Source: an uncultured Acidaminococcales bacterium
Lineage (GTDB): Bacteria > Bacillota > Negativicutes > Acidaminococcales > JAISLQ01
DNA: 64,000 nt
Direction of reading: 5' to 3'
NCBI GenBank assembly: GCA_964551985.1
Contig: CAZKFG010000001.1
Location: 40,181-104,180, forward strand
The translations under genes and the position numbers were made by a program. Positions 1 through 64,000 of this stretch are shown here, one piece after another. The notes under the pieces were generated by a model. It was not told the origin of the DNA. It made no database searches and worked only from the letters and a program-made list of their open reading frames with translations. The first letter of the stretch is position 1. Each line of letters opens with the position of its first letter.

Positions 1-251
1 GATTTTTCAAACAAACGAATTTCTGATGCCAATTCTGCAAGCAAGCCTACTTCGCCAGCTTCGCTTTCTATCTGGGCAACAAATGTCAATCTTTGCTGTC
101 CCATAAGTTCACCTATCGTCTTACAAGTAGATGTACTCAACTGATTTGACATAGCATTATTATATAGTAAAAGACCTATAGTAGATGCCGTAAGCAAAAC
201 GACAAATAACAGCATATGTGTGTTGAATTTGCGATTTGTGCCGATTGTCAT
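1..251 (-). CDS. Partial CDS (N-terminus only; runs off the left edge): hypothetical membrane-anchored protein
   Basis: Not in the ORF track because there is no stop in the window. Minus-strand ATG at 251 is preceded by AGGAGAC. Translation MTIGTNRKFNTHMLLFVVLLTASTIGLLLYNN... gives a short tail plus one hydrophobic helix, and the frame stays open to position 1. Confidence 0.35.
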   Translation of the reverse strand, partial: MTIGTNRKFNTHMLLFVVLLTASTIGLLLYNNAMSNQLSTSTCKTIGELMGQQRLTFVAQIESEAGEVGLLAELASEIRLFEK

Positions 252-415
252 AAGTAAAGTCTCCTAATTCTTCATCTTCATGTTTTATTACTATAAATAA
301 ACTGTTTATTTTATAAAATTAATTTGTGCAATAAGACGTTATACTTTTTGAAAACTAATTTCGTGTATTCATTTTACTAAATAACAAATATAGTATCAAT
401 ATGTTTTTAAATAAT

Positions 416-1684
416 TTATAATCCACCCAATAACTCTTGAAGTAATAAAACATTTAAAAAACCTACTAAAAGTCCAATGCTTATCAATAAGATTTTTTGC
501 AAAAAAGAGTTTGCGTATTTGCCCATAACTGTTTTAGAAGAAGTTAAATAAATTTGTATAGCAATAGTTATCGGAAGCTGAACGCTAAGTGCCATTTGTG
601 AATAAACAAGTCCCCAAAAAGGCTCTTGTAGTAAAAATATAAGCACCAAAGCAAAACCATAAGTAATAATCACACCAATAAAAGAATGGCTATCTTTAAT
701 ATTGTAAGGCTCTTTAAAAAAGCCTGCAAAAATACTACCACCTGCCATACCTGCCGTTGCAGTAGAGGAAATACCAGAAAAAAGCAATGCTACAGCGAAC
801 AAAATAGCTGCTGTATTACCTAAAATCGGACGTAACATGTCTTGCGCTTGCCCAAGCTCATCTACTTTAATACCATGTGTAAAAAATACTGCGGCAGCCA
901 TCAAAATCATTGCACTATTAATTGCCCAGCCAATACACATCGAAAATAGCGTATCAAAAAACTCATATTTTAGTTGTTTTTCTATAGCCCCTTCACCTTG
1001 CAGATTAAATTGTCTACTTTGAATAACTTCTGAATGTAAAAACAAATTATGTGGCATAACAACAGCACCTAAAACACTCATTACTATAACTATAGAACCT
1101 TCTGGAATGCTAGGAACAACCCACCCAACAGCAGCCTTACTCCAAGAAATATCAGCAAAACTAATTTGTAGTAAAAAGGATAACCCTATCAACGATACAA
1201 AACCAATTATAAGTTTTTCCAGCCTTTGATATGAATTAGACCATAATAAAAAAAAGCAAAACAATGCCGAAATAATCGCTCCTATTTTAATATGCACACC
1301 AAATAATAGATTCAAGGCAATAGCTCCACCCAAAATTTCAGCCAAAGCAGTGGCAACAGAAGCTACAACAGCCGAAACCAAAACTAAAAAACTAACAAAT
1401 TTATTAGTATAAATTGCTGTTGCCTCAGCAAGACAAAGACCTGTAACAATACCCAAATGAGCAACATTATGTTGCAAAACAATAAGCATAATTGTAGATA
1501 AGCTAACCATCCACAAAAGAGTATATCCATACTCTGCACCTGCTGCCATATTTGATGCCCAGTTTCCAGGGTCAATAAACCCGACCGTGACCAAAATACC
1601 AGGTCCTAAAAAACGCAAAAATTCTCTTGCCTTTTTATTTACAGCGTGACGTTTATAAAAAAAATCACTTAAAAATTTAATCAT
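416..1684 (-). CDS. mntH: NRAMP-family divalent metal (Mn2+/Fe2+) transporter
   Basis: GPGILVTVGFIDPGNWASN (Nramp DPGN motif) and a polytopic hydrophobic profile, about 420 aa. The track start is 1690; the ATG at 1684 has better GGAGA spacing. Confidence 0.9.
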   Translation of the reverse strand: MIKFLSDFFYKRHAVNKKAREFLRFLGPGILVTVGFIDPGNWASNMAAGAEYGYTLLWMVSLSTIMLIVLQHNVAHLGIVTGLCLAEATAIYTNKFVSFLVLVSAVVASVATALAEILGGAIALNLLFGVHIKIGAIISALFCFFLLWSNSYQRLEKLIIGFVSLIGLSFLLQISFADISWSKAAVGWVVPSIPEGSIVIVMSVLGAVVMPHNLFLHSEVIQSRQFNLQGEGAIEKQLKYEFFDTLFSMCIGWAINSAMILMAAAVFFTHGIKVDELGQAQDMLRPILGNTAAILFAVALLFSGISSTATAGMAGGSIFAGFFKEPYNIKDSHSFIGVIITYGFALVLIFLLQEPFWGLVYSQMALSVQLPITIAIQIYLTSSKTVMGKYANSFLQKILLISIGLLVGFLNVLLLQELLGGL

Positions 1685-1908
1685 TCTCATTCTCCAATTT
1701 ATAAAGATTATTATTTAATAATTATAACACATATATTTACATTTTAAAGTTTACAAAATGAAAATTTAAATTTTTTGTAATGACAAAGTGCATTATATAT
1801 ATTGCAAAAACACCTTTAATACTTTTTGCTATTTCTGCATTTGTTTTAATTTTTTTTAGTCAGTGATATAATGAATATAATAATTTTAATTTGCGGAAGG
1901 TACAAAAT

Positions 1909-3825
1909 ATGAAACAAATAACAGAAATTTGTTTGATTGCACCATCAAAAGATTTGGCCAATCGTGCCCAAGCAATCATTGAAGCTAATAAAGATGATAT
2001 TCAAGTATATATAGCTAGCCTTGAAGGTGCTGCTGCGTTAGTCAAAGATCTATCTTCAAAAGGCGGTAAGGTATTTATAAGCCGAAGAGGTACAAGAGAG
2101 TTTTTAGAAAAAAATACTCAAGCAACTATTGTTGACATTCAAACAATGCTTTCAGACTATATAGAGATTATGGATAAACTTCGTGACGTAGAAGGCTTGG
2201 TAGCATTTTTTTCATTTCAAGATGATCTAAGTGACGATGTTAAAACAACTTGTCATTTACTTGGAATAAAAGGACGCAACTATCCTTTTAAAAATGTCTT
2301 TGAAACAAAAAAAGCTGTGATAAAAGCTATAGCTGACGGTGCTAAGTTAGGTATTGGTGGCGCTTTGACCGCTGCTTTTTCCAAGCAGCTTGGTTTACCT
2401 TATCTATCATTAGAAAACTCTAAAGAAAGTATCGAAGCTGCTATCACTTTAGCTAAACGCATACTTGATATAAAAAAACAAGAACAAAAGCGGAATGATC
2501 TTTTAACTTTTAAGCTAGAGCGTTATAAAGCAGTTTTCGACTTCACGCATGATGCTATCATTTCTATTGATGATAAAGGTTTAATTGACGTTATAAATCC
2601 TATCGCAGAAAAATTACTAAATGTAGATAGCAAAAGCGTAATTGGTAGGAATATTAAAGATATTATCCCCAATACAAGAATGTTAGATGTACTTCATTCA
2701 GGAGAAAAGGATTTAGGCTTTTTGTTAAATACACGAGGTATTATTTTATATGCTAACTGTATTCCCATAGTAATAGAAGGGCAAACAAAAGGTGTTGTAT
2801 CTACATTTCAAGATGTTAAAGCAATTCAAAGCAGTGAGCAAAAAATCAGAATTGGTTTACATTCTAAAGGCCTGACATCAAAATATAATTTTTCTAATAT
2901 ATTAGGTAAATCTTATGAACTTCAAGACACCATCCGCATAGCATACAGTTATGCAAAGTCTAATGCCACTGTGCTCATTTGTGGCGAAACAGGTACAGGC
3001 AAAGAGCTTTTTGCTCAAAGCATTTGTCAAAACAGTCTGCGCAGCAATCGTCCTTTTGTTGCAATCAATTGCGCAACTTTAGATAAAAATTTATTAGAAT
3101 CTGAATTATTCGGATATGTAGAAGGCGCTTTCACAGGTGCTTTAAAAGGCGGTAAGGTTGGTCTATTTGAACTTGCTCATACAGGAACAATCTTTTTAGA
3201 TGAAATTGGCGAATTACCTACAGACATTCAGGCAAAACTTTTACGTGTATTGCAAGAAAAGGAAATACGTAAAATAGGCAGCAATTCAGTATTACCTATT
3301 GATGTACGCATCATTGCCGCAACAAATAAAAATTTAGAACAGGCTGTACAAGATAAAACTTTTCGTGAAGATTTGTTCTATAGATTGAACGTTTTAAATT
3401 TGAACATTCCACCCTTAAGAGAACGTCGTGAGGATATTTATGAAATTGCCGAATTTTTCTTGAGAAATTTTAGTGAATCAAACTATCTACAATTTAAGGA
3501 ACATTTATATAACACTCTAGATATGTTATCTGATTATTTATGGCCTGGCAACGTTCGTGAACTACAAAATTTTGTTGAAAGAGTAAGTGTTCTTTTACTA
3601 AATGAAAATAAAGACGAACAGCTAGAGCGACTTGTCAGACAGCTTACAAATAAAGACAATATTCCACAGAGTATTGATGACAAAAATTTAAAAGATTGGC
3701 AAAAACAAAGAATTGTAGATGCAATAAAAGCAAATAAAGGCTCTATAAGCAGAGCTGCTACAAGTCTTGGCATAAGTCGTACAACTTTATGGCGTAAATT
3801 AAAAGAATATAATATAAAAATATAA
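1909..3825 (+). CDS. Sigma-54-dependent transcriptional activator, PrpR-type (PrpR_N sensor + PAS + AAA+ + Fis-type HTH)
   Basis: The N-terminus resembles the propionate-catabolism-activator domain ([10 protein letters not shown]...[12 protein letters not shown]...IVDIQ). Walker A GETGTGKE, canonical GAFTGA, and C-terminal [24 protein letters not shown] are present. The track start is TTG 1891; the ATG at 1909 follows GGAAGG. Confidence 0.9.
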
Positions 3826-3827
3826 TG

Positions 3828-3871
3828 TTTGTTACAAATCGTTGCAACATGCGGAAACATTTTGTTACAAA
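3828..3871. promoter_or_regulatory. Candidate enhancer (UAS): 11-nt direct repeat TTTGTTACAAA x2, starts 33 bp apart
   Basis: Exact copies at 3828-3838 and 3861-3871. Each contains the TTGT-N-ACAA dyad. They lie 69-112 bp upstream of the -24 element at 3940. Confidence 0.3.
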
Positions 3872-3899
3872 ACAGAGGCGTTTTGCCTCTGTTTTTTTT
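3871..3899 (+). terminator. Rho-independent terminator after the activator gene
   Basis: Stem ACAGAGGC/GCCTCTGT with loop GTTTT, followed by a T8 run. Confidence 0.6.
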
Positions 3900-3939
3900 G
3901 AAAACACTAACAAGCATTGTTTTTCCCATTTTAAAATTT

Positions 3940-3955
3940 GGCACATATTTTGCTT
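3940..3955 (+). promoter_or_regulatory. Sigma-54 (-24/-12) promoter of locus 1
   Basis: TGGCACatattTTGCT. GG at 3941-3942 and GC at 3953-3954 are 12 nt apart. It lies 50 nt upstream of the ATG at 4005 and immediately downstream of a sigma-54 activator gene. Confidence 0.8.
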
Positions 3956-4004
3956 TAATTATGTATGAAAGTAATTTTAAAAAATTTTTAGAGGAGAGAT
4001 TATA

Positions 4005-5198
4005 ATGAAAGACGGTTTATTATCAGGAGTGAAAGTTTTAGATATGACAAGAGTGCTTGCAGGTCCTTATTGTGGCATGATGCTTGCAGATATGGGGGCA
4101 GAAGTTATAAAGGTAGAAACTCCAAAAATAGGTGATGATGCTCGTCTTAGCGCCCCTATCGTGCGTGGCGAAAGCGCGTACTTCATGAATCTAAACCGCA
4201 ACAAAAAAGGTATTACATTAAATCTAAAACATCCTAAAGGTAAAGATATTTTCCAAAAACTAGTAGAACAAAGTGATATCGTCTTAGAAAACTACCGACC
4301 AGGTGTAATGGAAAAATTAGGTTTAGGTTATGAAGATTTGAGAAAAATAAATCCACGAATTATTTATGGCGCAGTATCAGGCTTTGGGCACTATGGACCA
4401 TACAGTCAAAGGGCAGGATATGATATTATTGGACAAGCTATGAGCGGTCTTATGAGTACTACCGGATGGCCAGGCGGAGAACCTACACGCACAGGCACTG
4501 CAATGTCTGATATATTGGGCGGTTTAAGTTGTGCAATAGGAGTACTTGCAGCTTATACAAAAATGTTGAAAACAGGCGTTGGTGATAAAGTAGACATTTC
4601 CCTTGTTGATGCGACAGTATCTTCACTAGAAATTATCAACATGATTTATTTGTGCACCGGTCGCACTCCAGAACGCATAGGTAACCGTTATGAGGCTGTG
4701 TATCCTTATGATACTTTTCCTACAAAAAACGGAACAATGGTTATAGGTGCAGGCAATCAAAAATTATTTGAGGTATTGTGCAAAGTTATGCAAAATGAAA
4801 AACTAATTGAAAATCCTAACTTTGCCAATAATATTTTGCGTGTACAAAATCATGCCGAATTAAAGCCACATATAAGCGAATGGACTTCACAACACGATTT
4901 AGATGAAGTCGTACAAATACTTTTAGATGCTGGTATACCAGCCGCACCAATAAATACTATTGACCGTGTAGTAAATGACCCACATATAGGCGGAGCACGT
5001 GAAATGTTCCCAGCTTGCACACACCCTATCGCAGGAGAAATAAGGCTTACAGGCAATCAAATTAAACTTACAAACCATAAAATAGACACTTTCAAACATT
5101 CACCTCTTCTTGGCGAACATAACGAAGAAATACTCTGTGAGCGCCTAGGATTTAGTAAAGAAGATATAGCAAAACTATTAGAAGATAAAGTATTATAA
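4005..5198 (+). CDS. Family III (CaiB/BaiF-type) CoA-transferase
   Basis: VKVLDMTRVLAGPYCGMMLADMGAEVIKVE and YDIIGQAMSGLMSTTGWP are typical of class III CoA-transferases. RBS GAGGAGAG. Confidence 0.9.
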   Translation: MKDGLLSGVKVLDMTRVLAGPYCGMMLADMGAEVIKVETPKIGDDARLSAPIVRGESAYFMNLNRNKKGITLNLKHPKGKDIFQKLVEQSDIVLENYRPGVMEKLGLGYEDLRKINPRIIYGAVSGFGHYGPYSQRAGYDIIGQAMSGLMSTTGWPGGEPTRTGTAMSDILGGLSCAIGVLAAYTKMLKTGVGDKVDISLVDATVSSLEIINMIYLCTGRTPERIGNRYEAVYPYDTFPTKNGTMVIGAGNQKLFEVLCKVMQNEKLIENPNFANNILRVQNHAELKPHISEWTSQHDLDEVVQILLDAGIPAAPINTIDRVVNDPHIGGAREMFPACTHPIAGEIRLTGNQIKLTNHKIDTFKHSPLLGEHNEEILCERLGFSKEDIAKLLEDKVL

Positions 5199-5226
5199 GA
5201 GTTTTTTACCAAGAAGGAGGGATATT

Positions 5227-6489
5227 ATGGGTAAAACAATCTCTGAGAAAATTTTGGCAAAAGCGGCAAATGTCGACAGTGTATCTGCCGGCGAGATAAT
5301 CTGGGTAAAAGTAGACCAAGCAATGTTAGATGATATTTTAGGTCCACGAGTGGAAATTGCTGAAAAAATGCAAATGCTTAGTGCCAAAGTATGGAACCCT
5401 GATAAAGTAACTGTTATTTCCGACCACTATACTCCAGCCGCTAACGCGACCCAAGCACAAATAGTCAAATTTACTCGTGAATGGTCTTTAGAAAACAATA
5501 TACAACATTATTATGAACTAGCCGGTCCTTGTCACCAAGTAATGGTAGAAAAAGGACGCGTAGCACCTGGTGAAGTTATTATCGGCACAGATTCACACAC
5601 GTGTGCCTATGGTGCACTAGGCGCTTTTTCTACAGGAGTTGGTTCAACAGAAATGCTTGGCGTGCTTGTGACAGGTGAAATTTGGCTAAGAGTGCCACAA
5701 ACTATCTTAGTCAACTTTGACGGAGCTTTTAATGATGGAGTTATGGCAAAAGATGCTATACTTGCAGCAATCGGTAAAATAGGACACTCCGGAGCCACTT
5801 ATAAGGCACTAGAGTTTGCAGGAAGCAGCATTAAAAATATGATTATGGACGAACGTCTATGTATAACAAATATGGCTGTTGAAGCAGGTGCTAAAAACGG
5901 TATTATCCAGCCTGATGAAATCACACGCTCTTATCTGCAGTCTATAGGCATAAATAGAGGTGAATTTTTTGCCAGTGACAAAGATGCCAATTATTTACAA
6001 ACAGTAAATATCGATATCAATAAACTAGAGCCAGTATGTGCTTGTCCACACGAAGTTGACAATGTTACTGAAATCAAAAATTTACCTGAGATAAAAATTC
6101 ACCAAGCTTACATAGGCTCTTGTACAGGCGGTCGATATAATGATTTAAAAGTTGCGGCACAGCTACTTAAAGGTAAAAAAATCGCTAAAGGCACTCGTCT
6201 TTTAGTTTCTCCCGCCTCAAAAGAAATATGGGACATATGCGTTAAAGACGGCACTTTAAGTACGTTATCAGATGCCGGAGCAACAATTTTAGCGTCCAGT
6301 TGCGGAGCTTGTCTTGGAATACATTCTGGTGCTATTGCCGAAGGAGAGGTCTGCATTTCCGCTACTAACAGAAATTTTATCGGTCGTATGGGTAGCAAAA
6401 ACTCACAAGTATATCTGGCATCGCCGTTGTCTGTAGCAGCTGCTGCTCTAACAGGTAAGATTGTTGATCCGAGAAGTGTAAGGGGGTAA
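5227..6489 (+). CDS. Aconitase-family dehydratase large subunit (LeuC/HacA/DmdA-like)
   Basis: GTDSHT, IGSCTGGR and SCGACLG Fe-S ligand motifs. About 420 aa. It is followed by a LeuD-like small subunit. Confidence 0.9.
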   Translation: MGKTISEKILAKAANVDSVSAGEIIWVKVDQAMLDDILGPRVEIAEKMQMLSAKVWNPDKVTVISDHYTPAANATQAQIVKFTREWSLENNIQHYYELAGPCHQVMVEKGRVAPGEVIIGTDSHTCAYGALGAFSTGVGSTEMLGVLVTGEIWLRVPQTILVNFDGAFNDGVMAKDAILAAIGKIGHSGATYKALEFAGSSIKNMIMDERLCITNMAVEAGAKNGIIQPDEITRSYLQSIGINRGEFFASDKDANYLQTVNIDINKLEPVCACPHEVDNVTEIKNLPEIKIHQAYIGSCTGGRYNDLKVAAQLLKGKKIAKGTRLLVSPASKEIWDICVKDGTLSTLSDAGATILASSCGACLGIHSGAIAEGEVCISATNRNFIGRMGSKNSQVYLASPLSVAAAALTGKIVDPRSVRG

Positions 6490-6493
6490 AAGC

Positions 6494-6985
6494 ATGCAAA
6501 AAATAATCGGTAAAGCCTGGAAATATGGAGACAACATAAATACTGATATCATTTCACCACCTGCTTATATGGAACTATCAGTTAAAGATGCCGCAAAATA
6601 TGCTATGAGTACGGTTGATACTGATTTTGCTAAAAACTGTAAGCCAGGCGACATATTTGTCGCTGAACATAATCTAGGCTCAGGCTCTAGTCGCGAAACT
6701 TCGCCACTAACCTTACGTGAACTTGGAATAACAACTATTATCGCAAAAGATTATGCTAGAATATTTTATCGCAATTGCATTAACGTAGGTATTTTGGCAA
6801 TCGAATGTGCCGATACTGATAAAATAAGCAATTTTGACCAGTTGGAAATCGATTGCACAGCAGGAACAATTAAAAATATCAGCAAAAATGAAACTTATAG
6901 TTGTGATAAAATACCCGAACACATTATGGCTTTGGTAAGCTGTGGTGGAATGGTAAATTATCTTGAACAAAAAATGAAAAAATAA
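6494..6985 (+). CDS. Aconitase-family dehydratase small subunit (LeuD-like swivel domain)
   Basis: 163 aa with GDNINTDIISP and GSGSSRE motifs. Tightly coupled to the large subunit by a 4-nt gap. Confidence 0.85.
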   Translation: MQKIIGKAWKYGDNINTDIISPPAYMELSVKDAAKYAMSTVDTDFAKNCKPGDIFVAEHNLGSGSSRETSPLTLRELGITTIIAKDYARIFYRNCINVGILAIECADTDKISNFDQLEIDCTAGTIKNISKNETYSCDKIPEHIMALVSCGGMVNYLEQKMKK

Positions 6986-6999
6986 GAGGAGGTATTGTT

Positions 7000-8160
7000 A
7001 TGCATAGTGAAATGGAACTTTTAAAATGCGCTATTGTACGTGGAGGTACAAGTAAAGGTGTTTTTATTATGAAAAATGAACTGCCAAAAGACACGGCACT
7101 TCGTGATAAAACAATTTTAGCAATTTACGGAAGTCCAGACGTTAGGCAAATTGACGGTTTAGGTGGTGCCGATTCTTTGACAAGTAAACTTGCCATTATC
7201 TCTCCATCAACTAAAAAAGGAGCAGATGTAGATTATACTTTCGGTCAAGTAAGTATAACAGATAATTTTGTTGATTATGGCGGTAACTGCGGCAACATAT
7301 CTTCGGCTGTCGGCGGTTTTGCTATTGATATGGGCATGGTCGAACCTGTAGAACCTGTAACAACAGTTAAAATTCACATGACAAATACAGGGAAAATGCT
7401 CACAGCTGAAGTTCCTGTAAAAAACGGTAAAGCAGCTGTAGAAGGTGATTACGAAATTGACGGCTGTCCAGGTACAGGTGCTAAGATTACGCTTGACTGG
7501 TCAGAAGCTGTCGGCGGCTCTACAGGAAAATTGTTACCAACAGGCAATGTTAAAGACGTTATTGAGGCAAGTGGCAAAAAGTATACCGTCTCAATTGTCG
7601 ATGCTGGTAATATTGTAATTTTCGTACGTGCCGAAGAATTTGGTTTACAAGGAACGGAAACTCCAAACGAAATAGATGCAAACCTACCACTAAACGAAGT
7701 AATTGAAGAAATACGTGGCAAAGTCTGTCAAATGGTTGGCATTGTCAAAAATTGGCAAGATGCTAAAAAACTAACACCATATCAACCATTTTTTGCTATA
7801 GTTAGCCCCGCTCAAGACTATAAATGTTTTAATGGTAATTCTGTCAAAAAAGAGGAAATTGATTTTACATCTCGTTTATTATTTATGCTAAAAATGCACA
7901 AAGCATACCCTGTCACAGGAACAGTTGCAACAGGTGCAGTTTCTCGCATAAAAGGCAGTGTTGTATACGATCTTTTGAGTGAAAAAGCTAAAACAGAAAA
8001 AGTAGTACGCATCGGTCATCCTTCAGGCATTATAGATGTTGAAGCGACTGCTGATTACAAGGGCGGCGAAACAATTATGACAAAAATCGGCGTATACAGA
8101 ACTGCTCGAATGATTATGCAAGGCTATGTGTATGTGAGAAAAACAATATTTAATAAATAA
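7000..8160 (+). CDS. PrpF-family isomerase (methylaconitate / aconitate / 3-methylitaconate isomerase-like)
   Basis: N-terminal CAIVRGGTSKGVF motif typical of PrpF/Mii, about 386 aa. Confidence 0.85.
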   Translation: MHSEMELLKCAIVRGGTSKGVFIMKNELPKDTALRDKTILAIYGSPDVRQIDGLGGADSLTSKLAIISPSTKKGADVDYTFGQVSITDNFVDYGGNCGNISSAVGGFAIDMGMVEPVEPVTTVKIHMTNTGKMLTAEVPVKNGKAAVEGDYEIDGCPGTGAKITLDWSEAVGGSTGKLLPTGNVKDVIEASGKKYTVSIVDAGNIVIFVRAEEFGLQGTETPNEIDANLPLNEVIEEIRGKVCQMVGIVKNWQDAKKLTPYQPFFAIVSPAQDYKCFNGNSVKKEEIDFTSRLLFMLKMHKAYPVTGTVATGAVSRIKGSVVYDLLSEKAKTEKVVRIGHPSGIIDVEATADYKGGETIMTKIGVYRTARMIMQGYVYVRKTIFNK

Positions 8161-8186
8161 AATAAAACTGGAGGTTAGTGTAATCA

Positions 8187-8846
8187 ATGAGTGAAAAGGA
8201 AAATAATTTTCAAAAAGAAGGTCTTAGTGTTCCTTGGTATGGCTATGTAGCATTATTATTTGCCATAGTGTTTTTTTCAGGAGCATTTTCAAGTACAAAA
8301 GGAGCGCTATCGGTATTAGATTTTGGACAACTTGCCGGTAAATTCGGCTCTGTTATGGGTATAAATGGCAAAGCTGCTACATTTTCAGGTCAAGGAGGAA
8401 CAGGCGCAAGAGACGGTTTTATGTTTGCCTTATCTTTGTTTCCTTCCGTTATGTTTGCTCTTGGCATAGTAGAAGTTGTTGACTATTTAAAAGGTCTAAA
8501 AGCTGCCCAAAAACTTTTATCTCCTATTTTGCGTCCTCTACTAGGTATTCCAGGAATTGCAGGGCTTGCATTAGTATCTAGTCTTCAAAGCACTGACGCT
8601 GGAGCAGGTATGACTAAGGCATTGCGTGAAAGTGGCGATTTTACCGAACGTGAGAGAATTATTTTTTCTTCATTCCAATTTAGTGGCGGTGGAACAATTA
8701 CTAATTATCTAGCGGCTGGAGCTGCAGTATTTTCTTATCTAACTGTACCTATTCTCCTTCCTCTGATTGTAATTTTTTGTCTTAAATTTGTTGGAGCAAA
8801 TCTTGTAAGAATTTATTTAAAAAGATTCAAGGAGGAAGAAATATAA
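8187..8846 (+). CDS. YjiH-like membrane protein (nucleoside-recognition/Gate domain family)
   Basis: 219 aa, polytopic, and paired with a YjiG-like gene by a 1-nt overlap, as in E. coli yjiH-yjiG. Confidence 0.7.
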   Translation: MSEKENNFQKEGLSVPWYGYVALLFAIVFFSGAFSSTKGALSVLDFGQLAGKFGSVMGINGKAATFSGQGGTGARDGFMFALSLFPSVMFALGIVEVVDYLKGLKAAQKLLSPILRPLLGIPGIAGLALVSSLQSTDAGAGMTKALRESGDFTERERIIFSSFQFSGGGTITNYLAAGAAVFSYLTVPILLPLIVIFCLKFVGANLVRIYLKRFKEEEI

Positions 8847-9301
8847 TGTCTGAAAAAAAACCACTACCTGATGTTTTTGTTGATGGAGCGAAAAAAGGAT
8901 TTAACATCGCTTGTAATAGTATTTTGCCAAATGTTTTAATGGCTTATGTAATAATTCAAATTCTTAATTTGACAGGTTTATTAAAACTTTTAAGTGCTGT
9001 ATTTGAACCTGTAATGGCTCTTTTTGATTTGCCAGGTCAAGCAATTATGGTTTTGGCAGCATCATTTATGTCGATGGGCGGCGGCGCAGGAGCCGCAGCA
9101 AGTTTAGTTAGCAGCGGTTCACTTACAAATCGTGAAGTCACAATTGTTTTCCCTTCGATATTTTTGATGGGCGCATTGATTCAATATGCAGGTCGCCTAC
9201 TTGGAACTGCTGGTGTATCAAGTAAATATTACCCATTATTATTTTTCATAGCTATTTTCAATGCAGTTGTAAGTATGTTAATTATGAGATTTTTTGCTTA
9301 A
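8846..9301 (+). CDS. YjiG-like membrane protein
   Basis: FVDGAKKGFNIA...LPNVLMAYVIIQILNLTGLL...EPVMALFDLPG...MSMGG closely resembles E. coli YjiG as I recall it. 151 aa. Confidence 0.75.
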   Translation: MSEKKPLPDVFVDGAKKGFNIACNSILPNVLMAYVIIQILNLTGLLKLLSAVFEPVMALFDLPGQAIMVLAASFMSMGGGAGAAASLVSSGSLTNREVTIVFPSIFLMGALIQYAGRLLGTAGVSSKYYPLLFFIAIFNAVVSMLIMRFFA

Positions 9302-9334
9302 ATTAAAAATATTTTAAAAGAGGTATATTAAAAA

Positions 9335-10426
9335 ATGAATGTATTAGAAATTTTTGATAAATTACACGCAATACCAGAACTAGGTATGCAAGAAGTAAAA
9401 ACATCTACTTATCTAGCCGATGAATTAGAAAAACTTGGTTTTAAAGTTCAGCGTAATGTAGGCGGCACAGGTGTTGTGGGAACATATTCAACAAATATTC
9501 CAGGTCCTACAGTTGGTATTCGTGCAGATATGGATGCACTGGCACATTTAATTGATGGTAAGACAGTAGCAATACACTCTTGTGGTCATGATGCCCATTC
9601 TAGCATGGCACTTGCTGCTGCAAGCCGATTAATCAAAGACATTAAATGCGGTACTTTCAAAGTGTTTTTCCAACCAGCTGAGGAAACTTTGGTTGGTGCT
9701 TTAGCTATGCTAAAAGACAACGCACTAGATGGTGTTGATTATTTGTTTGGTCAACATATTAGACCTATTCAAGAATTACCCGTAGGCAAAATCTCTCCTG
9801 CTATGTTTTATTCTGCTAGCGCTGTGCTTGATGTAACAATTAAAGGACAAACAGCACATGGAGCTCGCCCACATTTAGGTACAAACGCAATTGATGCCGC
9901 AGCTTTGGCTGTTTTAGCAGTAAATTCAGTACGAACAAATCCTATAATAGCGTCGTCCATTAAAGTAACTGGCTTTAATTCTGGCGGCGTTGCAAGCAAT
10001 GCTATTCCAGATAAAGCAACTTTGGTGTTAGATATTCGTTCGCAAACAAATGATGGTATGCGTTCTAATTTAGAAAAAATCGAAAAAGCTATTACAAACG
10101 CGGTTATGTCAAACGGCTGTACAGTAGAAATTACAAAACGCGGTTCAGTGCCAGCTGCTGAACTAGATGAAAAATTAATTTTGGAAATGTCTGAAATTAT
10201 AAAAGAAATTGTTGGCGAAAAAGGTCTTGCTCCAGCAATCTACACACCAGGTGGTGAAGACTTTTTTTACTATACAGAAAAGATGCCTAATTTAAAAGCT
10301 GCTTTTTTTGGCGTGGGTTCAAGTGCAGCACCTGGCTTGCACGACCCTAATATGACCTTTGACAAAAAAGCCTTATCTATAGGTGTTGAAATGTTATACA
10401 AAGCCGTAATGAGTAAATTAGGGTAG
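9335..10426 (+). CDS. M20-family amidohydrolase / peptidase (M20D-like)
   Basis: IRADMDAL, HSCGHDAHS and PAEE metal-ligand motifs. 363 aa. Confidence 0.85.
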   Translation: MNVLEIFDKLHAIPELGMQEVKTSTYLADELEKLGFKVQRNVGGTGVVGTYSTNIPGPTVGIRADMDALAHLIDGKTVAIHSCGHDAHSSMALAAASRLIKDIKCGTFKVFFQPAEETLVGALAMLKDNALDGVDYLFGQHIRPIQELPVGKISPAMFYSASAVLDVTIKGQTAHGARPHLGTNAIDAAALAVLAVNSVRTNPIIASSIKVTGFNSGGVASNAIPDKATLVLDIRSQTNDGMRSNLEKIEKAITNAVMSNGCTVEITKRGSVPAAELDEKLILEMSEIIKEIVGEKGLAPAIYTPGGEDFFYYTEKMPNLKAAFFGVGSSAAPGLHDPNMTFDKKALSIGVEMLYKAVMSKLG

Positions 10427-10469
10427 TAGTAGTTTTATTTTTCAAAATGGTATGTAGGGAGTTGATTAT

Positions 10470-11156
10470 GTGAGCAATGAACTAGATAGCATGGCAAAAG
10501 TCCAATGTTGCCCAGCACACGGTCCGTCACCGATTCCGCAAGAAGGTAAATGGACATATGCCAAAAACATTTCCGATATTTCCGGATTTGCCCATGGCTG
10601 CGGAACATGCGCACCACAAATGGGGACAAGTAAATTAACTTTAAATGTTAAAGAAGGAATAATTAAAGAAGCTTTAATAGAAAATATTGGTTGTTCAGGT
10701 ATGACACAATCGGCTGCAATGGTATCTGAGATTTTGCCGGGCAAAACTTTGCTTGAAGCTTTAAACACAGATCTTGTATGTGACGCAATCAATGACGCTA
10801 TGAAGCAATTGTTTTTAGCACTTGCCTATGGTCGCTCTCAAAGCTCATACTCTGATGGCGGATTACCAATAGGTGCAGGCTGGGAAGATTTAGGCAGCGG
10901 AGCTTGTAGTCAGGTAGGCACAGCTTATGGGACGATAAATAAAGGTCCAAGATACCTTACTATAACAGGCGGTTATGTAACTCGTATGGCACTTGACGAA
11001 AACAGTGAAGTTATTGGTTATGAATTCGTAGATATTGCCAAAATGATGATGGATATTAAATCTGGCACTGATGCTAATATAGCTATGAAAAAAGCGACAA
11101 TTATTTTCGGACGCTTTAACGAAGCAACAAAATATATCGACCCACGCAAAGAATAG
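10470..11156 (+). CDS. IscU/NifU-N-like Cys protein with an unknown C-terminal domain (copy 1)
   Basis: HGCGTCAPQMGT...LTLNVKEGIIKEALIENIGCSGMTQSAA...LPGKTLLEAL...VCDAINDAM aligns by eye to the IscU motifs (PACGD, GCGS, HCSxLAEDAI). An extra ~110 aa follows. GTG start after AGGGAG. Confidence 0.6.
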   Translation: MSNELDSMAKVQCCPAHGPSPIPQEGKWTYAKNISDISGFAHGCGTCAPQMGTSKLTLNVKEGIIKEALIENIGCSGMTQSAAMVSEILPGKTLLEALNTDLVCDAINDAMKQLFLALAYGRSQSSYSDGGLPIGAGWEDLGSGACSQVGTAYGTINKGPRYLTITGGYVTRMALDENSEVIGYEFVDIAKMMMDIKSGTDANIAMKKATIIFGRFNEATKYIDPRKE

Positions 11157-11168
11157 GAGGTGTATGTG

Positions 11169-12164
11169 ATGATGTTTGAACATTACGAGTCAAGACAACC
11201 TGCGATAATTTCTTGTTTAAATCGTTACGGTCTAAGCTCACTAGAGCAGGCACAAAATCTTTTACTTGATAAAGGAATAGATGCTCATAAAATTGTCAAA
11301 TCCATTCAGTCCATATGCTTTGAAGATGCTTGCTGGGCATATATTTTAGGTGGCGCTATAGCTATTAGCTCAAAAGAGGCAAATGCTAGTTTAATAGCAG
11401 AAAAAATCGGCGAAGGTTTGCAAGCTTTTTGTTTGCCAGGTTCAGTCGCCGATCATCGCCAAGTAGGTATCGGACACGGAAAATTGGCATCACGTCTACT
11501 TAGTGAAAACACACAATGTTTTTCTCTTTTAGCTGGACACGAATCTATGGCCGCAGCAGAAGGTGCAATTGGCATTGTTCAATCGGCAAACAAAGTAAGA
11601 TTGCAGCCACTAAAAGTTGTTTTAAACGGTCTAGGCAAAGATGCCGCATATATAATTGCACGCGTTAACGGATTTACTTATGTTCATACACAATATGATT
11701 ATCAAAACGATAAACTTAATATAATATCTGAAAAAACTTTTTCTAAAGGTATTCGAGGAGCAGTTAAATGCTATGGTGCTGAATGTGTAGACGAAGGAGT
11801 TGCAATTATGCAATATGAAAACGTAGACGTTTCTATAACAGGCAACTCTACCAACATGACAAGATTCCAAATACCAGTTTCAGGAACATACAAAAAATGG
11901 TGCAACGACAATAACAGGCAATATTTTGCTGTAGCTTCCGGTGGTGGTACAGGTCGTACAGTTCATCCTGATGACAATGGTTCAGGTCCTGCATCTTATG
12001 GCTTGACAGATACAATGGGTCGTACATATGCAGATGCTCAATTTGCAGGTTCTTCGTCAGTGCCTGCACACGTAGAAATGATGGGTTACATAGGCATGGG
12101 AAATAATCCAATGGTCGGCGCTACTGTAGCAATTTGTGTTGCAATTTCTCAACTCAATAAATAG
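11169..12164 (+). CDS. GGGtGRT-motif protein (domain of unknown function), copy 1
   Basis: ASGGGTGRT motif, conserved C-terminal AQFAGSSSVPAHVEMMGYIGMGNNPMVGATV, and several conserved Cys. The track start is 11160; the ATG at 11169 follows AGGAGG. Confidence 0.75.
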   Translation: MMFEHYESRQPAIISCLNRYGLSSLEQAQNLLLDKGIDAHKIVKSIQSICFEDACWAYILGGAIAISSKEANASLIAEKIGEGLQAFCLPGSVADHRQVGIGHGKLASRLLSENTQCFSLLAGHESMAAAEGAIGIVQSANKVRLQPLKVVLNGLGKDAAYIIARVNGFTYVHTQYDYQNDKLNIISEKTFSKGIRGAVKCYGAECVDEGVAIMQYENVDVSITGNSTNMTRFQIPVSGTYKKWCNDNNRQYFAVASGGGTGRTVHPDDNGSGPASYGLTDTMGRTYADAQFAGSSSVPAHVEMMGYIGMGNNPMVGATVAICVAISQLNK

Positions 12165-12233
12165 TTTTTATTATTGTAATTGTTTTATCAAAGGAGCATA
12201 TAAAAAATATGTATTTTTGAGGACGGTGATAAT

Positions 12234-13487
12234 ATGGTTTGGATAGGTGTGTTAATAGTTATCATCACGTTTGCAGCTATAATCAAAGGTTATGAAACAA
12301 GGCTAGTGCTCGCGGTAGGCGGTATATTAATGGCACTACTTGCAGGTAACTTTCAAGTTGCTTCAATAGCATTTGACAAAACTTTGACTAACCCAGGTCT
12401 TGTTATTGTTACAACAACTGTTATGGGTTTTGCTTATGTTTTAAAAGCAACTGAATGTGATACACACATGATTAGATTAGCAACAAGGCATATAGGTCAT
12501 TTTAGAATGTTACTTATTCCTTTTGCTATACTAATAACTTTTATTGCCAACTCCGCTATGGCAAGTTCTGCCGGAACAGCGGCGGCTGTCGGCATAATAC
12601 TAATTCCTTTATTGATAAACTCGGGTATTCACCCTGTAATGGCTGGTGCAGCAGTTTTTTCAGGCACTTGGGGGAACGTATTTGCACTAGGCTCACCACA
12701 TCCACCTATAATAGCTAAGCTCTCTAATACAGATGTAATAACTGTATTGATAAAACACGCTCCCACAGCATTAACATGTCTTTTAATTTGCATGATTCTT
12801 ATGACACTTATGGCTGTTTTTTTAAAAGAAAATAAAGGTTATGTCCCAAAAGAGCAAACAGATTTGCAAAAAGATTTTAAAGTAAGTTACGCCAGAGCAA
12901 TAGTGCCATTTGTTCCTGTCGCATTATTGATAGCAAGTAGCAAACAAGTAGCACTTCTGCCACCAATTAGAACGTCTGAAGCCATGATTGCCGGTTGCAT
13001 ATTAGCTTTTTTAGCGTCAAGAACAAATCCCGGCAAATTGTCAAAAGAGTTTTTTGATGGTATGGGCTATGGTTTGTCAAACATTGTAGGTTTAATGATA
13101 ACTTCATCAATGTTCTCGGCAGGACTTGGTGCTATTGGTATAACTACAGCTTTGACCGCAATCATGAAAGAATCTGTAAGCATAGCAAAAATCGGCGCTA
13201 CATTTGGCCCTTTTATCATAGCAGTTATTTCAGGCTCTGGAGATGCTGCAACACTTGCATTTAACACAAGTGTTACTCCACACGCAGCAGAATTTGGCTT
13301 TGACCCATCAAAAATGGGATCTCTTGCCTATCTAACAGGAAGTTTCGGGCGTACTATGTCACCTGTAGCTGGTGTTACAATCATTTGTGCAAGCTTGGCC
13401 GGAAATATCAATCCTATTGAACTAGTGAAGCGTACCGCACCTGTTATGTTAATTTTGGCAATAGTTTCAATGTTTATGCTTTTATAA
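12234..13487 (+). CDS. DcuC-family anaerobic C4-dicarboxylate-type carrier
   Basis: 417 aa, polytopic. The N-terminus IIKGYETRLVLAVGGILM resembles DcuC. Confidence 0.65.
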   Translation: MVWIGVLIVIITFAAIIKGYETRLVLAVGGILMALLAGNFQVASIAFDKTLTNPGLVIVTTTVMGFAYVLKATECDTHMIRLATRHIGHFRMLLIPFAILITFIANSAMASSAGTAAAVGIILIPLLINSGIHPVMAGAAVFSGTWGNVFALGSPHPPIIAKLSNTDVITVLIKHAPTALTCLLICMILMTLMAVFLKENKGYVPKEQTDLQKDFKVSYARAIVPFVPVALLIASSKQVALLPPIRTSEAMIAGCILAFLASRTNPGKLSKEFFDGMGYGLSNIVGLMITSSMFSAGLGAIGITTALTAIMKESVSIAKIGATFGPFIIAVISGSGDAATLAFNTSVTPHAAEFGFDPSKMGSLAYLTGSFGRTMSPVAGVTIICASLAGNINPIELVKRTAPVMLILAIVSMFMLL

Positions 13488-13513
13488 AATAATAAAAATC
13501 AGGAGGGGTGTAT

Positions 13514-14881
13514 ATGAATTACAGCAGTATTTTAGCTAACTATGTTGCAAATACTAATTATAATAATATTCCAAAAGAAACTATCGAGTGGACAAAAAAA
13601 ATTATGCTAGATACTCTATCTTGCGCAGTAGCAGGTTTTACAATGGCACCGGAAGAATGCGGCTGGATAGATAAAATAGTTCAAGAAATGGGCGGGTCGC
13701 CTGATGCTACAGTTTGGAAGACTGGTCTTAAAACATCAACTATGAATGCTGCACTCGCCAATGCAACAATGATTCATACAGTTGATTTTGATGATACACA
13801 TTTAGAGTCAGTTGCGCATTTAGGTGCAGGTATACTTGCCACAGCTTTTGCTGTCGGCGAAAAGCAAAAAGCTGGCGGCAAAGAAGTAATAACTGCTTTT
13901 GTTTTAGGTTTTGAAATAGCCTCTAGAGTCGGAAACGCTGTCAACAAATTCGGACGCACACATTATAAATATTGGCACCCTACGGCAACAATGGGTACAA
14001 TCGGCGCTGCGATTACTGCGGCTAAGCTAATGAAACTATCAGCTAAAGGCATTGAACAAGCACTCGGACTTGGCGTAGATCAAGCTGTAGGCTTTAGGTA
14101 TTGCATTGATAAAGGAGACTATTCAAAAAGTTTACATCCTGGCTTTGCAGCCATGCGCGGCGTTCTTTCAGCACACATAATAGCTGTTGGTGCAAATGGT
14201 CCAGAAGGTTTATTAGAATACGAAACAGGTTTTTGCAGTGCAATGGCAAATCCACCAACAATGGAGTGCCTAACTGAAGAACTTGGTGAAAAATATTATA
14301 TTATGACAGATTCACTCAAATTTTTCCCCACTATCCACTGTAGTCATACAGGTATAGAAGGTATGATTAACATTGTAAATAAACACCAACTAAACCATAA
14401 AGAGATAGCAAGCATTGACATTAAAGTCACCGAGCTTGCCAAAGGTCAAGGCATGACCTTTGACCCACAAACAACTCTCGCCGCTCGGCTAAGCATTCCT
14501 TATTCAGTAGCTACTGCCGCAGTAAAAGGCAATTTAACTCTTAAAGATTTTGATGAAATAAGTTTAAAAAATAAATATGTGCGGCAACTAATGCAAAAAA
14601 TAACTATTGATTCTGAGCCTAAGTTCAATAAAGAATACCCTAAAGGTCTTGTTACACAGCTTAAAGTTAAAACTTTATCAGGGCAAGAGTATGAAGAGTT
14701 GATTGTCTATCCTAAAGGTCATCCCGAAAGACCTGTTACAGATAAGGATATATTTGATAAATACGAATTTTTAAGCACAATTACTTGGAATAAAGAAAAA
14801 TCAGATAATATTAAAGCCCATATGCTGGCTTTAGATAGCATTAACGATATTTCCGATTTTATTAAGCAAGTAGTTTCTTAA
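13514..14881 (+). CDS. MmgE/PrpD-family protein (2-methylcitrate dehydratase / cis-aconitate decarboxylase superfamily)
   Basis: About 455 aa. LDTLSCAVAG, IHTVDFDDTH and YWHPTATMGTIGAA are typical of PrpD/MmgE. The track start is GTG 13508; the ATG at 13514 follows AGGAGGGG. Confidence 0.85.
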   Translation: MNYSSILANYVANTNYNNIPKETIEWTKKIMLDTLSCAVAGFTMAPEECGWIDKIVQEMGGSPDATVWKTGLKTSTMNAALANATMIHTVDFDDTHLESVAHLGAGILATAFAVGEKQKAGGKEVITAFVLGFEIASRVGNAVNKFGRTHYKYWHPTATMGTIGAAITAAKLMKLSAKGIEQALGLGVDQAVGFRYCIDKGDYSKSLHPGFAAMRGVLSAHIIAVGANGPEGLLEYETGFCSAMANPPTMECLTEELGEKYYIMTDSLKFFPTIHCSHTGIEGMINIVNKHQLNHKEIASIDIKVTELAKGQGMTFDPQTTLAARLSIPYSVATAAVKGNLTLKDFDEISLKNKYVRQLMQKITIDSEPKFNKEYPKGLVTQLKVKTLSGQEYEELIVYPKGHPERPVTDKDIFDKYEFLSTITWNKEKSDNIKAHMLALDSINDISDFIKQVVS

Positions 14882-14903
14882 AAAATCATAAGGAGCGAGC
14901 AAT

Positions 14904-15587
14904 ATGAGTCACGAAAATAAATTATGCGTAGTTAAGGCAAGCAAAAGCCACGGCCCTGCACCAATTCCTGTAGAAGGAAAGTGGGTAGCTGTACAAAATA
15001 TCACTGATATTTCAGGTGTAACACACGGTTGCGGTAAATGTGCTCCGCAAATGGGGACTTGCAAACTAACACTTAATGTAAAAGCAGGTATCATCCAAGA
15101 AGCACTAATTGAAACTACCGGTTGTTCGGGCATAACACAAGCAGCTACAATGGCTGTCGAAGTTATGCCAGGGAAAAATTTGCTGGAAATTTTGAATACT
15201 GATTTACTATGTGATGCGATAAACGAATCAATGAGACAGTTGTTCAATCAGATGATTTACGGACGCAGTCAAACATCTTATTCATTAGACGGATTAGCCG
15301 TTGGCGCTTGTTGGGAAGATTTAGGCGCTGGTGCTTGGAGCCAAGTGGGTACAACTTATGGCACTTTAGCAAATGGTCCTCGTTATTTGGCTGTAAATGG
15401 TGGCTATGTTACGCGTATGGCACTAGACGAAAAACAAGAGGTTATTGGCTATGAGTATGTGAACATTGCAAAACTAATGAGCTCAATAGATGACGGCAAA
15501 GAGCCCAACCAAGCTTATACTCAAGCATTAACTACCTATGGCAGATTTTCTGAAGCAAAAAAATATATAAATCCGCGTAAAGAATAG
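14904..15587 (+). CDS. IscU/NifU-N-like Cys protein with an unknown C-terminal domain (copy 2)
   Basis: Paralogue of 10470-11156, roughly 60% identical by eye. HGCGKCAPQMGT, GCSGITQ and CDAINESM are conserved. Confidence 0.6.
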   Translation: MSHENKLCVVKASKSHGPAPIPVEGKWVAVQNITDISGVTHGCGKCAPQMGTCKLTLNVKAGIIQEALIETTGCSGITQAATMAVEVMPGKNLLEILNTDLLCDAINESMRQLFNQMIYGRSQTSYSLDGLAVGACWEDLGAGAWSQVGTTYGTLANGPRYLAVNGGYVTRMALDEKQEVIGYEYVNIAKLMSSIDDGKEPNQAYTQALTTYGRFSEAKKYINPRKE

Positions 15588-15598
15588 GAGGCGGTATA

Positions 15599-16594
15599 AT
15601 GATTAGTTTTGAATGTTACGAACTGAGAAAACCAGCTATAGATAAATGTTTGGCAAAATATAACATAAAAAGCTTACAAGAAGCTGATGAACTCTTAAAA
15701 GCTAAAGATATAGACATTCACAAAATTATAAAAGGTATCCAGCCAATATGTTTTGAAGATGCTTGCTGGGCATATGTTTTAGGTGGGGCTATCGCTTTAA
15801 AAAGCGGCGAAAAAGATCCTTATGTTCTAGCTAAAATTATCGGCGAAGCTCTGCAAGCATTTTGCACTCTAGGTTCAGTCGCAGACCAACGCCAGATAGG
15901 TATAGGTCACGGTGAGCTTGCTGCAAGATTGCTCAATGAAAAAACAAATTGCTTTGCAATGGTTGCAGGTCATGATTCTTTTGCTGGAGCTGAAGGAGCA
16001 AATGCTATAACAAATTCTGTAAAAACAGTAAGAAAAAATCCACTACAAGTTATACTACTAGGTCTTGGCAAAGATGCCGCCTATATGATTGCTCGCATTA
16101 GCGGTTTTACTTATGTACAAACAGATTTTAACCATACAACAGGCGAACTTACAACAATTGGCAAAACTGCCTTTTCTGATGATATTCGTGCCAAAGTTAA
16201 ATGCTATGGCGCTCACAGCGTTGATGAAGGTGTTGCTATAATGAAAGAAAATAAAGCTGATGTTTCCATTACAGGCAACGCCACGAATATGAGTCGTTTT
16301 ACAATCCCTGTTGTAGGCACATACAAAAAATGGTGTAATGACAATGGTAAAAGCTATTTTTCTGTAGCATCAGGCGGCGGTACTGGCAGAACCATAAACC
16401 CAGATGAAGCAGGAGCTGGTGCGGCATCTTATGGTCTGACTGATAATCTTGGAAAAATGCATGCAGATGCTCAATTTGCAGGCTCGTCATCAGTTCCAGG
16501 TCACGTTGAAATGATGGGTTATATAGGAATGGGCAACAATCCTATGGTTGGTGCTACTGTAAGCATAGCTGTAAAAATATCCGAACTTTATTAA
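15599..16594 (+). CDS. GGGtGRT-motif protein, copy 2
   Basis: Paralogue of 11169-12164. ASGGGTGRT and AQFAGSSSVPGHVEMMGYIGMGNNPMVGATV are conserved. Confidence 0.75.
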   Translation: MISFECYELRKPAIDKCLAKYNIKSLQEADELLKAKDIDIHKIIKGIQPICFEDACWAYVLGGAIALKSGEKDPYVLAKIIGEALQAFCTLGSVADQRQIGIGHGELAARLLNEKTNCFAMVAGHDSFAGAEGANAITNSVKTVRKNPLQVILLGLGKDAAYMIARISGFTYVQTDFNHTTGELTTIGKTAFSDDIRAKVKCYGAHSVDEGVAIMKENKADVSITGNATNMSRFTIPVVGTYKKWCNDNGKSYFSVASGGGTGRTINPDEAGAGAASYGLTDNLGKMHADAQFAGSSSVPGHVEMMGYIGMGNNPMVGATVSIAVKISELY

Positions 16595-16626
16595 CAAAAA
16601 ATTTATCAAACATAGGAGCTTGAAAA

Positions 16627-17526
16627 ATGAAACAAAAAATTGATATTATTGAGGTAGGACCACGTGATGGCTTTCAAAATATCGCCGAATACATACCTAT
16701 GCAAACAAAAATGGATATTATTGAAGGTCTGATAGATGCAGGTGTTAAAAGTATGCAATTTACCTCATTTGTCAATCCTAAAGTAATACCACAACTAAAA
16801 GATGCTAAAGAGATTTCTGAAAAATGCTTGGCAAAATATCCAAACTTAGAACTATATGCTCTTGTGCCAAATGCTAAAGGCGCTAAAATAGCCGTTGATG
16901 TTGGCATGAAAAAGGTTTCTACTGTCGTCTCTCTTAGCGAAACACATAATCTTGCCAACATCAAAAGCTCGCACGTCCAATCTATCGAAGGCTTACTGGA
17001 AATAAAAAATAACTTTCCTGAGCTTAAAGTATGCATAGATTTAGCAACTGCTTTTGGTTGCCCGTTTGAAGGAATACCAAGCATTCAAAAACTTGTTGAC
17101 TTTGTCGGCAGGATAAGCGCTCTTGGCTTTCGTGAATTTAATATCTGTGATACAATTGGTATAGCTAATCCAAAGCAAGTTAGGCACACAATGAAAAAAC
17201 TTATTGCAACATTTATTGACTGTCAATTCCAAGTACATATTCACGATACACGCAATATGGGTATGGTAAATACACTATCTGCTATCGAAAGTGGCGTAAC
17301 GCAAGTACAAACTACACTTGGCGGACTTGGCGGATGTCCCTTTGCACCAGGCGCTTCTGGTAACACCGCAACAGAAGACCTTGTTTACATGCTAGAACAA
17401 ATGGGCTATGATACAGGAATAAATTTTGATAAATTGCTTACTCTTGCTAAATATGAGCGTGAAGCTATACCTAGCGGTTGTTACAGCGGTCACCATATGA
17501 ACATTAGCAAAAGTTGCAGCGTCTAA
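16627..17526 (+). CDS. HMG-CoA-lyase-family (HMGL-like) lyase
   Basis: IIEVGPRDGFQN at the N-terminus, HIHDTRNMG, and GLGGCPFAPGASGN. 299 aa, the canonical size. Confidence 0.85.
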   Translation: MKQKIDIIEVGPRDGFQNIAEYIPMQTKMDIIEGLIDAGVKSMQFTSFVNPKVIPQLKDAKEISEKCLAKYPNLELYALVPNAKGAKIAVDVGMKKVSTVVSLSETHNLANIKSSHVQSIEGLLEIKNNFPELKVCIDLATAFGCPFEGIPSIQKLVDFVGRISALGFREFNICDTIGIANPKQVRHTMKKLIATFIDCQFQVHIHDTRNMGMVNTLSAIESGVTQVQTTLGGLGGCPFAPGASGNTATEDLVYMLEQMGYDTGINFDKLLTLAKYEREAIPSGCYSGHHMNISKSCSV

Positions 17527-17549
17527 ATAATTTTAAGGTGGTTAGTCCT

Positions 17550-18224
17550 ATGAGTAAAGATAACACTACATCTCAACCGGCAATAGAATATGATGCTAAT
17601 ATAACAAAAACTATACCCTACTACCAAACTATCCAAAAAGAGAGTTTAAAACTTATATCTCAATTAAATCCTAATCCTCAAACCTGGCTGGATGCTGGAT
17701 GTGGTACAGCAAATTTAGCACAACAAGCAATGCAACTGTTTCTAAATTGCAAATTTACCCTCTCCGACCCATCTGAACAAATGCTAAACATTGCTAAAGA
17801 AAAGCTTAATTCTTACAATTGTACATTTTTATTCGGTGGTACAGAAGATTTGCAATTACCTAAAGACAATTTTGATGTAATAACAGCCTTTCTATCGCAT
17901 CATTACTCTAGTAGAGAAATAAAAGAAAATATTTTAAGCAATTGTTATCACGCCTTAAAACAAGAGGGCATTTATATGACAATAGAAACTGTTCTCAAAG
18001 ACTCTAAATTAGCTATAGATACAGGAACAGAGCTATGGCGACAAGCCCAAATAACAGCAGGAAAAACTGTAGATGCCGCCAACAAACACGTAAGTAGGCT
18101 TGGCACAGAACTTGCCCCAGTAACAATACACGAACATTTTGACTTAATGAAAAAAGCAGGCTTTAAAATAGTAGAACTATACTGGGTTTCAGGAATGCAA
18201 GCTGCTTTTTATGCAATTAAATAA
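17550..18224 (+). CDS. Class I SAM-dependent methyltransferase, CmoA-like
   Basis: LDAGCGTANLA (motif I). The overall layout and C-terminal KKAGFKIVELYW...AFYAIK resemble CmoA. The ATG at 17550 follows AAGGTGG; the track start of 17514 overlaps the upstream gene. Confidence 0.7.
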   Translation: MSKDNTTSQPAIEYDANITKTIPYYQTIQKESLKLISQLNPNPQTWLDAGCGTANLAQQAMQLFLNCKFTLSDPSEQMLNIAKEKLNSYNCTFLFGGTEDLQLPKDNFDVITAFLSHHYSSREIKENILSNCYHALKQEGIYMTIETVLKDSKLAIDTGTELWRQAQITAGKTVDAANKHVSRLGTELAPVTIHEHFDLMKKAGFKIVELYWVSGMQAAFYAIK

Positions 18225-18256
18225 ATAAAAAACCCTGCACATGCAGGGTTTTTTAT
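18225..18256. terminator. Bidirectional Rho-independent terminator between convergent genes
   Basis: AAAAAACCCTGCA-CA-TGCAGGGTTTTTT, a GC-rich stem flanked by A and T runs. Confidence 0.8.
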
Positions 18257-19377
18257 TACGCTTTAGCAACAACTTTGACTACCGCATTTTTATATAAATT
18301 AAATATTTGTTGTGCATTTAAATTATTGTGATTGCTACCATATAACAAATTATTACCACCATCAACACTGTTAGCAAGTACATATAAATAATCTGTTTTT
18401 ATAGCAAAATTAACATTTTGAGCTACATTAACATTCATCCCTGACGAAGTTATTCCCACAACTTCGCCTTTAGCATTAAACATCGGTCCACCACTATTCC
18501 CAGGTTGTATAGGTATACTAATCTGCAAAAATCTTATATCATTATTGAACCCAGCGATACTGTTTACTATTCCTTCACTCACTTTTGCTTTTTCGCCAAG
18601 AGTGTCCCCTAGTGGATGTCCTATTGTAAATACCGGCTCGCCAGGTTTTACATTTTTCGCATTACCCATTTTCAGTGGTTCTAAGTCAACAAACGATGCT
18701 ATCTTTAAAATAGCCAAATCATTTGCCGGATCAGTTCCTACGACAGTTGCCGCTATTTTAGCACCCGAGTCTAAAACAATATCAACCTCTTTTGCTTTGG
18801 CAACAACGTGATGATTTGTAGCAATTAAGTTTTTCGTGATAAAAAATCCTGTTCCAGTGCCACTAGGCTTTACTTGACCGGCATCTGCTTGAACGTAGTT
18901 AGTTCTTACAAGCACACCTTGCTCAAAACCAATTATATTGTAATTAATAACATCCTGATCTCTACCTGATATAACAAATAATGTATTGCTATTAGATTTA
19001 GCACCCCAACCATTTACAAGAACCCAAAATCCTTTATACACATTACTATTAGCCATTTTTCTAAAAGCAATCATAGTTTGACTACCTTTAAATTTACCAG
19101 AAGTGTAATTTCCGAAAACTATACCAATATAATCATAATCGCTATAAAAATTAGAAGTGTTTTTTACAATTGCTATATCCCAATTAGTACTGGCATCATT
19201 CCAAACGCCTTCAATGCTGTCAAGTTCTCTATTAGTAAAAAATTTCTGAATTAATTCTTCTCGAGTTAATTTCCCAAAAGGATAATGTTTGGTCGCTTCT
19301 TCTTCCGCACTACAAACACCTGTAGAAAAAACTATCAAAGTACACATTAAAATAAACAAACTAAAAATCTTGCGCAA
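18256..19377 (-). CDS. Secreted trypsin-like serine protease (S1C-like, no PDZ) with an unknown N-terminal domain
   Basis: Signal peptide MRKIFSLFILMCTLIVFSTGVCSA. Catalytic-region motifs TNHHV, NDLAILK and GNSGGPMF. TTG start after AGGAGG. Confidence 0.8.
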   Translation of the reverse strand: MRKIFSLFILMCTLIVFSTGVCSAEEEATKHYPFGKLTREELIQKFFTNRELDSIEGVWNDASTNWDIAIVKNTSNFYSDYDYIGIVFGNYTSGKFKGSQTMIAFRKMANSNVYKGFWVLVNGWGAKSNSNTLFVISGRDQDVINYNIIGFEQGVLVRTNYVQADAGQVKPSGTGTGFFITKNLIATNHHVVAKAKEVDIVLDSGAKIAATVVGTDPANDLAILKIASFVDLEPLKMGNAKNVKPGEPVFTIGHPLGDTLGEKAKVSEGIVNSIAGFNNDIRFLQISIPIQPGNSGGPMFNAKGEVVGITSSGMNVNVAQNVNFAIKTDYLYVLANSVDGGNNLLYGSNHNNLNAQQIFNLYKNAVVKVVAKA

Positions 19378-19460
19378 ACAAACCGCCTCCTTAAAATCAT
19401 GCCATATAATTCCTATGTGTATATTTTACTAAATATTGATTGTAAGAGCAATTATTTTTT

Positions 19461-19499
19461 GCAAACAAAAAATAACCTTCCATAATATGGAAGGTTATT
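19461..19499 (-). terminator. Rho-independent terminator (11-bp stem)
   Basis: AATAACCTTCC-ataatat-GGAAGGTTATT. On the minus strand it is followed by TTTTTTGTTT. It lies about 520 nt downstream of the last locus-2 gene. Confidence 0.7.
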
Positions 19500-19550
19500 T
19501 TATTGAACTGATAGTTAAGTAAGCTTCCAAAAACAAATCTAATTAGCAGA

Positions 19551-19573
19551 TTTATTTTTACATCATGCCGCCC
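19551..19573. repeat. Direct repeat copy 1 (23 nt) identical to the groEL 3' end
   Basis: TTTATTTTTACATCATGCCGCCC is identical to 34047-34069. On the minus strand it reads GGCGGCATGATGTAA (GGMM-stop) plus downstream bases. Confidence 0.75.
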
Positions 19574-20022
19574 TGATAATTCTCGTTTAGTATAGTTTGC
19601 TTAATTTGATATAGTGAGCTAAATAGCTGGTTTTTTAAAAATACTGTTAGGTTTAGTTTGAATGATTTTATTATAAAAATATAATTATGTGGTCAAATAA
19701 ACTCATATATAGATACTACACAATTCTTACAAAAATTGTCATCACTTAAAACCAAGCAGAAGTTTGTAAATATGATAAGTTGCTTTTTCTATTTTTATCA
19801 CTTTTCAAAAACTCTGTATTTTAAATTCTTTTCAATGTGTATTTTCGCATTGTAACCTAACTATTTTTACCTATCTTTAATTATCGTTGCTGCGAATTTT
19901 CCACTAAAATCAAACATTTTATGCGATTTTAAACCATTGACAATAACATCTGTACACTCATGTAGTATTTTGTTTAGTGTCAAATAAATAATAAGACAAA
20001 TATACTTTGTTGTTTTAATTAT

Positions 20023-20673
20023 TCAAAAAGTAATAAACTTAATATTTTCTGAGATAATTAAATCTGCTTCTGTTGCTGCAACAACATCTTCTATACTAAC
20101 TTCTTTATCAATTTCTTTAAGTATTAGACCATCATTCGTTTTTTCTATTACAGCCATTTCAGTAATAATTAAATCCACTTGATTTACAGCTGTAAATGGC
20201 AGGCGGCATTTATTTAGTATTTTTGCCTCTCCTTTAGAAGTATGTTCCATTGCTATAATTACTTTTTTAGCACCAACAACCAAATCCATTGCACCACCCA
20301 TTCCAGGCACTTTTTTGCCTGGAATAATCCAATTAGATAAATTACCGTACTTGTCAACCTCCAAAGCGCCTAAAACGGTTGCTGCTAAGTGTCCTCCACG
20401 AATTATACCAAATGATGTTGCACTATCAAAGCATGCCGCACCAGCAATCATAGTAACAGGAATTCCCCCTGCATTAACTATATCTTTATCTTCTTTACCT
20501 TTGGCAGGACTAGGACCAACACCTAAAAAACCGTTTTCAGAGTGTAAGACTATATTTACACCTTCAGGCAAATAGTTCGCAACTAGTGTAGGAATACCAA
20601 TACCCAAATTTACGTAATCATTATTTACAAATTCTTTTGCTGTACGTCTAGCAATTTTTTCTTTAGCATCCAT
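20023..20673 (-). CDS. atoA: Acetate/3-oxoacid CoA-transferase subunit B (AtoA/CtfB/ScoB-like)
   Basis: HSENGFLGVGP (catalytic Glu motif). 216 aa, adjacent to the A subunit. Confidence 0.85.
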   Translation of the reverse strand: MDAKEKIARRTAKEFVNNDYVNLGIGIPTLVANYLPEGVNIVLHSENGFLGVGPSPAKGKEDKDIVNAGGIPVTMIAGAACFDSATSFGIIRGGHLAATVLGALEVDKYGNLSNWIIPGKKVPGMGGAMDLVVGAKKVIIAMEHTSKGEAKILNKCRLPFTAVNQVDLIITEMAVIEKTNDGLILKEIDKEVSIEDVVAATEADLIISENIKFITF

Positions 20674-20677
20674 TTTA

Positions 20678-21334
20678 TCACCTCTCGTCTACAACCAAAT
20701 AGTCCACAAAAATGCCTGGTGTTACAACATGTTCTGGCTCAATCTCACCAACCTCTACCAATTGTTCAATTTCAGCAATGACAATTTTGGCTGCACTAGC
20801 CATAAGTGGGTTAAAGTTCCTCGCTGAAGCACGATAAACAAGGTTTCCCATTTTATCAGCTTTATATGCTTTAATTAAAGCAATATCTGCTAATAACGGT
20901 AATTCTAGTAAATATTCCTTATCCTCTATTTTTATTATTTGCTTACCCTCTTGGACAATAGTCCCAACACCTGTTGGTGTTAAAAATCCACCAAGTCCAA
21001 ATCCTGCACATCGTATTTTCTCTGCTAGAGTGCCTTGTGGAATTAAATTTACTGTAACTTTACCATTATTCATTTGCTCGCCAGTTTTGGGATTAGTGCC
21101 AATATGACTTACATATAATGTAGATATTTGTTCGTTATCAATAAGTTTACCAATAGCTCTATCTATAAAAGCTGTGTCATTAGCAATAACAGTTAGATTG
21201 TTAACAGGTCTTATCGATAGCTGTTCTAAGATTAAATCTGGACTACCACAGCCTAAAAAACCACCTATCATTAAAGTAGATTTAGTTTGAACAAAATCCG
21301 CTGCTTGAATATCTGTTATAATTTTTACTGTCAC
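20678..21334 (-). CDS. atoD: Acetate/3-oxoacid CoA-transferase subunit A (AtoD/CtfA/ScoA-like)
   Basis: IGGFLGCGSP, ANDTAF, SHIGTNP and GLGGFLTPTGVGT closely match E. coli AtoD as recalled. GTG start after AGGAGG. Confidence 0.85.
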   Translation of the reverse strand: MTVKIITDIQAADFVQTKSTLMIGGFLGCGSPDLILEQLSIRPVNNLTVIANDTAFIDRAIGKLIDNEQISTLYVSHIGTNPKTGEQMNNGKVTVNLIPQGTLAEKIRCAGFGLGGFLTPTGVGTIVQEGKQIIKIEDKEYLLELPLLADIALIKAYKADKMGNLVYRASARNFNPLMASAAKIVIAEIEQLVEVGEIEPEHVVTPGIFVDYLVVDER

Positions 21335-21404
21335 CAGTACACCTCCTAATCACAAAAAATCGGTTAAAATAGCAAACGAAAAAAATATTCGTTTGCTATT
21401 TTAT

Positions 21405-21779
21405 TTATCCTTGATTGACTGCCTCACTAGAATTTTCTCTTGCTGGTGTATAGATAACAAGAAATGTTGCCGCGTCTGTTTGGCAAATAACTTTATGAAG
21501 GCTATTTTTAAAGAATATAATAAAATCGTCTTTTCCCAAAACAACATCATCACCATCGCCAGTAACTTTTAGCTGACCACTTAACACAAACATACACTGT
21601 TCAAACTCTGAATGAAAATGTGCTTTTGCATGACCTGTTTTACCCATTTTCCCATATATAACCTCTATATGTTCAGCGCCATCTTTTGGACCAATAAGAC
21701 GCCTGTTAAAAGTATCATCGTGTCCTGGTGGCGTATATTCTTTTATCTCTTTAAAAGAAACTTTTTTGTATCGATTCAT
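21405..21779 (-). CDS. Cupin-domain protein
   Basis: 124 aa. GHAKAHFHSEFEQCMFVLSG matches the cupin motif-1 pattern. Confidence 0.75.
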   Translation of the reverse strand: MNRYKKVSFKEIKEYTPPGHDDTFNRRLIGPKDGAEHIEVIYGKMGKTGHAKAHFHSEFEQCMFVLSGQLKVTGDGDDVVLGKDDFIIFFKNSLHKVICQTDAATFLVIYTPARENSSEAVNQG

Positions 21780-21794
21780 TCTATGCCTCCAAAT

Positions 21795-22889
21795 CTAGTC
21801 TGGAAATCTTTGACCCACTTTTTCGCCTTGCTTTTCTTTGCGTTCTTTCAAGCCCTTACGTTTAAAATCTTCGTTTGCTTTTGTTAAAAGCTTACCGTGT
21901 ACAATACAGTCAGACCGAAGTCTCCTACCTATTGTCCGCTCCAGTTGTCTACCTAATGTAATAATTTGATCCATATCAATACCTGTTTCAATGCCCATCT
22001 CTTGCATCATCATAAGCATATCTTCTGTATTGACAAGTCCAACAGCATTTGGACAATTATAATAGTAGCTACCAGTACCACGAATTGGAGTATCATCCAT
22101 AAAGTTTGCTGGTTGCCCGCCAAGTCCACCCAAAGTGCTTTCAAAATTAGTTATTCCTGCTTGTAGAGTTGCCAATACATTTGCCATGCCCCAACCACGT
22201 GTCTCGTGAAAATGTGCTATATGCACTTTAGTGTCTGGTATAGCATCTAAAAGACTAGAAAAATAACTATAAACTTTATCCGGAGAAGATGACCCATCAT
22301 GATCAGCATGCTCCACATCATCAGCACCAATATCTAGCCATTTTTTAGTAAATAAAATTGCGTCAGAAAATTTCGTTGGTCCAGAAATTGGGCTACCCCA
22401 AATAGTACTTACTGTTCCATTCACCTTTATTCCAGCGTCATGAGCTTTTTGGATGCATCGTTCTGCTTCTTTCCAATATTCAGGTAAAGTTGTACCAGAA
22501 TTAGCATAATGATGCTCTTCGTCTGTTGACACCATCATCAATATCCTATCAGGACCAACGCCTTGTTTTTTCAATTCAATGGCTCTATCTACTGCAGACT
22601 CACGAATTGTTACGCAAGTTATTTCGACATCTTTCATGTCAATTCCAAATCTTGAAATATTTTTGCTATTTCTAAGACGCTCTAGCAGAATTTGCGCATC
22701 TTTAAATTGCGGCATGTTAGTAGGATTACCAAGATTTGTCAATTCTATTTTTCTTAAACCAGCAATTATAAGTTGCTCTGCATAATACAACTTTGCCTCA
22801 GTAGAAATAAACTTTTCTTCATGCTGAAAACCATCACGAATTGTAATGTCACCAATACTTACCTTTTTTGGATATTTAAAAACTGACAT
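21795..22889 (-). CDS. HMGL-like (pyruvate carboxyltransferase fold) lyase with a Lys/Glu-rich C-terminal extension
   Basis: DITIRDGFQHE, HFHETRGWG and GGLGGQP motifs. About 364 aa. The ATG at 22889 follows GGGGG; the track start is 22904. Confidence 0.8.
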   Translation of the reverse strand: MSVFKYPKKVSIGDITIRDGFQHEEKFISTEAKLYYAEQLIIAGLRKIELTNLGNPTNMPQFKDAQILLERLRNSKNISRFGIDMKDVEITCVTIRESAVDRAIELKKQGVGPDRILMMVSTDEEHHYANSGTTLPEYWKEAERCIQKAHDAGIKVNGTVSTIWGSPISGPTKFSDAILFTKKWLDIGADDVEHADHDGSSSPDKVYSYFSSLLDAIPDTKVHIAHFHETRGWGMANVLATLQAGITNFESTLGGLGGQPANFMDDTPIRGTGSYYYNCPNAVGLVNTEDMLMMMQEMGIETGIDMDQIITLGRQLERTIGRRLRSDCIVHGKLLTKANEDFKRKGLKERKEKQGEKVGQRFPD

Positions 22890-22915
22890 AATAAAAACCC
22901 CCATTTAAAATATTT

Positions 22916-24127
22916 TTATCCCTCATTTACCCCTAAAGCACCAGCTTTTTTGAATTGTTCAATTTTTTCTTTATTAAAGCCAAGTACTTTTTCTAATATT
23001 TGTTCACTATGCTCACCCAATAATGGTGGTCCTTTGCGAATAGTTGTTACTGTATCAGAAAATCTTATTGGACAAGCAATTGCTTTCATCGTCTGACCAC
23101 TTGGTGTATGCATATCAACAATCATTTCTCTATCTTCTACAATGTGCTTATCTGTTACGATTTTGTCTACAGTATAAATAGGTGCACTAGGTATACTATT
23201 TTTCAAAAGCAAATCGACAATATCTGCTACAGTTTTATCTTTAGTCCACAAAACAACTTCTTTGGTCAATTCTGCATGGTTTTTTACTCGATTTGGATTA
23301 TGTTCATATTTTTTATTTGCTAACAAATCCAACCTGTTAATAGTTTTACAAAACCTTTCCCAGACGGCGTCATTGCCAACAGCTATAACTACCCATCCAT
23401 CTAGAGCTTCAAAGGTATCATAAGGGCAAATAAATTCATACCTGTTGCCCGTTCTACCAGGAACTCGACCTTCCACAAGATAAATTTGCAGCAGTGTCTC
23501 CATTGAACTTACAACACAATCTACCAATGATACATCTATAGATTGCCCTTTGCCAGTGTTATTACGACTGTTTATCGCTGCCAAAATACCAATACAACAA
23601 TTAAGTCCGCCTAAAATATCACCCATTGCTGTACCGCTTCTAGTTGGTGGAGAAGTTGGCCAACCACTAACGCTCATAAGTCCACCCATTGCTTGACCTA
23701 TAATGTCATAACCTGGTCTTTGCGAATAACAACCAGTTTGACCAAAGCCAGAAATTGAAGCAAAAATAATTTTCTCATTGATTTTTTTCAGTTGCTCATA
23801 ATCAGCACCTAACTTTTTCATCGTACCAGGCTTATAGTTTTCCACAATAACATCTGCTGTTTTGACAAGCTCAAAAAAAACCTCTCTACCTTTTTGATTT
23901 TTCAAATCCAAAGTTATACTGCTTTTATTTCTATTCATATTGCCAAAATAAGCGCTAAAACCATCCGGCAAAAATGGCGGATAACCTCTTGTATCATCAC
24001 CTTTACTAGGTTCTTCAATCTTTATAACTTCTGCACCCATGTCGGCTAAAAGCATAGTACAAAAAGGTCCTGCTAAAACCCGGCTCAAATCAACTATTTT
24101 TATGCCCTCTAACGCACCTTTTAACAA
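22916..24127 (-). CDS. Family III (CaiB/BaiF-type) CoA-transferase, paralogue of 4005-5198
   Basis: IKIVDLSRVLAGPFCTMLLADMGAEVIKIE and YDIIGQAMGGLMSVSGWP. TTG at 24127 follows GTGAGGTG and aligns with the paralogue's N-terminus; the track start is GTG 24136. Confidence 0.9.
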   Translation of the reverse strand: MLKGALEGIKIVDLSRVLAGPFCTMLLADMGAEVIKIEEPSKGDDTRGYPPFLPDGFSAYFGNMNRNKSSITLDLKNQKGREVFFELVKTADVIVENYKPGTMKKLGADYEQLKKINEKIIFASISGFGQTGCYSQRPGYDIIGQAMGGLMSVSGWPTSPPTRSGTAMGDILGGLNCCIGILAAINSRNNTGKGQSIDVSLVDCVVSSMETLLQIYLVEGRVPGRTGNRYEFICPYDTFEALDGWVVIAVGNDAVWERFCKTINRLDLLANKKYEHNPNRVKNHAELTKEVVLWTKDKTVADIVDLLLKNSIPSAPIYTVDKIVTDKHIVEDREMIVDMHTPSGQTMKAIACPIRFSDTVTTIRKGPPLLGEHSEQILEKVLGFNKEKIEQFKKAGALGVNEG

Positions 24128-24141
24128 AGCTATCACCTCAC

Positions 24142-24573
24142 TTATTTTTTAGTAATCTCAATAATGCCTCTATCTCCATCAACTTTAACCCAATCACCTG
24201 TTTTGACAATTTCTATAATATTTTTGTCAAATCTATCAACTATTGGCATTACCTTATCATAGAGTTTTTTTCCTAAAATAGAGCCAACAGCTATAAGTCC
24301 TTCTGTTTCCATATTCAAAATAGCTTTTGGTGCATTATTGCATCTTATAGTTTCTAACATCCAAGTTGATGTGCTAGTTGAACCTTTGCCATATGGGTAA
24401 ATTAAAACGGTATCTTTAACGCAAATACCATTTAGAGGAACTCTCACATCATCAATATTCCCAGTTGCAGGATCAACTCCGTGCGACCAAACAAGCGCAA
24501 CATCACTAACCAAGGCTTGTCCTTCAACTATACCACCAACTATTTTTCGTCCTTTTAAAATAATTTTCTCCAT
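24142..24573 (-). CDS. Aconitase X swivel-domain small subunit (DUF126)
   Basis: About 143 aa. GRKIVGGIVEGQALVS...DPATGNI...YPYGKGSTSTSTWMLE...NAPKAI is the DUF126 pattern. It sits directly after the DUF521 gene. Confidence 0.8.
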   Translation of the reverse strand: MEKIILKGRKIVGGIVEGQALVSDVALVWSHGVDPATGNIDDVRVPLNGICVKDTVLIYPYGKGSTSTSTWMLETIRCNNAPKAILNMETEGLIAVGSILGKKLYDKVMPIVDRFDKNIIEIVKTGDWVKVDGDRGIIEITKK

Positions 24574-24588
24574 TATCTTTACCATCCT

Positions 24589-25803
24589 TTAAGCTAATAT
24601 AGCCTTTACGCAATCATCAACAGACGCGTAAATCAATCCCACACCATGTTCGGAAGGCAAATAACTAGCAAATTTACCAGAATCAGTAATAATAGTCTTA
24701 TACCCACGAGGAAATGGGCTAATAACAAGGCAACTAGATGTTAATATTTTTATACCTGCTTGTTTTAAATTGTGTATTATATCCATTCTTTCGGCAGTAT
24801 TATAAGTAGCAAATGGCGTATATACCCAAAACTCTTTGTTAGGCTTTACCTTTTTCCCTTGCACTAAATCCGCTAACATCTTTAATTCCCAAATAGAATA
24901 ATGAGGACAACCAACAACTGCAATCTCTGGTTCACCAGACGATGATGTAGTCATTTGTTTTTGAGTGCTTTTAATATCCTCATATGTCCAGGTAATTTCT
25001 TGTTCCGGTTTTTGACCAGCAAACGGGTCTTTACCTGTGGCCTCTGGTGTTACTCCTAAAATATGATAAAGTGCTACACTGCCACTTGATGCTGCTGCCG
25101 CACCAAGATATTTTAAATTATCACTTGTGCAATTTATTGGAACACCATCAAAAGCACAAATTTTTGTACCAGCAAATTTCCCTAACATAATTCCTAAAGT
25201 GTTATAATCTAACATAGTCAATTCTTTAACTTGTAAATTTATTTTTACTGTTGCTATGCGATTTTCATCTAAATACATACGTTCTTTAGGAATTCTACCA
25301 GTAATAGCGGCACAAATAGCTAAACCTGCCGGAGTTCTGTTTGTTCTTGCTCCAATAACAGAATTTGCATAAGAGACAGCGGAAGATTCTGCCCAAGCAA
25401 TATTTTCACCAAAGCGTGGCACAACGCCAACATTATAAGGAGTGCAACTCCATGTCAAAACTTCTCCTAACTGCTTTACTGCTTGTGCCATTTTTAATTG
25501 CTTATTAGCATATTTACTGTCAAAGCCTTCTTGTTCCCAACTATCGAAAGGAATTGATGCTGGATCTTGTGTTGTTGGCACACAACACTTCCCACCCAAA
25601 CCAGCTAATTTTTCCAACCACTGTAACCCAGCATCGTGTACAGAGCCATAATGCGCCATTGCCTGTACAGATGCCACTGGGATGAAACATTGTGCACCAA
25701 AAGCTTCTGCTAAATCCAACAACACTTCCATTGCAATTTGAACAGCTTCACCGTTTTTACCATCTAACATTTCTCGCTCTGTAGTAGTTAACCTAACTGT
25801 CAT
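24589..25803 (-). CDS. Aconitase X catalytic large subunit (DUF521)
   Basis: N-terminal LTTTEREMLDGKNGEAVQIAMEVLLDLAEAFGA is typical of DUF521. About 404 aa. The ATG at 25803 follows AGAGGTGGA; the track start is 25848. Confidence 0.8.
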   Translation of the reverse strand: MTVRLTTTEREMLDGKNGEAVQIAMEVLLDLAEAFGAQCFIPVASVQAMAHYGSVHDAGLQWLEKLAGLGGKCCVPTTQDPASIPFDSWEQEGFDSKYANKQLKMAQAVKQLGEVLTWSCTPYNVGVVPRFGENIAWAESSAVSYANSVIGARTNRTPAGLAICAAITGRIPKERMYLDENRIATVKINLQVKELTMLDYNTLGIMLGKFAGTKICAFDGVPINCTSDNLKYLGAAAASSGSVALYHILGVTPEATGKDPFAGQKPEQEITWTYEDIKSTQKQMTTSSSGEPEIAVVGCPHYSIWELKMLADLVQGKKVKPNKEFWVYTPFATYNTAERMDIIHNLKQAGIKILTSSCLVISPFPRGYKTIITDSGKFASYLPSEHGVGLIYASVDDCVKAILA

Positions 25804-25885
25804 ATTTCCACCTCTTGCAATATTAATTTTTCTAGCTTTGAAATCCATGTAGTGTTCTTAATGCTTTTGTATTCCATAGTTATAA

Positions 25886-25901
25886 AGCAAAAACCGTGCC
25901 A
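25886..25901 (-). promoter_or_regulatory. Sigma-54 (-24/-12) promoter of the AcnX operon
   Basis: The minus strand reads TGGCACggtttTTGCT with GG/GC 12 nt apart, about 85 nt upstream of the ATG at 25803. It is divergent from a sigma-54 activator gene. Confidence 0.8.
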
Positions 25902-25959
25902 AAATTAAAAAGTGCAAAAAATCTGTAAAAGTGCTTGGAATCTATCTACTATAAATTAT

Positions 25960-25988
25960 TTGTAAAAATAACTGTTAAGGTTTATAAT
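25960..25988 (+). promoter_or_regulatory. Candidate sigma-70-type promoter of activator 2
   Basis: TTGTAA, a 17-nt spacer, then TATAAT. Confidence 0.5.
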
Positions 25989-26002
25989 ATATAAATAATT
26001 AT

Positions 26003-26025
26003 TCTAAAAATTTTAAATTTTTAGA
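26003..26025. promoter_or_regulatory. Perfect 11-bp-arm palindrome (candidate activator-binding site / operator)
   Basis: TCTAAAAATTT-t-AAATTTTTAGA. It lies about 100-125 bp upstream of the -24 element at 25901 and in the 5' leader of the activator gene. It is AT-only and low complexity, so significance is limited. Confidence 0.3.
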
Positions 26026-26062
26026 TACAATAAAGTATTCCTTAAATCAAGTGAGGTTTTTT

Positions 26063-27481
26063 ATGAGTAGAACAAATAACCTTGATACTTTTTTCAATAT
26101 GCTCCTAAACCCTAACGGTGTCTCATATAGTATATTAACCTCCATCCCAACAGCCATGATTATAGCAGATGCAAAATTCAAGATACGTTTTGCCAATGAA
26201 AAGTATTTAAAACTTATAAATCACCAAAAACAAGATTTATTAGATAAATACTTATACGAGGTACGCCCAGAAACCAATCTTCAACAAGTAATTCATACAG
26301 GTCAAACGAGAACTGATATATTAAGCAAAACAATATCAAATACTGTTGTAGATATGTCCATTCCTTTGTTTTACAAAAATAAGATTGTTGGTGGAATATC
26401 ATTTTTAAAAGAAAATCAACGTATTTTGCAATTAAATCAAAATCTCGAAAAAGCCATTAGTCTAAATAAAAGCCTCTCTTTAGAACTAACATCATTTAAA
26501 AACAATTTATACAGTGCTAAACATTCATTTAAAGATATCATAGGTAAATCAAAATCTTTTTCAAAAGTTATAGAAGTGTCTAAAAAAGTTGCTTCTTATG
26601 ATACCGACATATTGATAATTGGCGAAAGTGGCACAGGCAAAGAATTATTTTCTCAAGCTATACACAACCACAGCCCAAGAAATAATATGCCTTTCATTCC
26701 TGTAAACTGTTCTACACTTACACCAAATTTAATAGAAAGCGAGCTTTTTGGTTATGAACCAAATTCTTTTACAGGAGCAGACAAAAATGGTAAAATAGGT
26801 TTATTTATGATGGCTAATAAAGGAACTATAATGTTAGATGAAATAGGTGAATTACCTTTTGATTTGCAAGCTAAGCTACTGAGAGTATTGCAAGAGCGCA
26901 AAATAAGAAAAATCGGTAGCACATCAGAGCACCCAATAGATGTAAGAGTAATCGCAGCAACAAATAAAGATTTATCATCGCTAGTTAAAGCAGGTACTTT
27001 TAGAGAAGACTTGTATTATAGGTTAGCAGTCTTTACATTAAAATTGCCCAGCCTAAGAGACAGGCTTGATGACATACCAATGCTAGCTGATTATCTTTTA
27101 GAAGAATGGAACTGCAAATACGGCAGAGCACTAAAGTTTTCTCAAAAAACATATAAAAATATGGCTTATCAAACATGGCCAGGTAATATAAGAGAGTTAA
27201 GAAATGCCGTATATTTCGCTGCTTATACTTGTGACAATGATATTATTAACGAGCTACCAATGCAAACATATTCTCTTGAAAAAGATACAATTAATGACGA
27301 TATTTCTAACGAGCCAATTATTGATGAACATACATCTTTAAAAGAGTATGTAGAAACATATGAACTCAAAATAATAAAAGCAATGCTCAAAAAATATGGA
27401 GACACTCTCGAAGATAAAAAGAAAATTGCTGATATTTTAAAAATATCAATACCAACTCTTTATAATAAATTGAAAACTTAA
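26063..27481 (+). CDS. Sigma-54-dependent transcriptional activator (PAS + AAA+ + HTH)
   Basis: Walker A GESGTGKE, the ESELFGY...SFTGA loop (NSFTGA variant), RVIAATN, and a C-terminal HTH. The track start is GTG 26051. Confidence 0.9.
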   Translation: MSRTNNLDTFFNMLLNPNGVSYSILTSIPTAMIIADAKFKIRFANEKYLKLINHQKQDLLDKYLYEVRPETNLQQVIHTGQTRTDILSKTISNTVVDMSIPLFYKNKIVGGISFLKENQRILQLNQNLEKAISLNKSLSLELTSFKNNLYSAKHSFKDIIGKSKSFSKVIEVSKKVASYDTDILIIGESGTGKELFSQAIHNHSPRNNMPFIPVNCSTLTPNLIESELFGYEPNSFTGADKNGKIGLFMMANKGTIMLDEIGELPFDLQAKLLRVLQERKIRKIGSTSEHPIDVRVIAATNKDLSSLVKAGTFREDLYYRLAVFTLKLPSLRDRLDDIPMLADYLLEEWNCKYGRALKFSQKTYKNMAYQTWPGNIRELRNAVYFAAYTCDNDIINELPMQTYSLEKDTINDDISNEPIIDEHTSLKEYVETYELKIIKAMLKKYGDTLEDKKKIADILKISIPTLYNKLKT

Positions 27482-27595
27482 TTTTTTTTATATCTTATCA
27501 ATTCAACAAAACTCTTATGTTTTTAAGGATTTGTTCATATATTATTTTTTGCCTATATTGTGCAATAAACCAAAACTTAATAAAGCATAATAAAA

Positions 27596-27632
27596 AACAC
27601 ATACCTATTGAAACTAGGTATGTGTTAATTTT
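27596..27632. terminator. Terminator hairpin between the convergent activator and TRAP genes
   Basis: AACACATACCT-attgaaact-AGGTATGTGTT, flanked by A-rich and T-rich runs. Confidence 0.6.
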
Positions 27633-28912
27633 TACATTTGATTAGGTAGCCATAAAATAATCTCAGGGAAAGCCATAAATATTATTAAAGAAATTACACA
27701 AGCAATTAAAAGCACCATTGAACCTTTAAATGCTGTCCCGAGCTCTATTTTCCCAACGGAACTTACGATAAAGACATTAAGACCTACTGGTGGAGTAACC
27801 AACCCAATCTCTACTAAAACAATCGCAATCACACCAAACCAAATTGGGTCAAAACCTAAAGATTGTACAACTGGAAAAACCATCGGAAGCGTAAGCATCA
27901 AAATAGCTATTTGATCCATTATGCAACCCAAAGCTAAATATAAAACTACCAAAAGCATCATAATAACCCAACGATTAACCTCTAAAGATGATATTATCTG
28001 TACAATATATTGTGGAATTTGGCTAATAGTCAAATAATATCCAAAAATCGTTGCACAAATTATTATTACAAATATTGTACCTGTTGTATTTATAGTGGAC
28101 ACAACAGCTTTTACAATTCCACTTTTATCAAGTCTTCTCATTCCTATACCAATCAAAAGTGCACCTAAAGCACCTATTGCCGCACTTTCTGTTGGCGTTG
28201 CAAAACCAGAGTAAATAGAACCAATCACTATTGCAAATAGCACAAGCACAGGAAATACTGCCTTGACACTGGCAAATCTATCTTGCCAAGAAAAAGCTGG
28301 AATACTAGGACAAATACTAGGATTAATTTTTACCCATATTATAATTGTTGCTGCCAAAATAATTGTTGAAATAATTCCAGGAACAAGTCCAGCAATTAAA
28401 AGCTTACCAACAGAAGTTTCTGTAGCTGTACCAAATATGATCATAGGTACACTAGGAGGAATTAATACGGCTAAAGTACCTGCGACAGCAACCGAACCGG
28501 CTATTAATTCATCTTTATATTTTAATTTTTGCATCTCCGGCACTACAACAGACGACATAGCAGCCGCTGTTGCAGTGCTAGAACCACACATTGCACCAAA
28601 CCCAGCATTTGCAAAAACTGTTGCAATTGCTACTCCACCTGGTAAATGACCAAACCACTTATATGCAACTTGGAATACATCTCGTGTTATATTAGAATTT
28701 GTAATAAATCCTGCCATCAAAATGAACAACGGTACAGTTGTTAAAGTGTAGTGTGCCGCACTCCTAAAGGGTGATGTTCCCACAATCCCTAAGACACTGT
28801 CTAAACCACCAATCATCCAAATACCAATTATTCCGGTTATACCCATAGAAAAAGCAACCGGAAGACCTATCATTAACAAAATCAACATTAAAAATAATGG
28901 AATTAAAATCAT
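27632..28912 (-). CDS. TRAP transporter large permease (DctM), system 2
   Basis: 426 aa, polytopic, a typical DctM profile. It follows the DctQ gene. Confidence 0.9.
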   Translation of the reverse strand: MILIPLFLMLILLMIGLPVAFSMGITGIIGIWMIGGLDSVLGIVGTSPFRSAAHYTLTTVPLFILMAGFITNSNITRDVFQVAYKWFGHLPGGVAIATVFANAGFGAMCGSSTATAAAMSSVVVPEMQKLKYKDELIAGSVAVAGTLAVLIPPSVPMIIFGTATETSVGKLLIAGLVPGIISTIILAATIIIWVKINPSICPSIPAFSWQDRFASVKAVFPVLVLFAIVIGSIYSGFATPTESAAIGALGALLIGIGMRRLDKSGIVKAVVSTINTTGTIFVIIICATIFGYYLTISQIPQYIVQIISSLEVNRWVIMMLLVVLYLALGCIMDQIAILMLTLPMVFPVVQSLGFDPIWFGVIAIVLVEIGLVTPPVGLNVFIVSSVGKIELGTAFKGSMVLLIACVISLIIFMAFPEIILWLPNQM

Positions 28913-28931
28913 TTTATCCCCCCATTCATAC

Positions 28932-29450
28932 TTAATGATCTAACTTAATCCAACCAAAGAGAGTTTGAACGCCTCTAACGCAAACCAAAACAGAACCTAT
29001 TGTGACCATCAAATACGCTGGTGCCATAGGATAAGCTAAAGCTGATGCACTATGTTCACTATTTTGAAAAGCTTCCAATACTGGTGGAATTGAGCAGTAT
29101 GCTATAAAAGCAAACATAGCAATACCAACTAAAGTATTAAATAAGGCTAATTTCTCTTTAATTTTTTTAGGGAAAAATCGCTCTATCAATTCTACTTTTA
29201 TGTGTCCTCCGTGAACGTATACATAACTAAGCGGCATATAAATTATTGCCACCATAAAATATTCTTCACTAAGCTCCAACACGCCAACAAGTGGCGCTCT
29301 GAAAAAATATCTTAAAATAGTGTCTAAACTAGTGATAAACATTAATGCCAACAATGCAGTCCCCGCAACAAATAGGCATAATTGTTCTACTTTATCAATT
29401 ATACTTTTGTTTTTATCAGCTTCTTGAATCATAACAAACTCACTTTCCAT
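28932..29450 (-). CDS. TRAP transporter small permease (DctQ), system 2
   Basis: About 170 aa with 4 predicted helices, located between the DctP and DctM genes. Confidence 0.8.
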   Translation of the reverse strand: MESEFVMIQEADKNKSIIDKVEQLCLFVAGTALLALMFITSLDTILRYFFRAPLVGVLELSEEYFMVAIIYMPLSYVYVHGGHIKVELIERFFPKKIKEKLALFNTLVGIAMFAFIAYCSIPPVLEAFQNSEHSASALAYPMAPAYLMVTIGSVLVCVRGVQTLFGWIKLDH

Positions 29451-29468
29451 TGCTTTAAAGTAGCAATA

Positions 29469-30539
29469 CTATTTTTTGCTATTAGCAACTGATTTTTCAA
29501 CTTCTGCAATTTTAGCTCTTGTTGCATCTAATACTTTTTGAGCTGGAAGCCCTTTGGCGCTTTGGGTTTTTACCCAATTTTGTACAACTGGATCTGTGGC
29601 ATCTCTAAATGCTTTTTGTTCGGCATCATTTAACACATATACTTTCATACCACTTTGTTCATATTTTTTTTGATAATCTTCCCCAGATTTTGTAACATAA
29701 TCACCTAAGGCAATTGTAGCCTCTAAACCGCAATCTAATATAAGTTTTTGCAAATCTTTTGGTAAAGCATTGAAACTTTTTTCATTAATACAATAAGTAG
29801 CTATCCAACCATTCATATTAACACCTTTAGTTGCCATTTTTAAAACTTCTTGCATTTTATATTGGTCTAGTGCTTCAAAAGCTAATACGCAACCATCAAC
29901 AGTACCTCTATATGTTGCTTCATACATCTCTTGTGGCACTATGTTGACCGCTGCACCGCCCATATTACCCATACCCATTTCTGCCGACACTCCTGGCACT
30001 CTAAACCTCATTCCTTTTACGTCTGTAGGTTTTGTTATAAATTTACTAGAATTATAAAATAAATCATTTGGATTATACGCCATATTAAATACTGGTCTTA
30101 TTTTATGCTTTTTAAACTCTTCATCATACAAAATACCTTGACTTAAATGCCAGAAAGCTTCTGCCCCAACTCTTGATGTCGGATATATTCCTGGTAAATC
30201 AAATACATTACTCAAAGGCACTTTTCCGCTCACATATGAAGGACCGACAACAGCTACATCTACAACACCATTTTTGACAAGTTCTATCATATCTACTTGT
30301 TTACCCAATTGACCACCTGGAAAATGTTCAAATTTTATACGTCCTTTTGATCGTTCTTCTACCATTTTCATAAACTTATTCAATCCATTCACCGTGAAAA
30401 AATGTGTTGCAGGAAAAGCATCCGCCACTTTTAGTTTATAAACCTTTGTATCATCTTTTTTCTCTGCCTGTTGTCCACAACCACCAACCATAATTAAAAC
30501 CACAACCAATAATACTGCAAAAATTTGTTTGCTTTTCAT
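29469..30539 (-). CDS. TRAP substrate-binding lipoprotein (DctP family), system 2
   Basis: The ATG at 30539 follows AAAGGAGAG and gives MKSKQIFAVLLVVVLIMVGGCG (lipobox). The body is DctP-like. The track start of 30626 is an upstream extension. Confidence 0.85.
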   Translation of the reverse strand: MKSKQIFAVLLVVVLIMVGGCGQQAEKKDDTKVYKLKVADAFPATHFFTVNGLNKFMKMVEERSKGRIKFEHFPGGQLGKQVDMIELVKNGVVDVAVVGPSYVSGKVPLSNVFDLPGIYPTSRVGAEAFWHLSQGILYDEEFKKHKIRPVFNMAYNPNDLFYNSSKFITKPTDVKGMRFRVPGVSAEMGMGNMGGAAVNIVPQEMYEATYRGTVDGCVLAFEALDQYKMQEVLKMATKGVNMNGWIATYCINEKSFNALPKDLQKLILDCGLEATIALGDYVTKSGEDYQKKYEQSGMKVYVLNDAEQKAFRDATDPVVQNWVKTQSAKGLPAQKVLDATRAKIAEVEKSVANSKK

Positions 30540-30660
30540 AACTACTCTCCTTTTATCATTTTTTTGAGTTTTAATCACTACGTACATTTTTTTAACTTTT
30601 CTGTTTTTTGTTAAAATTTTATACATACTATTTTTTATAATTTATATATTTTATTTTTTT

Positions 30661-30687
30661 AAAACGCATCTTTTAAAGATGCGTTTT
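30661..30687. terminator. Hairpin separating the two TRAP systems
   Basis: AAAACGCATCTT-tta-AAGATGCGTTTT. Confidence 0.55.
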
Positions 30688-30707
30688 AAAATTTAAGTAT
30701 CTTCTTA

Positions 30708-31724
30708 CTACTTTTGACTTGCTTTAACTTTTTGTAAAAATTCTTCTCCAACAACTTTACCAAGTTTTTCATAAACTGGTATTACCGCTTTAACCCAAGT
30801 CTCTTTTTGTTCACTAGTTAAAATATATACTTGACCACCTTTTTGTTTAATTTCTTCAACTGCTTTTTTACTTGCTTCATCAACAACTTCATGATGCTTT
30901 TTCTCAGCATCCTTCATGTGTTTTAAAACTTTAACTTTGATATCATCTGGTAATCCTTCTAAAAATTTTTTGTTAGCCAATTGGGTAATAACCGTAGAAT
31001 GAACAAATGCATCAAGATAATACTTTGTAACCTCAAATAAATTTCTCTCTTTTACAGAAACAGGTCCAATATCAGCTGCATCAATCATTCCTCTTTGCAT
31101 AGCAACAAAAATGTCTCCAGCTGGCAAATCCACAGGAGAGGCACCAACTGCAAGCCATGTCAATGAACCATCGCCCAAGCTTCTAACCTTAAGACCTGTG
31201 GCATCTTGAGGTAAGACAACTTGTTTTCCATTTGTAATAATACTGTATGGCCCAGTAGCGGCAGAGGCTAAACACACAATACCCTTTTGTTCTAGTGGCT
31301 GCCAAATTTCTTTTGCTAAATCACTTGTTAAAAATTTATTCATAGAGTTAACATTATTAAATAAAAATGGTAAATCAAATGTAGTAACCTTAGGGCTTAT
31401 AGCTGCTAGATACCAGTTTGCCAGTGAAATCATCTCTACATCGCCTCTGGCAACAGCATCTAATGCTTCAGCAGGTTTATAAAGCTGTGAAGCTGGATAT
31501 AGCTTTACCGTAACCTTCCCTTTTAATTCAGGATCAGCATCAACTAATTTTTTAAAAGTTTCTGGTACAACTGACATAGTACCATTTGCTGGCATGTCAT
31601 AAGACCAGCGTATTTCGATTGCTTTTGTTTTTTTCTCACTACCACCACACCCAATAAAAAGCATAGAAATCAGCAAACAAACCACCATAGACACTAATGT
31701 TTTTTTATTTTTGAAAAGAATCAT
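30708..31724 (-). CDS. TRAP substrate-binding lipoprotein (DctP family), system 1
   Basis: Signal plus lipobox LLISMLFIGCGG. DctP-like body. RBS AGGAGGGAG. Confidence 0.85.
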   Translation of the reverse strand: MILFKNKKTLVSMVVCLLISMLFIGCGGSEKKTKAIEIRWSYDMPANGTMSVVPETFKKLVDADPELKGKVTVKLYPASQLYKPAEALDAVARGDVEMISLANWYLAAISPKVTTFDLPFLFNNVNSMNKFLTSDLAKEIWQPLEQKGIVCLASAATGPYSIITNGKQVVLPQDATGLKVRSLGDGSLTWLAVGASPVDLPAGDIFVAMQRGMIDAADIGPVSVKERNLFEVTKYYLDAFVHSTVITQLANKKFLEGLPDDIKVKVLKHMKDAEKKHHEVVDEASKKAVEEIKQKGGQVYILTSEQKETWVKAVIPVYEKLGKVVGEEFLQKVKASQK

Positions 31725-31742
31725 TTTTCTCCCTCCTAAATT

Positions 31743-33020
31743 TTATATTTTTGATGGTAACCAAGTGCTAAGCTCTGGCACCATTATAATAACTGCTAAA
31801 ATTAACAACATGACAATAACATAAGGTAAAGCTCCTTTAGCGACCTCCGATACAGGTGTACCTGTAGAGCCAGACAATGCAAATAAATTCATTCCAATAG
31901 GTGGTGTTATAGTACCTATCTCCATATTAATAGTATAAATAACAGCAATATGAAGTGGTTCAAATCCTAGTTGAATCAAAACAGGATATAAAATAGGAAT
32001 AGTAACTAACATTATCGAAATGACATCTAATAAGCAGCCTAAAAACAACAGTAAGACATTTACAGCTAACATAAACACTATAGGCGATAATCCTATTCCA
32101 ATAATCCATTCAATTATCTCATTAGAAACTTGACTTATTGTAATTATGTAGGCAAAAACCATAACACCACTAAAAACAACTAATATTTGAGATGATGCCA
32201 CAGCCCCTTCAGCGAATATTTCGGGAATATCTTTTAGCTTAATTGTTTTGTAATAAAAAACAGTTATAGCAAGACAATATGCAACACCAATAGCAGCACT
32301 CTCGTCAGCAGTAAAAATACCACCATAAATACCACCTATTATTATGGTTGGCGCAAGCAAAATCAAAAATGATTCTTTAAAAGTAAGCACTATTTCATTT
32401 AATGACACTGGTTCTTTAACGTGGCTTTTTACTCTCTTATTAGATGCCCAGAAAAAAGTAAAAATTGCCAAAACTGATGTTGCAAAAATACCTGGTAAAA
32501 AACCTGCCATAAAACATTTACCAATAGATTGCTCTGTTATGCTACCATAAATAATCATTGTTAAACTAGGCGGAATTAAAATACCCAATGTTCCACCCGT
32601 AGCCAAAATGCCGCAAGTAAATCCTTTATCATAACCATATTTAACCATATATGGCAATAAAATCATTCCTAGTGCTGCTGCATTAGCAAGGCTCGAACCG
32701 CTTATAGCTGCAAAAACAGCGCTTGTAATAATTGCCGCTATGCCAAGACCGCCACGTAAATTTTTAAATAAGCTATTAGCAAATTCAAACATATATTTTA
32801 CTAGCAATCCCTTGGACATTATAACTCCAACAATAATAAACAAAGGCAAAGCAACAAGTGAAAAATTATTTAAAGAACTATACATTATATGTGAAATTGT
32901 TGTTATAGAAGAAAAATCAAACATATAAAAACAAATAGCTGAAGTAAGCGCTGCACTAAAAGCTACTGGGAAACCTGTAAGCAACAAAAATAAAAAAATA
33001 CACAAAACAGTTAAAATCAT
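31743..33020 (-). CDS. TRAP transporter large permease (DctM), system 1
   Basis: 425 aa, polytopic. Overlaps the DctQ stop by 4 nt. Confidence 0.9.
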   Translation of the reverse strand: MILTVLCIFLFLLLTGFPVAFSAALTSAICFYMFDFSSITTISHIMYSSLNNFSLVALPLFIIVGVIMSKGLLVKYMFEFANSLFKNLRGGLGIAAIITSAVFAAISGSSLANAAALGMILLPYMVKYGYDKGFTCGILATGGTLGILIPPSLTMIIYGSITEQSIGKCFMAGFLPGIFATSVLAIFTFFWASNKRVKSHVKEPVSLNEIVLTFKESFLILLAPTIIIGGIYGGIFTADESAAIGVAYCLAITVFYYKTIKLKDIPEIFAEGAVASSQILVVFSGVMVFAYIITISQVSNEIIEWIIGIGLSPIVFMLAVNVLLLFLGCLLDVISIMLVTIPILYPVLIQLGFEPLHIAVIYTINMEIGTITPPIGMNLFALSGSTGTPVSEVAKGALPYVIVMLLILAVIIMVPELSTWLPSKI

Positions 33021-33526
33021 TTGCTGATCACCTCTGTTTTCTTTTCATTCTTTGCTATATACAATGTTGAAAAAAACAACTCTATAAACCTTATAGTAAA
33101 TAAAAATCCACCTAACGGCATAATCATATATGGAATCCATAGAGGTGTTTTGGCTAAAGAAGTAGAAGTTACACCAGTCGAATACGCGTGTATCATTAAA
33201 TTTGTGCCGCTGTAAGTTAAAAGCACACTGAAAATAACACCTAGTGCAATATTAAAAAAATCAAAATACAGTTGCCATTTAGGACTTAACATATCAACCA
33301 GAACGGATAATCGAATATGTTTGCTTTTCTTTATTACTTGACTTGCCCCCAAAAAAGTAGACCAAATTGTAAAAAAAATTATAAATTCCTTAGCCCAATA
33401 AAAAGATGTGTTAAAACATAGCCTTGCAATAACTTCAATAAAAGTAAGTAAAAATGCACCAAAAATTGTTATCATTGCAATTTTTCTTTCAATATTGTCC
33501 CAAACATTAATGATATTATTTATCAA
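33017..33526 (-). CDS. TRAP transporter small permease (DctQ), system 1
   Basis: 169 aa with 4 helices. TTG start after GGGGGG. Confidence 0.8.
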   Translation of the reverse strand: MINNIINVWDNIERKIAMITIFGAFLLTFIEVIARLCFNTSFYWAKEFIIFFTIWSTFLGASQVIKKSKHIRLSVLVDMLSPKWQLYFDFFNIALGVIFSVLLTYSGTNLMIHAYSTGVTSTSLAKTPLWIPYMIMPLGGFLFTIRFIELFFSTLYIAKNEKKTEVISK

Positions 33527-33589
33527 TATTTAGCCCCCCAACTTTTTAAAATGCAAATACAATACATTTAACACTACATCTAATAATTA

Positions 33590-33605
33590 AGCAAATTTCA
33601 TGCCA
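33590..33605 (-). promoter_or_regulatory. Sigma-54 (-24/-12) promoter of TRAP system 1
   Basis: The minus strand reads TGGCATgaaatTTGCT with GG/GC 12 nt apart, about 65 nt upstream of the start at 33526. Confidence 0.7.
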
Positions 33606-33790
33606 ACTAATATATTAAAGCTGTAAAAGCAACTACTAGCAAACTCTATTTTCTATTTTTATATTTTTTATACAAACTCTTACTTATAGATATAAGTTGC
33701 ATCATAATAATACTAAATAATGTTTTAAAAATTTTATAAAATTTATACTAATTTAGAATTTTTTGAATATAATAAAAATTGATTAAAACA

Positions 33791-33827
33791 AAAAGTATAT
33801 TTCAAGATATTATTGAAATATACTTTT
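33791..33827. repeat. Perfect 15-bp inverted repeat (hairpin or protein-binding dyad)
   Basis: AAAAGTATATTTCAA-gatatta-TTGAAATATACTTTT, flanked by T-rich sequence on both strands. Confidence 0.4.
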
Positions 33828-34010
33828 ATATTATTTTTTATTGCTAGACTTTAAAACTATTAAAGCTATAGTAGATAAAGTTACAATTATAAAATTATAT
33901 TTACATATAACCAAAGAAATGAAAAAAGCGACCTCCCAAAAGTTTTCTAAACTAATGGAAGGTCTACTTTAAAATTTTCTATTTGGTCAAAATGTGGTCA
34001 AACGAACTTT

Positions 34011-34044
34011 TGATTAAAATAAACCTTGGCTTAATGCAAGGTTT
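34011..34044 (-). terminator. groEL Rho-independent terminator
   Basis: AAACCTTG-gcttaatg-CAAGGTTT just after the groEL stop. The downstream tract on the minus strand is U-rich. Confidence 0.7.
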
Positions 34045-34046
34045 AT

Positions 34047-35691
<1,645 letters not shown>

Positions 35692-35708
35692 TTATACCTC
35701 CATAACCT

Positions 35709-35993
35709 TTATTCTACAATAGCTAGAATATCTCTTTCACTTAAAATTAGATATTCTTTATCATCAAGTTTAACTTCTGTACCAGCATATTTTGAGAAAA
35801 TTACTTTGTCGCCAGCTTTAACTTCTACTGGGACTTTTTGTCCGTTTTCTAAAATTTTTCCTGAACCTACAGCAACAATTTTACCTTCTTGTGGTTTTTC
35901 CTTAGCTGTATCTGGTAAAACGATACCGCTTTTGGTTTTTTCCTCCTTTGCAAGAACTTCAATAATAACTCTGTCTGCAAGCGGTTTTAACAT
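35709..35993 (-). CDS. groS: Co-chaperonin GroES (Cpn10)
   Basis: [13 protein letters not shown]...[23 protein letters not shown]. 94 aa. Confidence 0.98.
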
Positions 35994-36031
35994 TCTTATT
36001 TCCCTCCTGAAATTGTTTTAACATTTAATTG

Positions 36032-36058
36032 TTAGCACTCATCTTAAAGGAGTGCTAA
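36032..36058. promoter_or_regulatory. CIRCE operator (HrcA binding site)
   Basis: TTAGCACTC-N9-GAGTGCTAA, a perfect consensus, between the candidate promoter and the groES RBS. Confidence 0.95.
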
Positions 36059-36068
36059 CCTAATTACT

Positions 36069-36097
36069 ATAATACAAAAAAGCTAAAAAAAAATCAA
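36069..36097 (-). promoter_or_regulatory. Candidate sigma-A promoter of groES-groEL
   Basis: The minus strand reads TTGATT, a 17-nt spacer, then TATTAT. CIRCE starts about 10 nt downstream. Confidence 0.5.
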
Positions 36098-36150
36098 CTG
36101 ATTTTTTAAAAAAACAATTGATTTTTTTATTTTATTTACTAATTATAGTT

Positions 36151-36251
36151 TTATCCACAGTTATCCACATAGTTATCAACAAGTATTTATCTTGATTTAC
36201 CAATGCTTTTGGCAATTATAAACAAATATACAGATGTTTGCCTGTGGATAT
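36151..36251. promoter_or_regulatory. DnaA-box cluster (4 boxes)
   Basis: TTATCCACA at 36151-36159 and 36161-36169 (both perfect). TTATCAACA at 36173-36181 (8/9). TGTGGATAT at 36243-36251, the reverse of ATATCCACA (8/9). Confidence 0.7.
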
Positions 36252-36257
36252 ATTAGT

Positions 36258-37277
36258 TTAATTACAAACAAGAGAAAGCGATGGTACAGCATTTAAATTT
36301 AAAGCACTAAATTTATCCTCTTTAAACATATAATAAGCCCTACAGCCTATCATGGCTGCGTTATCTGTGCAAAGTAGTGTCGGAGGGTAATAAAGCTTGG
36401 CATCCATTTTCACAAGATGATCTTGCATTTCTAATCGCAATTGATTGTTCGCGCTAACGCCACCAGCTAAAACCAACTTTTTCAACCCCGTCTCTTTTAA
36501 TGCCGTAACCGCCCTATCACAAAGCACATCTATTACTGCCGCTTGAAAACTTGCCGCTATATCTTTGTCATTTAGTTGCATATTTGCTTGTTTTGTATTA
36601 TGCAAATAGTTAATAGCAGATGATTTTAAGCCGCTAAAACTAAAATTATGCTTATCCGCCTTCATCGCCCTTGGAAAATCAATAGCCTTTTTATTACCAC
36701 CCAAAGCTAATTTTTCTATTTGAGGACCACCAGGATATGGCAAATTCATTACTCTTGCTATCTTATCAAAAGCTTCACCAGCAGCATCGTCTAGTGTCTT
36801 TCCAAGTAATTCAAAGTTATTATAATCATCAACTGTGATTAGCAAAGTATGTCCACCAGAAACAACCAAAGAAATAAAGGGAGGCTCAAGTTCCTTGTAT
36901 TCAATAAAATTAGCAAATATATGTGCCTGCAGGTGATTTACACCTATTAGAGGTTTGTTTAAACTATAAGCTAATCCCTTAGCTGCCGCAATTCCCACTA
37001 AAAGAGCCCCCACAAGTCCTGGTCCATAAGTTACTGCTATAGCGTCTATTTGTTCGAGCTTTATTTTTGCTTGTTCTAAAGCCATGTCAATTACCGGCAG
37101 TATCTGTTTGACATGATGTCTTGAGGCTATCTCTGGAACTACACCGCCAAATTTTTGATGAATTGGTATTTGTGAAGAAATTATATTGGACAAAACTTCT
37201 CGCCCATTTACAACCACTGCCGCGCTCGTTTCATCACAACTTGTCTCTATTGCTAAAATATAAGTATCTTTTCGCAT
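36258..37277 (-). CDS. tsaD: tRNA N6-adenosine threonylcarbamoyltransferase TsaD (Gcp/Kae1)
   Basis: ILAIETSCDETSAAVV, HHVKQ and GGVSAN motifs. Confidence 0.95.
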   Translation of the reverse strand: MRKDTYILAIETSCDETSAAVVVNGREVLSNIISSQIPIHQKFGGVVPEIASRHHVKQILPVIDMALEQAKIKLEQIDAIAVTYGPGLVGALLVGIAAAKGLAYSLNKPLIGVNHLQAHIFANFIEYKELEPPFISLVVSGGHTLLITVDDYNNFELLGKTLDDAAGEAFDKIARVMNLPYPGGPQIEKLALGGNKKAIDFPRAMKADKHNFSFSGLKSSAINYLHNTKQANMQLNDKDIAASFQAAVIDVLCDRAVTALKETGLKKLVLAGGVSANNQLRLEMQDHLVKMDAKLYYPPTLLCTDNAAMIGCRAYYMFKEDKFSALNLNAVPSLSLVCN

Positions 37278-37287
37278 TTTTATCCTC

Positions 37288-37743
37288 TTACAGCAAATCT
37301 TTTTTCATTAGTATAGCATCTTCATTATTATCCACATAATATCCACGCCTTGAACCAATAACTTCAAAACCAAAATATTTATATAGATTTTGTGCGACTT
37401 GGTTTGATTTTCTAACTTCCAAAAAAATCACTTCTGCTTTTTTTTCAATCGCTAAATCAATTAATTTTTGAACAAGTTGTTTGCCAAGCCCTCTACCGTG
37501 CAACTTTGTCTTTAAACCGATGTTTGTTACATGGGCTTCACCAATTATCAGCCAAAACCCAGCATAAGCGACAATTTCATCATCATAAGAAAGTACTATA
37601 TAGTTAGCTAATGGATTAGCCATCTCTTCTTGAAATATCGCTTTTGTCCACAAGCCTTTTAAAGCATCTTTTTCTACTTGCAACACGCTGTCTATATCTT
37701 CTTGTTGCATTATTTTAAATTGGCATTGTTTTTCTTGTCCCAT
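37288..37743 (-). CDS. rimI: Ribosomal-protein-alanine N-acetyltransferase (GNAT)
   Basis: GNAT core RGLGKQLVQKLIDLA...FLEVRKSNQVAQNLYKYFGF, located between tsaB and tsaD. An alternative start at 37710 gives a TAATG overlap with tsaB. Confidence 0.85.
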   Translation of the reverse strand: MGQEKQCQFKIMQQEDIDSVLQVEKDALKGLWTKAIFQEEMANPLANYIVLSYDDEIVAYAGFWLIIGEAHVTNIGLKTKLHGRGLGKQLVQKLIDLAIEKKAEVIFLEVRKSNQVAQNLYKYFGFEVIGSRRGYYVDNNEDAILMKKDLL

Positions 37744-38402
37744 AATATTTCCGCTTCCGATTTTTTTACATAATAAGGCTCTAATTCAAACATATCATCA
37801 ATGTCATTTTGCTTTATTCTTTCATAGCCTAAAATAGCAATGCTTTTAGCACAAGGCTTTATTAATTGCTTTGGTGCTAAAAATACATTTTCAGGCAAAA
37901 CAATATCATTTTTTACATCACCAAGCAAAAAACATTTTTCATCAAATCCAGATAAAGTGTCCAATGCCTCTTGGTAAGTTTTGAGTTGCATTGGCGCAAC
38001 CTGCATTAATTTATCTTCCCATTTATAGATAGTTTGATAAAAATTTCCCTTTTGTCCATCAATGAGTGGAGACAAAAAAGAGTTAAAGACAGGCATATTA
38101 TATGCTAAAGAAAGCATGGTATCTATTCCTACAATAGGAATTTTCAAAGCATAAGCCATAGTTTTTGCTGTTGCAATGCCTATCCTAAGTCCTGTAAAAG
38201 AACCAGGTCCTGTGCTCACAGCAATACCTGTTAAGTCTTTTGGCATTATATTAGCACTATGGAGTAAAAATTCTATCTGCACCATCATTGTTTGGGAATG
38301 GGTAAAACCATTATCTAAAGCTAGATTTGCCAAAATCTTCTCACCGTTATATAATGCTACCGTACAAACAGTAGTTGATGTATCAACCCCTAAAATCAGC
38401 AT
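37710..38402 (-). CDS. tsaB: tRNA threonylcarbamoyladenosine biosynthesis protein TsaB (YeaZ)
   Basis: MLILGVDTSTTVCTVALY... and SFTGLRIGIATAK. The track start of 38441 is an upstream extension. Confidence 0.9.
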   Translation of the reverse strand: MLILGVDTSTTVCTVALYNGEKILANLALDNGFTHSQTMMVQIEFLLHSANIMPKDLTGIAVSTGPGSFTGLRIGIATAKTMAYALKIPIVGIDTMLSLAYNMPVFNSFLSPLIDGQKGNFYQTIYKWEDKLMQVAPMQLKTYQEALDTLSGFDEKCFLLGDVKNDIVLPENVFLAPKQLIKPCAKSIAILGYERIKQNDIDDMFELEPYYVKKSEAEILWDKKNNANLK

Positions 38403-38856
38403 TTTCCAGCTCCTCACAAATACTTGTATACCTTTGACCATTAGCTTTGAAAATTATATGCCGCCCAAACGGTAAAACTTTAATTTCTATAACTAAAGAC
38501 TGCTCAGGCATAAACTTTACAAAAAGATCAGACCATTCCACAACCTTTATTCCCTTTTGTTCAATATATTCAAAAAAACCTGTCTCATCTAATTCAGATT
38601 CTGTTTGCAGTCTATACAAATCAAAATGCTTCAAAGTTACATCTTCTTTGTTATATTCGTTCATAATATTGAAGGTAGGGCTTGTTATATCATCACCAAA
38701 ACCTAACCCTAATGCCAAACCTTTGACAAAACTAGTTTTTCCTGCACCAATCTGACCATTTAGTTGTATAAAATCACCATCTTGCAAGAGCTTGCCTAAA
38801 CAAAATGCTAATTTTTGTGTTTGTTCAACATTAGAGCAAAAAAATTCTTTTAACAT
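38383..38856 (-). CDS. tsaE: tRNA threonylcarbamoyladenosine biosynthesis ATPase TsaE (YjeE)
   Basis: P-loop GQIGAGKTSFVKG and HFDLYRL. Confidence 0.9.
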   Translation of the reverse strand: MLKEFFCSNVEQTQKLAFCLGKLLQDGDFIQLNGQIGAGKTSFVKGLALGLGFGDDITSPTFNIMNEYNKEDVTLKHFDLYRLQTESELDETGFFEYIEQKGIKVVEWSDLFVKFMPEQSLVIEIKVLPFGRHIIFKANGQRYTSICEELENADFRG

Positions 38857-38921
38857 AAAACACCTATAAATTATTTTTTATTTTTTTATTATAGCACAAA
38901 AAAATAGCTATAAAGACAACA

Positions 38922-38950
38922 TAACATAAAAATAGCCACAATGTGGCTAT
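38922..38950 (-). terminator. Terminator after the gerM-like gene
   Basis: ATAGCCACA-a-TGTGGCTAT, followed on the minus strand by TTTTTAT. It overlaps the stop codon. Confidence 0.6.
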
Positions 38951-39501
38951 TTTTTTATAATACTTTCATTTCGTTTAATAGGATCAGTTAAATCAAGATG
39001 ACCACTTATAGTTTCTATTTTTTTACCTTCAACCAATATCTGTACACTATCTACCCCAGGTAATTCTGTCAGCGTGTTTACAATGGAACCGACAAGCAAA
39101 ATTTCATTCATTGAGCCACCAACTTTTTTTTGTAGCAAATCCTTACTAAAATCCACCTGCACTAAGGAACCTATCTTTTTTACATTAAGAATTTTTAAAC
39201 GCTCTGGGAAAAGATTGATTAGACCATCTTTTTGTGGAGAAGTTTTTATTAAAGTTTCCATAGACACTTGCAACAAATCGATATTGTCTGTTTTTGGTTG
39301 TTCGTATATCTCTCTAACTAATACATCATTGTTTTTATCCACTCTGTATACTGCAAAATATTTTTTTTGTAATTGCTCTGTTTCTTTAACAGTTTCTTGT
39401 TTTGATAACGATTTATCAGCTTTAGTATCTTGTAGCCAAAATACAACCCCTGTTGCAATAATTGCAATACATGCAATAGCTAAGGCTATTTTTTTAATCA
39501 T
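38947..39501 (-). CDS. GerMN-domain protein (GerM-like)
   Basis: N-terminal anchor, then the LVGSIVNTLTELPGVDSVQILVEGK pattern of GerMN domains. Confidence 0.7.
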   Translation of the reverse strand: MIKKIALAIACIAIIATGVVFWLQDTKADKSLSKQETVKETEQLQKKYFAVYRVDKNNDVLVREIYEQPKTDNIDLLQVSMETLIKTSPQKDGLINLFPERLKILNVKKIGSLVQVDFSKDLLQKKVGGSMNEILLVGSIVNTLTELPGVDSVQILVEGKKIETISGHLDLTDPIKRNESIIKK

Positions 39502-40559
39502 TTTTTCCCTCCAGCAGCACTATTAAAATAATCCTCTAATCCATTTGCAATGCTTGTAGCCATTTTGCTGCAAAACCAATTACTTTTTAAAAGTCTTTCT
39601 TCCTTCGGATTTGATATAAAAGCTATTTCAAGTAAGACAGCTGGCATAGGACTTCTTTTGGTAACATAAAAACCTGCTTGCCTTATACCTAAATCATCTA
39701 ATGCAAAACTTTTAATCATGTTTTTTTGCACACTATCTGCAAGCATACCGTCATATTTTGTTTTAGCAAAATAATATGTTGATATACCACCAACATCTCT
39801 ATTTGCACTTGCGTTATGATGAATGCTCACAAAAACATCAGCTTTATATTTAACACCTACATCAACTCTCGCCTGAAGCTCTTGTGCATCTGTAGATGAG
39901 GCGCTGTGAACATCATTATCTTTGATTCTAGTCATAAATACTTTCGCACCTTTTTTGACAAGCAAATCACGAAGCTTCAAGCTTATAACTAAAGTAGCAT
40001 CTTTTTCTCTTGTTTTGCCAAGTCCAATAGCACCAGGGTCACTACCACCATGACCTGGGTCTATTACTATAATTTTATCTTTTAAACTAGGCGTCAGATT
40101 AGTAGGATTTACAGCAGTCAGTGGCATTATTTCCACAATATCAATAACAACTCTATCTGGCTTTTTATTTGCTAGGTCTTTAGCTAAACCAAAAACTTTA
40201 TAGGTGTCATTTGTCATTGATTTATTAAAATATATAAGTATTTGACTTGATGTATCAGATACTTTTTTACCCACTACAGACTTTATAACATCAGATTTTA
40301 TAGGCAAAACACCAGTATATTTACCAATAGATAAATCTTTAGCCTCAATGATAAGTACTTTTTGCTTTTCATCGTATGTATAAGTTGGCTTGGTAGGCGC
40401 ATCAACATCAATAACAATACGCAATACTTTTGCTCCACTTGGAGAGTTAGGCTGCATAGCCCAGCGAATAGCGTTCATTTGATTCTTTTCTGCTGCCTGC
40501 ACTATATTTACTAACCCAAAAAATATTAAAGTAACTAAACAAATTAACTTTAACCGCAA
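39498..40559 (-). CDS. N-acetylmuramoyl-L-alanine amidase (Amidase_3) with an N-terminal AMIN-like domain
   Basis: VIDPGHGGSDPGAIG, SIHHNA and the LLEIAFISNP catalytic region. The N-terminal LRIVIDVDAPTKPTY...LIIEAKDL is AMIN-like. TTG at 40559 gives the signal peptide MRLKLICLVTLIFFGLVNIVQA; the track start is 40583. Confidence 0.85.
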   Translation of the reverse strand: MRLKLICLVTLIFFGLVNIVQAAEKNQMNAIRWAMQPNSPSGAKVLRIVIDVDAPTKPTYTYDEKQKVLIIEAKDLSIGKYTGVLPIKSDVIKSVVGKKVSDTSSQILIYFNKSMTNDTYKVFGLAKDLANKKPDRVVIDIVEIMPLTAVNPTNLTPSLKDKIIVIDPGHGGSDPGAIGLGKTREKDATLVISLKLRDLLVKKGAKVFMTRIKDNDVHSASSTDAQELQARVDVGVKYKADVFVSIHHNASANRDVGGISTYYFAKTKYDGMLADSVQKNMIKSFALDDLGIRQAGFYVTKRSPMPAVLLEIAFISNPKEERLLKSNWFCSKMATSIANGLEDYFNSAAGGKK

Positions 40560-40586
40560 TATCTCACCCCTAACACTATACAAACA

Positions 40587-40805
40587 TTAATCATCTTTCA
40601 TCAAATATTTTAATAAAGTTTCTGCTTGCCTTTTTAAATTTTGTGTAGCTTGACTGTCTATTTCAAAAGAAACACTTAAAACATCGCCTTCTTTTGCATC
40701 TTTAGGTAAAAAATCTTTAGAGCATTTTAAAATAGCAGAAGTTTCACATTCTATTAAAATGGCTACATCACCTTCTACCCTATCTAAAACCATTTTATTT
40801 ACCAT
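40587..40805 (-). CDS. DUF3006-like small protein
   Basis: 72 aa. The VLDRVEGDVAILI...LPKDAKEGDVL pattern. Confidence 0.6.
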   Translation of the reverse strand: MVNKMVLDRVEGDVAILIECETSAILKCSKDFLPKDAKEGDVLSVSFEIDSQATQNLKRQAETLLKYLMKDD

Positions 40806-40808
40806 AGA

Positions 40809-41681
40809 CTAACCTCTTTTACTGATTTTATAATTTTTACCATCTGATTGCACAACAACAGTTCCATCATCAGCTGTAATATATACATTCATATTATGAT
40901 TTTTGTAGCTTTTTATAATTTCTTTTTTAGGGAAACCATAGTCATTTACCTTCGCACAACTTATTATAACATCTTTAGCGTCAACAGCGTTTAAAAATTC
41001 TATCGTTGAAGATGTGCGGCTAGAATGATGAGGCGATTTTAAAACATCACTTTTCAAATTGCTTTTAAATTCCCTTACAAGTTTATGTTCTGCCTCTTTT
41101 TGAATATCCCCTGTAAGCAGCATAGAAAAATCACCTTTGACAAGTCTTAGAACAATACTGTTGTTATTCAAATCGCCATTAGTGTCTTTTAAAAAAGCAG
41201 GAAAAGGCGCCAAAACCTGCAAGACAACTCCGTCACCAAGTTTGTATTCGCTACCTTGTTTAGCTTTTTCAAACGGTATATTTTTATTTTTAATTGTTTT
41301 TAAATAGTCAATATATGTCTTACTTGTATGAGCAAAACCGCTATCTAAAACCTTTTTAACTGTAAAGTTTTTTAGCACCATATCCATGCCACCTATATGA
41401 TCGGCATGTGGATGAGTTGAGACAAGCAAATCTATTGTAGTTACTTTCTCTTTTTTAAGTAGCTCTAATAATTTGTCCCTCTCGCCAATATCACCACTAT
41501 CAACCAATACGGTTTCTTTGCCACTAAAAATTAAAATAGCATCACCTTGTCCAATATCTAAAACCTTTATAACTACGCCAGAAGTTATCGGAGTACCTTG
41601 TTTATCAAATTCCAACCCAAAAAGCTTGAAAATCGCTAAAGCTAATACAACAGCTAAAATAATTATTTTTTTAGCGCCCAA
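40809..41681 (-). CDS. MBL-fold metallo-hydrolase (ComEC C-terminal-like), membrane-anchored/secreted
   Basis: GQGDAILI and STHPHADHIGG. N-terminal hydrophobic anchor. TTG start after AAGAGGGGA. Confidence 0.8.
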   Translation of the reverse strand: MGAKKIIILAVVLALAIFKLFGLEFDKQGTPITSGVVIKVLDIGQGDAILIFSGKETVLVDSGDIGERDKLLELLKKEKVTTIDLLVSTHPHADHIGGMDMVLKNFTVKKVLDSGFAHTSKTYIDYLKTIKNKNIPFEKAKQGSEYKLGDGVVLQVLAPFPAFLKDTNGDLNNNSIVLRLVKGDFSMLLTGDIQKEAEHKLVREFKSNLKSDVLKSPHHSSRTSSTIEFLNAVDAKDVIISCAKVNDYGFPKKEIIKSYKNHNMNVYITADDGTVVVQSDGKNYKISKRG

Positions 41682-41693
41682 AAAAATCCCCTC

Positions 41694-43244
41694 TTATCCA
41701 TTATTCAAATCTGCTATCGCCCGAGGTATTGCCGAGATAATATCACCTGCTGCCATACCAATTTGAGCTTCTTTAGCTACAATGTCTCCTGCCAAAGAAT
41801 GAATATAAACTCCGCAAATAGCAGCAGCCTGCGCCGGTAGCCCTTGAGCTAAAAACCCTGAAATAATACCTGTCAAAACATCACCGCTACCAGCTGTTGC
41901 CATACCTTTATTACCATTAATATTAACAAAAATTTGTCCATCTGGCAAAGCCACAATTGTTGGCACACCTTTTAACGCAACAACTGTGCGCCATAAAACT
42001 GCAAATCTTCTAGCAATTCGTACGATTCCTTCTTGTTTCATCTGCTCTATGCTAAGCCCTGTTAGTCTTGCCATTTCACCTAAGTGTGGCGTTATTATAG
42101 CTAGTTGTTTGGTCTCTTTTAATATTTGGCTATTATCTGCAATAATATTTAGTGCATCTGCATCTAAAACAAGTTTTTTATCAGTATTTTTAATTATATC
42201 AATGACAAAATCCTTTGTAGCTCTTTTAGTTCCAAGTCCAGGACCAACAGCCAAGCAGTGAAAATTCTCTATTTTAGCAAACAAATTTTCTATATTTTCA
42301 ACAACTCCAATTTCCAAATCATAATCCAGTGAGTCTACCATTACTTCTGTCAATTTGACGGCTAAAATATCAAAAACATTTTTCGGAGTAAACAACTTAA
42401 CTATACCACTGCCTGAACGTAGTGCTGCTTCAGAACAAAGTGCGGCTGCACCACTTGTAGTTTTATTTCCTGCAACTACTGCTGTTTGTGCTTGATTTTT
42501 GTGAGCATCAACTGCTCTTTGAGGTAAAAAACTACGTACAAGATCAGCTGTTATAACATTTTGTTCTATATTGACAATATTGACAATATTATTAGGTATA
42601 CCAATTTGAGCTACTACCAAATCGCCTACATAACTTTTACCTGGTAACAAAAACAAACCCATCTTAGGTAAAACAAAAGAAATGGTACTTGTAGCCAAAA
42701 TAGCTACAGTTTCTACACTTCCTGTATCAGCATTAACACCACTTGGAATATCAATTGATAAAACAGGTTTATTGCTACTATTAATACACTCTACGGCATT
42801 GAAAAAATCCCCTTGTAGCTGACCGGAAAACCCAGTACCAAGCATCCCATCAATAACTAAATCAGCCCAAGCCACATGCAAATTAACCTTGTTCCAATCG
42901 GTATTTTTCACAATAAACTCTATCTTTACATTCATATTTTTAAGTATTGCAAAAGCCTTTTGTGCGTCGTTAGACAAATCTTGTTCCTCTGCCAAGACAA
43001 AAACACGAACTGTAATACCGCTATTGGCAAGATAACGCGCCGCAACAAAAGCGTCTCCACCGTTGTTTCCTTTGCCAGCAAAAACGCAAACTTTTTTAAG
43101 TCTATTATTGGTAGAGAACATTGAAAGCGATTGGTTTGCGACAGCGTAACCAGCGTTTTCTAGCAAAACAATGCTTGGCATCAAACCTTCTTCAACAGCT
43201 TTTTTGTCAATACTTTTAATTTCTTCACCAAGTGCTATTTTCAT
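41694..43244 (-). CDS. nnr: Bifunctional NAD(P)H-hydrate repair enzyme (epimerase + ADP-dependent dehydratase)
   Basis: YjeF_N GKGNNGGDAFVAARYL plus the C-terminal carbohydrate-kinase-like GSGDVLTG. The track start of 43319 is an extension. Confidence 0.9.
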   Translation of the reverse strand: MKIALGEEIKSIDKKAVEEGLMPSIVLLENAGYAVANQSLSMFSTNNRLKKVCVFAGKGNNGGDAFVAARYLANSGITVRVFVLAEEQDLSNDAQKAFAILKNMNVKIEFIVKNTDWNKVNLHVAWADLVIDGMLGTGFSGQLQGDFFNAVECINSSNKPVLSIDIPSGVNADTGSVETVAILATSTISFVLPKMGLFLLPGKSYVGDLVVAQIGIPNNIVNIVNIEQNVITADLVRSFLPQRAVDAHKNQAQTAVVAGNKTTSGAAALCSEAALRSGSGIVKLFTPKNVFDILAVKLTEVMVDSLDYDLEIGVVENIENLFAKIENFHCLAVGPGLGTKRATKDFVIDIIKNTDKKLVLDADALNIIADNSQILKETKQLAIITPHLGEMARLTGLSIEQMKQEGIVRIARRFAVLWRTVVALKGVPTIVALPDGQIFVNINGNKGMATAGSGDVLTGIISGFLAQGLPAQAAAICGVYIHSLAGDIVAKEAQIGMAAGDIISAIPRAIADLNNG

Positions 43245-43245
43245 A

Positions 43246-43617
43246 TCAACCCTCCAAAACGACTTGTGCCACTGCATACTCTTTACAATGGCTAATGGAC
43301 AAATGAATTTTTTGCACATTTTTACTTTGTGCTAAAAGTAAATAATGACCACTAAGCTCTATATACGGCATTTGTTCTTGATTATTTTTTACGCAAATGT
43401 CTGTAAAGTTCCCCTTGGTAAAGCCTGTCCCCAAAGCTTTAACAAGCGCTTCTTTAGCCGCAAATCTTGCCGCATAAGAAGCAAATTTTTGCTTGTTCTT
43501 CTGTTCACAATAACTTATTTCTGCTTGAGTAAAAAACCTGTTTAGAAAATTGTTCTCTCCAACAGCTCTTTTTATACGCTCTATTTCTATTATATCAATA
43601 CCTATGCCGATAATCAA
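43246..43617 (-). CDS. acpS: Holo-[acyl-carrier-protein] synthase
   Basis: IIGIGIDIIEIERI and FAAKEALVKALGTG. TTG at 43617 follows AAGGAGAA; the track start is 43671. Confidence 0.85.
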   Translation of the reverse strand: MIIGIGIDIIEIERIKRAVGENNFLNRFFTQAEISYCEQKNKQKFASYAARFAAKEALVKALGTGFTKGNFTDICVKNNQEQMPYIELSGHYLLLAQSKNVQKIHLSISHCKEYAVAQVVLEG

Positions 43618-43694
43618 AATTTTCTCCTTTAAATGCAAAATATACTTAACTATTTTACATTCTATAAACAATTACAAAAATCCTTTTAAAAAAT

Positions 43695-43727
43695 AAAAAA
43701 ACCACAGAAAAATCTGTGGTTTTTTTT
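43695..43727 (-). terminator. clpB terminator
   Basis: ACCACAGA-aaaat-TCTGTGGT with flanking T/A runs. Confidence 0.7.
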
Positions 43728-46290
43728 ACTCAATAACTATCTTATCATCAACAATCTTTAAATAAATATTATCATTTGCTTTTACATCACCTTGAATAAT
43801 ATTTTTACTTAAAGCTGTCTCTATATTTTTAGTAATAAAGCGTTTTAGTGGTCTAGCACCATAAACAGAATCAAAACCGCTCTTTGCTAGAAATTTTAAC
43901 ACCTTGTCATCCCAATTTAAATTTATCTGCAGTTGGTTATGCAATCTAGTTGCTAAAGATTGTAAAATAATTTTAGCTATTTGTCCAACTTGGCTTGCAT
44001 CAAGTGGCGAAAAGACAATAATATCCTCTATACGGTTTAAAAATTCCGGTCTAAAAAAGCTACTTAAATTTGTCATAAGTTCTTCTTTATCAATATTACC
44101 ATGTCTTTTTAAAATCTCACTTGATCCTAGATTGCTTGTCATTATAATGACAGTATTTTTAAAATCAACAACTTTACCTTTGCTGTCTGTAAGACGACCA
44201 TCATCTAAAACTTGTAACAAAATGTTAAAAACATCAGCGTGCGCCTTTTCAATCTCATCTAAAAGCAATACGCAATAAGGTCTTCTTCTAACAGCCTCAG
44301 TTAGTTGTCCACCTTCATCATAACCAATATATCCCGGAGGTGCTCCTACTAGGCGTGAAACAGCATGTTTTTCCATGTATTCGCTCATATCTATTCTAAT
44401 CATCGCACGTTCATCATCAAACAATACTTGTGCTAATGCTTTGGCAAGCTCTGTTTTACCAACACCTGTAGGACCTAAAAATATAAACGAACCTATAGGA
44501 CGATTAGGGTCTTTAATTCCTGCACGCGAACGTAAAACAGCTTCGCTAACAGCAGCTACCGCCTGATCTTGACCTACTACTCGCTCGTGCAAAGTATCTT
44601 CAATGTGCAGAAGTTTTTCTTTTTCACCTTTTAGCATTTTTTGAACGGGAATACCGGTCCAACTGCTTACAACTTGAGCAATATCATTTTCATCAACTTC
44701 TTCTTTAAGTAAACTCTGCTCTTGATTATTACCTTCAAGCTCTGTTTCTTTTGCTAGCAATTGTTTTTGCAAACTTGGCAAAGTGCCATATTTCATCTCA
44801 GCAAGTTTATTAAGGTCATAGCCATAGCTGCGTTCTGCCGACTCTATTTGTGCTTTAATCTCTTCAATATTTTTCTTTAAATCTCTAATATCAACTATCT
44901 CTTGTTTTTCTTTTTGCCATTGCTCGCTTAGTTTGCTTGAAGTAGTTTTTAAATTATTGAGTTCATTTTTTATTTTATCTAATCTATCTTTAGATGCCGC
45001 ATCTTCTTCTTGCATTAGAGCGTGTTCTTCGATTTCCAGTTGCAAAATGCGTCTTTTTATTTCATCTAATTCTGTTGGCATAGAATCTATTTGGGTTCTA
45101 AGTCTAGCACCTGCCTCATCAACTAAATCTATCGCCTTGTCAGGCAAAAATCTATCAGCAATATAACGACTTGATAATACTGCTGCTGCAACTAAAGCTG
45201 TATCTTTAATTCTTATACCGTGATGCACTTCATATCGTTCTTTTAAGCCACGCAAAATAGAAATGGTATCTTCCACGCTAGGTTCAGCGACCATAACCGG
45301 TTGAAATCTTCGTTCTAGTGCAGAATCTTTTTCTATATGTTTTATATATTCATTAAGGGTCGTCGCACCTATGCAATGCACCTCTCCTCTTGCCAGCATA
45401 GGTTTTAAAATATTGCCAGCATCCATTGAGCCTTCTGCCGCACCCGCCCCAACAACGGTATGCAGTTCATCAATAAACATAATTATATCGCCTTGCGATT
45501 CAGTAATGATTTTTAATACTGATTTTAAGCGTTCCTCAAATTCACCTCTAAATTTTGCACCTGCAACTAAGGATGCCAAATCCAGTGCATAAAGAGTTTT
45601 ACCTTTTAACATTTCAGGTACATCACCATCGACAATACGCCTTGCCAATCCTTCGACAATAGCTGTTTTGCCAACTCCCGGCTCACCAATTAATACTGGA
45701 TTATTTTTTTTACGCCTTGATAAAATTTCAATAGTACGGCGTATTTGTTCATCACGCCCGATTACAGGGTCAAGATCACCTTGGCGTGCTTTTTGTGTCA
45801 AATCCTGACCATATTTTTCTAAGGTTTGTTTAGACTCTTGATCTTGACCTTTTTGTGATAAATATTCAGATATTGCTAGCTCTACTTTATTTTTAGTAAG
45901 TGAATACTTTTTAAACAAGGCAACAACATCGCTATCGCCATCTCGCACTAATGCTAATAGAATATGTCTAGGCTCAATAAAAGAGTCTTTTGCTTGTTGT
46001 CTTAACTGTTCCGCAACAAGCATAGTCCTTGAAAAAGCTGTATTCATACGTAATGAAGCCTCTTGTCCTTTGACTGAGGGGATACGTTTTAATAGTTCTA
46101 TTACATCATTAGAAAAATCATCTTTGTTTATTTTATTTTTAATTAAAAGGTAATTTAAAAAACCATCACCTTCTGTAAGTGCTACAAGCAGATGAACACT
46201 TGTAAGTTCCTGATTGTAATTTAAAACAGCACAATTTTGTGCAGATTCTAACAAACTATTGGTATTTTCACTAAATTTTTCTGGGTTCAT
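43726..46290 (-). CDS. clpB: ATP-dependent chaperone ClpB
   Basis: Two AAA+ modules ([18 protein letters not shown]) with a long coiled-coil middle domain. About 854 aa. Confidence 0.97.
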
Positions 46291-46389
46291 ATGCAAAACC
46301 TCCCTTTTTTATTTTAAAAGTAATTTTAAGCAGGTAATTTTAAAAAATCAACGAATACTCTATATAATAACTATTTTGGGGGAACGATT

Positions 46390-47448
46390 ATGAACAATAG
46401 TATAATAATATATAGATTATTCGATATAGCCGATGAAATAAACCTTGATAACGTGCAAGCTTTATGGGCTGCAAGAAATAAAATTGCCTCAAGACTGCGA
46501 CTAGAAAGAGTATCACCAAAAGCCATCGCATTTAAAGACCCACCCGTTTGTGTGGAGCTTGGCTCACATGAGCTATTTTTAGCAGGCAAAAAACATCTTA
46601 CTGAAATCAAAGCACGTATTTTCGATATAGGTGTAATAAGTATAATTCTTAAAATTGATCTGCCAGATACAACAACCTATGAACAGTTTCTAGATTTGGC
46701 AATAGCCAGCGAAAATATGCCCGAAGACAAAATCGCCGAATTTGTCGACTCTGTTATTGATACAATAAAACCAGCATTGATAAAGCCACGTAAACCTGAT
46801 TTTGAAGAAGATTTTGTTGTATATTACCTAAAAAAATGGCAAAACGACTGGGATATTGTACCACTGCTTTTAAAAGACAAAGCACCTATCAGCAAACAAA
46901 TGCGAGAAGAAACATTGAAAAATTGCCTTTGCTATGCCGATGACATAGCATATTTTTCGTGGGATTCTGCATTAGTGTATGACCAAACAGGTAGCATGGA
47001 CATACCAGATTTACTAGAGTTTGCCAATGCTCAATTTTTAGAGCTAAGATATTATGACGATTTACTTGAAAAAGAAATCGAGATAATATACGATGACCTT
47101 GAAAAAACCAACATGGTTTCAGACAAGCAAAAACTAGATAACTATCGCCGCATGAGAAATAGGCTTATTGAACTTATGGCAGACGTTGCTGAACTTACAA
47201 GCCGTATAAATAATTCTCTTAGAGTAACAGAAGACATATTTTATGCTAGAGTGTACTCTTTGTACTTCACGCTCTTGCGTGCTGATTCTTGGCGCAAAAA
47301 TATTGATGATAATTTATCTGCCGTGCAAAGAATATACACAATTTTAAACGAAGAAGTTCTCAACCGCCGTTTGAACTTTTATGCCCTTTGCATAATAGCT
47401 CTGCTTAGCTTTATCGGGTTAACTTCTTTAATAAATTTGTTTTACTAA
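46390..47448 (+). CDS. Hypothetical C-terminally membrane-anchored protein (possibly RMD1/YagE DUF155-like)
   Basis: 352 aa with a good RBS (GGGGGA) and a C-terminal TM helix, FYALCIIALLSFIGLTSLINLF. The family assignment is from memory only. Confidence 0.35.
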   Translation: MNNSIIIYRLFDIADEINLDNVQALWAARNKIASRLRLERVSPKAIAFKDPPVCVELGSHELFLAGKKHLTEIKARIFDIGVISIILKIDLPDTTTYEQFLDLAIASENMPEDKIAEFVDSVIDTIKPALIKPRKPDFEEDFVVYYLKKWQNDWDIVPLLLKDKAPISKQMREETLKNCLCYADDIAYFSWDSALVYDQTGSMDIPDLLEFANAQFLELRYYDDLLEKEIEIIYDDLEKTNMVSDKQKLDNYRRMRNRLIELMADVAELTSRINNSLRVTEDIFYARVYSLYFTLLRADSWRKNIDDNLSAVQRIYTILNEEVLNRRLNFYALCIIALLSFIGLTSLINLFY

Positions 47449-47528
47449 ATATTTGTCTTTTTATCTTTTTGACTTTTTGCTCTTTGATTTTATTATATTG
47501 CATACTTACATTTTATGCAAGTACTTTT

Positions 47529-47563
47529 TAAAAAAACCTCAAGTTTTCAACTTGAGGTTTTTT
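47529..47563. terminator. Bidirectional terminator between convergent genes
   Basis: AAAAAAACCTCAAGTT-ttc-AACTTGAGGTTTTTT. Confidence 0.8.
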
Positions 47564-49040
47564 CGCTTTGTAATAGTATTTTGTTTTTTATCTCTTGCAC
47601 CAAGCGAATAGTTTTAGCAAGTTTTTCTTCTTTTCTCCGTCCAAATTGCAAATACCAACCTAAAAGAATACCTGCATCGCGATAAATCAATCGCCCTGAT
47701 GATGCTTTAAACAGGGAAAATATTTGTTTGCTTATATTTTGATCTCTTTGCTTAGTTTCCATTAAATGGAGCAAATTGCTAAGTTTTTTAAAAAATTTAC
47801 TAAATTCTTTGGGCAAAGATTGTTTTGTTAAAGTTATCATACATTCTAATGCCACTATATCTTTCGTATATGTGGAAAAATCAATCTTCCTTATCTCTTC
47901 GATTATGTAATCTTTCACCGTAGTTTCTACAATGTTTTGCCAAGGATTATGATTTAGCCAAGCCCACAGCGCAAAAAAGTTTCTCGAATAAATGCCTTTA
48001 TTAAGATTATCTTGTAGTTTTTCCAATTGTATTTGTTGTTGCTTTTTAATAATTTCTGTAAAAACATTGGTTATCTTAAAGTCTAGTTGCTTACATTGTA
48101 TTTTTTGCCAATTGTTATCAAGCTCAAACAACATTTTGTGGACAAATAAGTCTTTTAGCAGTACATCCAAAACTTTTAGATGAATGTCAAGTTCTGCTTG
48201 CAACAGAGGTTTTGCAAAAACAAGCATGTTTTGCAATAACTGTATCCGACTTAATAGTTCTTCGCTTTCTTTTTTATGACAATTACTATCTAAAAAGTCC
48301 TTCAAGCACGCTAAACAATGACCTGCTTGCAAAACAATCGCATCCAAAAGTTCTTGTTTAAACGGCTGCTCTACTCCAATACTTTCAATTTGCAAACTTC
48401 TTGGCTTAGTAATTTCTTCACCAGATAGTTCACAGCCTTGAAAATATTTACTTTTAGCTTGAGAATAAATAGGAACTATACTAGATAATTGCGCTATAAA
48501 ATCAATAAGGTCTTGTAAATTACCTTTTTTAAGTTCAAATTCCAGTTCTGCTATTGGCAAGGTTTTATCACCAGCAATAATTTTGCCAATATCGACCGCC
48601 ATTTCAACAACCGTCTCTTCTGTTAAAGCTAAATCACAAAGCCTTCTTTGCACATCAACACAAAAAAGTTCTTCAACTGTACCTTCTTTTTCCACAATAG
48701 CTTTTATATCAACAATAAAATCTATCTTACTAAAACCTTCAAAATCTGGCGTTTCGGTTGTTAAATCAACATTATATTCCATTCGTTCTGACAATCCGCC
48801 ACTATTTTTATGCTCTGTCTTTATTGTCGCAACATAACCGCTAGGCTCTTTGCGTACCCTAAATACCATACCGAGTTTTGCAAATTTGCGTTTTGGAGTA
48901 TCGTAATAACGGCTTTGCAAATTTTGCACTTTTTGTGTTCCTAAAACTATATATTTATTGATAAATTCAAGTTCTAAAATGCCTTCTAAAATATACTGAG
49001 ATATGGCAACAAGTTTTATTTCCTTCTCTACATTAGTCAT
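47547..49040 (-). CDS. CYTH-domain (triphosphate tunnel metalloenzyme) plus CHAD-domain protein
   Basis: N-terminal ExExK (VEKEIKL) followed by a helical C-terminal half. The ATG at 49040 follows GAGGTG. Confidence 0.65.
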   Translation of the reverse strand: MTNVEKEIKLVAISQYILEGILELEFINKYIVLGTQKVQNLQSRYYDTPKRKFAKLGMVFRVRKEPSGYVATIKTEHKNSGGLSERMEYNVDLTTETPDFEGFSKIDFIVDIKAIVEKEGTVEELFCVDVQRRLCDLALTEETVVEMAVDIGKIIAGDKTLPIAELEFELKKGNLQDLIDFIAQLSSIVPIYSQAKSKYFQGCELSGEEITKPRSLQIESIGVEQPFKQELLDAIVLQAGHCLACLKDFLDSNCHKKESEELLSRIQLLQNMLVFAKPLLQAELDIHLKVLDVLLKDLFVHKMLFELDNNWQKIQCKQLDFKITNVFTEIIKKQQQIQLEKLQDNLNKGIYSRNFFALWAWLNHNPWQNIVETTVKDYIIEEIRKIDFSTYTKDIVALECMITLTKQSLPKEFSKFFKKLSNLLHLMETKQRDQNISKQIFSLFKASSGRLIYRDAGILLGWYLQFGRRKEEKLAKTIRLVQEIKNKILLQSEKTSS

Positions 49041-49048
49041 ATAACACC

Positions 49049-49294
49049 TCAACCGCGAATATCTGTGTATATTATCTGTGCTTTATCTAAGTCATACTCT
49101 TTGCACTCTAAAAGCTTTAAATCTTCAACCCGCCAACCTGAATTTTGCTCGGCTAAAATTTTTAGTGCCTCATCTATACTATTTGCCGCTACAATTGCTA
49201 CAACATCAGTATAAAAATCTTGGTGAACACAAGGCTCGTTAATCATGCTATAGCTATGAAATTTTCTGTTATGCCGCCAAACATATACTTTCAT
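49049..49294 (-). CDS. Hypothetical small protein (81 aa)
   Basis: An ORF with no recognisable motif, immediately upstream of the CYTH-CHAD gene on the same strand. Confidence 0.4.
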   Translation of the reverse strand: MKVYVWRHNRKFHSYSMINEPCVHQDFYTDVVAIVAANSIDEALKILAEQNSGWRVEDLKLLECKEYDLDKAQIIYTDIRG

Positions 49295-49327
49295 TTTAGC
49301 ACCACCTTCATTTGATAATTATACCAT

Positions 49328-49365
49328 AAAAAATACCCTATTCTCAAGAATAGGGTATTTTTTTA
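49328..49365 (-). terminator. lysS terminator
   Basis: AAATACCCTATTC-tcaa-GAATAGGGTATTT followed by a T run. Confidence 0.8.
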
Positions 49366-50877
49366 TAATCTACGCATTTGTGGGAACAATAAAACGTCTC
49401 TTATAGAAGTGCTGTTTGTCAAGAACATAACAAGCCTATCTAGTCCAATACCAAGACCACCTGTAGGTGGCATGCCATATTCTAAAGCATGAATATAATC
49501 TTCGTCCATCATATGTGCTTCATCGTCACCTGCAGTTCGATCTTGCACTTGTTTGACAAAACGCTCTTTTTGATCTATTGGATCATTTAGTTCTGAAAAA
49601 CCATTACACAATTCACGGCCAAAAACAAAAGTTTCAAATCTATCTGTTATCTCTACATTTTGCTCACTACTTTTAGCAAGTGGTGATATTTCTTTTGGGT
49701 GGCCTGTGATAAATGTCGGTTGAATTAGCTTTTCTTCAACATATTTTTCAAAGACTGCGTTTAAAATCTTGCCAATACCAAAAGATTTTTCTATCTCTAC
49801 ATGTAATTTATCAGCTATGCCTCTTGCAACATCTAAATCATCAATACCGGTAAAATCAACTCCCGTATGTTCTTTGACAGCATCAATCATGCTAATGCAG
49901 TTCCAAGGCGGGGTGAAATCTATTTGTTTATCTTGGTATACCACAATAGGTGTACCTAAAACGTCCATAACAACATTATAAATAAGTTCTTGAGTCAAAT
50001 TCATAACATCTTTGTAATCAGCATAAGCTTGATAAACTTCTAGCAGTGTAAATTCAGGGTTGTGGCGAATTGATAAGCCTTCATTTCTAAAAACTCGTCC
50101 TACTTCATAAACACGCTCTAATCCACCTACAATCAGGCGTTTCAAGTACAACTCTGGAGCAATACGCATAAATAGCTGCATATCAAGCGCATTATGATGA
50201 GTAACAAACGGTTTTGCCGCAGCGCCACCAGCGATAGAGTGCATCATTGGTGTTTCTACTTCCAAGAAATCTTTAGTATCCAAAAAATTTCTTACACTGC
50301 GAATAATCTTACTACGCATGACAAAAGTTTGTCTTACATCAGAATTTACTATCAAATCAACATATCTTTGGCGGTATCTCAAATCAACATCTTTTAAACC
50401 ATGCCATTTTTCCGGCAGCGGTCTTAAAGACTTAGATAAAAACTGCATATCATTTGCTTTTACGCTAACTTCGCCTGTGTGTGTACGAAATACAGTACCA
50501 CTAACACCGATAATATCACCTATATCAATAAGTTTTAAAAGTCCATAAACATCTTCACCTAAAATATCTTTACGTAAATAACATTGAATGTTACCTGTTT
50601 TGTCCATCAGATTTAAAAAAGCTGTTTTACCGTGACCACGAACAGCCATAATACGACCAGCAACAGTCACTGTATCTGTTTCACTAAAATTATCAAAATT
50701 ATTTATAACATCTGCAGCGCTGTGTGTAGCCTGAAAACGTCGACCAAAAGGATCAATGCCTTTGTCCTTTAAATCTTGCAGCTTTTGCAAACGAACTAGC
50801 ACTTGTTCATTTAACTTTTGTTCATCTAAAATATGATCTTGTTGTTCTTGATTAATTTGTTTTTCATCAGACATCAA
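49363..50877 (-). CDS. lysS: Lysine--tRNA ligase (class II)
   Basis: RYRQRYVDLI, FLEVETPMM and GGLGIGLDRLVM motifs. Confidence 0.97.
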   Translation of the reverse strand: MMSDEKQINQEQQDHILDEQKLNEQVLVRLQKLQDLKDKGIDPFGRRFQATHSAADVINNFDNFSETDTVTVAGRIMAVRGHGKTAFLNLMDKTGNIQCYLRKDILGEDVYGLLKLIDIGDIIGVSGTVFRTHTGEVSVKANDMQFLSKSLRPLPEKWHGLKDVDLRYRQRYVDLIVNSDVRQTFVMRSKIIRSVRNFLDTKDFLEVETPMMHSIAGGAAAKPFVTHHNALDMQLFMRIAPELYLKRLIVGGLERVYEVGRVFRNEGLSIRHNPEFTLLEVYQAYADYKDVMNLTQELIYNVVMDVLGTPIVVYQDKQIDFTPPWNCISMIDAVKEHTGVDFTGIDDLDVARGIADKLHVEIEKSFGIGKILNAVFEKYVEEKLIQPTFITGHPKEISPLAKSSEQNVEITDRFETFVFGRELCNGFSELNDPIDQKERFVKQVQDRTAGDDEAHMMDEDYIHALEYGMPPTGGLGIGLDRLVMFLTNSTSIRDVLLFPQMRRL

Positions 50878-50879
50878 TC

Positions 50880-51368
50880 TTACCTCTTACTGCGACCTTT
50901 AATAGACACAATTTTATATTTAATAACCCCATCTGGAACGCTAACTTCCACAGTATCACCCGATTTTTTGCCCATAATAGCAACACCCACTGGTGATTCA
51001 TTAGAAATTTTATGTTCCAGTGGATCTGCTTCAGCAGAACCGACAATTGTATATTCAACAGTTTCTTTTAATGCAACGTCTTTGAGATTTACTGTCGTAC
51101 CAAGCATTACAAGATCATTGTTACGACCATCATTTTCTATAACTTTTGCCGTACGAACCATTTTTTCTAAAGTTATAATTTCACCTTCAATAAAAGCCTG
51201 CTCGTTCTTGGCATCTTCATATTCTGAGTTTTCACTAATATCACCAAAACTAATCGCTTGTTTAATGCGTTCGGCAACTTCTAACCTTCGCACAGATTTT
51301 AAGAGTTCTAATTTTTCTTCTAGTTTTTTTAACCCTTCGGCAGTTAAAATGGTTTCTTTTTCTGTCAT
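50880..51368 (-). CDS. greA: Transcription elongation factor GreA
   Basis: [17 protein letters not shown]...[13 protein letters not shown]. The ATG at 51368 follows GGAGAGG. Confidence 0.95.
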
Positions 51369-51445
51369 AATATATCCTCTCCACAACAAGCTTTATTTTT
51401 TAGTAAGTAGCTATCTTATCATTATAGATTTAGCAACCTTTATTG

Positions 51446-52423
51446 TCAACTTATACTACTTTTTATTTTCAGCAAATATTCATCAAGCAAAGTTAAAAAC
51501 TCTTTTTCAGTGCAACAATTGTTAAATAGATTTCTATATTCAGTTGCATAGAAAAGTCCTTTAATATAAGTTGCAACATGCCGCCTCATTTGCTTTATTG
51601 CAATACATTCACCCTTGCACTCAATTAAAAGTTGTAAATGTCTTTTTATCAAAGCAAATTTTTCTTCAATACTAGGTTCAGGCAGAATTTCACCAGTCTT
51701 TAAATATCTTCTTGTTTGCTCAAACAACCACGGATTACCTTCAGCTGCTCTACCAATCATCACTGCTTGACAACCTGTTTTTTGCATCATAGACAAAGCA
51801 TCTTGAGGTGTTTTTACGTCTCCGTTACCAATTACAGGAATATCAACAGCGCTTACAACATCTTTAATTATCTGCCAATCAGCAAATCCTGAATAAAACT
51901 GCTCTCTTGTTCTTGCATGTATAGCTACAGCGCTTGCACCAGCTTTTTGCGCTAAAAGAGCAACCTCTGGTGCATTTATGCTTTTTTCGTCCCAGCCTGA
52001 GCGTATTTTTATTGTAACAGGTATTTTTACAGCATCAACTGTATATGCTACTATCTCATAAACTAATTTTGGCTCTTTTAAAAGTGCCGACCCTTCGTTG
52101 TTCTTTACAACCTTTGGCACAGGACAACCCATGTTTATATCTATAATATCTGGCTGCAATTGAGCTACTTTTACTGCGGCTCGTGCTATTTCCTTGGGAT
52201 CTGAACCAAACAACTGAATTGCAAAGGGTCTTTCGGCATCTACAAAATCCATCAATTCAAAAGTTTTTTGATTTTTGTACAAAAGCCCTTTTGAGCTAAT
52301 CATCTCTGAAACCAAAAGTCCGCAACCAAAATCTTTAACAATTTGTCTAAATGGTGCATCAGTAACACCTGCCATCGGCGCTAAAACCAAAGGCACGTCT
52401 ATGTTTACATTTCCTATTTGCAT
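51446..52423 (-). CDS. dusB: tRNA-dihydrouridine synthase
   Basis: LAPMAGVTDAPFR and DINMGCP motifs. Confidence 0.93.
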   Translation of the reverse strand: MQIGNVNIDVPLVLAPMAGVTDAPFRQIVKDFGCGLLVSEMISSKGLLYKNQKTFELMDFVDAERPFAIQLFGSDPKEIARAAVKVAQLQPDIIDINMGCPVPKVVKNNEGSALLKEPKLVYEIVAYTVDAVKIPVTIKIRSGWDEKSINAPEVALLAQKAGASAVAIHARTREQFYSGFADWQIIKDVVSAVDIPVIGNGDVKTPQDALSMMQKTGCQAVMIGRAAEGNPWLFEQTRRYLKTGEILPEPSIEEKFALIKRHLQLLIECKGECIAIKQMRRHVATYIKGLFYATEYRNLFNNCCTEKEFLTLLDEYLLKIKSSIS

Positions 52424-52425
52424 AA

Positions 52426-53196
52426 TTAAATATTACGGCTATAAATTATTCTTAGCCCATCTAAAGTTAAAAAAGGCTCAACGCAATCAATTGACGCTGT
52501 TTCTGAGGCCATTAACGATGCCATACCACCTGTCGCAATAACATAAGCATTTGCTCCAAGCTCGTGCTTCATCCTATTGACAATCCCTTCAATCAAGCCA
52601 ACATAACCATAGATAATGCCAGATTGCATACTTTTTACAGTATTTCGACAAATAACTGTTTTAGGTTTTTTCAGCTCTATTCTCGGCAATTTCGCTGCCC
52701 GTTGAAACATTGCCTCTGTGGATATTCCAATACCTGGCGAAATCGCACCACCTAGATATTCTGCTTTTTCATTGATAACGCAGAAAGTTAAAGCTGTACC
52801 TATATCAATAATAATAAGTGGTCCTTTTTCTTGATATTTTTCATAAGCTGCAACAGCATTTACAATTCTATCTGCACCAACTTCACGTGGATTTTCATAT
52901 TTAATGAAAATACCTGTCTTAACGCCTGGTCCTATAACCAAAGGCTGTACTCCAAAATAGCGTTTGCACATACGAGCAAGCGGTACAGTAAGAGGTGGCA
53001 CAACAGTTGAAATTGCTACTGCTTCTATCTTATCCATAGCTATATTACTATAAGAGAACATATTGCCAATTAAAATACCATATTCGTCTGCTGTTCTATT
53101 GCGATCACTAGACAATCGCCAATGCACAAGTAATTTATCTTTATCATACACACCCGCAACAATATTAGTGTTGCCAACATCTAAAACCAATAGCAT
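52426..53196 (-). CDS. coaX: Type III pantothenate kinase
   Basis: [11 protein letters not shown] and GADRIVN. The ATG at 53196 follows GGGGGA. Confidence 0.92.
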
Positions 53197-53225
53197 AAAA
53201 GCCGTCCCCCTAAAATATTGCAAAA

Positions 53226-54245
53226 TTAAATATAACTTTTCCCGTCTTGAGCCCGAATAGAAACATCACCTGCTAAAACCGTACATCTACTTTTGTCTTC
53301 TTTTTGTACAATTAAAGCTCCGTTATCATCTATATCAACAGCTAAAGCTTGAAAACTCTCACCTGGCGCTATAACTTTAACATTTTTACCTATTGTTATG
53401 CAATAGTCTCTCCATTGTTTTAAAACAAAATCAAAACCTTCTGCAATAACCTTATCATATAAAAATTCAAATTCTTTTAATATATCACACAAAAGTTTTG
53501 ATCTATCTATTGGCTCATCAGTAAAATCGCTCAAAGAAGCTGCCTTATCTTTTATATCATCAGGTAATATTGATTTTTTTATATTAACATTTATCCCAAT
53601 ACCAATAACAATATAATTTATACCTTCCATCGCGGCATTCATCTCTGTCAAAATACCAACAATTTTTTTACCTTTGTAAATTATATCATTTGGCCATTTT
53701 ATACCTACTTTAAGCTCAAGCTGCTGCTCAAACACCCTTGCTAAAGCCAGTGCCACAAGAAGTGTAAACTTTGGTGCTTCTTGTGGTAAAAGTGGTGGTC
53801 TTAAAACAACAGAAAACCAAATACCTTGCGCTGTAGGAGAAAACCAACCTCTAGATAGCCTACCCTTACCAGCAAGCTGCTGTTCAGAGACGATTATAGT
53901 ACCATGTTTGCAACCATCAAAAGCTTTTTGCTTAGCAATAGTATTTGTCGATTGTACATCTTTTTGATAAACTATCTCTTGACCAAGCCATTTAGTTTGC
54001 AAGTTTGCTCTTATTTCTGCAGGTAATAACAAATCTGGTATGCTATTTAATATATAGCCTTTTTTATAGACAGCCTCAATATCATACCCAGACTGCTTAA
54101 GTTGCTGAATATGTTTCCAAACAGCGGTCCTAGAAATTGACATTTGTCTGGAAATCTCTTGCCCCGAGATATGTTTATTTATGTTCTTTCTCAATAAGTC
54201 AATTATTTTCTCACGCACTTTTTCACCTTCTAAAAAACAATTCAT
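53226..54245 (-). CDS. birA: Bifunctional biotin-[acetyl-CoA-carboxylase] ligase / biotin operon repressor
   Basis: N-terminal w[41 protein letters not shown], and KWPNDI. Confidence 0.93.
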
Positions 54246-54314
54246 TATTAGATTATCAATTGGTTAACCTATTGTCAATAAAAAAAACAAGTAGCAATTG
54301 CTACTTGTTTAAAA

Positions 54315-56237
54315 TTAATAAACTGTTCTAGATTTAGCATCATCTACTAAAGGTGATTCTGCCTGTACAGGTTCAACTTTAGGCTCACAAACGCTCACTT
54401 TTACTTCTTCTGGAGTTTGTTCAGGTGTAGCATCTTCATTATCACAAAGTCTACCTTTTTCCATTAAACAAGCTATATCCTGAGCTTCCAAAGTTTCTTT
54501 TTGCAATAAAGCTTCAGCGATTAGGTGAAGTTTATCAACATTTTCCTTAAGTGCACTTTCTGTAAGTGCATATGCTTCTTCAATAAACGCTCTGACTTCA
54601 TTATCAATAGCAAAAGCCACTTCTTCACTATAGTCTTTATCACGCCCAATATCACGACCTAAAAACACTTGATCTTGACGACGTCCAAAGGTTATAGGAC
54701 CTAGTTTTTCACTCATGCCATATTCGCAAATCATTTTTCTTGCTAGCGCTGTTGCACGCTCTAAATCATTTTGAGCACCTGTTGATATTTCATCTAAAAT
54801 GATCGCCTCAGCAACACGTCCACCAAGTAAGGTTTTCAATTGATCTAAAAGTTCTGATCTTGTAGCATAATATCTATCTTCTTTAGGTAACATAAGCGTA
54901 TACCCGCCAGCGCGTCCTCGAGGGATTATAGATACTTTATGCACAGGATCGGTGTTTTTAAGCAGCAGTCCAATAAGCGCGTGTCCTGCTTCATGATAAG
55001 CAGTAAGTTTTTTCTCATTATCACTTATAACACGACTTTTTCTCTCTGGTCCTGCAATAACACGTTCAATAGATTCTTCTAGCGCATCCATATTAATAGT
55101 CTTTTTATTACGACGAGCAGATAACAATGCTGCCTCATTAACAAGATTGCTTAAATCTGCACCAGTAAAACCTGGAGTTCTTCTGGCAAGTACATTTAAA
55201 TCGGCATTTTTATCTACCGGTTTACCTTTAACATGCACTTTTAAAATTTCAAAGCGCCCCTTGACATCTGGTTTATCAACAACAATTTGACGATCGAAAC
55301 GACCTGGTCTCAATAACGCAGGATCTAAAATATCTGGTCTATTTGTAGCAGCAATAATGATAATTCCTTCATTGACACCAAAACCATCCATCTCTACAAG
55401 CAATTGGTTTAAAGTTTGTTCACGTTCATCGTGTCCGCCACCAAGACCTGCACCCCTTTGACGACCAACTGCGTCTATTTCATCTATAAACACTATACAA
55501 GGTGCGTTCTTCTTAGCTTGATCAAACAAATCACGTACACGCGATGCACCAACACCAACAAACATTTCCACAAAATCCGAGCCACTTATGCTAAAAAATG
55601 GTACGCCAGCTTCACCAGCAACAGCCTTTGCAAGCAAAGTTTTACCTGTTCCAGGTGGTCCAAATAACAAGACCCCTTTAGGAATTCTGGCACCGAGTTC
55701 ATTAAATTTTTTAGGAAATTTTAAAAACTCAACAACTTCTTCAAGTTCTTGCTTAGATTCATCAGCTCCGGCAACATCGGCAAAAGAAATCTTTACCTTA
55801 TCATCACCGTACATTTTAGCTTTGCTTTTACCAAAACTCATAACCTTGCTACCACTGCCTTGAGTTTGTTGCATTATAAAAAACCATACACCAATAAGCA
55901 GTAACATTGGTAAAAGAGACGAAAACAATGTCGTCCACCAAGGTGGTTGTGGCGGCAATTCTGCCTTTATTTCAACATTACGATCTGTTAATTTTTCAAT
56001 TAATTTAGGATCGTTTGGTGAAATAGTTGTAAACTCTTTACCTGCTTTGTCTTTACCTTTGATAGTGTTTTCAACAATTGTAACTTGGGCAATTTGACCT
56101 TGTTCTACCTGTCTTGCAAAACTTGTGTAAGACATTTCATTTTTATTAACATTATGCGATGAATAAAAATCAATTATATAAATCGCAATCATAATTATTA
56201 ATAAATAAAAAGTAACATTTTTAAAAAATTTATTCAA
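54315..56237 (-). CDS. ftsH: ATP-dependent zinc metalloprotease FtsH
   Basis: [18 protein letters not shown] and HEAGHA. TTG at 56237 follows GGAAGGAGGA and gives [14 protein letters not shown], the typical FtsH N-terminus. The track start is 56258. Confidence 0.97.
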
Positions 56238-56341
56238 AAAAAGTAGTCCTCCTTCCACTCTACTTCAAAATTAGCGAAAAATTATCACGCCATTATATAA
56301 TACTACATACTAAGATTTTGAGCAAGCAATAATTATTCATT

Positions 56342-56878
56342 TCAATAAACACTTTTTTTCAAAACCCCAACATATGGTAAATTTCTATATTTTTGAGCAT
56401 AATCAAGTCCATAACCGACAATAAATTCATCTGGTACAACAAATCCAACATAATCAGCATCTATATTTGCTTTTCTACATTCTTTTTTGTCCAAAAAAGC
56501 ACATGTTTTTATACTTTTAGGTTGTTTTAACTGTAAAAATTTTTTCACGCACTCTAAAGTCAGACCTGTATCAATAATGTCTTCTACAATCAAAACATCT
56601 TTATTGGTAATGTCTAGCCTTATATCCTTTATTATGTCCACACAACCACTACTTTGAGAACTTTTGCCATAAGAAGATACTATCATAAAATCAAATTTCA
56701 AAGGCAAATTTATAGCTCGAACTAAATCTGCTAAAAAAATTACCGAACCATTAAGTAATCCTAGCAAGACAAGCTCTTTATCTTTATAGTCTTTTTCTAT
56801 TATACTGCCTAGTTCTCTTACCTTATCTTGCACTTGTTTTTCTGTATATAAAATCTCTTGAATATCTTTTTGCATCAT
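56342..56878 (-). CDS. hpt: Hypoxanthine phosphoribosyltransferase
   Basis: LIVEDIIDTGLTL PRPP motif. 178 aa, in tilS-hpt-ftsH synteny. Confidence 0.95.
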   Translation of the reverse strand: MMQKDIQEILYTEKQVQDKVRELGSIIEKDYKDKELVLLGLLNGSVIFLADLVRAINLPLKFDFMIVSSYGKSSQSSGCVDIIKDIRLDITNKDVLIVEDIIDTGLTLECVKKFLQLKQPKSIKTCAFLDKKECRKANIDADYVGFVVPDEFIVGYGLDYAQKYRNLPYVGVLKKSVY

Positions 56879-56879
56879 T

Positions 56880-58289
56880 TTATTCTCCGTTGAAAAATTC
56901 TAAGTACAACCAACTATCATTATAAAGTTTTTTAACATCCCTGTGCGCACAACGCACTCCACAAATCCACAATATACCTTCTTTATCTAATACTAAAGGA
57001 ATATCATCACGTTTATCAAAAGGAATTTTACTGTCAATAAAAAATTCTTTTAGTTTTTTATGCTTACCGCCCATACCTGAAGGACAAAAAACATCTCCGG
57101 CTAATCTTGTACGAACGATTAAAAATTCTTGCGCTATCTCTATTGGGAAAACAGCTATACTATGTTGCCGCACTTTAGGTTTAGCTCCACGAAAAATTGA
57201 AGCTCTAATTATTTTTTTGTTAGGCAAAACTACTTTACCTGGGATACTAAGCTTATATTCACCAAAAACGACCTTTTCGTCTTTTTTAAATTGGTGTTTT
57301 GAAAAAATCAAATTAGAATAATCTTTTTTTACATACAGCTTATTTGGCAAAACTATTTGTGTATTTAGGTTACCATTACAAATCAATTTTAACACATCTG
57401 CTACATGTTTTGAACTAAAATATGCTCTTTCATCTTGAGTAGCCAAAGTTTTCATTGTCAATAGAATAATTCTGCTCAACAAACTAGATGATATCTTTCC
57501 TAACTTTTCCAACGGGAAAATTATATCGCCATTTTTCCTTTGCGCCAAATTTAAAAACGATTCTTGCGCTAAGCCCTTCAAAAAAGTAGCATCTTTACTT
57601 AACATATCTGCCATATTACAAAGTGAATGAACTATCTGAGGGTTATATTTTTGCAAAACTGGCATAAGTTCCATTCGCACTTTATTGCGCAAATATTTTT
57701 TATCCTGGTTTGTACTATCTACCCGATAAGCAATCTTATTTTGCTTACAAAAATCTTCTATAATTTCACGCTCTGCAAACAAAAACGGTCTTATAATGTT
57801 GTTATTTTTAGCTTTAATCCCTGTAAGTCCATCAAGTAAACTACCACGCAAAATATTCATTATTACTGTCTGGGCATTATCTTCTTTGTTATGAGCAACA
57901 GCAATTGCTGAACAGTTTTTCTCTCTCGCCACTTCATTTAATACTTTATAGCGTAAAATTCTTGCGGCTTCTTCTAATGAGAGCTTATTTTCTTTGGCAA
58001 AATTCGGCACATTGATTTCTTTTATACAAAAATCAATTCCCCTAATTCGACAAAAATTTCCTATCCACAAAGCGTCATCTTTAGCTTCTGTGCCTCTGAT
58101 ATTATGATTAACGTGGCAAACGGCAATTTCATACTTTAAAGAATGTGCCAGAAGTTTTAATACCTCTAAAAGAGCAACGGAGTCCGCTCCACCAGAGCAA
58201 GCAATTAATACACGCTCACCTGGAGTAATTAAAGAATTGTCTTCAATATAGTTTTTTGTTCTTGTAATCAAAAAATCTTTGCGTTCCAA
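56880..58289 (-). CDS. tilS: tRNA(Ile)-lysidine synthase
   Basis: ACSGGADS PP-loop and the typical C-terminal domain. Confidence 0.93.
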   Translation of the reverse strand: MERKDFLITRTKNYIEDNSLITPGERVLIACSGGADSVALLEVLKLLAHSLKYEIAVCHVNHNIRGTEAKDDALWIGNFCRIRGIDFCIKEINVPNFAKENKLSLEEAARILRYKVLNEVAREKNCSAIAVAHNKEDNAQTVIMNILRGSLLDGLTGIKAKNNNIIRPFLFAEREIIEDFCKQNKIAYRVDSTNQDKKYLRNKVRMELMPVLQKYNPQIVHSLCNMADMLSKDATFLKGLAQESFLNLAQRKNGDIIFPLEKLGKISSSLLSRIILLTMKTLATQDERAYFSSKHVADVLKLICNGNLNTQIVLPNKLYVKKDYSNLIFSKHQFKKDEKVVFGEYKLSIPGKVVLPNKKIIRASIFRGAKPKVRQHSIAVFPIEIAQEFLIVRTRLAGDVFCPSGMGGKHKKLKEFFIDSKIPFDKRDDIPLVLDKEGILWICGVRCAHRDVKKLYNDSWLYLEFFNGE

Positions 58290-58311
58290 ATTGCCTCCAT
58301 ATTACAATAGC

Positions 58312-58340
58312 AAAAAAAGCATTCTGCGGAATGCTTTTAA
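58312..58340 (-). terminator. Terminator after the S1-domain gene
   Basis: AAAAGCATTC-tgcg-GAATGCTTTT followed by a T run on the minus strand. Confidence 0.75.
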
Positions 58341-58368
58341 ATGTAACAAAAATAAAACATAGCTATTA

Positions 58369-58818
58369 TCAACCATTTCTACGACTGGCACCACGACCGC
58401 CGCGCTTGGATTCTGTATTTTTTTTCAAATCGGTCAGTCTATCATCACTATCTTTTAAAAACCTACTTATCTTGTCTTCAAAAGACGGAGCTGGATAAGA
58501 TGGTTTTAAAACAGGTTTTGGCGCTGCCTGTCTAAAATATGGTCTTTCTTCATTATTAACAGCCGGTTTAGGAGGATTCGCCTCTATTATCAACTGTTTA
58601 ATTGATAAACCAATTTTACCACGATTATCAATTGACAGAATCTTAACTTTAACCTTCTCACGCTCTTTTAAAAAGTCATTTACGTTTTTCACATAGACAT
58701 TAGAAACCTCAGAGATATGAATTAAACCCACCTTGTTATCAGGCAAATCAACAAAAGCTCCGAAATTTGTAATGCCAGCAACAACGCCTTCTACTACGGC
58801 ACCTACTTCTAAAGACAT
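58369..58818 (-). CDS. S1 RNA-binding domain protein (YabR-like)
   Basis: GAVVEGVVAGITNFGAFVDL...GLIHISEV. Basic C-terminal tail. Confidence 0.85.
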   Translation of the reverse strand: MSLEVGAVVEGVVAGITNFGAFVDLPDNKVGLIHISEVSNVYVKNVNDFLKEREKVKVKILSIDNRGKIGLSIKQLIIEANPPKPAVNNEERPYFRQAAPKPVLKPSYPAPSFEDKISRFLKDSDDRLTDLKKNTESKRGGRGASRRNG

Positions 58819-58906
58819 TTAAACGATAATCCTCCTTAAGAGTTAAACTTACAAAGTAATTATAACCTTGACAATTTTCTTTTGTCAACAAAACTTGCCT
58901 AATTAA

Positions 58907-59179
58907 TTATTTTACTGTAACAGGTATCTCCATTGTTTTTACCATATTATAATCTTCACGTGCAACTTTTTCTATATACTTTGGATCATTTACCATTTTT
59001 TGTTCTTCTTTTAGTGCCTCGTGTCTCTTTTCAAGCTCAGTTATATTACTTTTTGTAGCGTTTATCTGTTGGTTGATTTGGTATATCTTGATTTCTTGCT
59101 GGACAATCCTAAACGCAAAAAATAAAAATAAAACCATAAATATAAGCTTAAACATATTTATTTTTTTACGTTTACGCAT
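58907..59179 (-). CDS. Septum formation initiator (FtsB/DivIC family)
   Basis: 90 aa with an N-terminal TM helix plus a coiled coil. It sits next to the yabR-like gene, as in Bacillus. Confidence 0.75.
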   Translation of the reverse strand: MRKRKKINMFKLIFMVLFLFFAFRIVQQEIKIYQINQQINATKSNITELEKRHEALKEEQKMVNDPKYIEKVAREDYNMVKTMEIPVTVK

Positions 59180-59243
59180 AAAATCACCACAAATCTTTTC
59201 TTTTCATTATACCATTGAAAAAAACTTTTTTTCAACGTTTTTC

Positions 59244-60113
59244 TCAGTTCAAACCTGCGTGTTTTTTACTTAACTTCATCAAAAAAACAAATATTGTATT
59301 CATTATCAAAACAAGAATAACCAAAAGCGCCGCACTACCATTAGCTATTTGTATATAATCAGGCACAAGACCAACTGACATTACATACCACATATGTACT
59401 GCTAAAGTCTCACCCGAAGCAAACAAATCAAAATCACCCATAAAGCGCGATACAGTCGTTCCGGCAGTAAAAATAAGTATTGCACTTTCTCCGACCGCCC
59501 TACCACAAGTGAGCATAAGTCCTGTAATTATTCCAGGCAAAGCTGCAGGAAGAACAACATTTTTTATAGTCTGCCATTTTGTTGCACCAAGTGCCAAACT
59601 TGCCTCACGATATGTTTGTGGAACTTGCCTTAAACTTTGCTCTGTAACCGTAACTAAAAGTGGTAAATTAAGCAATACTAGTGCCAAAGCACCACCTATT
59701 ATGCTAAAACCAAAGCGCAAAAAGTTAATAAAAATAATCATACCAAAAAGTCCTAAAACGATAGAAGGCACTGACGACAAGCAAGCTATACAAGTTCTAA
59801 TGGTATTTGTCAAAAAGTTGTTTTTAGCATACTCATTTAAGTAAACAGCCGCACCCACTGCAATAGGCACAGATACCAGCATTGATATAGTCAAAATATA
59901 AAGGGTATTAAACAGCTGAGCACCAACCCCACCACCTGCCTTATTATCTTTAGATGCACCAAAAATAAAATCAAAAGACAATACAGGTAAGCCTTTATAT
60001 AAAATATATCCTAAAAATAAAAACAGTATTAAAAGTAGCAAAAAACCAACTGCCCAGAAAAAGCCCATAGCTATTTTGTTATGCAATTTGTTCTTTTGTG
60101 CAAAACTATCCAT
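59244..60113 (-). CDS. pstA: Phosphate ABC transporter permease PstA
   Basis: The EAA-loop region REASLALGATKWQTI...LP. The ATG at 60113 comes just after the pstC stop and follows AAGGAAGG; the track start is 60137. Confidence 0.92.
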   Translation of the reverse strand: MDSFAQKNKLHNKIAMGFFWAVGFLLLLILFLFLGYILYKGLPVLSFDFIFGASKDNKAGGGVGAQLFNTLYILTISMLVSVPIAVGAAVYLNEYAKNNFLTNTIRTCIACLSSVPSIVLGLFGMIIFINFLRFGFSIIGGALALVLLNLPLLVTVTEQSLRQVPQTYREASLALGATKWQTIKNVVLPAALPGIITGLMLTCGRAVGESAILIFTAGTTVSRFMGDFDLFASGETLAVHMWYVMSVGLVPDYIQIANGSAALLVILVLIMNTIFVFLMKLSKKHAGLN

Positions 60114-60114
60114 A

Positions 60115-61014
60115 TCAAACAGCCTTCCTTGCTGCAATTTTTTTGACGAGAATAATCATTAAAAGGCAAACTAACAATAAAACAAATGCCATTAAAAAAA
60201 GCGAATTGCTCCATGCAGAACCAAAAGGAGTATTACCCATCTCAATTACTATCTCACTAGGCAAAGTGCTTGTCGGGGAAAACAAAGAATTTGCAATTTT
60301 CGGAGCGTTGCCAATAACCATCTGTACTGCCATTGTCTCGCCAATAGCCCTTGTCATACCCAAAATTATCGCCGTAATAATACCATTCGATGCCGCAGGC
60401 AATGTTATATGCCAAATTGTTTGCCAGTAAGTTGCCCCCATAGCTAAAGAACCTTCTTCAAGTGGTTTAGGAACGGCTTTGATAGCATCTTCGCAGATAC
60501 TTATAACTGTCGGCAAAATCATAATACTTAAAATAAATGCCGCTGTAAAAATACCAAAACCACTAGGAACACCAAAAAATTCTCTAACAAAAGGCACAAT
60601 AACTGTAAGACCAATATATCCATACACAACAGAAGGTATTGCCATATAAAGACTAATCGCTGGCTTCATAAAAGCATAAAGTTTTGCTGGCGCAATTTTC
60701 GTCATAAAAACAGCACCAGCAATACCTAATGGACCGCCGATTAAAATTGCCAGTAATGTAACAAAAAAGCTTCCCGAAATAAAGCTCAAAGCACCAAATT
60801 TATCGGCAAATGGATTCCATTTAGAACTAAAGAAAAATTCAGATGGATTAACCTCCAAAAAAGTCTGCAATCCTTGCTGCCCGATAAAAACAAATACAGC
60901 AAAAACTGCAATTGCCATAAATAAAGCGCAAGCAACAAAGCAATTTTTTGCTACCCTATCAAAAAATTGCCTACTAGCATCATATTTTAATGTCTTTTGC
61001 TCATCAACATTCAT
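60115..61014 (-). CDS. pstC: Phosphate ABC transporter permease PstC
   Basis: EEGSLAMGATYWQTIWHITLP and a polytopic profile. Confidence 0.92.
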   Translation of the reverse strand: MNVDEQKTLKYDASRQFFDRVAKNCFVACALFMAIAVFAVFVFIGQQGLQTFLEVNPSEFFFSSKWNPFADKFGALSFISGSFFVTLLAILIGGPLGIAGAVFMTKIAPAKLYAFMKPAISLYMAIPSVVYGYIGLTVIVPFVREFFGVPSGFGIFTAAFILSIMILPTVISICEDAIKAVPKPLEEGSLAMGATYWQTIWHITLPAASNGIITAIILGMTRAIGETMAVQMVIGNAPKIANSLFSPTSTLPSEIVIEMGNTPFGSAWSNSLFLMAFVLLLVCLLMIILVKKIAARKAV

Positions 61015-61032
61015 AAATATAGAGTTTCCTCG

Positions 61033-61890
61033 TTAATATTTTATTTTATCCATAGGAATAAAAGAATTATCCTGCACATATTGTTTTTGAAATTCATCAC
61101 TTTTAACAAAATCAATAAACGCCTTTACAGCCCCTTTAGGCTCGCCTTTTGTGTACATTCTACCTAAAGCATAAATAGGATATTTACCATTTTGCACATT
61201 GTCAATACTATATTTTTCTCCATTATAGCTCAAAACCTTAATAGCTGGGCTGGCATAAGCAGCATCAACATAACCAATAGCGCCTGGAGTTGTCGCAACA
61301 GCAGTTCTTAGCGCACCATTAGAATCTTGTATAATCTGCTCGTCTGTAAAGCTCTCTGCGTCCATAACTTTTTGTTCTATAGTAATGCGTGAACCTGAAC
61401 TAAGAGATCTACCGATAACAATAATTTTTTGGTCTTTACCGCCAACTTGATTCCAATTTGTTATCTTACCTGTAAAAATATCCTTATACTGCTGTTTTGT
61501 CAAGCTGTCTACTGTAACATCTTTATTTGCAATAAAAATAAACGGGATACCGACAAAAACATGTTCGACAAGACCTTTGTTTTGCAAAGACTTTTGCAAA
61601 GCAACATCAGAATTTCCTATATCGACATATCCTGATATCACCTGATTTTGACCAGTAAATGAACCACCTGCTGAAATATTTAAGGTTATCTTCGCATATT
61701 TTTTATAAAAATCTTCTTGCCCTGCCTTTAAAAGTGGCAGTAATGCTGATGAGCCTGAGGCTGTAACTTTTCCTGATAACTCACCTGTATTTTGGGCTTT
61801 GTCTTTACAGGCAGTAAGAAAGATAAGCACCATAATACAAACAACTAACAAAAAAACTTTTGCTAAGTTAAATTTTTTCACTACAATCAC
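61033..61890 (-). CDS. pstS: Phosphate-binding lipoprotein PstS
   Basis: Lipobox LTAC. GSSALLPL...SAGGS is the PBP-like pattern. Confidence 0.88.
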   Translation of the reverse strand: MIVVKKFNLAKVFLLVVCIMVLIFLTACKDKAQNTGELSGKVTASGSSALLPLLKAGQEDFYKKYAKITLNISAGGSFTGQNQVISGYVDIGNSDVALQKSLQNKGLVEHVFVGIPFIFIANKDVTVDSLTKQQYKDIFTGKITNWNQVGGKDQKIIVIGRSLSSGSRITIEQKVMDAESFTDEQIIQDSNGALRTAVATTPGAIGYVDAAYASPAIKVLSYNGEKYSIDNVQNGKYPIYALGRMYTKGEPKGAVKAFIDFVKSDEFQKQYVQDNSFIPMDKIKY

Positions 61891-61892
61891 CT

Positions 61893-62537
61893 TTAATCAA
61901 GTCTTTGTCCAGTAACCAAGTATGCCACACTTTCAGCAATATTTTTCGCATGATCGCCTATGCGTTCTAAACATCTTGTAATATAAAGCAATTGACTTGC
62001 TTGGTTGATAGTTGAACTATCTGCAATCATAAATTCCAATAACTCTCTTAATAGATAATCGCATAAATCATCAACCTCGTCATCCGCCTGACATACAGAT
62101 TTTGCAAGCTCTACATCCATTTGCACATAAGCATTTAGAGCATTTGTCAACATTATTCTCGCTAAATTTGCCATTTTGGGAATATCAACAAGTTTTTTCA
62201 TCAAAGGCTGAGTCCCAATTTCCAAAGTCACCTCAGCAATATTTTTTGCATGATCACCTATTCTCTCTAAGTCAATAGTTATTTTAAGTGCAGTACTTAA
62301 AATACGCAAATCTTTTGCCATGGGCTGTTGAAGTGCTATTAGCATCAAACTTTTATCTTCTATTTCCAGTTGAAGGGCATCAATCTTTTTATCTTCTGCA
62401 ATAACATTTTTCGCCGTTTCTAAATCTTGTCCTGCCAAAGATACAATTGCTCTTTCAAGGGCAACATCCACCATATTTCCCATTGTCATTAAGTCTTGTT
62501 GCAATTGTTTTAAGCTGTTTTCAAAATTTTGTCTCAT
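61893..62537 (-). CDS. phoU: Phosphate signalling complex protein PhoU
   Basis: Duplicated LERIGDHAKNIAE motifs. Confidence 0.95.
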   Translation of the reverse strand: MRQNFENSLKQLQQDLMTMGNMVDVALERAIVSLAGQDLETAKNVIAEDKKIDALQLEIEDKSLMLIALQQPMAKDLRILSTALKITIDLERIGDHAKNIAEVTLEIGTQPLMKKLVDIPKMANLARIMLTNALNAYVQMDVELAKSVCQADDEVDDLCDYLLRELLEFMIADSSTINQASQLLYITRCLERIGDHAKNIAESVAYLVTGQRLD

Positions 62538-63295
62538 CAGCCAAACCTCCCGCTTATATAATCTTCTGTCCTCTTATCTGTTGGTTGAATAAATAGTTGA
62601 GTTGTCTTTTGATGTTCTATCATCTCGCCATTTAAAAAAAAGGCTGTATAATCTGACACCCTTGCCGCTTGCTGCATATTGTGCGTAACAATGACAATAG
62701 TATATTCTGTCTTTAAGTTTTCTATCAGTTCTTCTACCTTCATAGTTGAAATCGGGTCAAGTGCTGAACACGGCTCATCCATCAACAAAACCTCTGGATC
62801 AACTGCCAAAAGTCTAGCTATACAAAGCCTTTGCTGCTGTCCACCTGACATACCCATAGCAGAACTATAAAGCCTATCTTTTACTTCATCCCAAAGTGCT
62901 GAACCTTTTAAACTTTTTTCCACAATCTCATCGAGATCTTTTTTTGTTGGGTTGCCATGAATTCTAGGACCGTAAGCAATATTATCATAAATACTCATAG
63001 GAAAAGGATTTGGTCTTTGAAAAACCATACCTACACGCTTTCTCAAATTTACAATATCCATACTGTTAGAGTAAATATCCTGACCATCAATTAGAATTTG
63101 ACCAGTAATTTTGACATTTTCTATCAAATCATTCATGCGATTTAAAGTTTTCAAAAAAGTTGATTTTCCGCAACCACTAGGTCCAATCAAAGCGACAACA
63201 GATTTGGGTAAAACATTTAAGTCTATGCCTTTTAGTGCTTGATTTTCGCCATAATACAACTTTAGATCATGCACTTTTATTTTCTCTTGAGTCAT
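62537..63295 (-). CDS. pstB: Phosphate ABC transporter ATP-binding protein PstB
   Basis: [22 protein letters not shown], and a C-terminal DYISGRFG. The ATG at 63295 follows GGAGG; the track start is 63307. Confidence 0.96.
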
Positions 63296-63365
63296 TTTAT
63301 CCTCCAACAGTTTACATATACTATCCTTATAACTATAACAAAAAAAATGACTTTTGTTAATTCTT

Positions 63366-63403
63366 TCATAAAAATAAAAAAGGTCAGTTTAGACTGACCT
63401 TTT
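63366..63403 (-). terminator. hup terminator
   Basis: AAAAGGTCAG-tttaga-CTGACCTTTT, followed on the minus strand by TTTTTTTATTTTT. Confidence 0.8.
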
Positions 63404-63409
63404 AAAAAA

Positions 63410-63685
63410 CTATTTTTTTACAGTATCTTTAAAGTCTTTACCAGCTTTAAAAACAGGAACTTTAGTTGCAGGGATTTGTATTTCTGCACCGGTTTTTGGA
63501 TTTTTACCTTTGCGAGCTTGCCTTTGCTTACAATCAAATGTTCCAAAACCTATGATTTGTACTTTATTTTCTGCGGCAACAGATTCTTTTATGCTATCTA
63601 CCATAGCATTGACTGCTTTTTCGGCATCCTTTTTAGTAAATCCTGCTTTTTCAGCAACACTTGCGATAAGTTCTGTTTTATTCAT
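63410..63685 (-). CDS. hup: HU-family DNA-binding protein
   Basis: MNKTELIASVAEKAGFTKKDAEKAVNA...GFGTF...NPKTGAEIQIPA. Confidence 0.95.
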   Translation of the reverse strand: MNKTELIASVAEKAGFTKKDAEKAVNAMVDSIKESVAAENKVQIIGFGTFDCKQRQARKGKNPKTGAEIQIPATKVPVFKAGKDFKDTVKK

Positions 63686-63768
63686 TCTTTATTCCTCCTA
63701 GAATATTTTTATGCTGACAATCATAAATTCAGCATTATTGAAACTGACTTTATTATGTATTCTATGCT

Positions 63769-63797
63769 ATCGTAAAATATCCTGCTAAATATTGCAA
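63769..63797 (-). promoter_or_regulatory. Candidate sigma-A promoter of hup
   Basis: The minus strand reads TTGCAA, a 17-nt spacer, then TACGAT. Confidence 0.35.
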
Positions 63798-63806
63798 GTT
63801 TTTTTA

Positions 63807-64000
63807 TTAAAATAATTCACTCTCTTTAATTTTTGACCTGTTCCAAAACTCATCTAACTGTTCTAGCGAAAAATCTTTCCACGTCTTTCCAGATTTTTCA
63901 ACCTGCTTTTCAACATAAGAAAACCTTTGTTTAAAACGCTTATTTGCCATATTTAAAGCAACTTCACTGCTAACTTTCAAGTGCCTTGCCAAATTAACTA
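63807..64000 (-). CDS. mazG: Partial CDS (C-terminus only): MazG-family nucleoside triphosphate pyrophosphohydrolase
   Basis: ARHLKVSSEVALNMANKRFKQRFSYVEKQ matches the MazG C-terminal repeat. The frame stays open to the window edge, so the TTG start in the track is an artefact. Confidence 0.75.
   Translation of the reverse strand, partial: VNLARHLKVSSEVALNMANKRFKQRFSYVEKQVEKSGKTWKDFSLEQLDEFWNRSKIKESELF

Follow-up and report, generated by a model that had tools for sequence, protein, structure and literature searches.

A conserved operon of an anaerobic bacterium points to a possible third function for aconitase X in the hydration of an imported branched dicarboxylic acid

The operon described here lies in a 64-kb stretch of DNA (hereafter the window) from a strictly anaerobic, low-GC bacterium. 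It is conserved among anaerobes and combines an uncharacterized subclass of the iron-sulfur enzyme aconitase X (AcnX) with a CoA-transferase, a lyase resembling HMG-CoA lyase and an acetoacetate CoA-transferase. This combination points to a possible third job for AcnX, the hydration of an imported branched dicarboxylic acid. We propose that the operon, which would be controlled by σ54 and a PAS-domain activator, serves the catabolism of an imported unsaturated branched dicarboxylate. The most likely substrate is the C6 acid 3-methylglutaconate, a reading to which we give an even chance of being correct.

Organization and control of the operon

All seven minus-strand genes listed in a preliminary description of the window were found as ORFs, with Pfam families that agree with the listing. 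The first two encode the AcnX large subunit (ORF 24589-25848, probable gene span 24589..25803; PF04412, 449 bits) and the small, or swivel (domain 4), subunit (24142-24585; PF01989). They are followed by genes for a family III (CaiB-type) CoA-transferase (22916-24136; full-length match to PF02515, CoA_transf_3, 438 bits), a divergent HMGL-like DRE-TIM lyase of a 'long' type (ORF 21795-22904, probable gene 21795..22889; PF00682) and a small metal-binding cupin (21405-21779; Cupin_2). The last two genes code for an AtoD-like 3-oxoacid/acetate CoA-transferase subunit A (20678-21334; CoA_trans, first) and an AtoA-like 3-oxoacid CoA-transferase subunit B (20023-20673; CoA_trans, second, with a SENG motif). 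The AcnX large subunit probably starts at 25803, because its relatives are 404 amino acids long and a AGAGGTGG ribosome-binding site is located 5′ of Met16. For the lyase the probable start is 22889, since a 100% identical database protein has 364 amino acids. The intergenic gaps are, in order, 3, 5, 11 (or 26), 15, 70 and 4 nt. The largest of them, which separates the cupin gene from atoD, contains a 16-bp hairpin (21365-21403, minus strand) revealed by a scan for terminator-like structures and not mentioned in the preliminary description; atoDA could therefore be partly uncoupled from the rest of the operon in the window. The same two genes are 14 nt apart in the related locus L033.

A σ54 promoter had been proposed for the operon. 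The −24/−12 element TGGCACGGTTTTTGCT (25886..25901, minus strand) matches the consensus TGGCAC-N5-TTGCW exactly, being one of three exact matches in the 64-kb window, and most related loci have the same element 5′ of the operon's first gene. A divergent gene (26051..27481, plus strand) encodes a σ54 enhancer-binding activator with a PAS domain (Sigma54_activat, 226 bits), orthologues of which, 46–72% identical, adjoin the operon in loci L035, L122, L033 and L004.

Beyond the activator gene are two sets of TRAP transporter genes, DctM1-DctQ1-DctP1 and DctP2-DctM2-DctQ2 (27632..33526, minus strand), assigned through the DctP, DctQ and DctM families. A σ54-like site with one mismatch to the consensus, TGGCATGAAATTTGCT (33590..33605, minus strand), precedes the first TRAP gene by 64 nt, and a hairpin at 27596-27626, from the terminator-like scan, closes the unit. 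Judged by sequence, the TRAP genes are a transcription unit apart from the AcnX operon. The earlier idea of a TRAP-imported substrate thus retains its transporters, but not as part of the operon. L035 and L122 have these genes in a syntenic arrangement (DctP1 76%, DctP2 75% and DctM1 85–89% identical).

The window AcnX differs from both characterized types

The window AcnX was compared with TkAcnX, the Type-IIb mevalonate-5-phosphate dehydratase of Thermococcus kodakarensis (PDB 7cnr/7cns; the type also includes the Aeropyrum pernix enzyme), with which it shares the two-subunit build. In the alignment Cys120, Cys299 and Cys358 correspond to the Fe-S cysteines Cys110, Cys283 and Cys342 of TkAcnX, and the cluster of the window enzyme is probably [4Fe-4S]. 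Equivalents of further TkAcnX residues are kept as Glu139, Ser140, Ser141, Lys377 and Tyr381 (window protein's numbering), and the catalytic Ser69-Thr70 of the small subunit align with TkAcnX Ser62-Thr63. In TkAcnX these residues bind the substrate through its carboxylate and C3-OH and remove the proton from C2 (PMC8184944).

The distal pocket, in contrast, is unlike that of any characterized AcnX. The phosphate loop and Asn53/Asn79 of TkAcnX are replaced by Met49-Ala50-His51, Ser54 and Asp80, the loop being one residue shorter and Asp80 standing where TkAcnX has its phosphate-binding Asn79. Compared with AtAcnX, of the cis-3-hydroxy-L-proline (C3LHyp) type, the family, the fold, the catalytic Ser and the carboxylate- and OH-binding residues are common to both, but AtAcnX Asp203, Ile206, Trp35 and Thr72 become Ala48 (or Met49), His51, Ser34 and Ser71, and the three Cys ligands of the window protein follow the Type-II pattern. 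Neither set of landmark residues is thus retained. The resulting pocket, His51, Ser54, His56, Gln79 and Asp80 together with small-subunit Trp33, Ser34, His35 and Ser71, is invariant throughout the clade of the window AcnX. This clade, separate in the tree from the C3LHyp-type and archaeal enzymes, is the outcome of the phylogenetic placement called for in the preliminary description.

That the window AcnX has one of the known functions, acting on cis-3-hydroxy-L-proline or mevalonate 5-phosphate next to unrelated neighbours, is very improbable. The protein belongs to the family and its best PDB match is TkAcnX (223 bits); on the other side stand, besides the residues and the tree, a score of 284 bits against the C3LHyp dehydratase equivalog (cut-off 700) and synteny across phyla with CoA-activating and lyase genes. 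In addition, a family search of the larger ORFs from 416 to about 35700 found no proline, hydroxyproline or isoprenoid genes, as had been noted earlier. Unlike TkAcnX, the enzyme is bacterial and has catabolic CoA enzymes, not isoprenoid genes, as its context. The residue comparison (with PMC8184944) now adds to the gene context from which the misfit with both functions had been deduced.

Bacterial two-subunit subclasses that lack both landmark sets and have unknown function are already in the literature as Type-IIc to IIf (PMC8184944, Watanabe et al. 2021), and therefore an unknown third function was anticipated. That work offers neither substrate, pathway nor gene context for these subclasses, and the window clade fits their description taken together.

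Proposed pathway and the place of AcnX in related loci

In the proposed route a carboxylate transporter (TRAP in the window, DASS/CitMHS in relatives) would import the acid, and AcnX would hydrate the α,β double bond of the free acid, yielding 3-hydroxy-3-methylglutarate (HMG). The step would share with TkAcnX the dehydration/hydration chemistry of a 3-hydroxy-3-methyl acid, with hydration as the physiological direction: the conversion of mevalonate-5-phosphate to anhydromevalonate-phosphate reversed, with a carboxylate at the position of the phosphate ester. HMG would be converted to HMG-CoA by the family III CoA-transferase, HMG-CoA cleaved to acetyl-CoA and acetoacetate by the divergent lyase, and acetoacetate activated to acetoacetyl-CoA by AtoDA; a thiolase encoded elsewhere would complete the route. 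The net reaction, C6 acid + 2 H2O to 3 acetate equivalents, would be redox-neutral and conserve one thioester.

Eight distinct loci with an AcnX large subunit at least 62% identical were counted. A CoA-activating gene is adjacent in every one (CaiB in seven, SucCD-like in one), and an HMGL-family lyase is present in all six that have enough sequence; the lyase of L036 belongs to the canonical HMG-CoA-lyase family (420 bits, cut-off 246). The cupin and AtoDA are often beside AcnX. The neighbourhood survey proposed earlier thus revealed that the AcnX/CoA-activation/HMGL-lyase set is kept in Negativicutes-type, wastewater and Thermodesulfobacteriota contigs.

Locus L122 has orthologues of the activator (72%), the TRAP set (75–85%), the long lyase (81%) and the cupin (68%), with a crotonase-family hydratase and a SucCD-like ligase in place of AcnX and CaiB. 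This swap argues that AcnX is the hydratase for the imported unsaturated acid, and it fits the earlier suggestion that AcnX acts on the free acid ahead of the lyase: the order would be activate-then-hydrate in L122 versus hydrate-then-activate in AcnX loci. The crotonase family includes 3-methylglutaconyl-CoA hydratase, while mesaconyl-CoA and itaconyl-CoA hydratases are of the MaoC type; the nature of the replacement therefore appears to count for HMG. Locus L123 contains activator, CaiB, lyase and transporter genes, with two thiolases nearby, and lacks both AcnX and the cupin; such a set would be expected where the transporter brings in the hydroxy acid itself.

The lyase and the product of cleavage

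In its sequence the window lyase departs from canonical HMG-CoA lyases. Its score with PRK05692 (HMG-CoA lyase; cut-off 246) is 163 bits, it has GGLGGQP for GGCP, so that the catalytic Cys is a Gln, and it carries a 17-residue insertion. The gene of its Koleobacter orthologue (69%) is located 20 nt downstream of that for a degradative NAD-type HMG-CoA reductase (486 bits, cut-off 260), an arrangement resembling mvaAB of Pseudomonas mevalonii. Orthologues in Dethiobacter and Metallumcola are clustered with crotonase and acyl-CoA dehydrogenase genes, and in Metallumcola also with a carboxyltransferase gene; these clusters appear similar to those of leucine/isovalerate (Liu) catabolism. In both organisms the long lyase adjoins a canonical HMG-CoA lyase, so its own substrate in these two may be another.

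AtoDA genes recur, in the window, L035, L033 and the AtuA-type locus L049. The window AtoD scores 214 bits with TIGR02429 (cut-off 128.5) and 300 bits with the AtoD equivalog (cut-off 315); AtoA scores 303 bits with TIGR02428 (cut-off 243.55). Together with the HMG-CoA reductase and leucine-type contexts of the lyase, AtoDA would favour HMG-CoA and acetoacetate as intermediates, and hence the sequence 3-methylglutaconate, HMG, HMG-CoA, acetoacetate + acetyl-CoA. These intermediates and the lyase family would be shared with the Liu and mvaAB pathways, from which the window differs in that an Fe-S AcnX would hydrate the free acid and a family III transferase would attach CoA only afterwards, and in its divergent lyase subtype. 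The release of acetoacetate postulated earlier thus finds support in the neighbours and in AtoDA, but not in the lyase itself.

Other candidate substrates

Among the points that count against 3-methylglutaconate, a distal carboxylate would not be expected to pair readily with the acidic Asp80, and we know of no established environmental source of the free acid for such anaerobes. Another 3-substituted glutaconate, a β-hydroxy acid or a compound whose distal amine or hydroxyl pairs with Asp80 is conceivable but doubtful; examples are anhydromevalonate/mevalonate or a product freed from an amino-acid conjugate, and the logic of hydration, activation and retro-Claisen cleavage would be unchanged. 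Such a substrate would suit the unusual pocket, the atypical lyase, the Na+/alanine symporter and M20 amidohydrolase genes of sister loci, and a distant AcnX (40% identity) encoded beside two HMG-CoA reductases, CaiB, M20 and AtuA. However, the transporters of the closest loci are of carboxylate types (TRAP, DASS/CitMHS), AtoDA and thiolases indicate a 3-oxoacid product, of which acetoacetate is the simplest, and the operon has no conserved dehydrogenase or aminotransferase.

The main and a serious rival, although unlikely to be correct, is a C5 route. Mesaconate, citraconate or itaconate would be imported and converted to citramalate by AcnX and to citramalyl-CoA by CaiB, with the cupin as an isomerase and the HMGL-like enzyme as a citramalyl-CoA lyase producing pyruvate and acetyl-CoA. 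Chloroflexus aurantiacus reportedly has both a family III succinyl-CoA:D-citramalate CoA-transferase and an HMGL-family R-citramalyl-CoA lyase (work attributed to Friedmann et al. 2006/2007). The missing HMG-CoA-lyase Cys and the closest likeness of DctP2, to C4-dicarboxylate binding proteins, agree with this route. The top NCBIfam matches of CaiB, both below cut-off, are succinyl-CoA:mesaconate (357 bits) and succinate-glutarate (349 bits) CoA-transferases; the narrow mesaconate lead would count against the C6 reading, while likeness to human succinate-hydroxymethylglutarate CoA-transferase, among the PDB relatives (272 bits), would count for HMG.

The C5 route also draws on gut Clostridia, in which sister-clade AcnX genes with the identical pocket are fused into operons with AtuA and AtuA_ferredoxin genes in place of CaiB and the lyase, an association that would count against 3-methylglutaconate. 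An AtuA-family protein has been deposited as 'citramalate lyase subunit A' (PDB 9erq/9evf), and the two-subunit CmlAB of Raoultella planticola splits citramalate directly to pyruvate and acetate. The replacement suggests that the same tertiary hydroxy dicarboxylate, or a similar one, is cleaved there without CoA. The window, however, has no AtuA gene, and the AcnX-adjacent AtuA proteins are remote from the deposited CmlA (21.5 bits) and could therefore act on another substrate. Further against C5 acids, the recurring AtoDA would have no role, degradative HMG-CoA reductase and Liu-like clusters accompany the lyase orthologues, the L122 hydratase is a crotonase, and another operon in the window (LeuCD-type hydratase, PrpF, CaiB and HMGL) suits such acids better. 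The C6 route of the preliminary description thus retains the conserved neighbourhood, the L122 swap and the HMG-type contexts in its favour, against an atypical lyase and the C5 rival.

The cupin accompanies the pathway genes with or without AcnX. Its metal ligands His54, His56, Glu60 and His95 are conserved in the alignment, and the folds nearest to its model (pLDDT 89.6) are TM1459, RemF, KdgF and DddK. Judging from its co-occurrence with these genes, the cupin probably takes the unsaturated acid as its substrate; a cis/trans or double-bond isomerase would be one example of such a role.

Organization and predicted control of the AcnX operon

The preliminary description had placed a seven-gene operon on the minus strand. 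Seven minus-strand open reading frames were indeed found within 20023-25848, and all of them could be assigned to families by Pfam. In order of transcription they encode the large and small subunits of aconitase X (AcnX), a family III CoA-transferase (CaiB), an HMG-CoA-lyase-like (HMGL-like) protein, a Cupin_2 protein and two family I CoA-transferase subunits (AtoDA). Relatives are found among Acidaminococcales/Negativicutes metagenome-assembled genomes. A AGAGGTGG ribosome-binding site sits ahead of Met16 of the AcnX large subunit and the relatives of this subunit are 404 aa long, so its true start is probably 25803; the HMGL-like gene probably starts at 22889. The genes of the two AcnX subunits are adjacent, with a gap of 3 nt. 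The range of 3-70 nt claimed for the gaps holds at its upper end for the cupin-atoD gap (70 nt), the other genes being separated by 3-26 nt. Inside the cupin-atoD gap there is a 16-bp hairpin (21365-21403), which may be an attenuator or a processing site.

The sigma-54 promoter claimed for the operon was also confirmed: TGGCACGGTTTTTGCT at 25886-25901 is an exact match to the -24/-12 consensus and one of three exact sites in the window. It lies 38 nt ahead of the AcnX large subunit ORF start and 83 nt ahead of the likely start. A PAS/sigma-54 activator gene, recognized by Pfam/family match, is located at 26051-27481, divergent from the operon. With a GG-N10-GC site at the right distance, an adjacent enhancer-binding gene and conservation of the element in related loci, the operon is predicted to be sigma-54-dependent. 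Two TRAP transporter sets (27632-33526) form a separate unit preceded by a sigma-54 site with one mismatch (33590-33605). A 12-bp bidirectional hairpin at 27596-27626, where the activator gene and the TRAP unit converge, bounds the latter. When the regions before the operon and the TRAP unit were compared for a common activator site, they shared only an 11-mer and a 9-mer, a chance-level result in AT-rich DNA. Of the two TRAP binding proteins, DctP2 has C4-dicarboxylate binders as its nearest PDB relatives, whereas those of DctP1 are distant, and the similarity is at the family level only.

The window AcnX differs from both enzymes of assigned function

To our knowledge, only two functions have been assigned to aconitase X. 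Both window subunits score over their family cut-offs (large, 449 bits, PF04412; small, 70.6 bits, PF01989) and represent the Type-II, two-subunit form. The closest solved structure to the large subunit is that of the archaeal mevalonate-5-phosphate dehydratase from Thermococcus kodakarensis (TkAcnX, 223 bits). We mapped the residues described in PMC8184944 onto HMMER alignments with the window AcnX. The Fe-S cysteines (TkAcnX Cys110, Cys283 and Cys342; window Cys120, Cys299 and Cys358) are conserved and invariant in the window clade. Also conserved are the residues binding the carboxylate and the C3-OH (TkAcnX Glu129, Ser130, Ser131, Lys361 and Tyr365; window Glu139, Ser140, Ser141, Lys377 and Tyr381) and the catalytic Ser-Thr pair of the small subunit (TkAcnX Ser62 and Thr63; window Ser69 and Thr70). 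The phosphate site of TkAcnX (Gly48-Val49-Ser50, Asn53 and Asn79) is replaced by Met49-Ala50-His51, Ser54 and Asp80, and the phosphate-binding loop is one residue shorter than in TkAcnX. A family search of the larger ORFs between 416 and 35700 revealed no isoprenoid genes. The window enzyme thus lacks the features of a Type-IIb mevalonate-5-phosphate dehydratase in its phosphate residues, its loop and its neighbours among these ORFs. The landmarks of the hydroxyproline-type reference AtAcnX (Asp203, Ile206, Trp35 and Thr72), which contact the substrate ring nitrogen and the pyrrolidine ring (PMC8184944), are replaced by Ala/Met, His51, Ser34 and Ser71. The score against the hydroxyproline-enzyme equivalog NF051439 (NCBIfam) is 284 bits, compared to a cut-off of 700, and does not identify a cis-3-hydroxy-L-proline enzyme. 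The replaced landmark residues of both functions and the sub-cut-off equivalog score bear out the earlier claim that this AcnX matches neither known enzyme, and we consider it highly improbable that it has one of the two known functions.

Bacterial AcnX of Types IIc to IIf are without both landmark sets and await characterisation (PMC8184944). Their described properties fit the window clade, a likeness by description that carries no type letter. In the aconitase X literature searched, no third function has been characterised and none is assigned to Types IIc to IIf.

A conserved pocket defines a large AcnX clade

Scans of species-representative genomes and metagenomes yielded 107 loci encoding AcnX relatives, and 106 large and 92 small subunits were aligned. 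Phylogenetic placement by neighbour joining splits the window clade, the hydroxyproline-type group and the archaeal group. The same pocket is present essentially throughout sequences 53-100 % identical to the window AcnX, the exceptions being three divergent loci (L069, L070 and L071) near 51-53 %. In the large subunit it consists of Gln47, Ala/Cys48 (Asp in one locus), Met49, Ala50, His51, Ser54, His56, Thr78, Gln79 and Asp80; in the small subunit, of Trp33, Ser34, His35, Ser69, Thr70 and Ser/Ala71. Hydroxyproline-type loci (Arthrobacter, Rhizobiaceae and others) have instead HID...GTLN, two cysteines only and FWG, while archaeal loci resemble TkAcnX. The clade is large, with thousands of relatives found. 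A distant AcnX (40 % identity, loci L087 and L090, pocket HLVLHSF/TID) adjoins two HMG-CoA reductase genes, CaiB, an M20 amidohydrolase and AtuA/AtuA_ferredoxin.

The lyase is of a distinct subtype

The HMGL-like protein (21795..22889, minus strand), hereafter referred to as the long lyase, carries the metal and catalytic motifs of HMG-CoA lyases, with RDG, IELT, HFHETRG and NTED aligning with 1ydo, 6nds and 1ydn. Where solved HMG-CoA lyases have GGCP(Y/F), it has GGLGGQP followed by a 17-residue insertion, and so lacks the catalytic cysteine of that loop (Cys266 in human HMG-CoA lyase). This loop, the insertion and a score of 163 bits against PRK05692, below the cut-off of 246, together indicate a distinct subtype. 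A carboxyltransferase of the 5S/OadA type was ruled out (~21 bits, compared to 163 bits to HMG-CoA lyase). The long subtype, with its GGQP loop and 17-residue insertion, is widespread in anaerobes.

Orthologues with 65-70 % identity were examined. In Koleobacter methoxysyntrophicus (L038), only 20 nt separate the lyase gene from a gene upstream of it that encodes an HMG-CoA reductase of the degradative, NAD-type kind (TIGR00532, 486 bits compared to 260); the lyase gene comes after a sigma-54 activator and a TctA transporter. The arrangement of the two genes resembles mvaAB, the mevalonate-catabolic pair of Pseudomonas mevalonii. In Dethiobacter (L039) and Metallumcola (L040), the lyase is clustered with a crotonase, acyl-CoA dehydrogenases and a canonical HMG-CoA lyase, a carboxyltransferase being present in Metallumcola only. 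In these Liu-like clusters of Dethiobacter alkaliphilus and Metallumcola ferriviriculae, the long lyase gene stands directly beside that of the canonical enzyme.

CoA-transferases and cupin

The window CaiB is a full-length family III match (PF02515, 438 bits, model positions 1-366 of 366) that reaches no equivalog cut-off and resembles human succinate-HMG CoA-transferase (272 bits). A carnitine-type role was ruled out by 171 bits, compared to 357 bits for dicarboxylate transferases. AtoDA belongs to family I, with 214 bits against TIGR02429 (cut-off 128.5) and 303 bits against TIGR02428 (cut-off 243.55); the AtoA-like B subunit contains HSENG, the SENG motif with the catalytic Glu, and the AtoD equivalog was narrowly missed (300 bits, cut-off 315). 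The cupin model has a pLDDT of 89.6, and a fold search placed it nearest to the generic small metal cupins TM1459, RemF, KdgF and DddK.

Gene neighbourhoods of related AcnX

A neighbour census was made by tblastn over all loci, and Pfam-annotated contexts were read for selected loci. AcnX, a CoA-activating gene and an HMGL-family lyase proved to be conserved together among the closest loci. Group A comprises eight distinct loci, the window included, with AcnX large subunits at least 62 % identical. A CoA-activating gene is beside AcnX in all eight, of the CaiB type in seven and SucCD-like in a Thermodesulfobacteriota contig (L036). An HMGL-family lyase is present in all six loci of sufficient length, the long type in five; the lyase of L036 is a canonical HMG-CoA-lyase-family protein (420 bits, cut-off 246). 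The cupin is found in 5/5 CaiB-type loci with enough sequence, and AtoDA in three of four loci, in L033 14 nt after the cupin. Most loci have a PAS/sigma-54 activator gene with the operon, and several have a -24/-12 element ahead of it. Transporters differ, being TRAP, DASS/CitMHS or an unassigned 467-aa protein. The last, conserved and without a Pfam match, is encoded between lyase and cupin in Acidaminococcales-type loci (L004, 14078-15481, and L043); it holds the position of the DASS/CitMHS transporters in L033 and is therefore possibly an unclassified carrier.

Group B contains AcnX 53-60 % identical with the same pocket, mostly from human-gut and other Clostridia; one such protein was found on 335 contigs. 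Here AtuA and AtuA_ferredoxin stand in place of CaiB and the lyase, together with either a cupin and a CitMHS/MatC carrier or a Na+/alanine symporter and an M20 amidohydrolase. AtoDA was found in group B locus L049. In gut and other Clostridia (L001-L003, L008-L015 and L047-L068), sigma-54 operons with AtuA and AtuA_ferredoxin encode AcnX with pocket residues identical to those of the window. One AtuA-family protein has PDB entries (9erq/9evf) under the name "citramalate lyase, subunit A (cmlA)". This naming and the same-pocket AcnX neighbours suggest that the AtuA family may be CoA-independent lyases of tertiary hydroxy dicarboxylates.

Two further loci carry replacements. L122 (GCA_031552765.1, 1-12304) encodes orthologues of the activator (72 %), DctP1 (76 %), DctP2 (75 %), DctM1 (85 %), the long lyase (81 %) and the cupin (68 %). 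The locus has no AcnX, CaiB or AtoDA, and has instead a crotonase-family enoyl-CoA hydratase, a second HMGL-like gene (325 aa) and a SucCD-like ligase. The simplest reading of the gene content is that the same imported unsaturated acid would be hydrated and then activated in the window, and activated and then hydrated in L122. The L123 locus has the order activator-CaiB-long lyase-CitMHS with two thiolase genes nearby, and neither AcnX nor cupin, a gene set expected if the hydroxy acid itself is imported there. The case for AcnX as the hydratase acting ahead of the lyase is made most strongly by comparison with L122 and L123; this comparison also suggests that the cupin is tied to the unsaturated substrate.

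Which acid may be degraded

The putative catabolic route for an imported branched dicarboxylate put forward in the preliminary description is largely supported by this comparative evidence; a route for a C5 acid is a credible rival. In the preferred scheme, AcnX would hydrate 3-methylglutaconate to HMG, which would be converted to HMG-CoA and cleaved to acetoacetate and acetyl-CoA. We give about an even chance that this is the pathway of the operon. It is favoured by AtoDA passing 3-oxoacid CoA-transferase cut-offs, by the resemblance of CaiB to human succinate-HMG CoA-transferase, and by the lyase orthologues found with degradative HMG-CoA reductase and in Liu-like clusters. It is also favoured because the hydratase that replaces AcnX is a crotonase, the family of 3-methylglutaconyl-CoA hydratase. 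Two chemical considerations point the same way: HMG would be isosteric with mevalonate 5-phosphate, a carboxylate replacing CH2-O-phosphate, and conversion to three acetate equivalents would be redox-neutral and suit a fermenter. That the clade as a whole is a free-acid hydratase of 3-methylglutaconate or a closely related enoate, a third physiological function of aconitase X, we propose tentatively, at somewhat less than even confidence. The literature searched holds no report that brings together 3-methylglutaconate hydration, a CoA-transferase and HMG-CoA lyase.

It is not obvious how Asp80, a residue of the distal pocket, would suit a carboxylate, and this leaves room for another related substrate with a different distal group; we regard such a substrate as somewhat unlikely. 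Since group B shares the window pocket and adjoins AtuA proteins, the product of the clade could also be citramalate, formed from mesaconate, citraconate or itaconate. Chloroflexus offers a precedent with a family III citramalate CoA-transferase and an HMGL-family R-citramalyl-CoA lyase. The marginally best family match of CaiB, a mesaconate transferase, agrees with this alternative, as do the similarity of DctP2 to C4-dicarboxylate binders and the missing catalytic cysteine of the long lyase. However, a citramalate route leaves AtoDA and the thiolases without a role, and it does not account for the ties of the lyase orthologues to HMG-CoA reductase and Liu-like clusters or for a crotonase as the replacing hydratase. 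A preprint makes use of CmlAB from Raoultella planticola, a two-subunit enzyme that splits citramalate directly into pyruvate and acetate. The AcnX-adjacent AtuA proteins score only 21.5 bits against the deposited CmlA. A better C5 candidate operon is, moreover, already present in the same window (1891-17526). Overall, we judge citramalate to be an unlikely product.

That some bacterial AcnX are of unassigned function is already in the literature; new, as far as the literature was searched, are the pathway context and its conservation, the signature of the pocket, the replacement of modules and the hypothesis of a specific substrate. The locus and its relatives provide a concrete hypothesis that comprises a substrate, a set of coupled enzymes and a candidate for the inducer system. 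Many genomes would gain an annotation from an assignment, since the clade has thousands of relatives and hundreds of human-gut contigs carry one sister protein. An assignment would also show how anaerobes ferment branched C5/C6 dicarboxylates, which could stem from plant HMG esters, leucine/isoprenoid breakdown or itaconate-type acids. Two poorly understood groups are linked here to the same chemistry, namely the long HMGL-like lyases that lack the Cys, and the AtuA family. If the 3-methylglutaconate hydratase reading is true, the genes would describe a modular anaerobic pathway whose swappable modules feed a previously unrecognised HMG-CoA lyase subtype. Hydration would fall to AcnX acting on the free acid or to a crotonase acting on the CoA ester, activation to CaiB or a SucCD-like ligase, and cleavage to an HMGL-like lyase or AtuA/AtuA_ferredoxin. 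AtuA proteins beside same-pocket AcnX in abundant gut Clostridia would then be CoA-independent lyases of the same tertiary hydroxy dicarboxylate, and the long-unassigned AtuA family would gain a general function.

Other sigma-54 elements in the window

The C5 candidate, a plus-strand unit at 1891-17526, follows a parallel logic, with a PrpR-type activator and an exact -24/-12 site at 3939-3954. It encodes a CaiB paralogue, large and small subunits of a LeuCD/DmdAB-type aconitase-family enzyme, a PrpF-like isomerase, two Gate-domain membrane proteins, an M20 amidohydrolase, two GGGtGRT proteins, DcuC and a PrpD-like protein. Its last gene (16627-17526) encodes a canonical HMG-CoA-lyase-family protein (263 bits, cut-off 246). 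The acids handled by this unit may be C5-branched acids or tricarboxylates. The third exact sigma-54 consensus site of the window, TGGCACTAGTATTGCT, lies at 59671-59686 on the minus strand; together with the two activator genes in the window, it suggests heavy use of sigma-54 for organic-acid catabolism in this genome.
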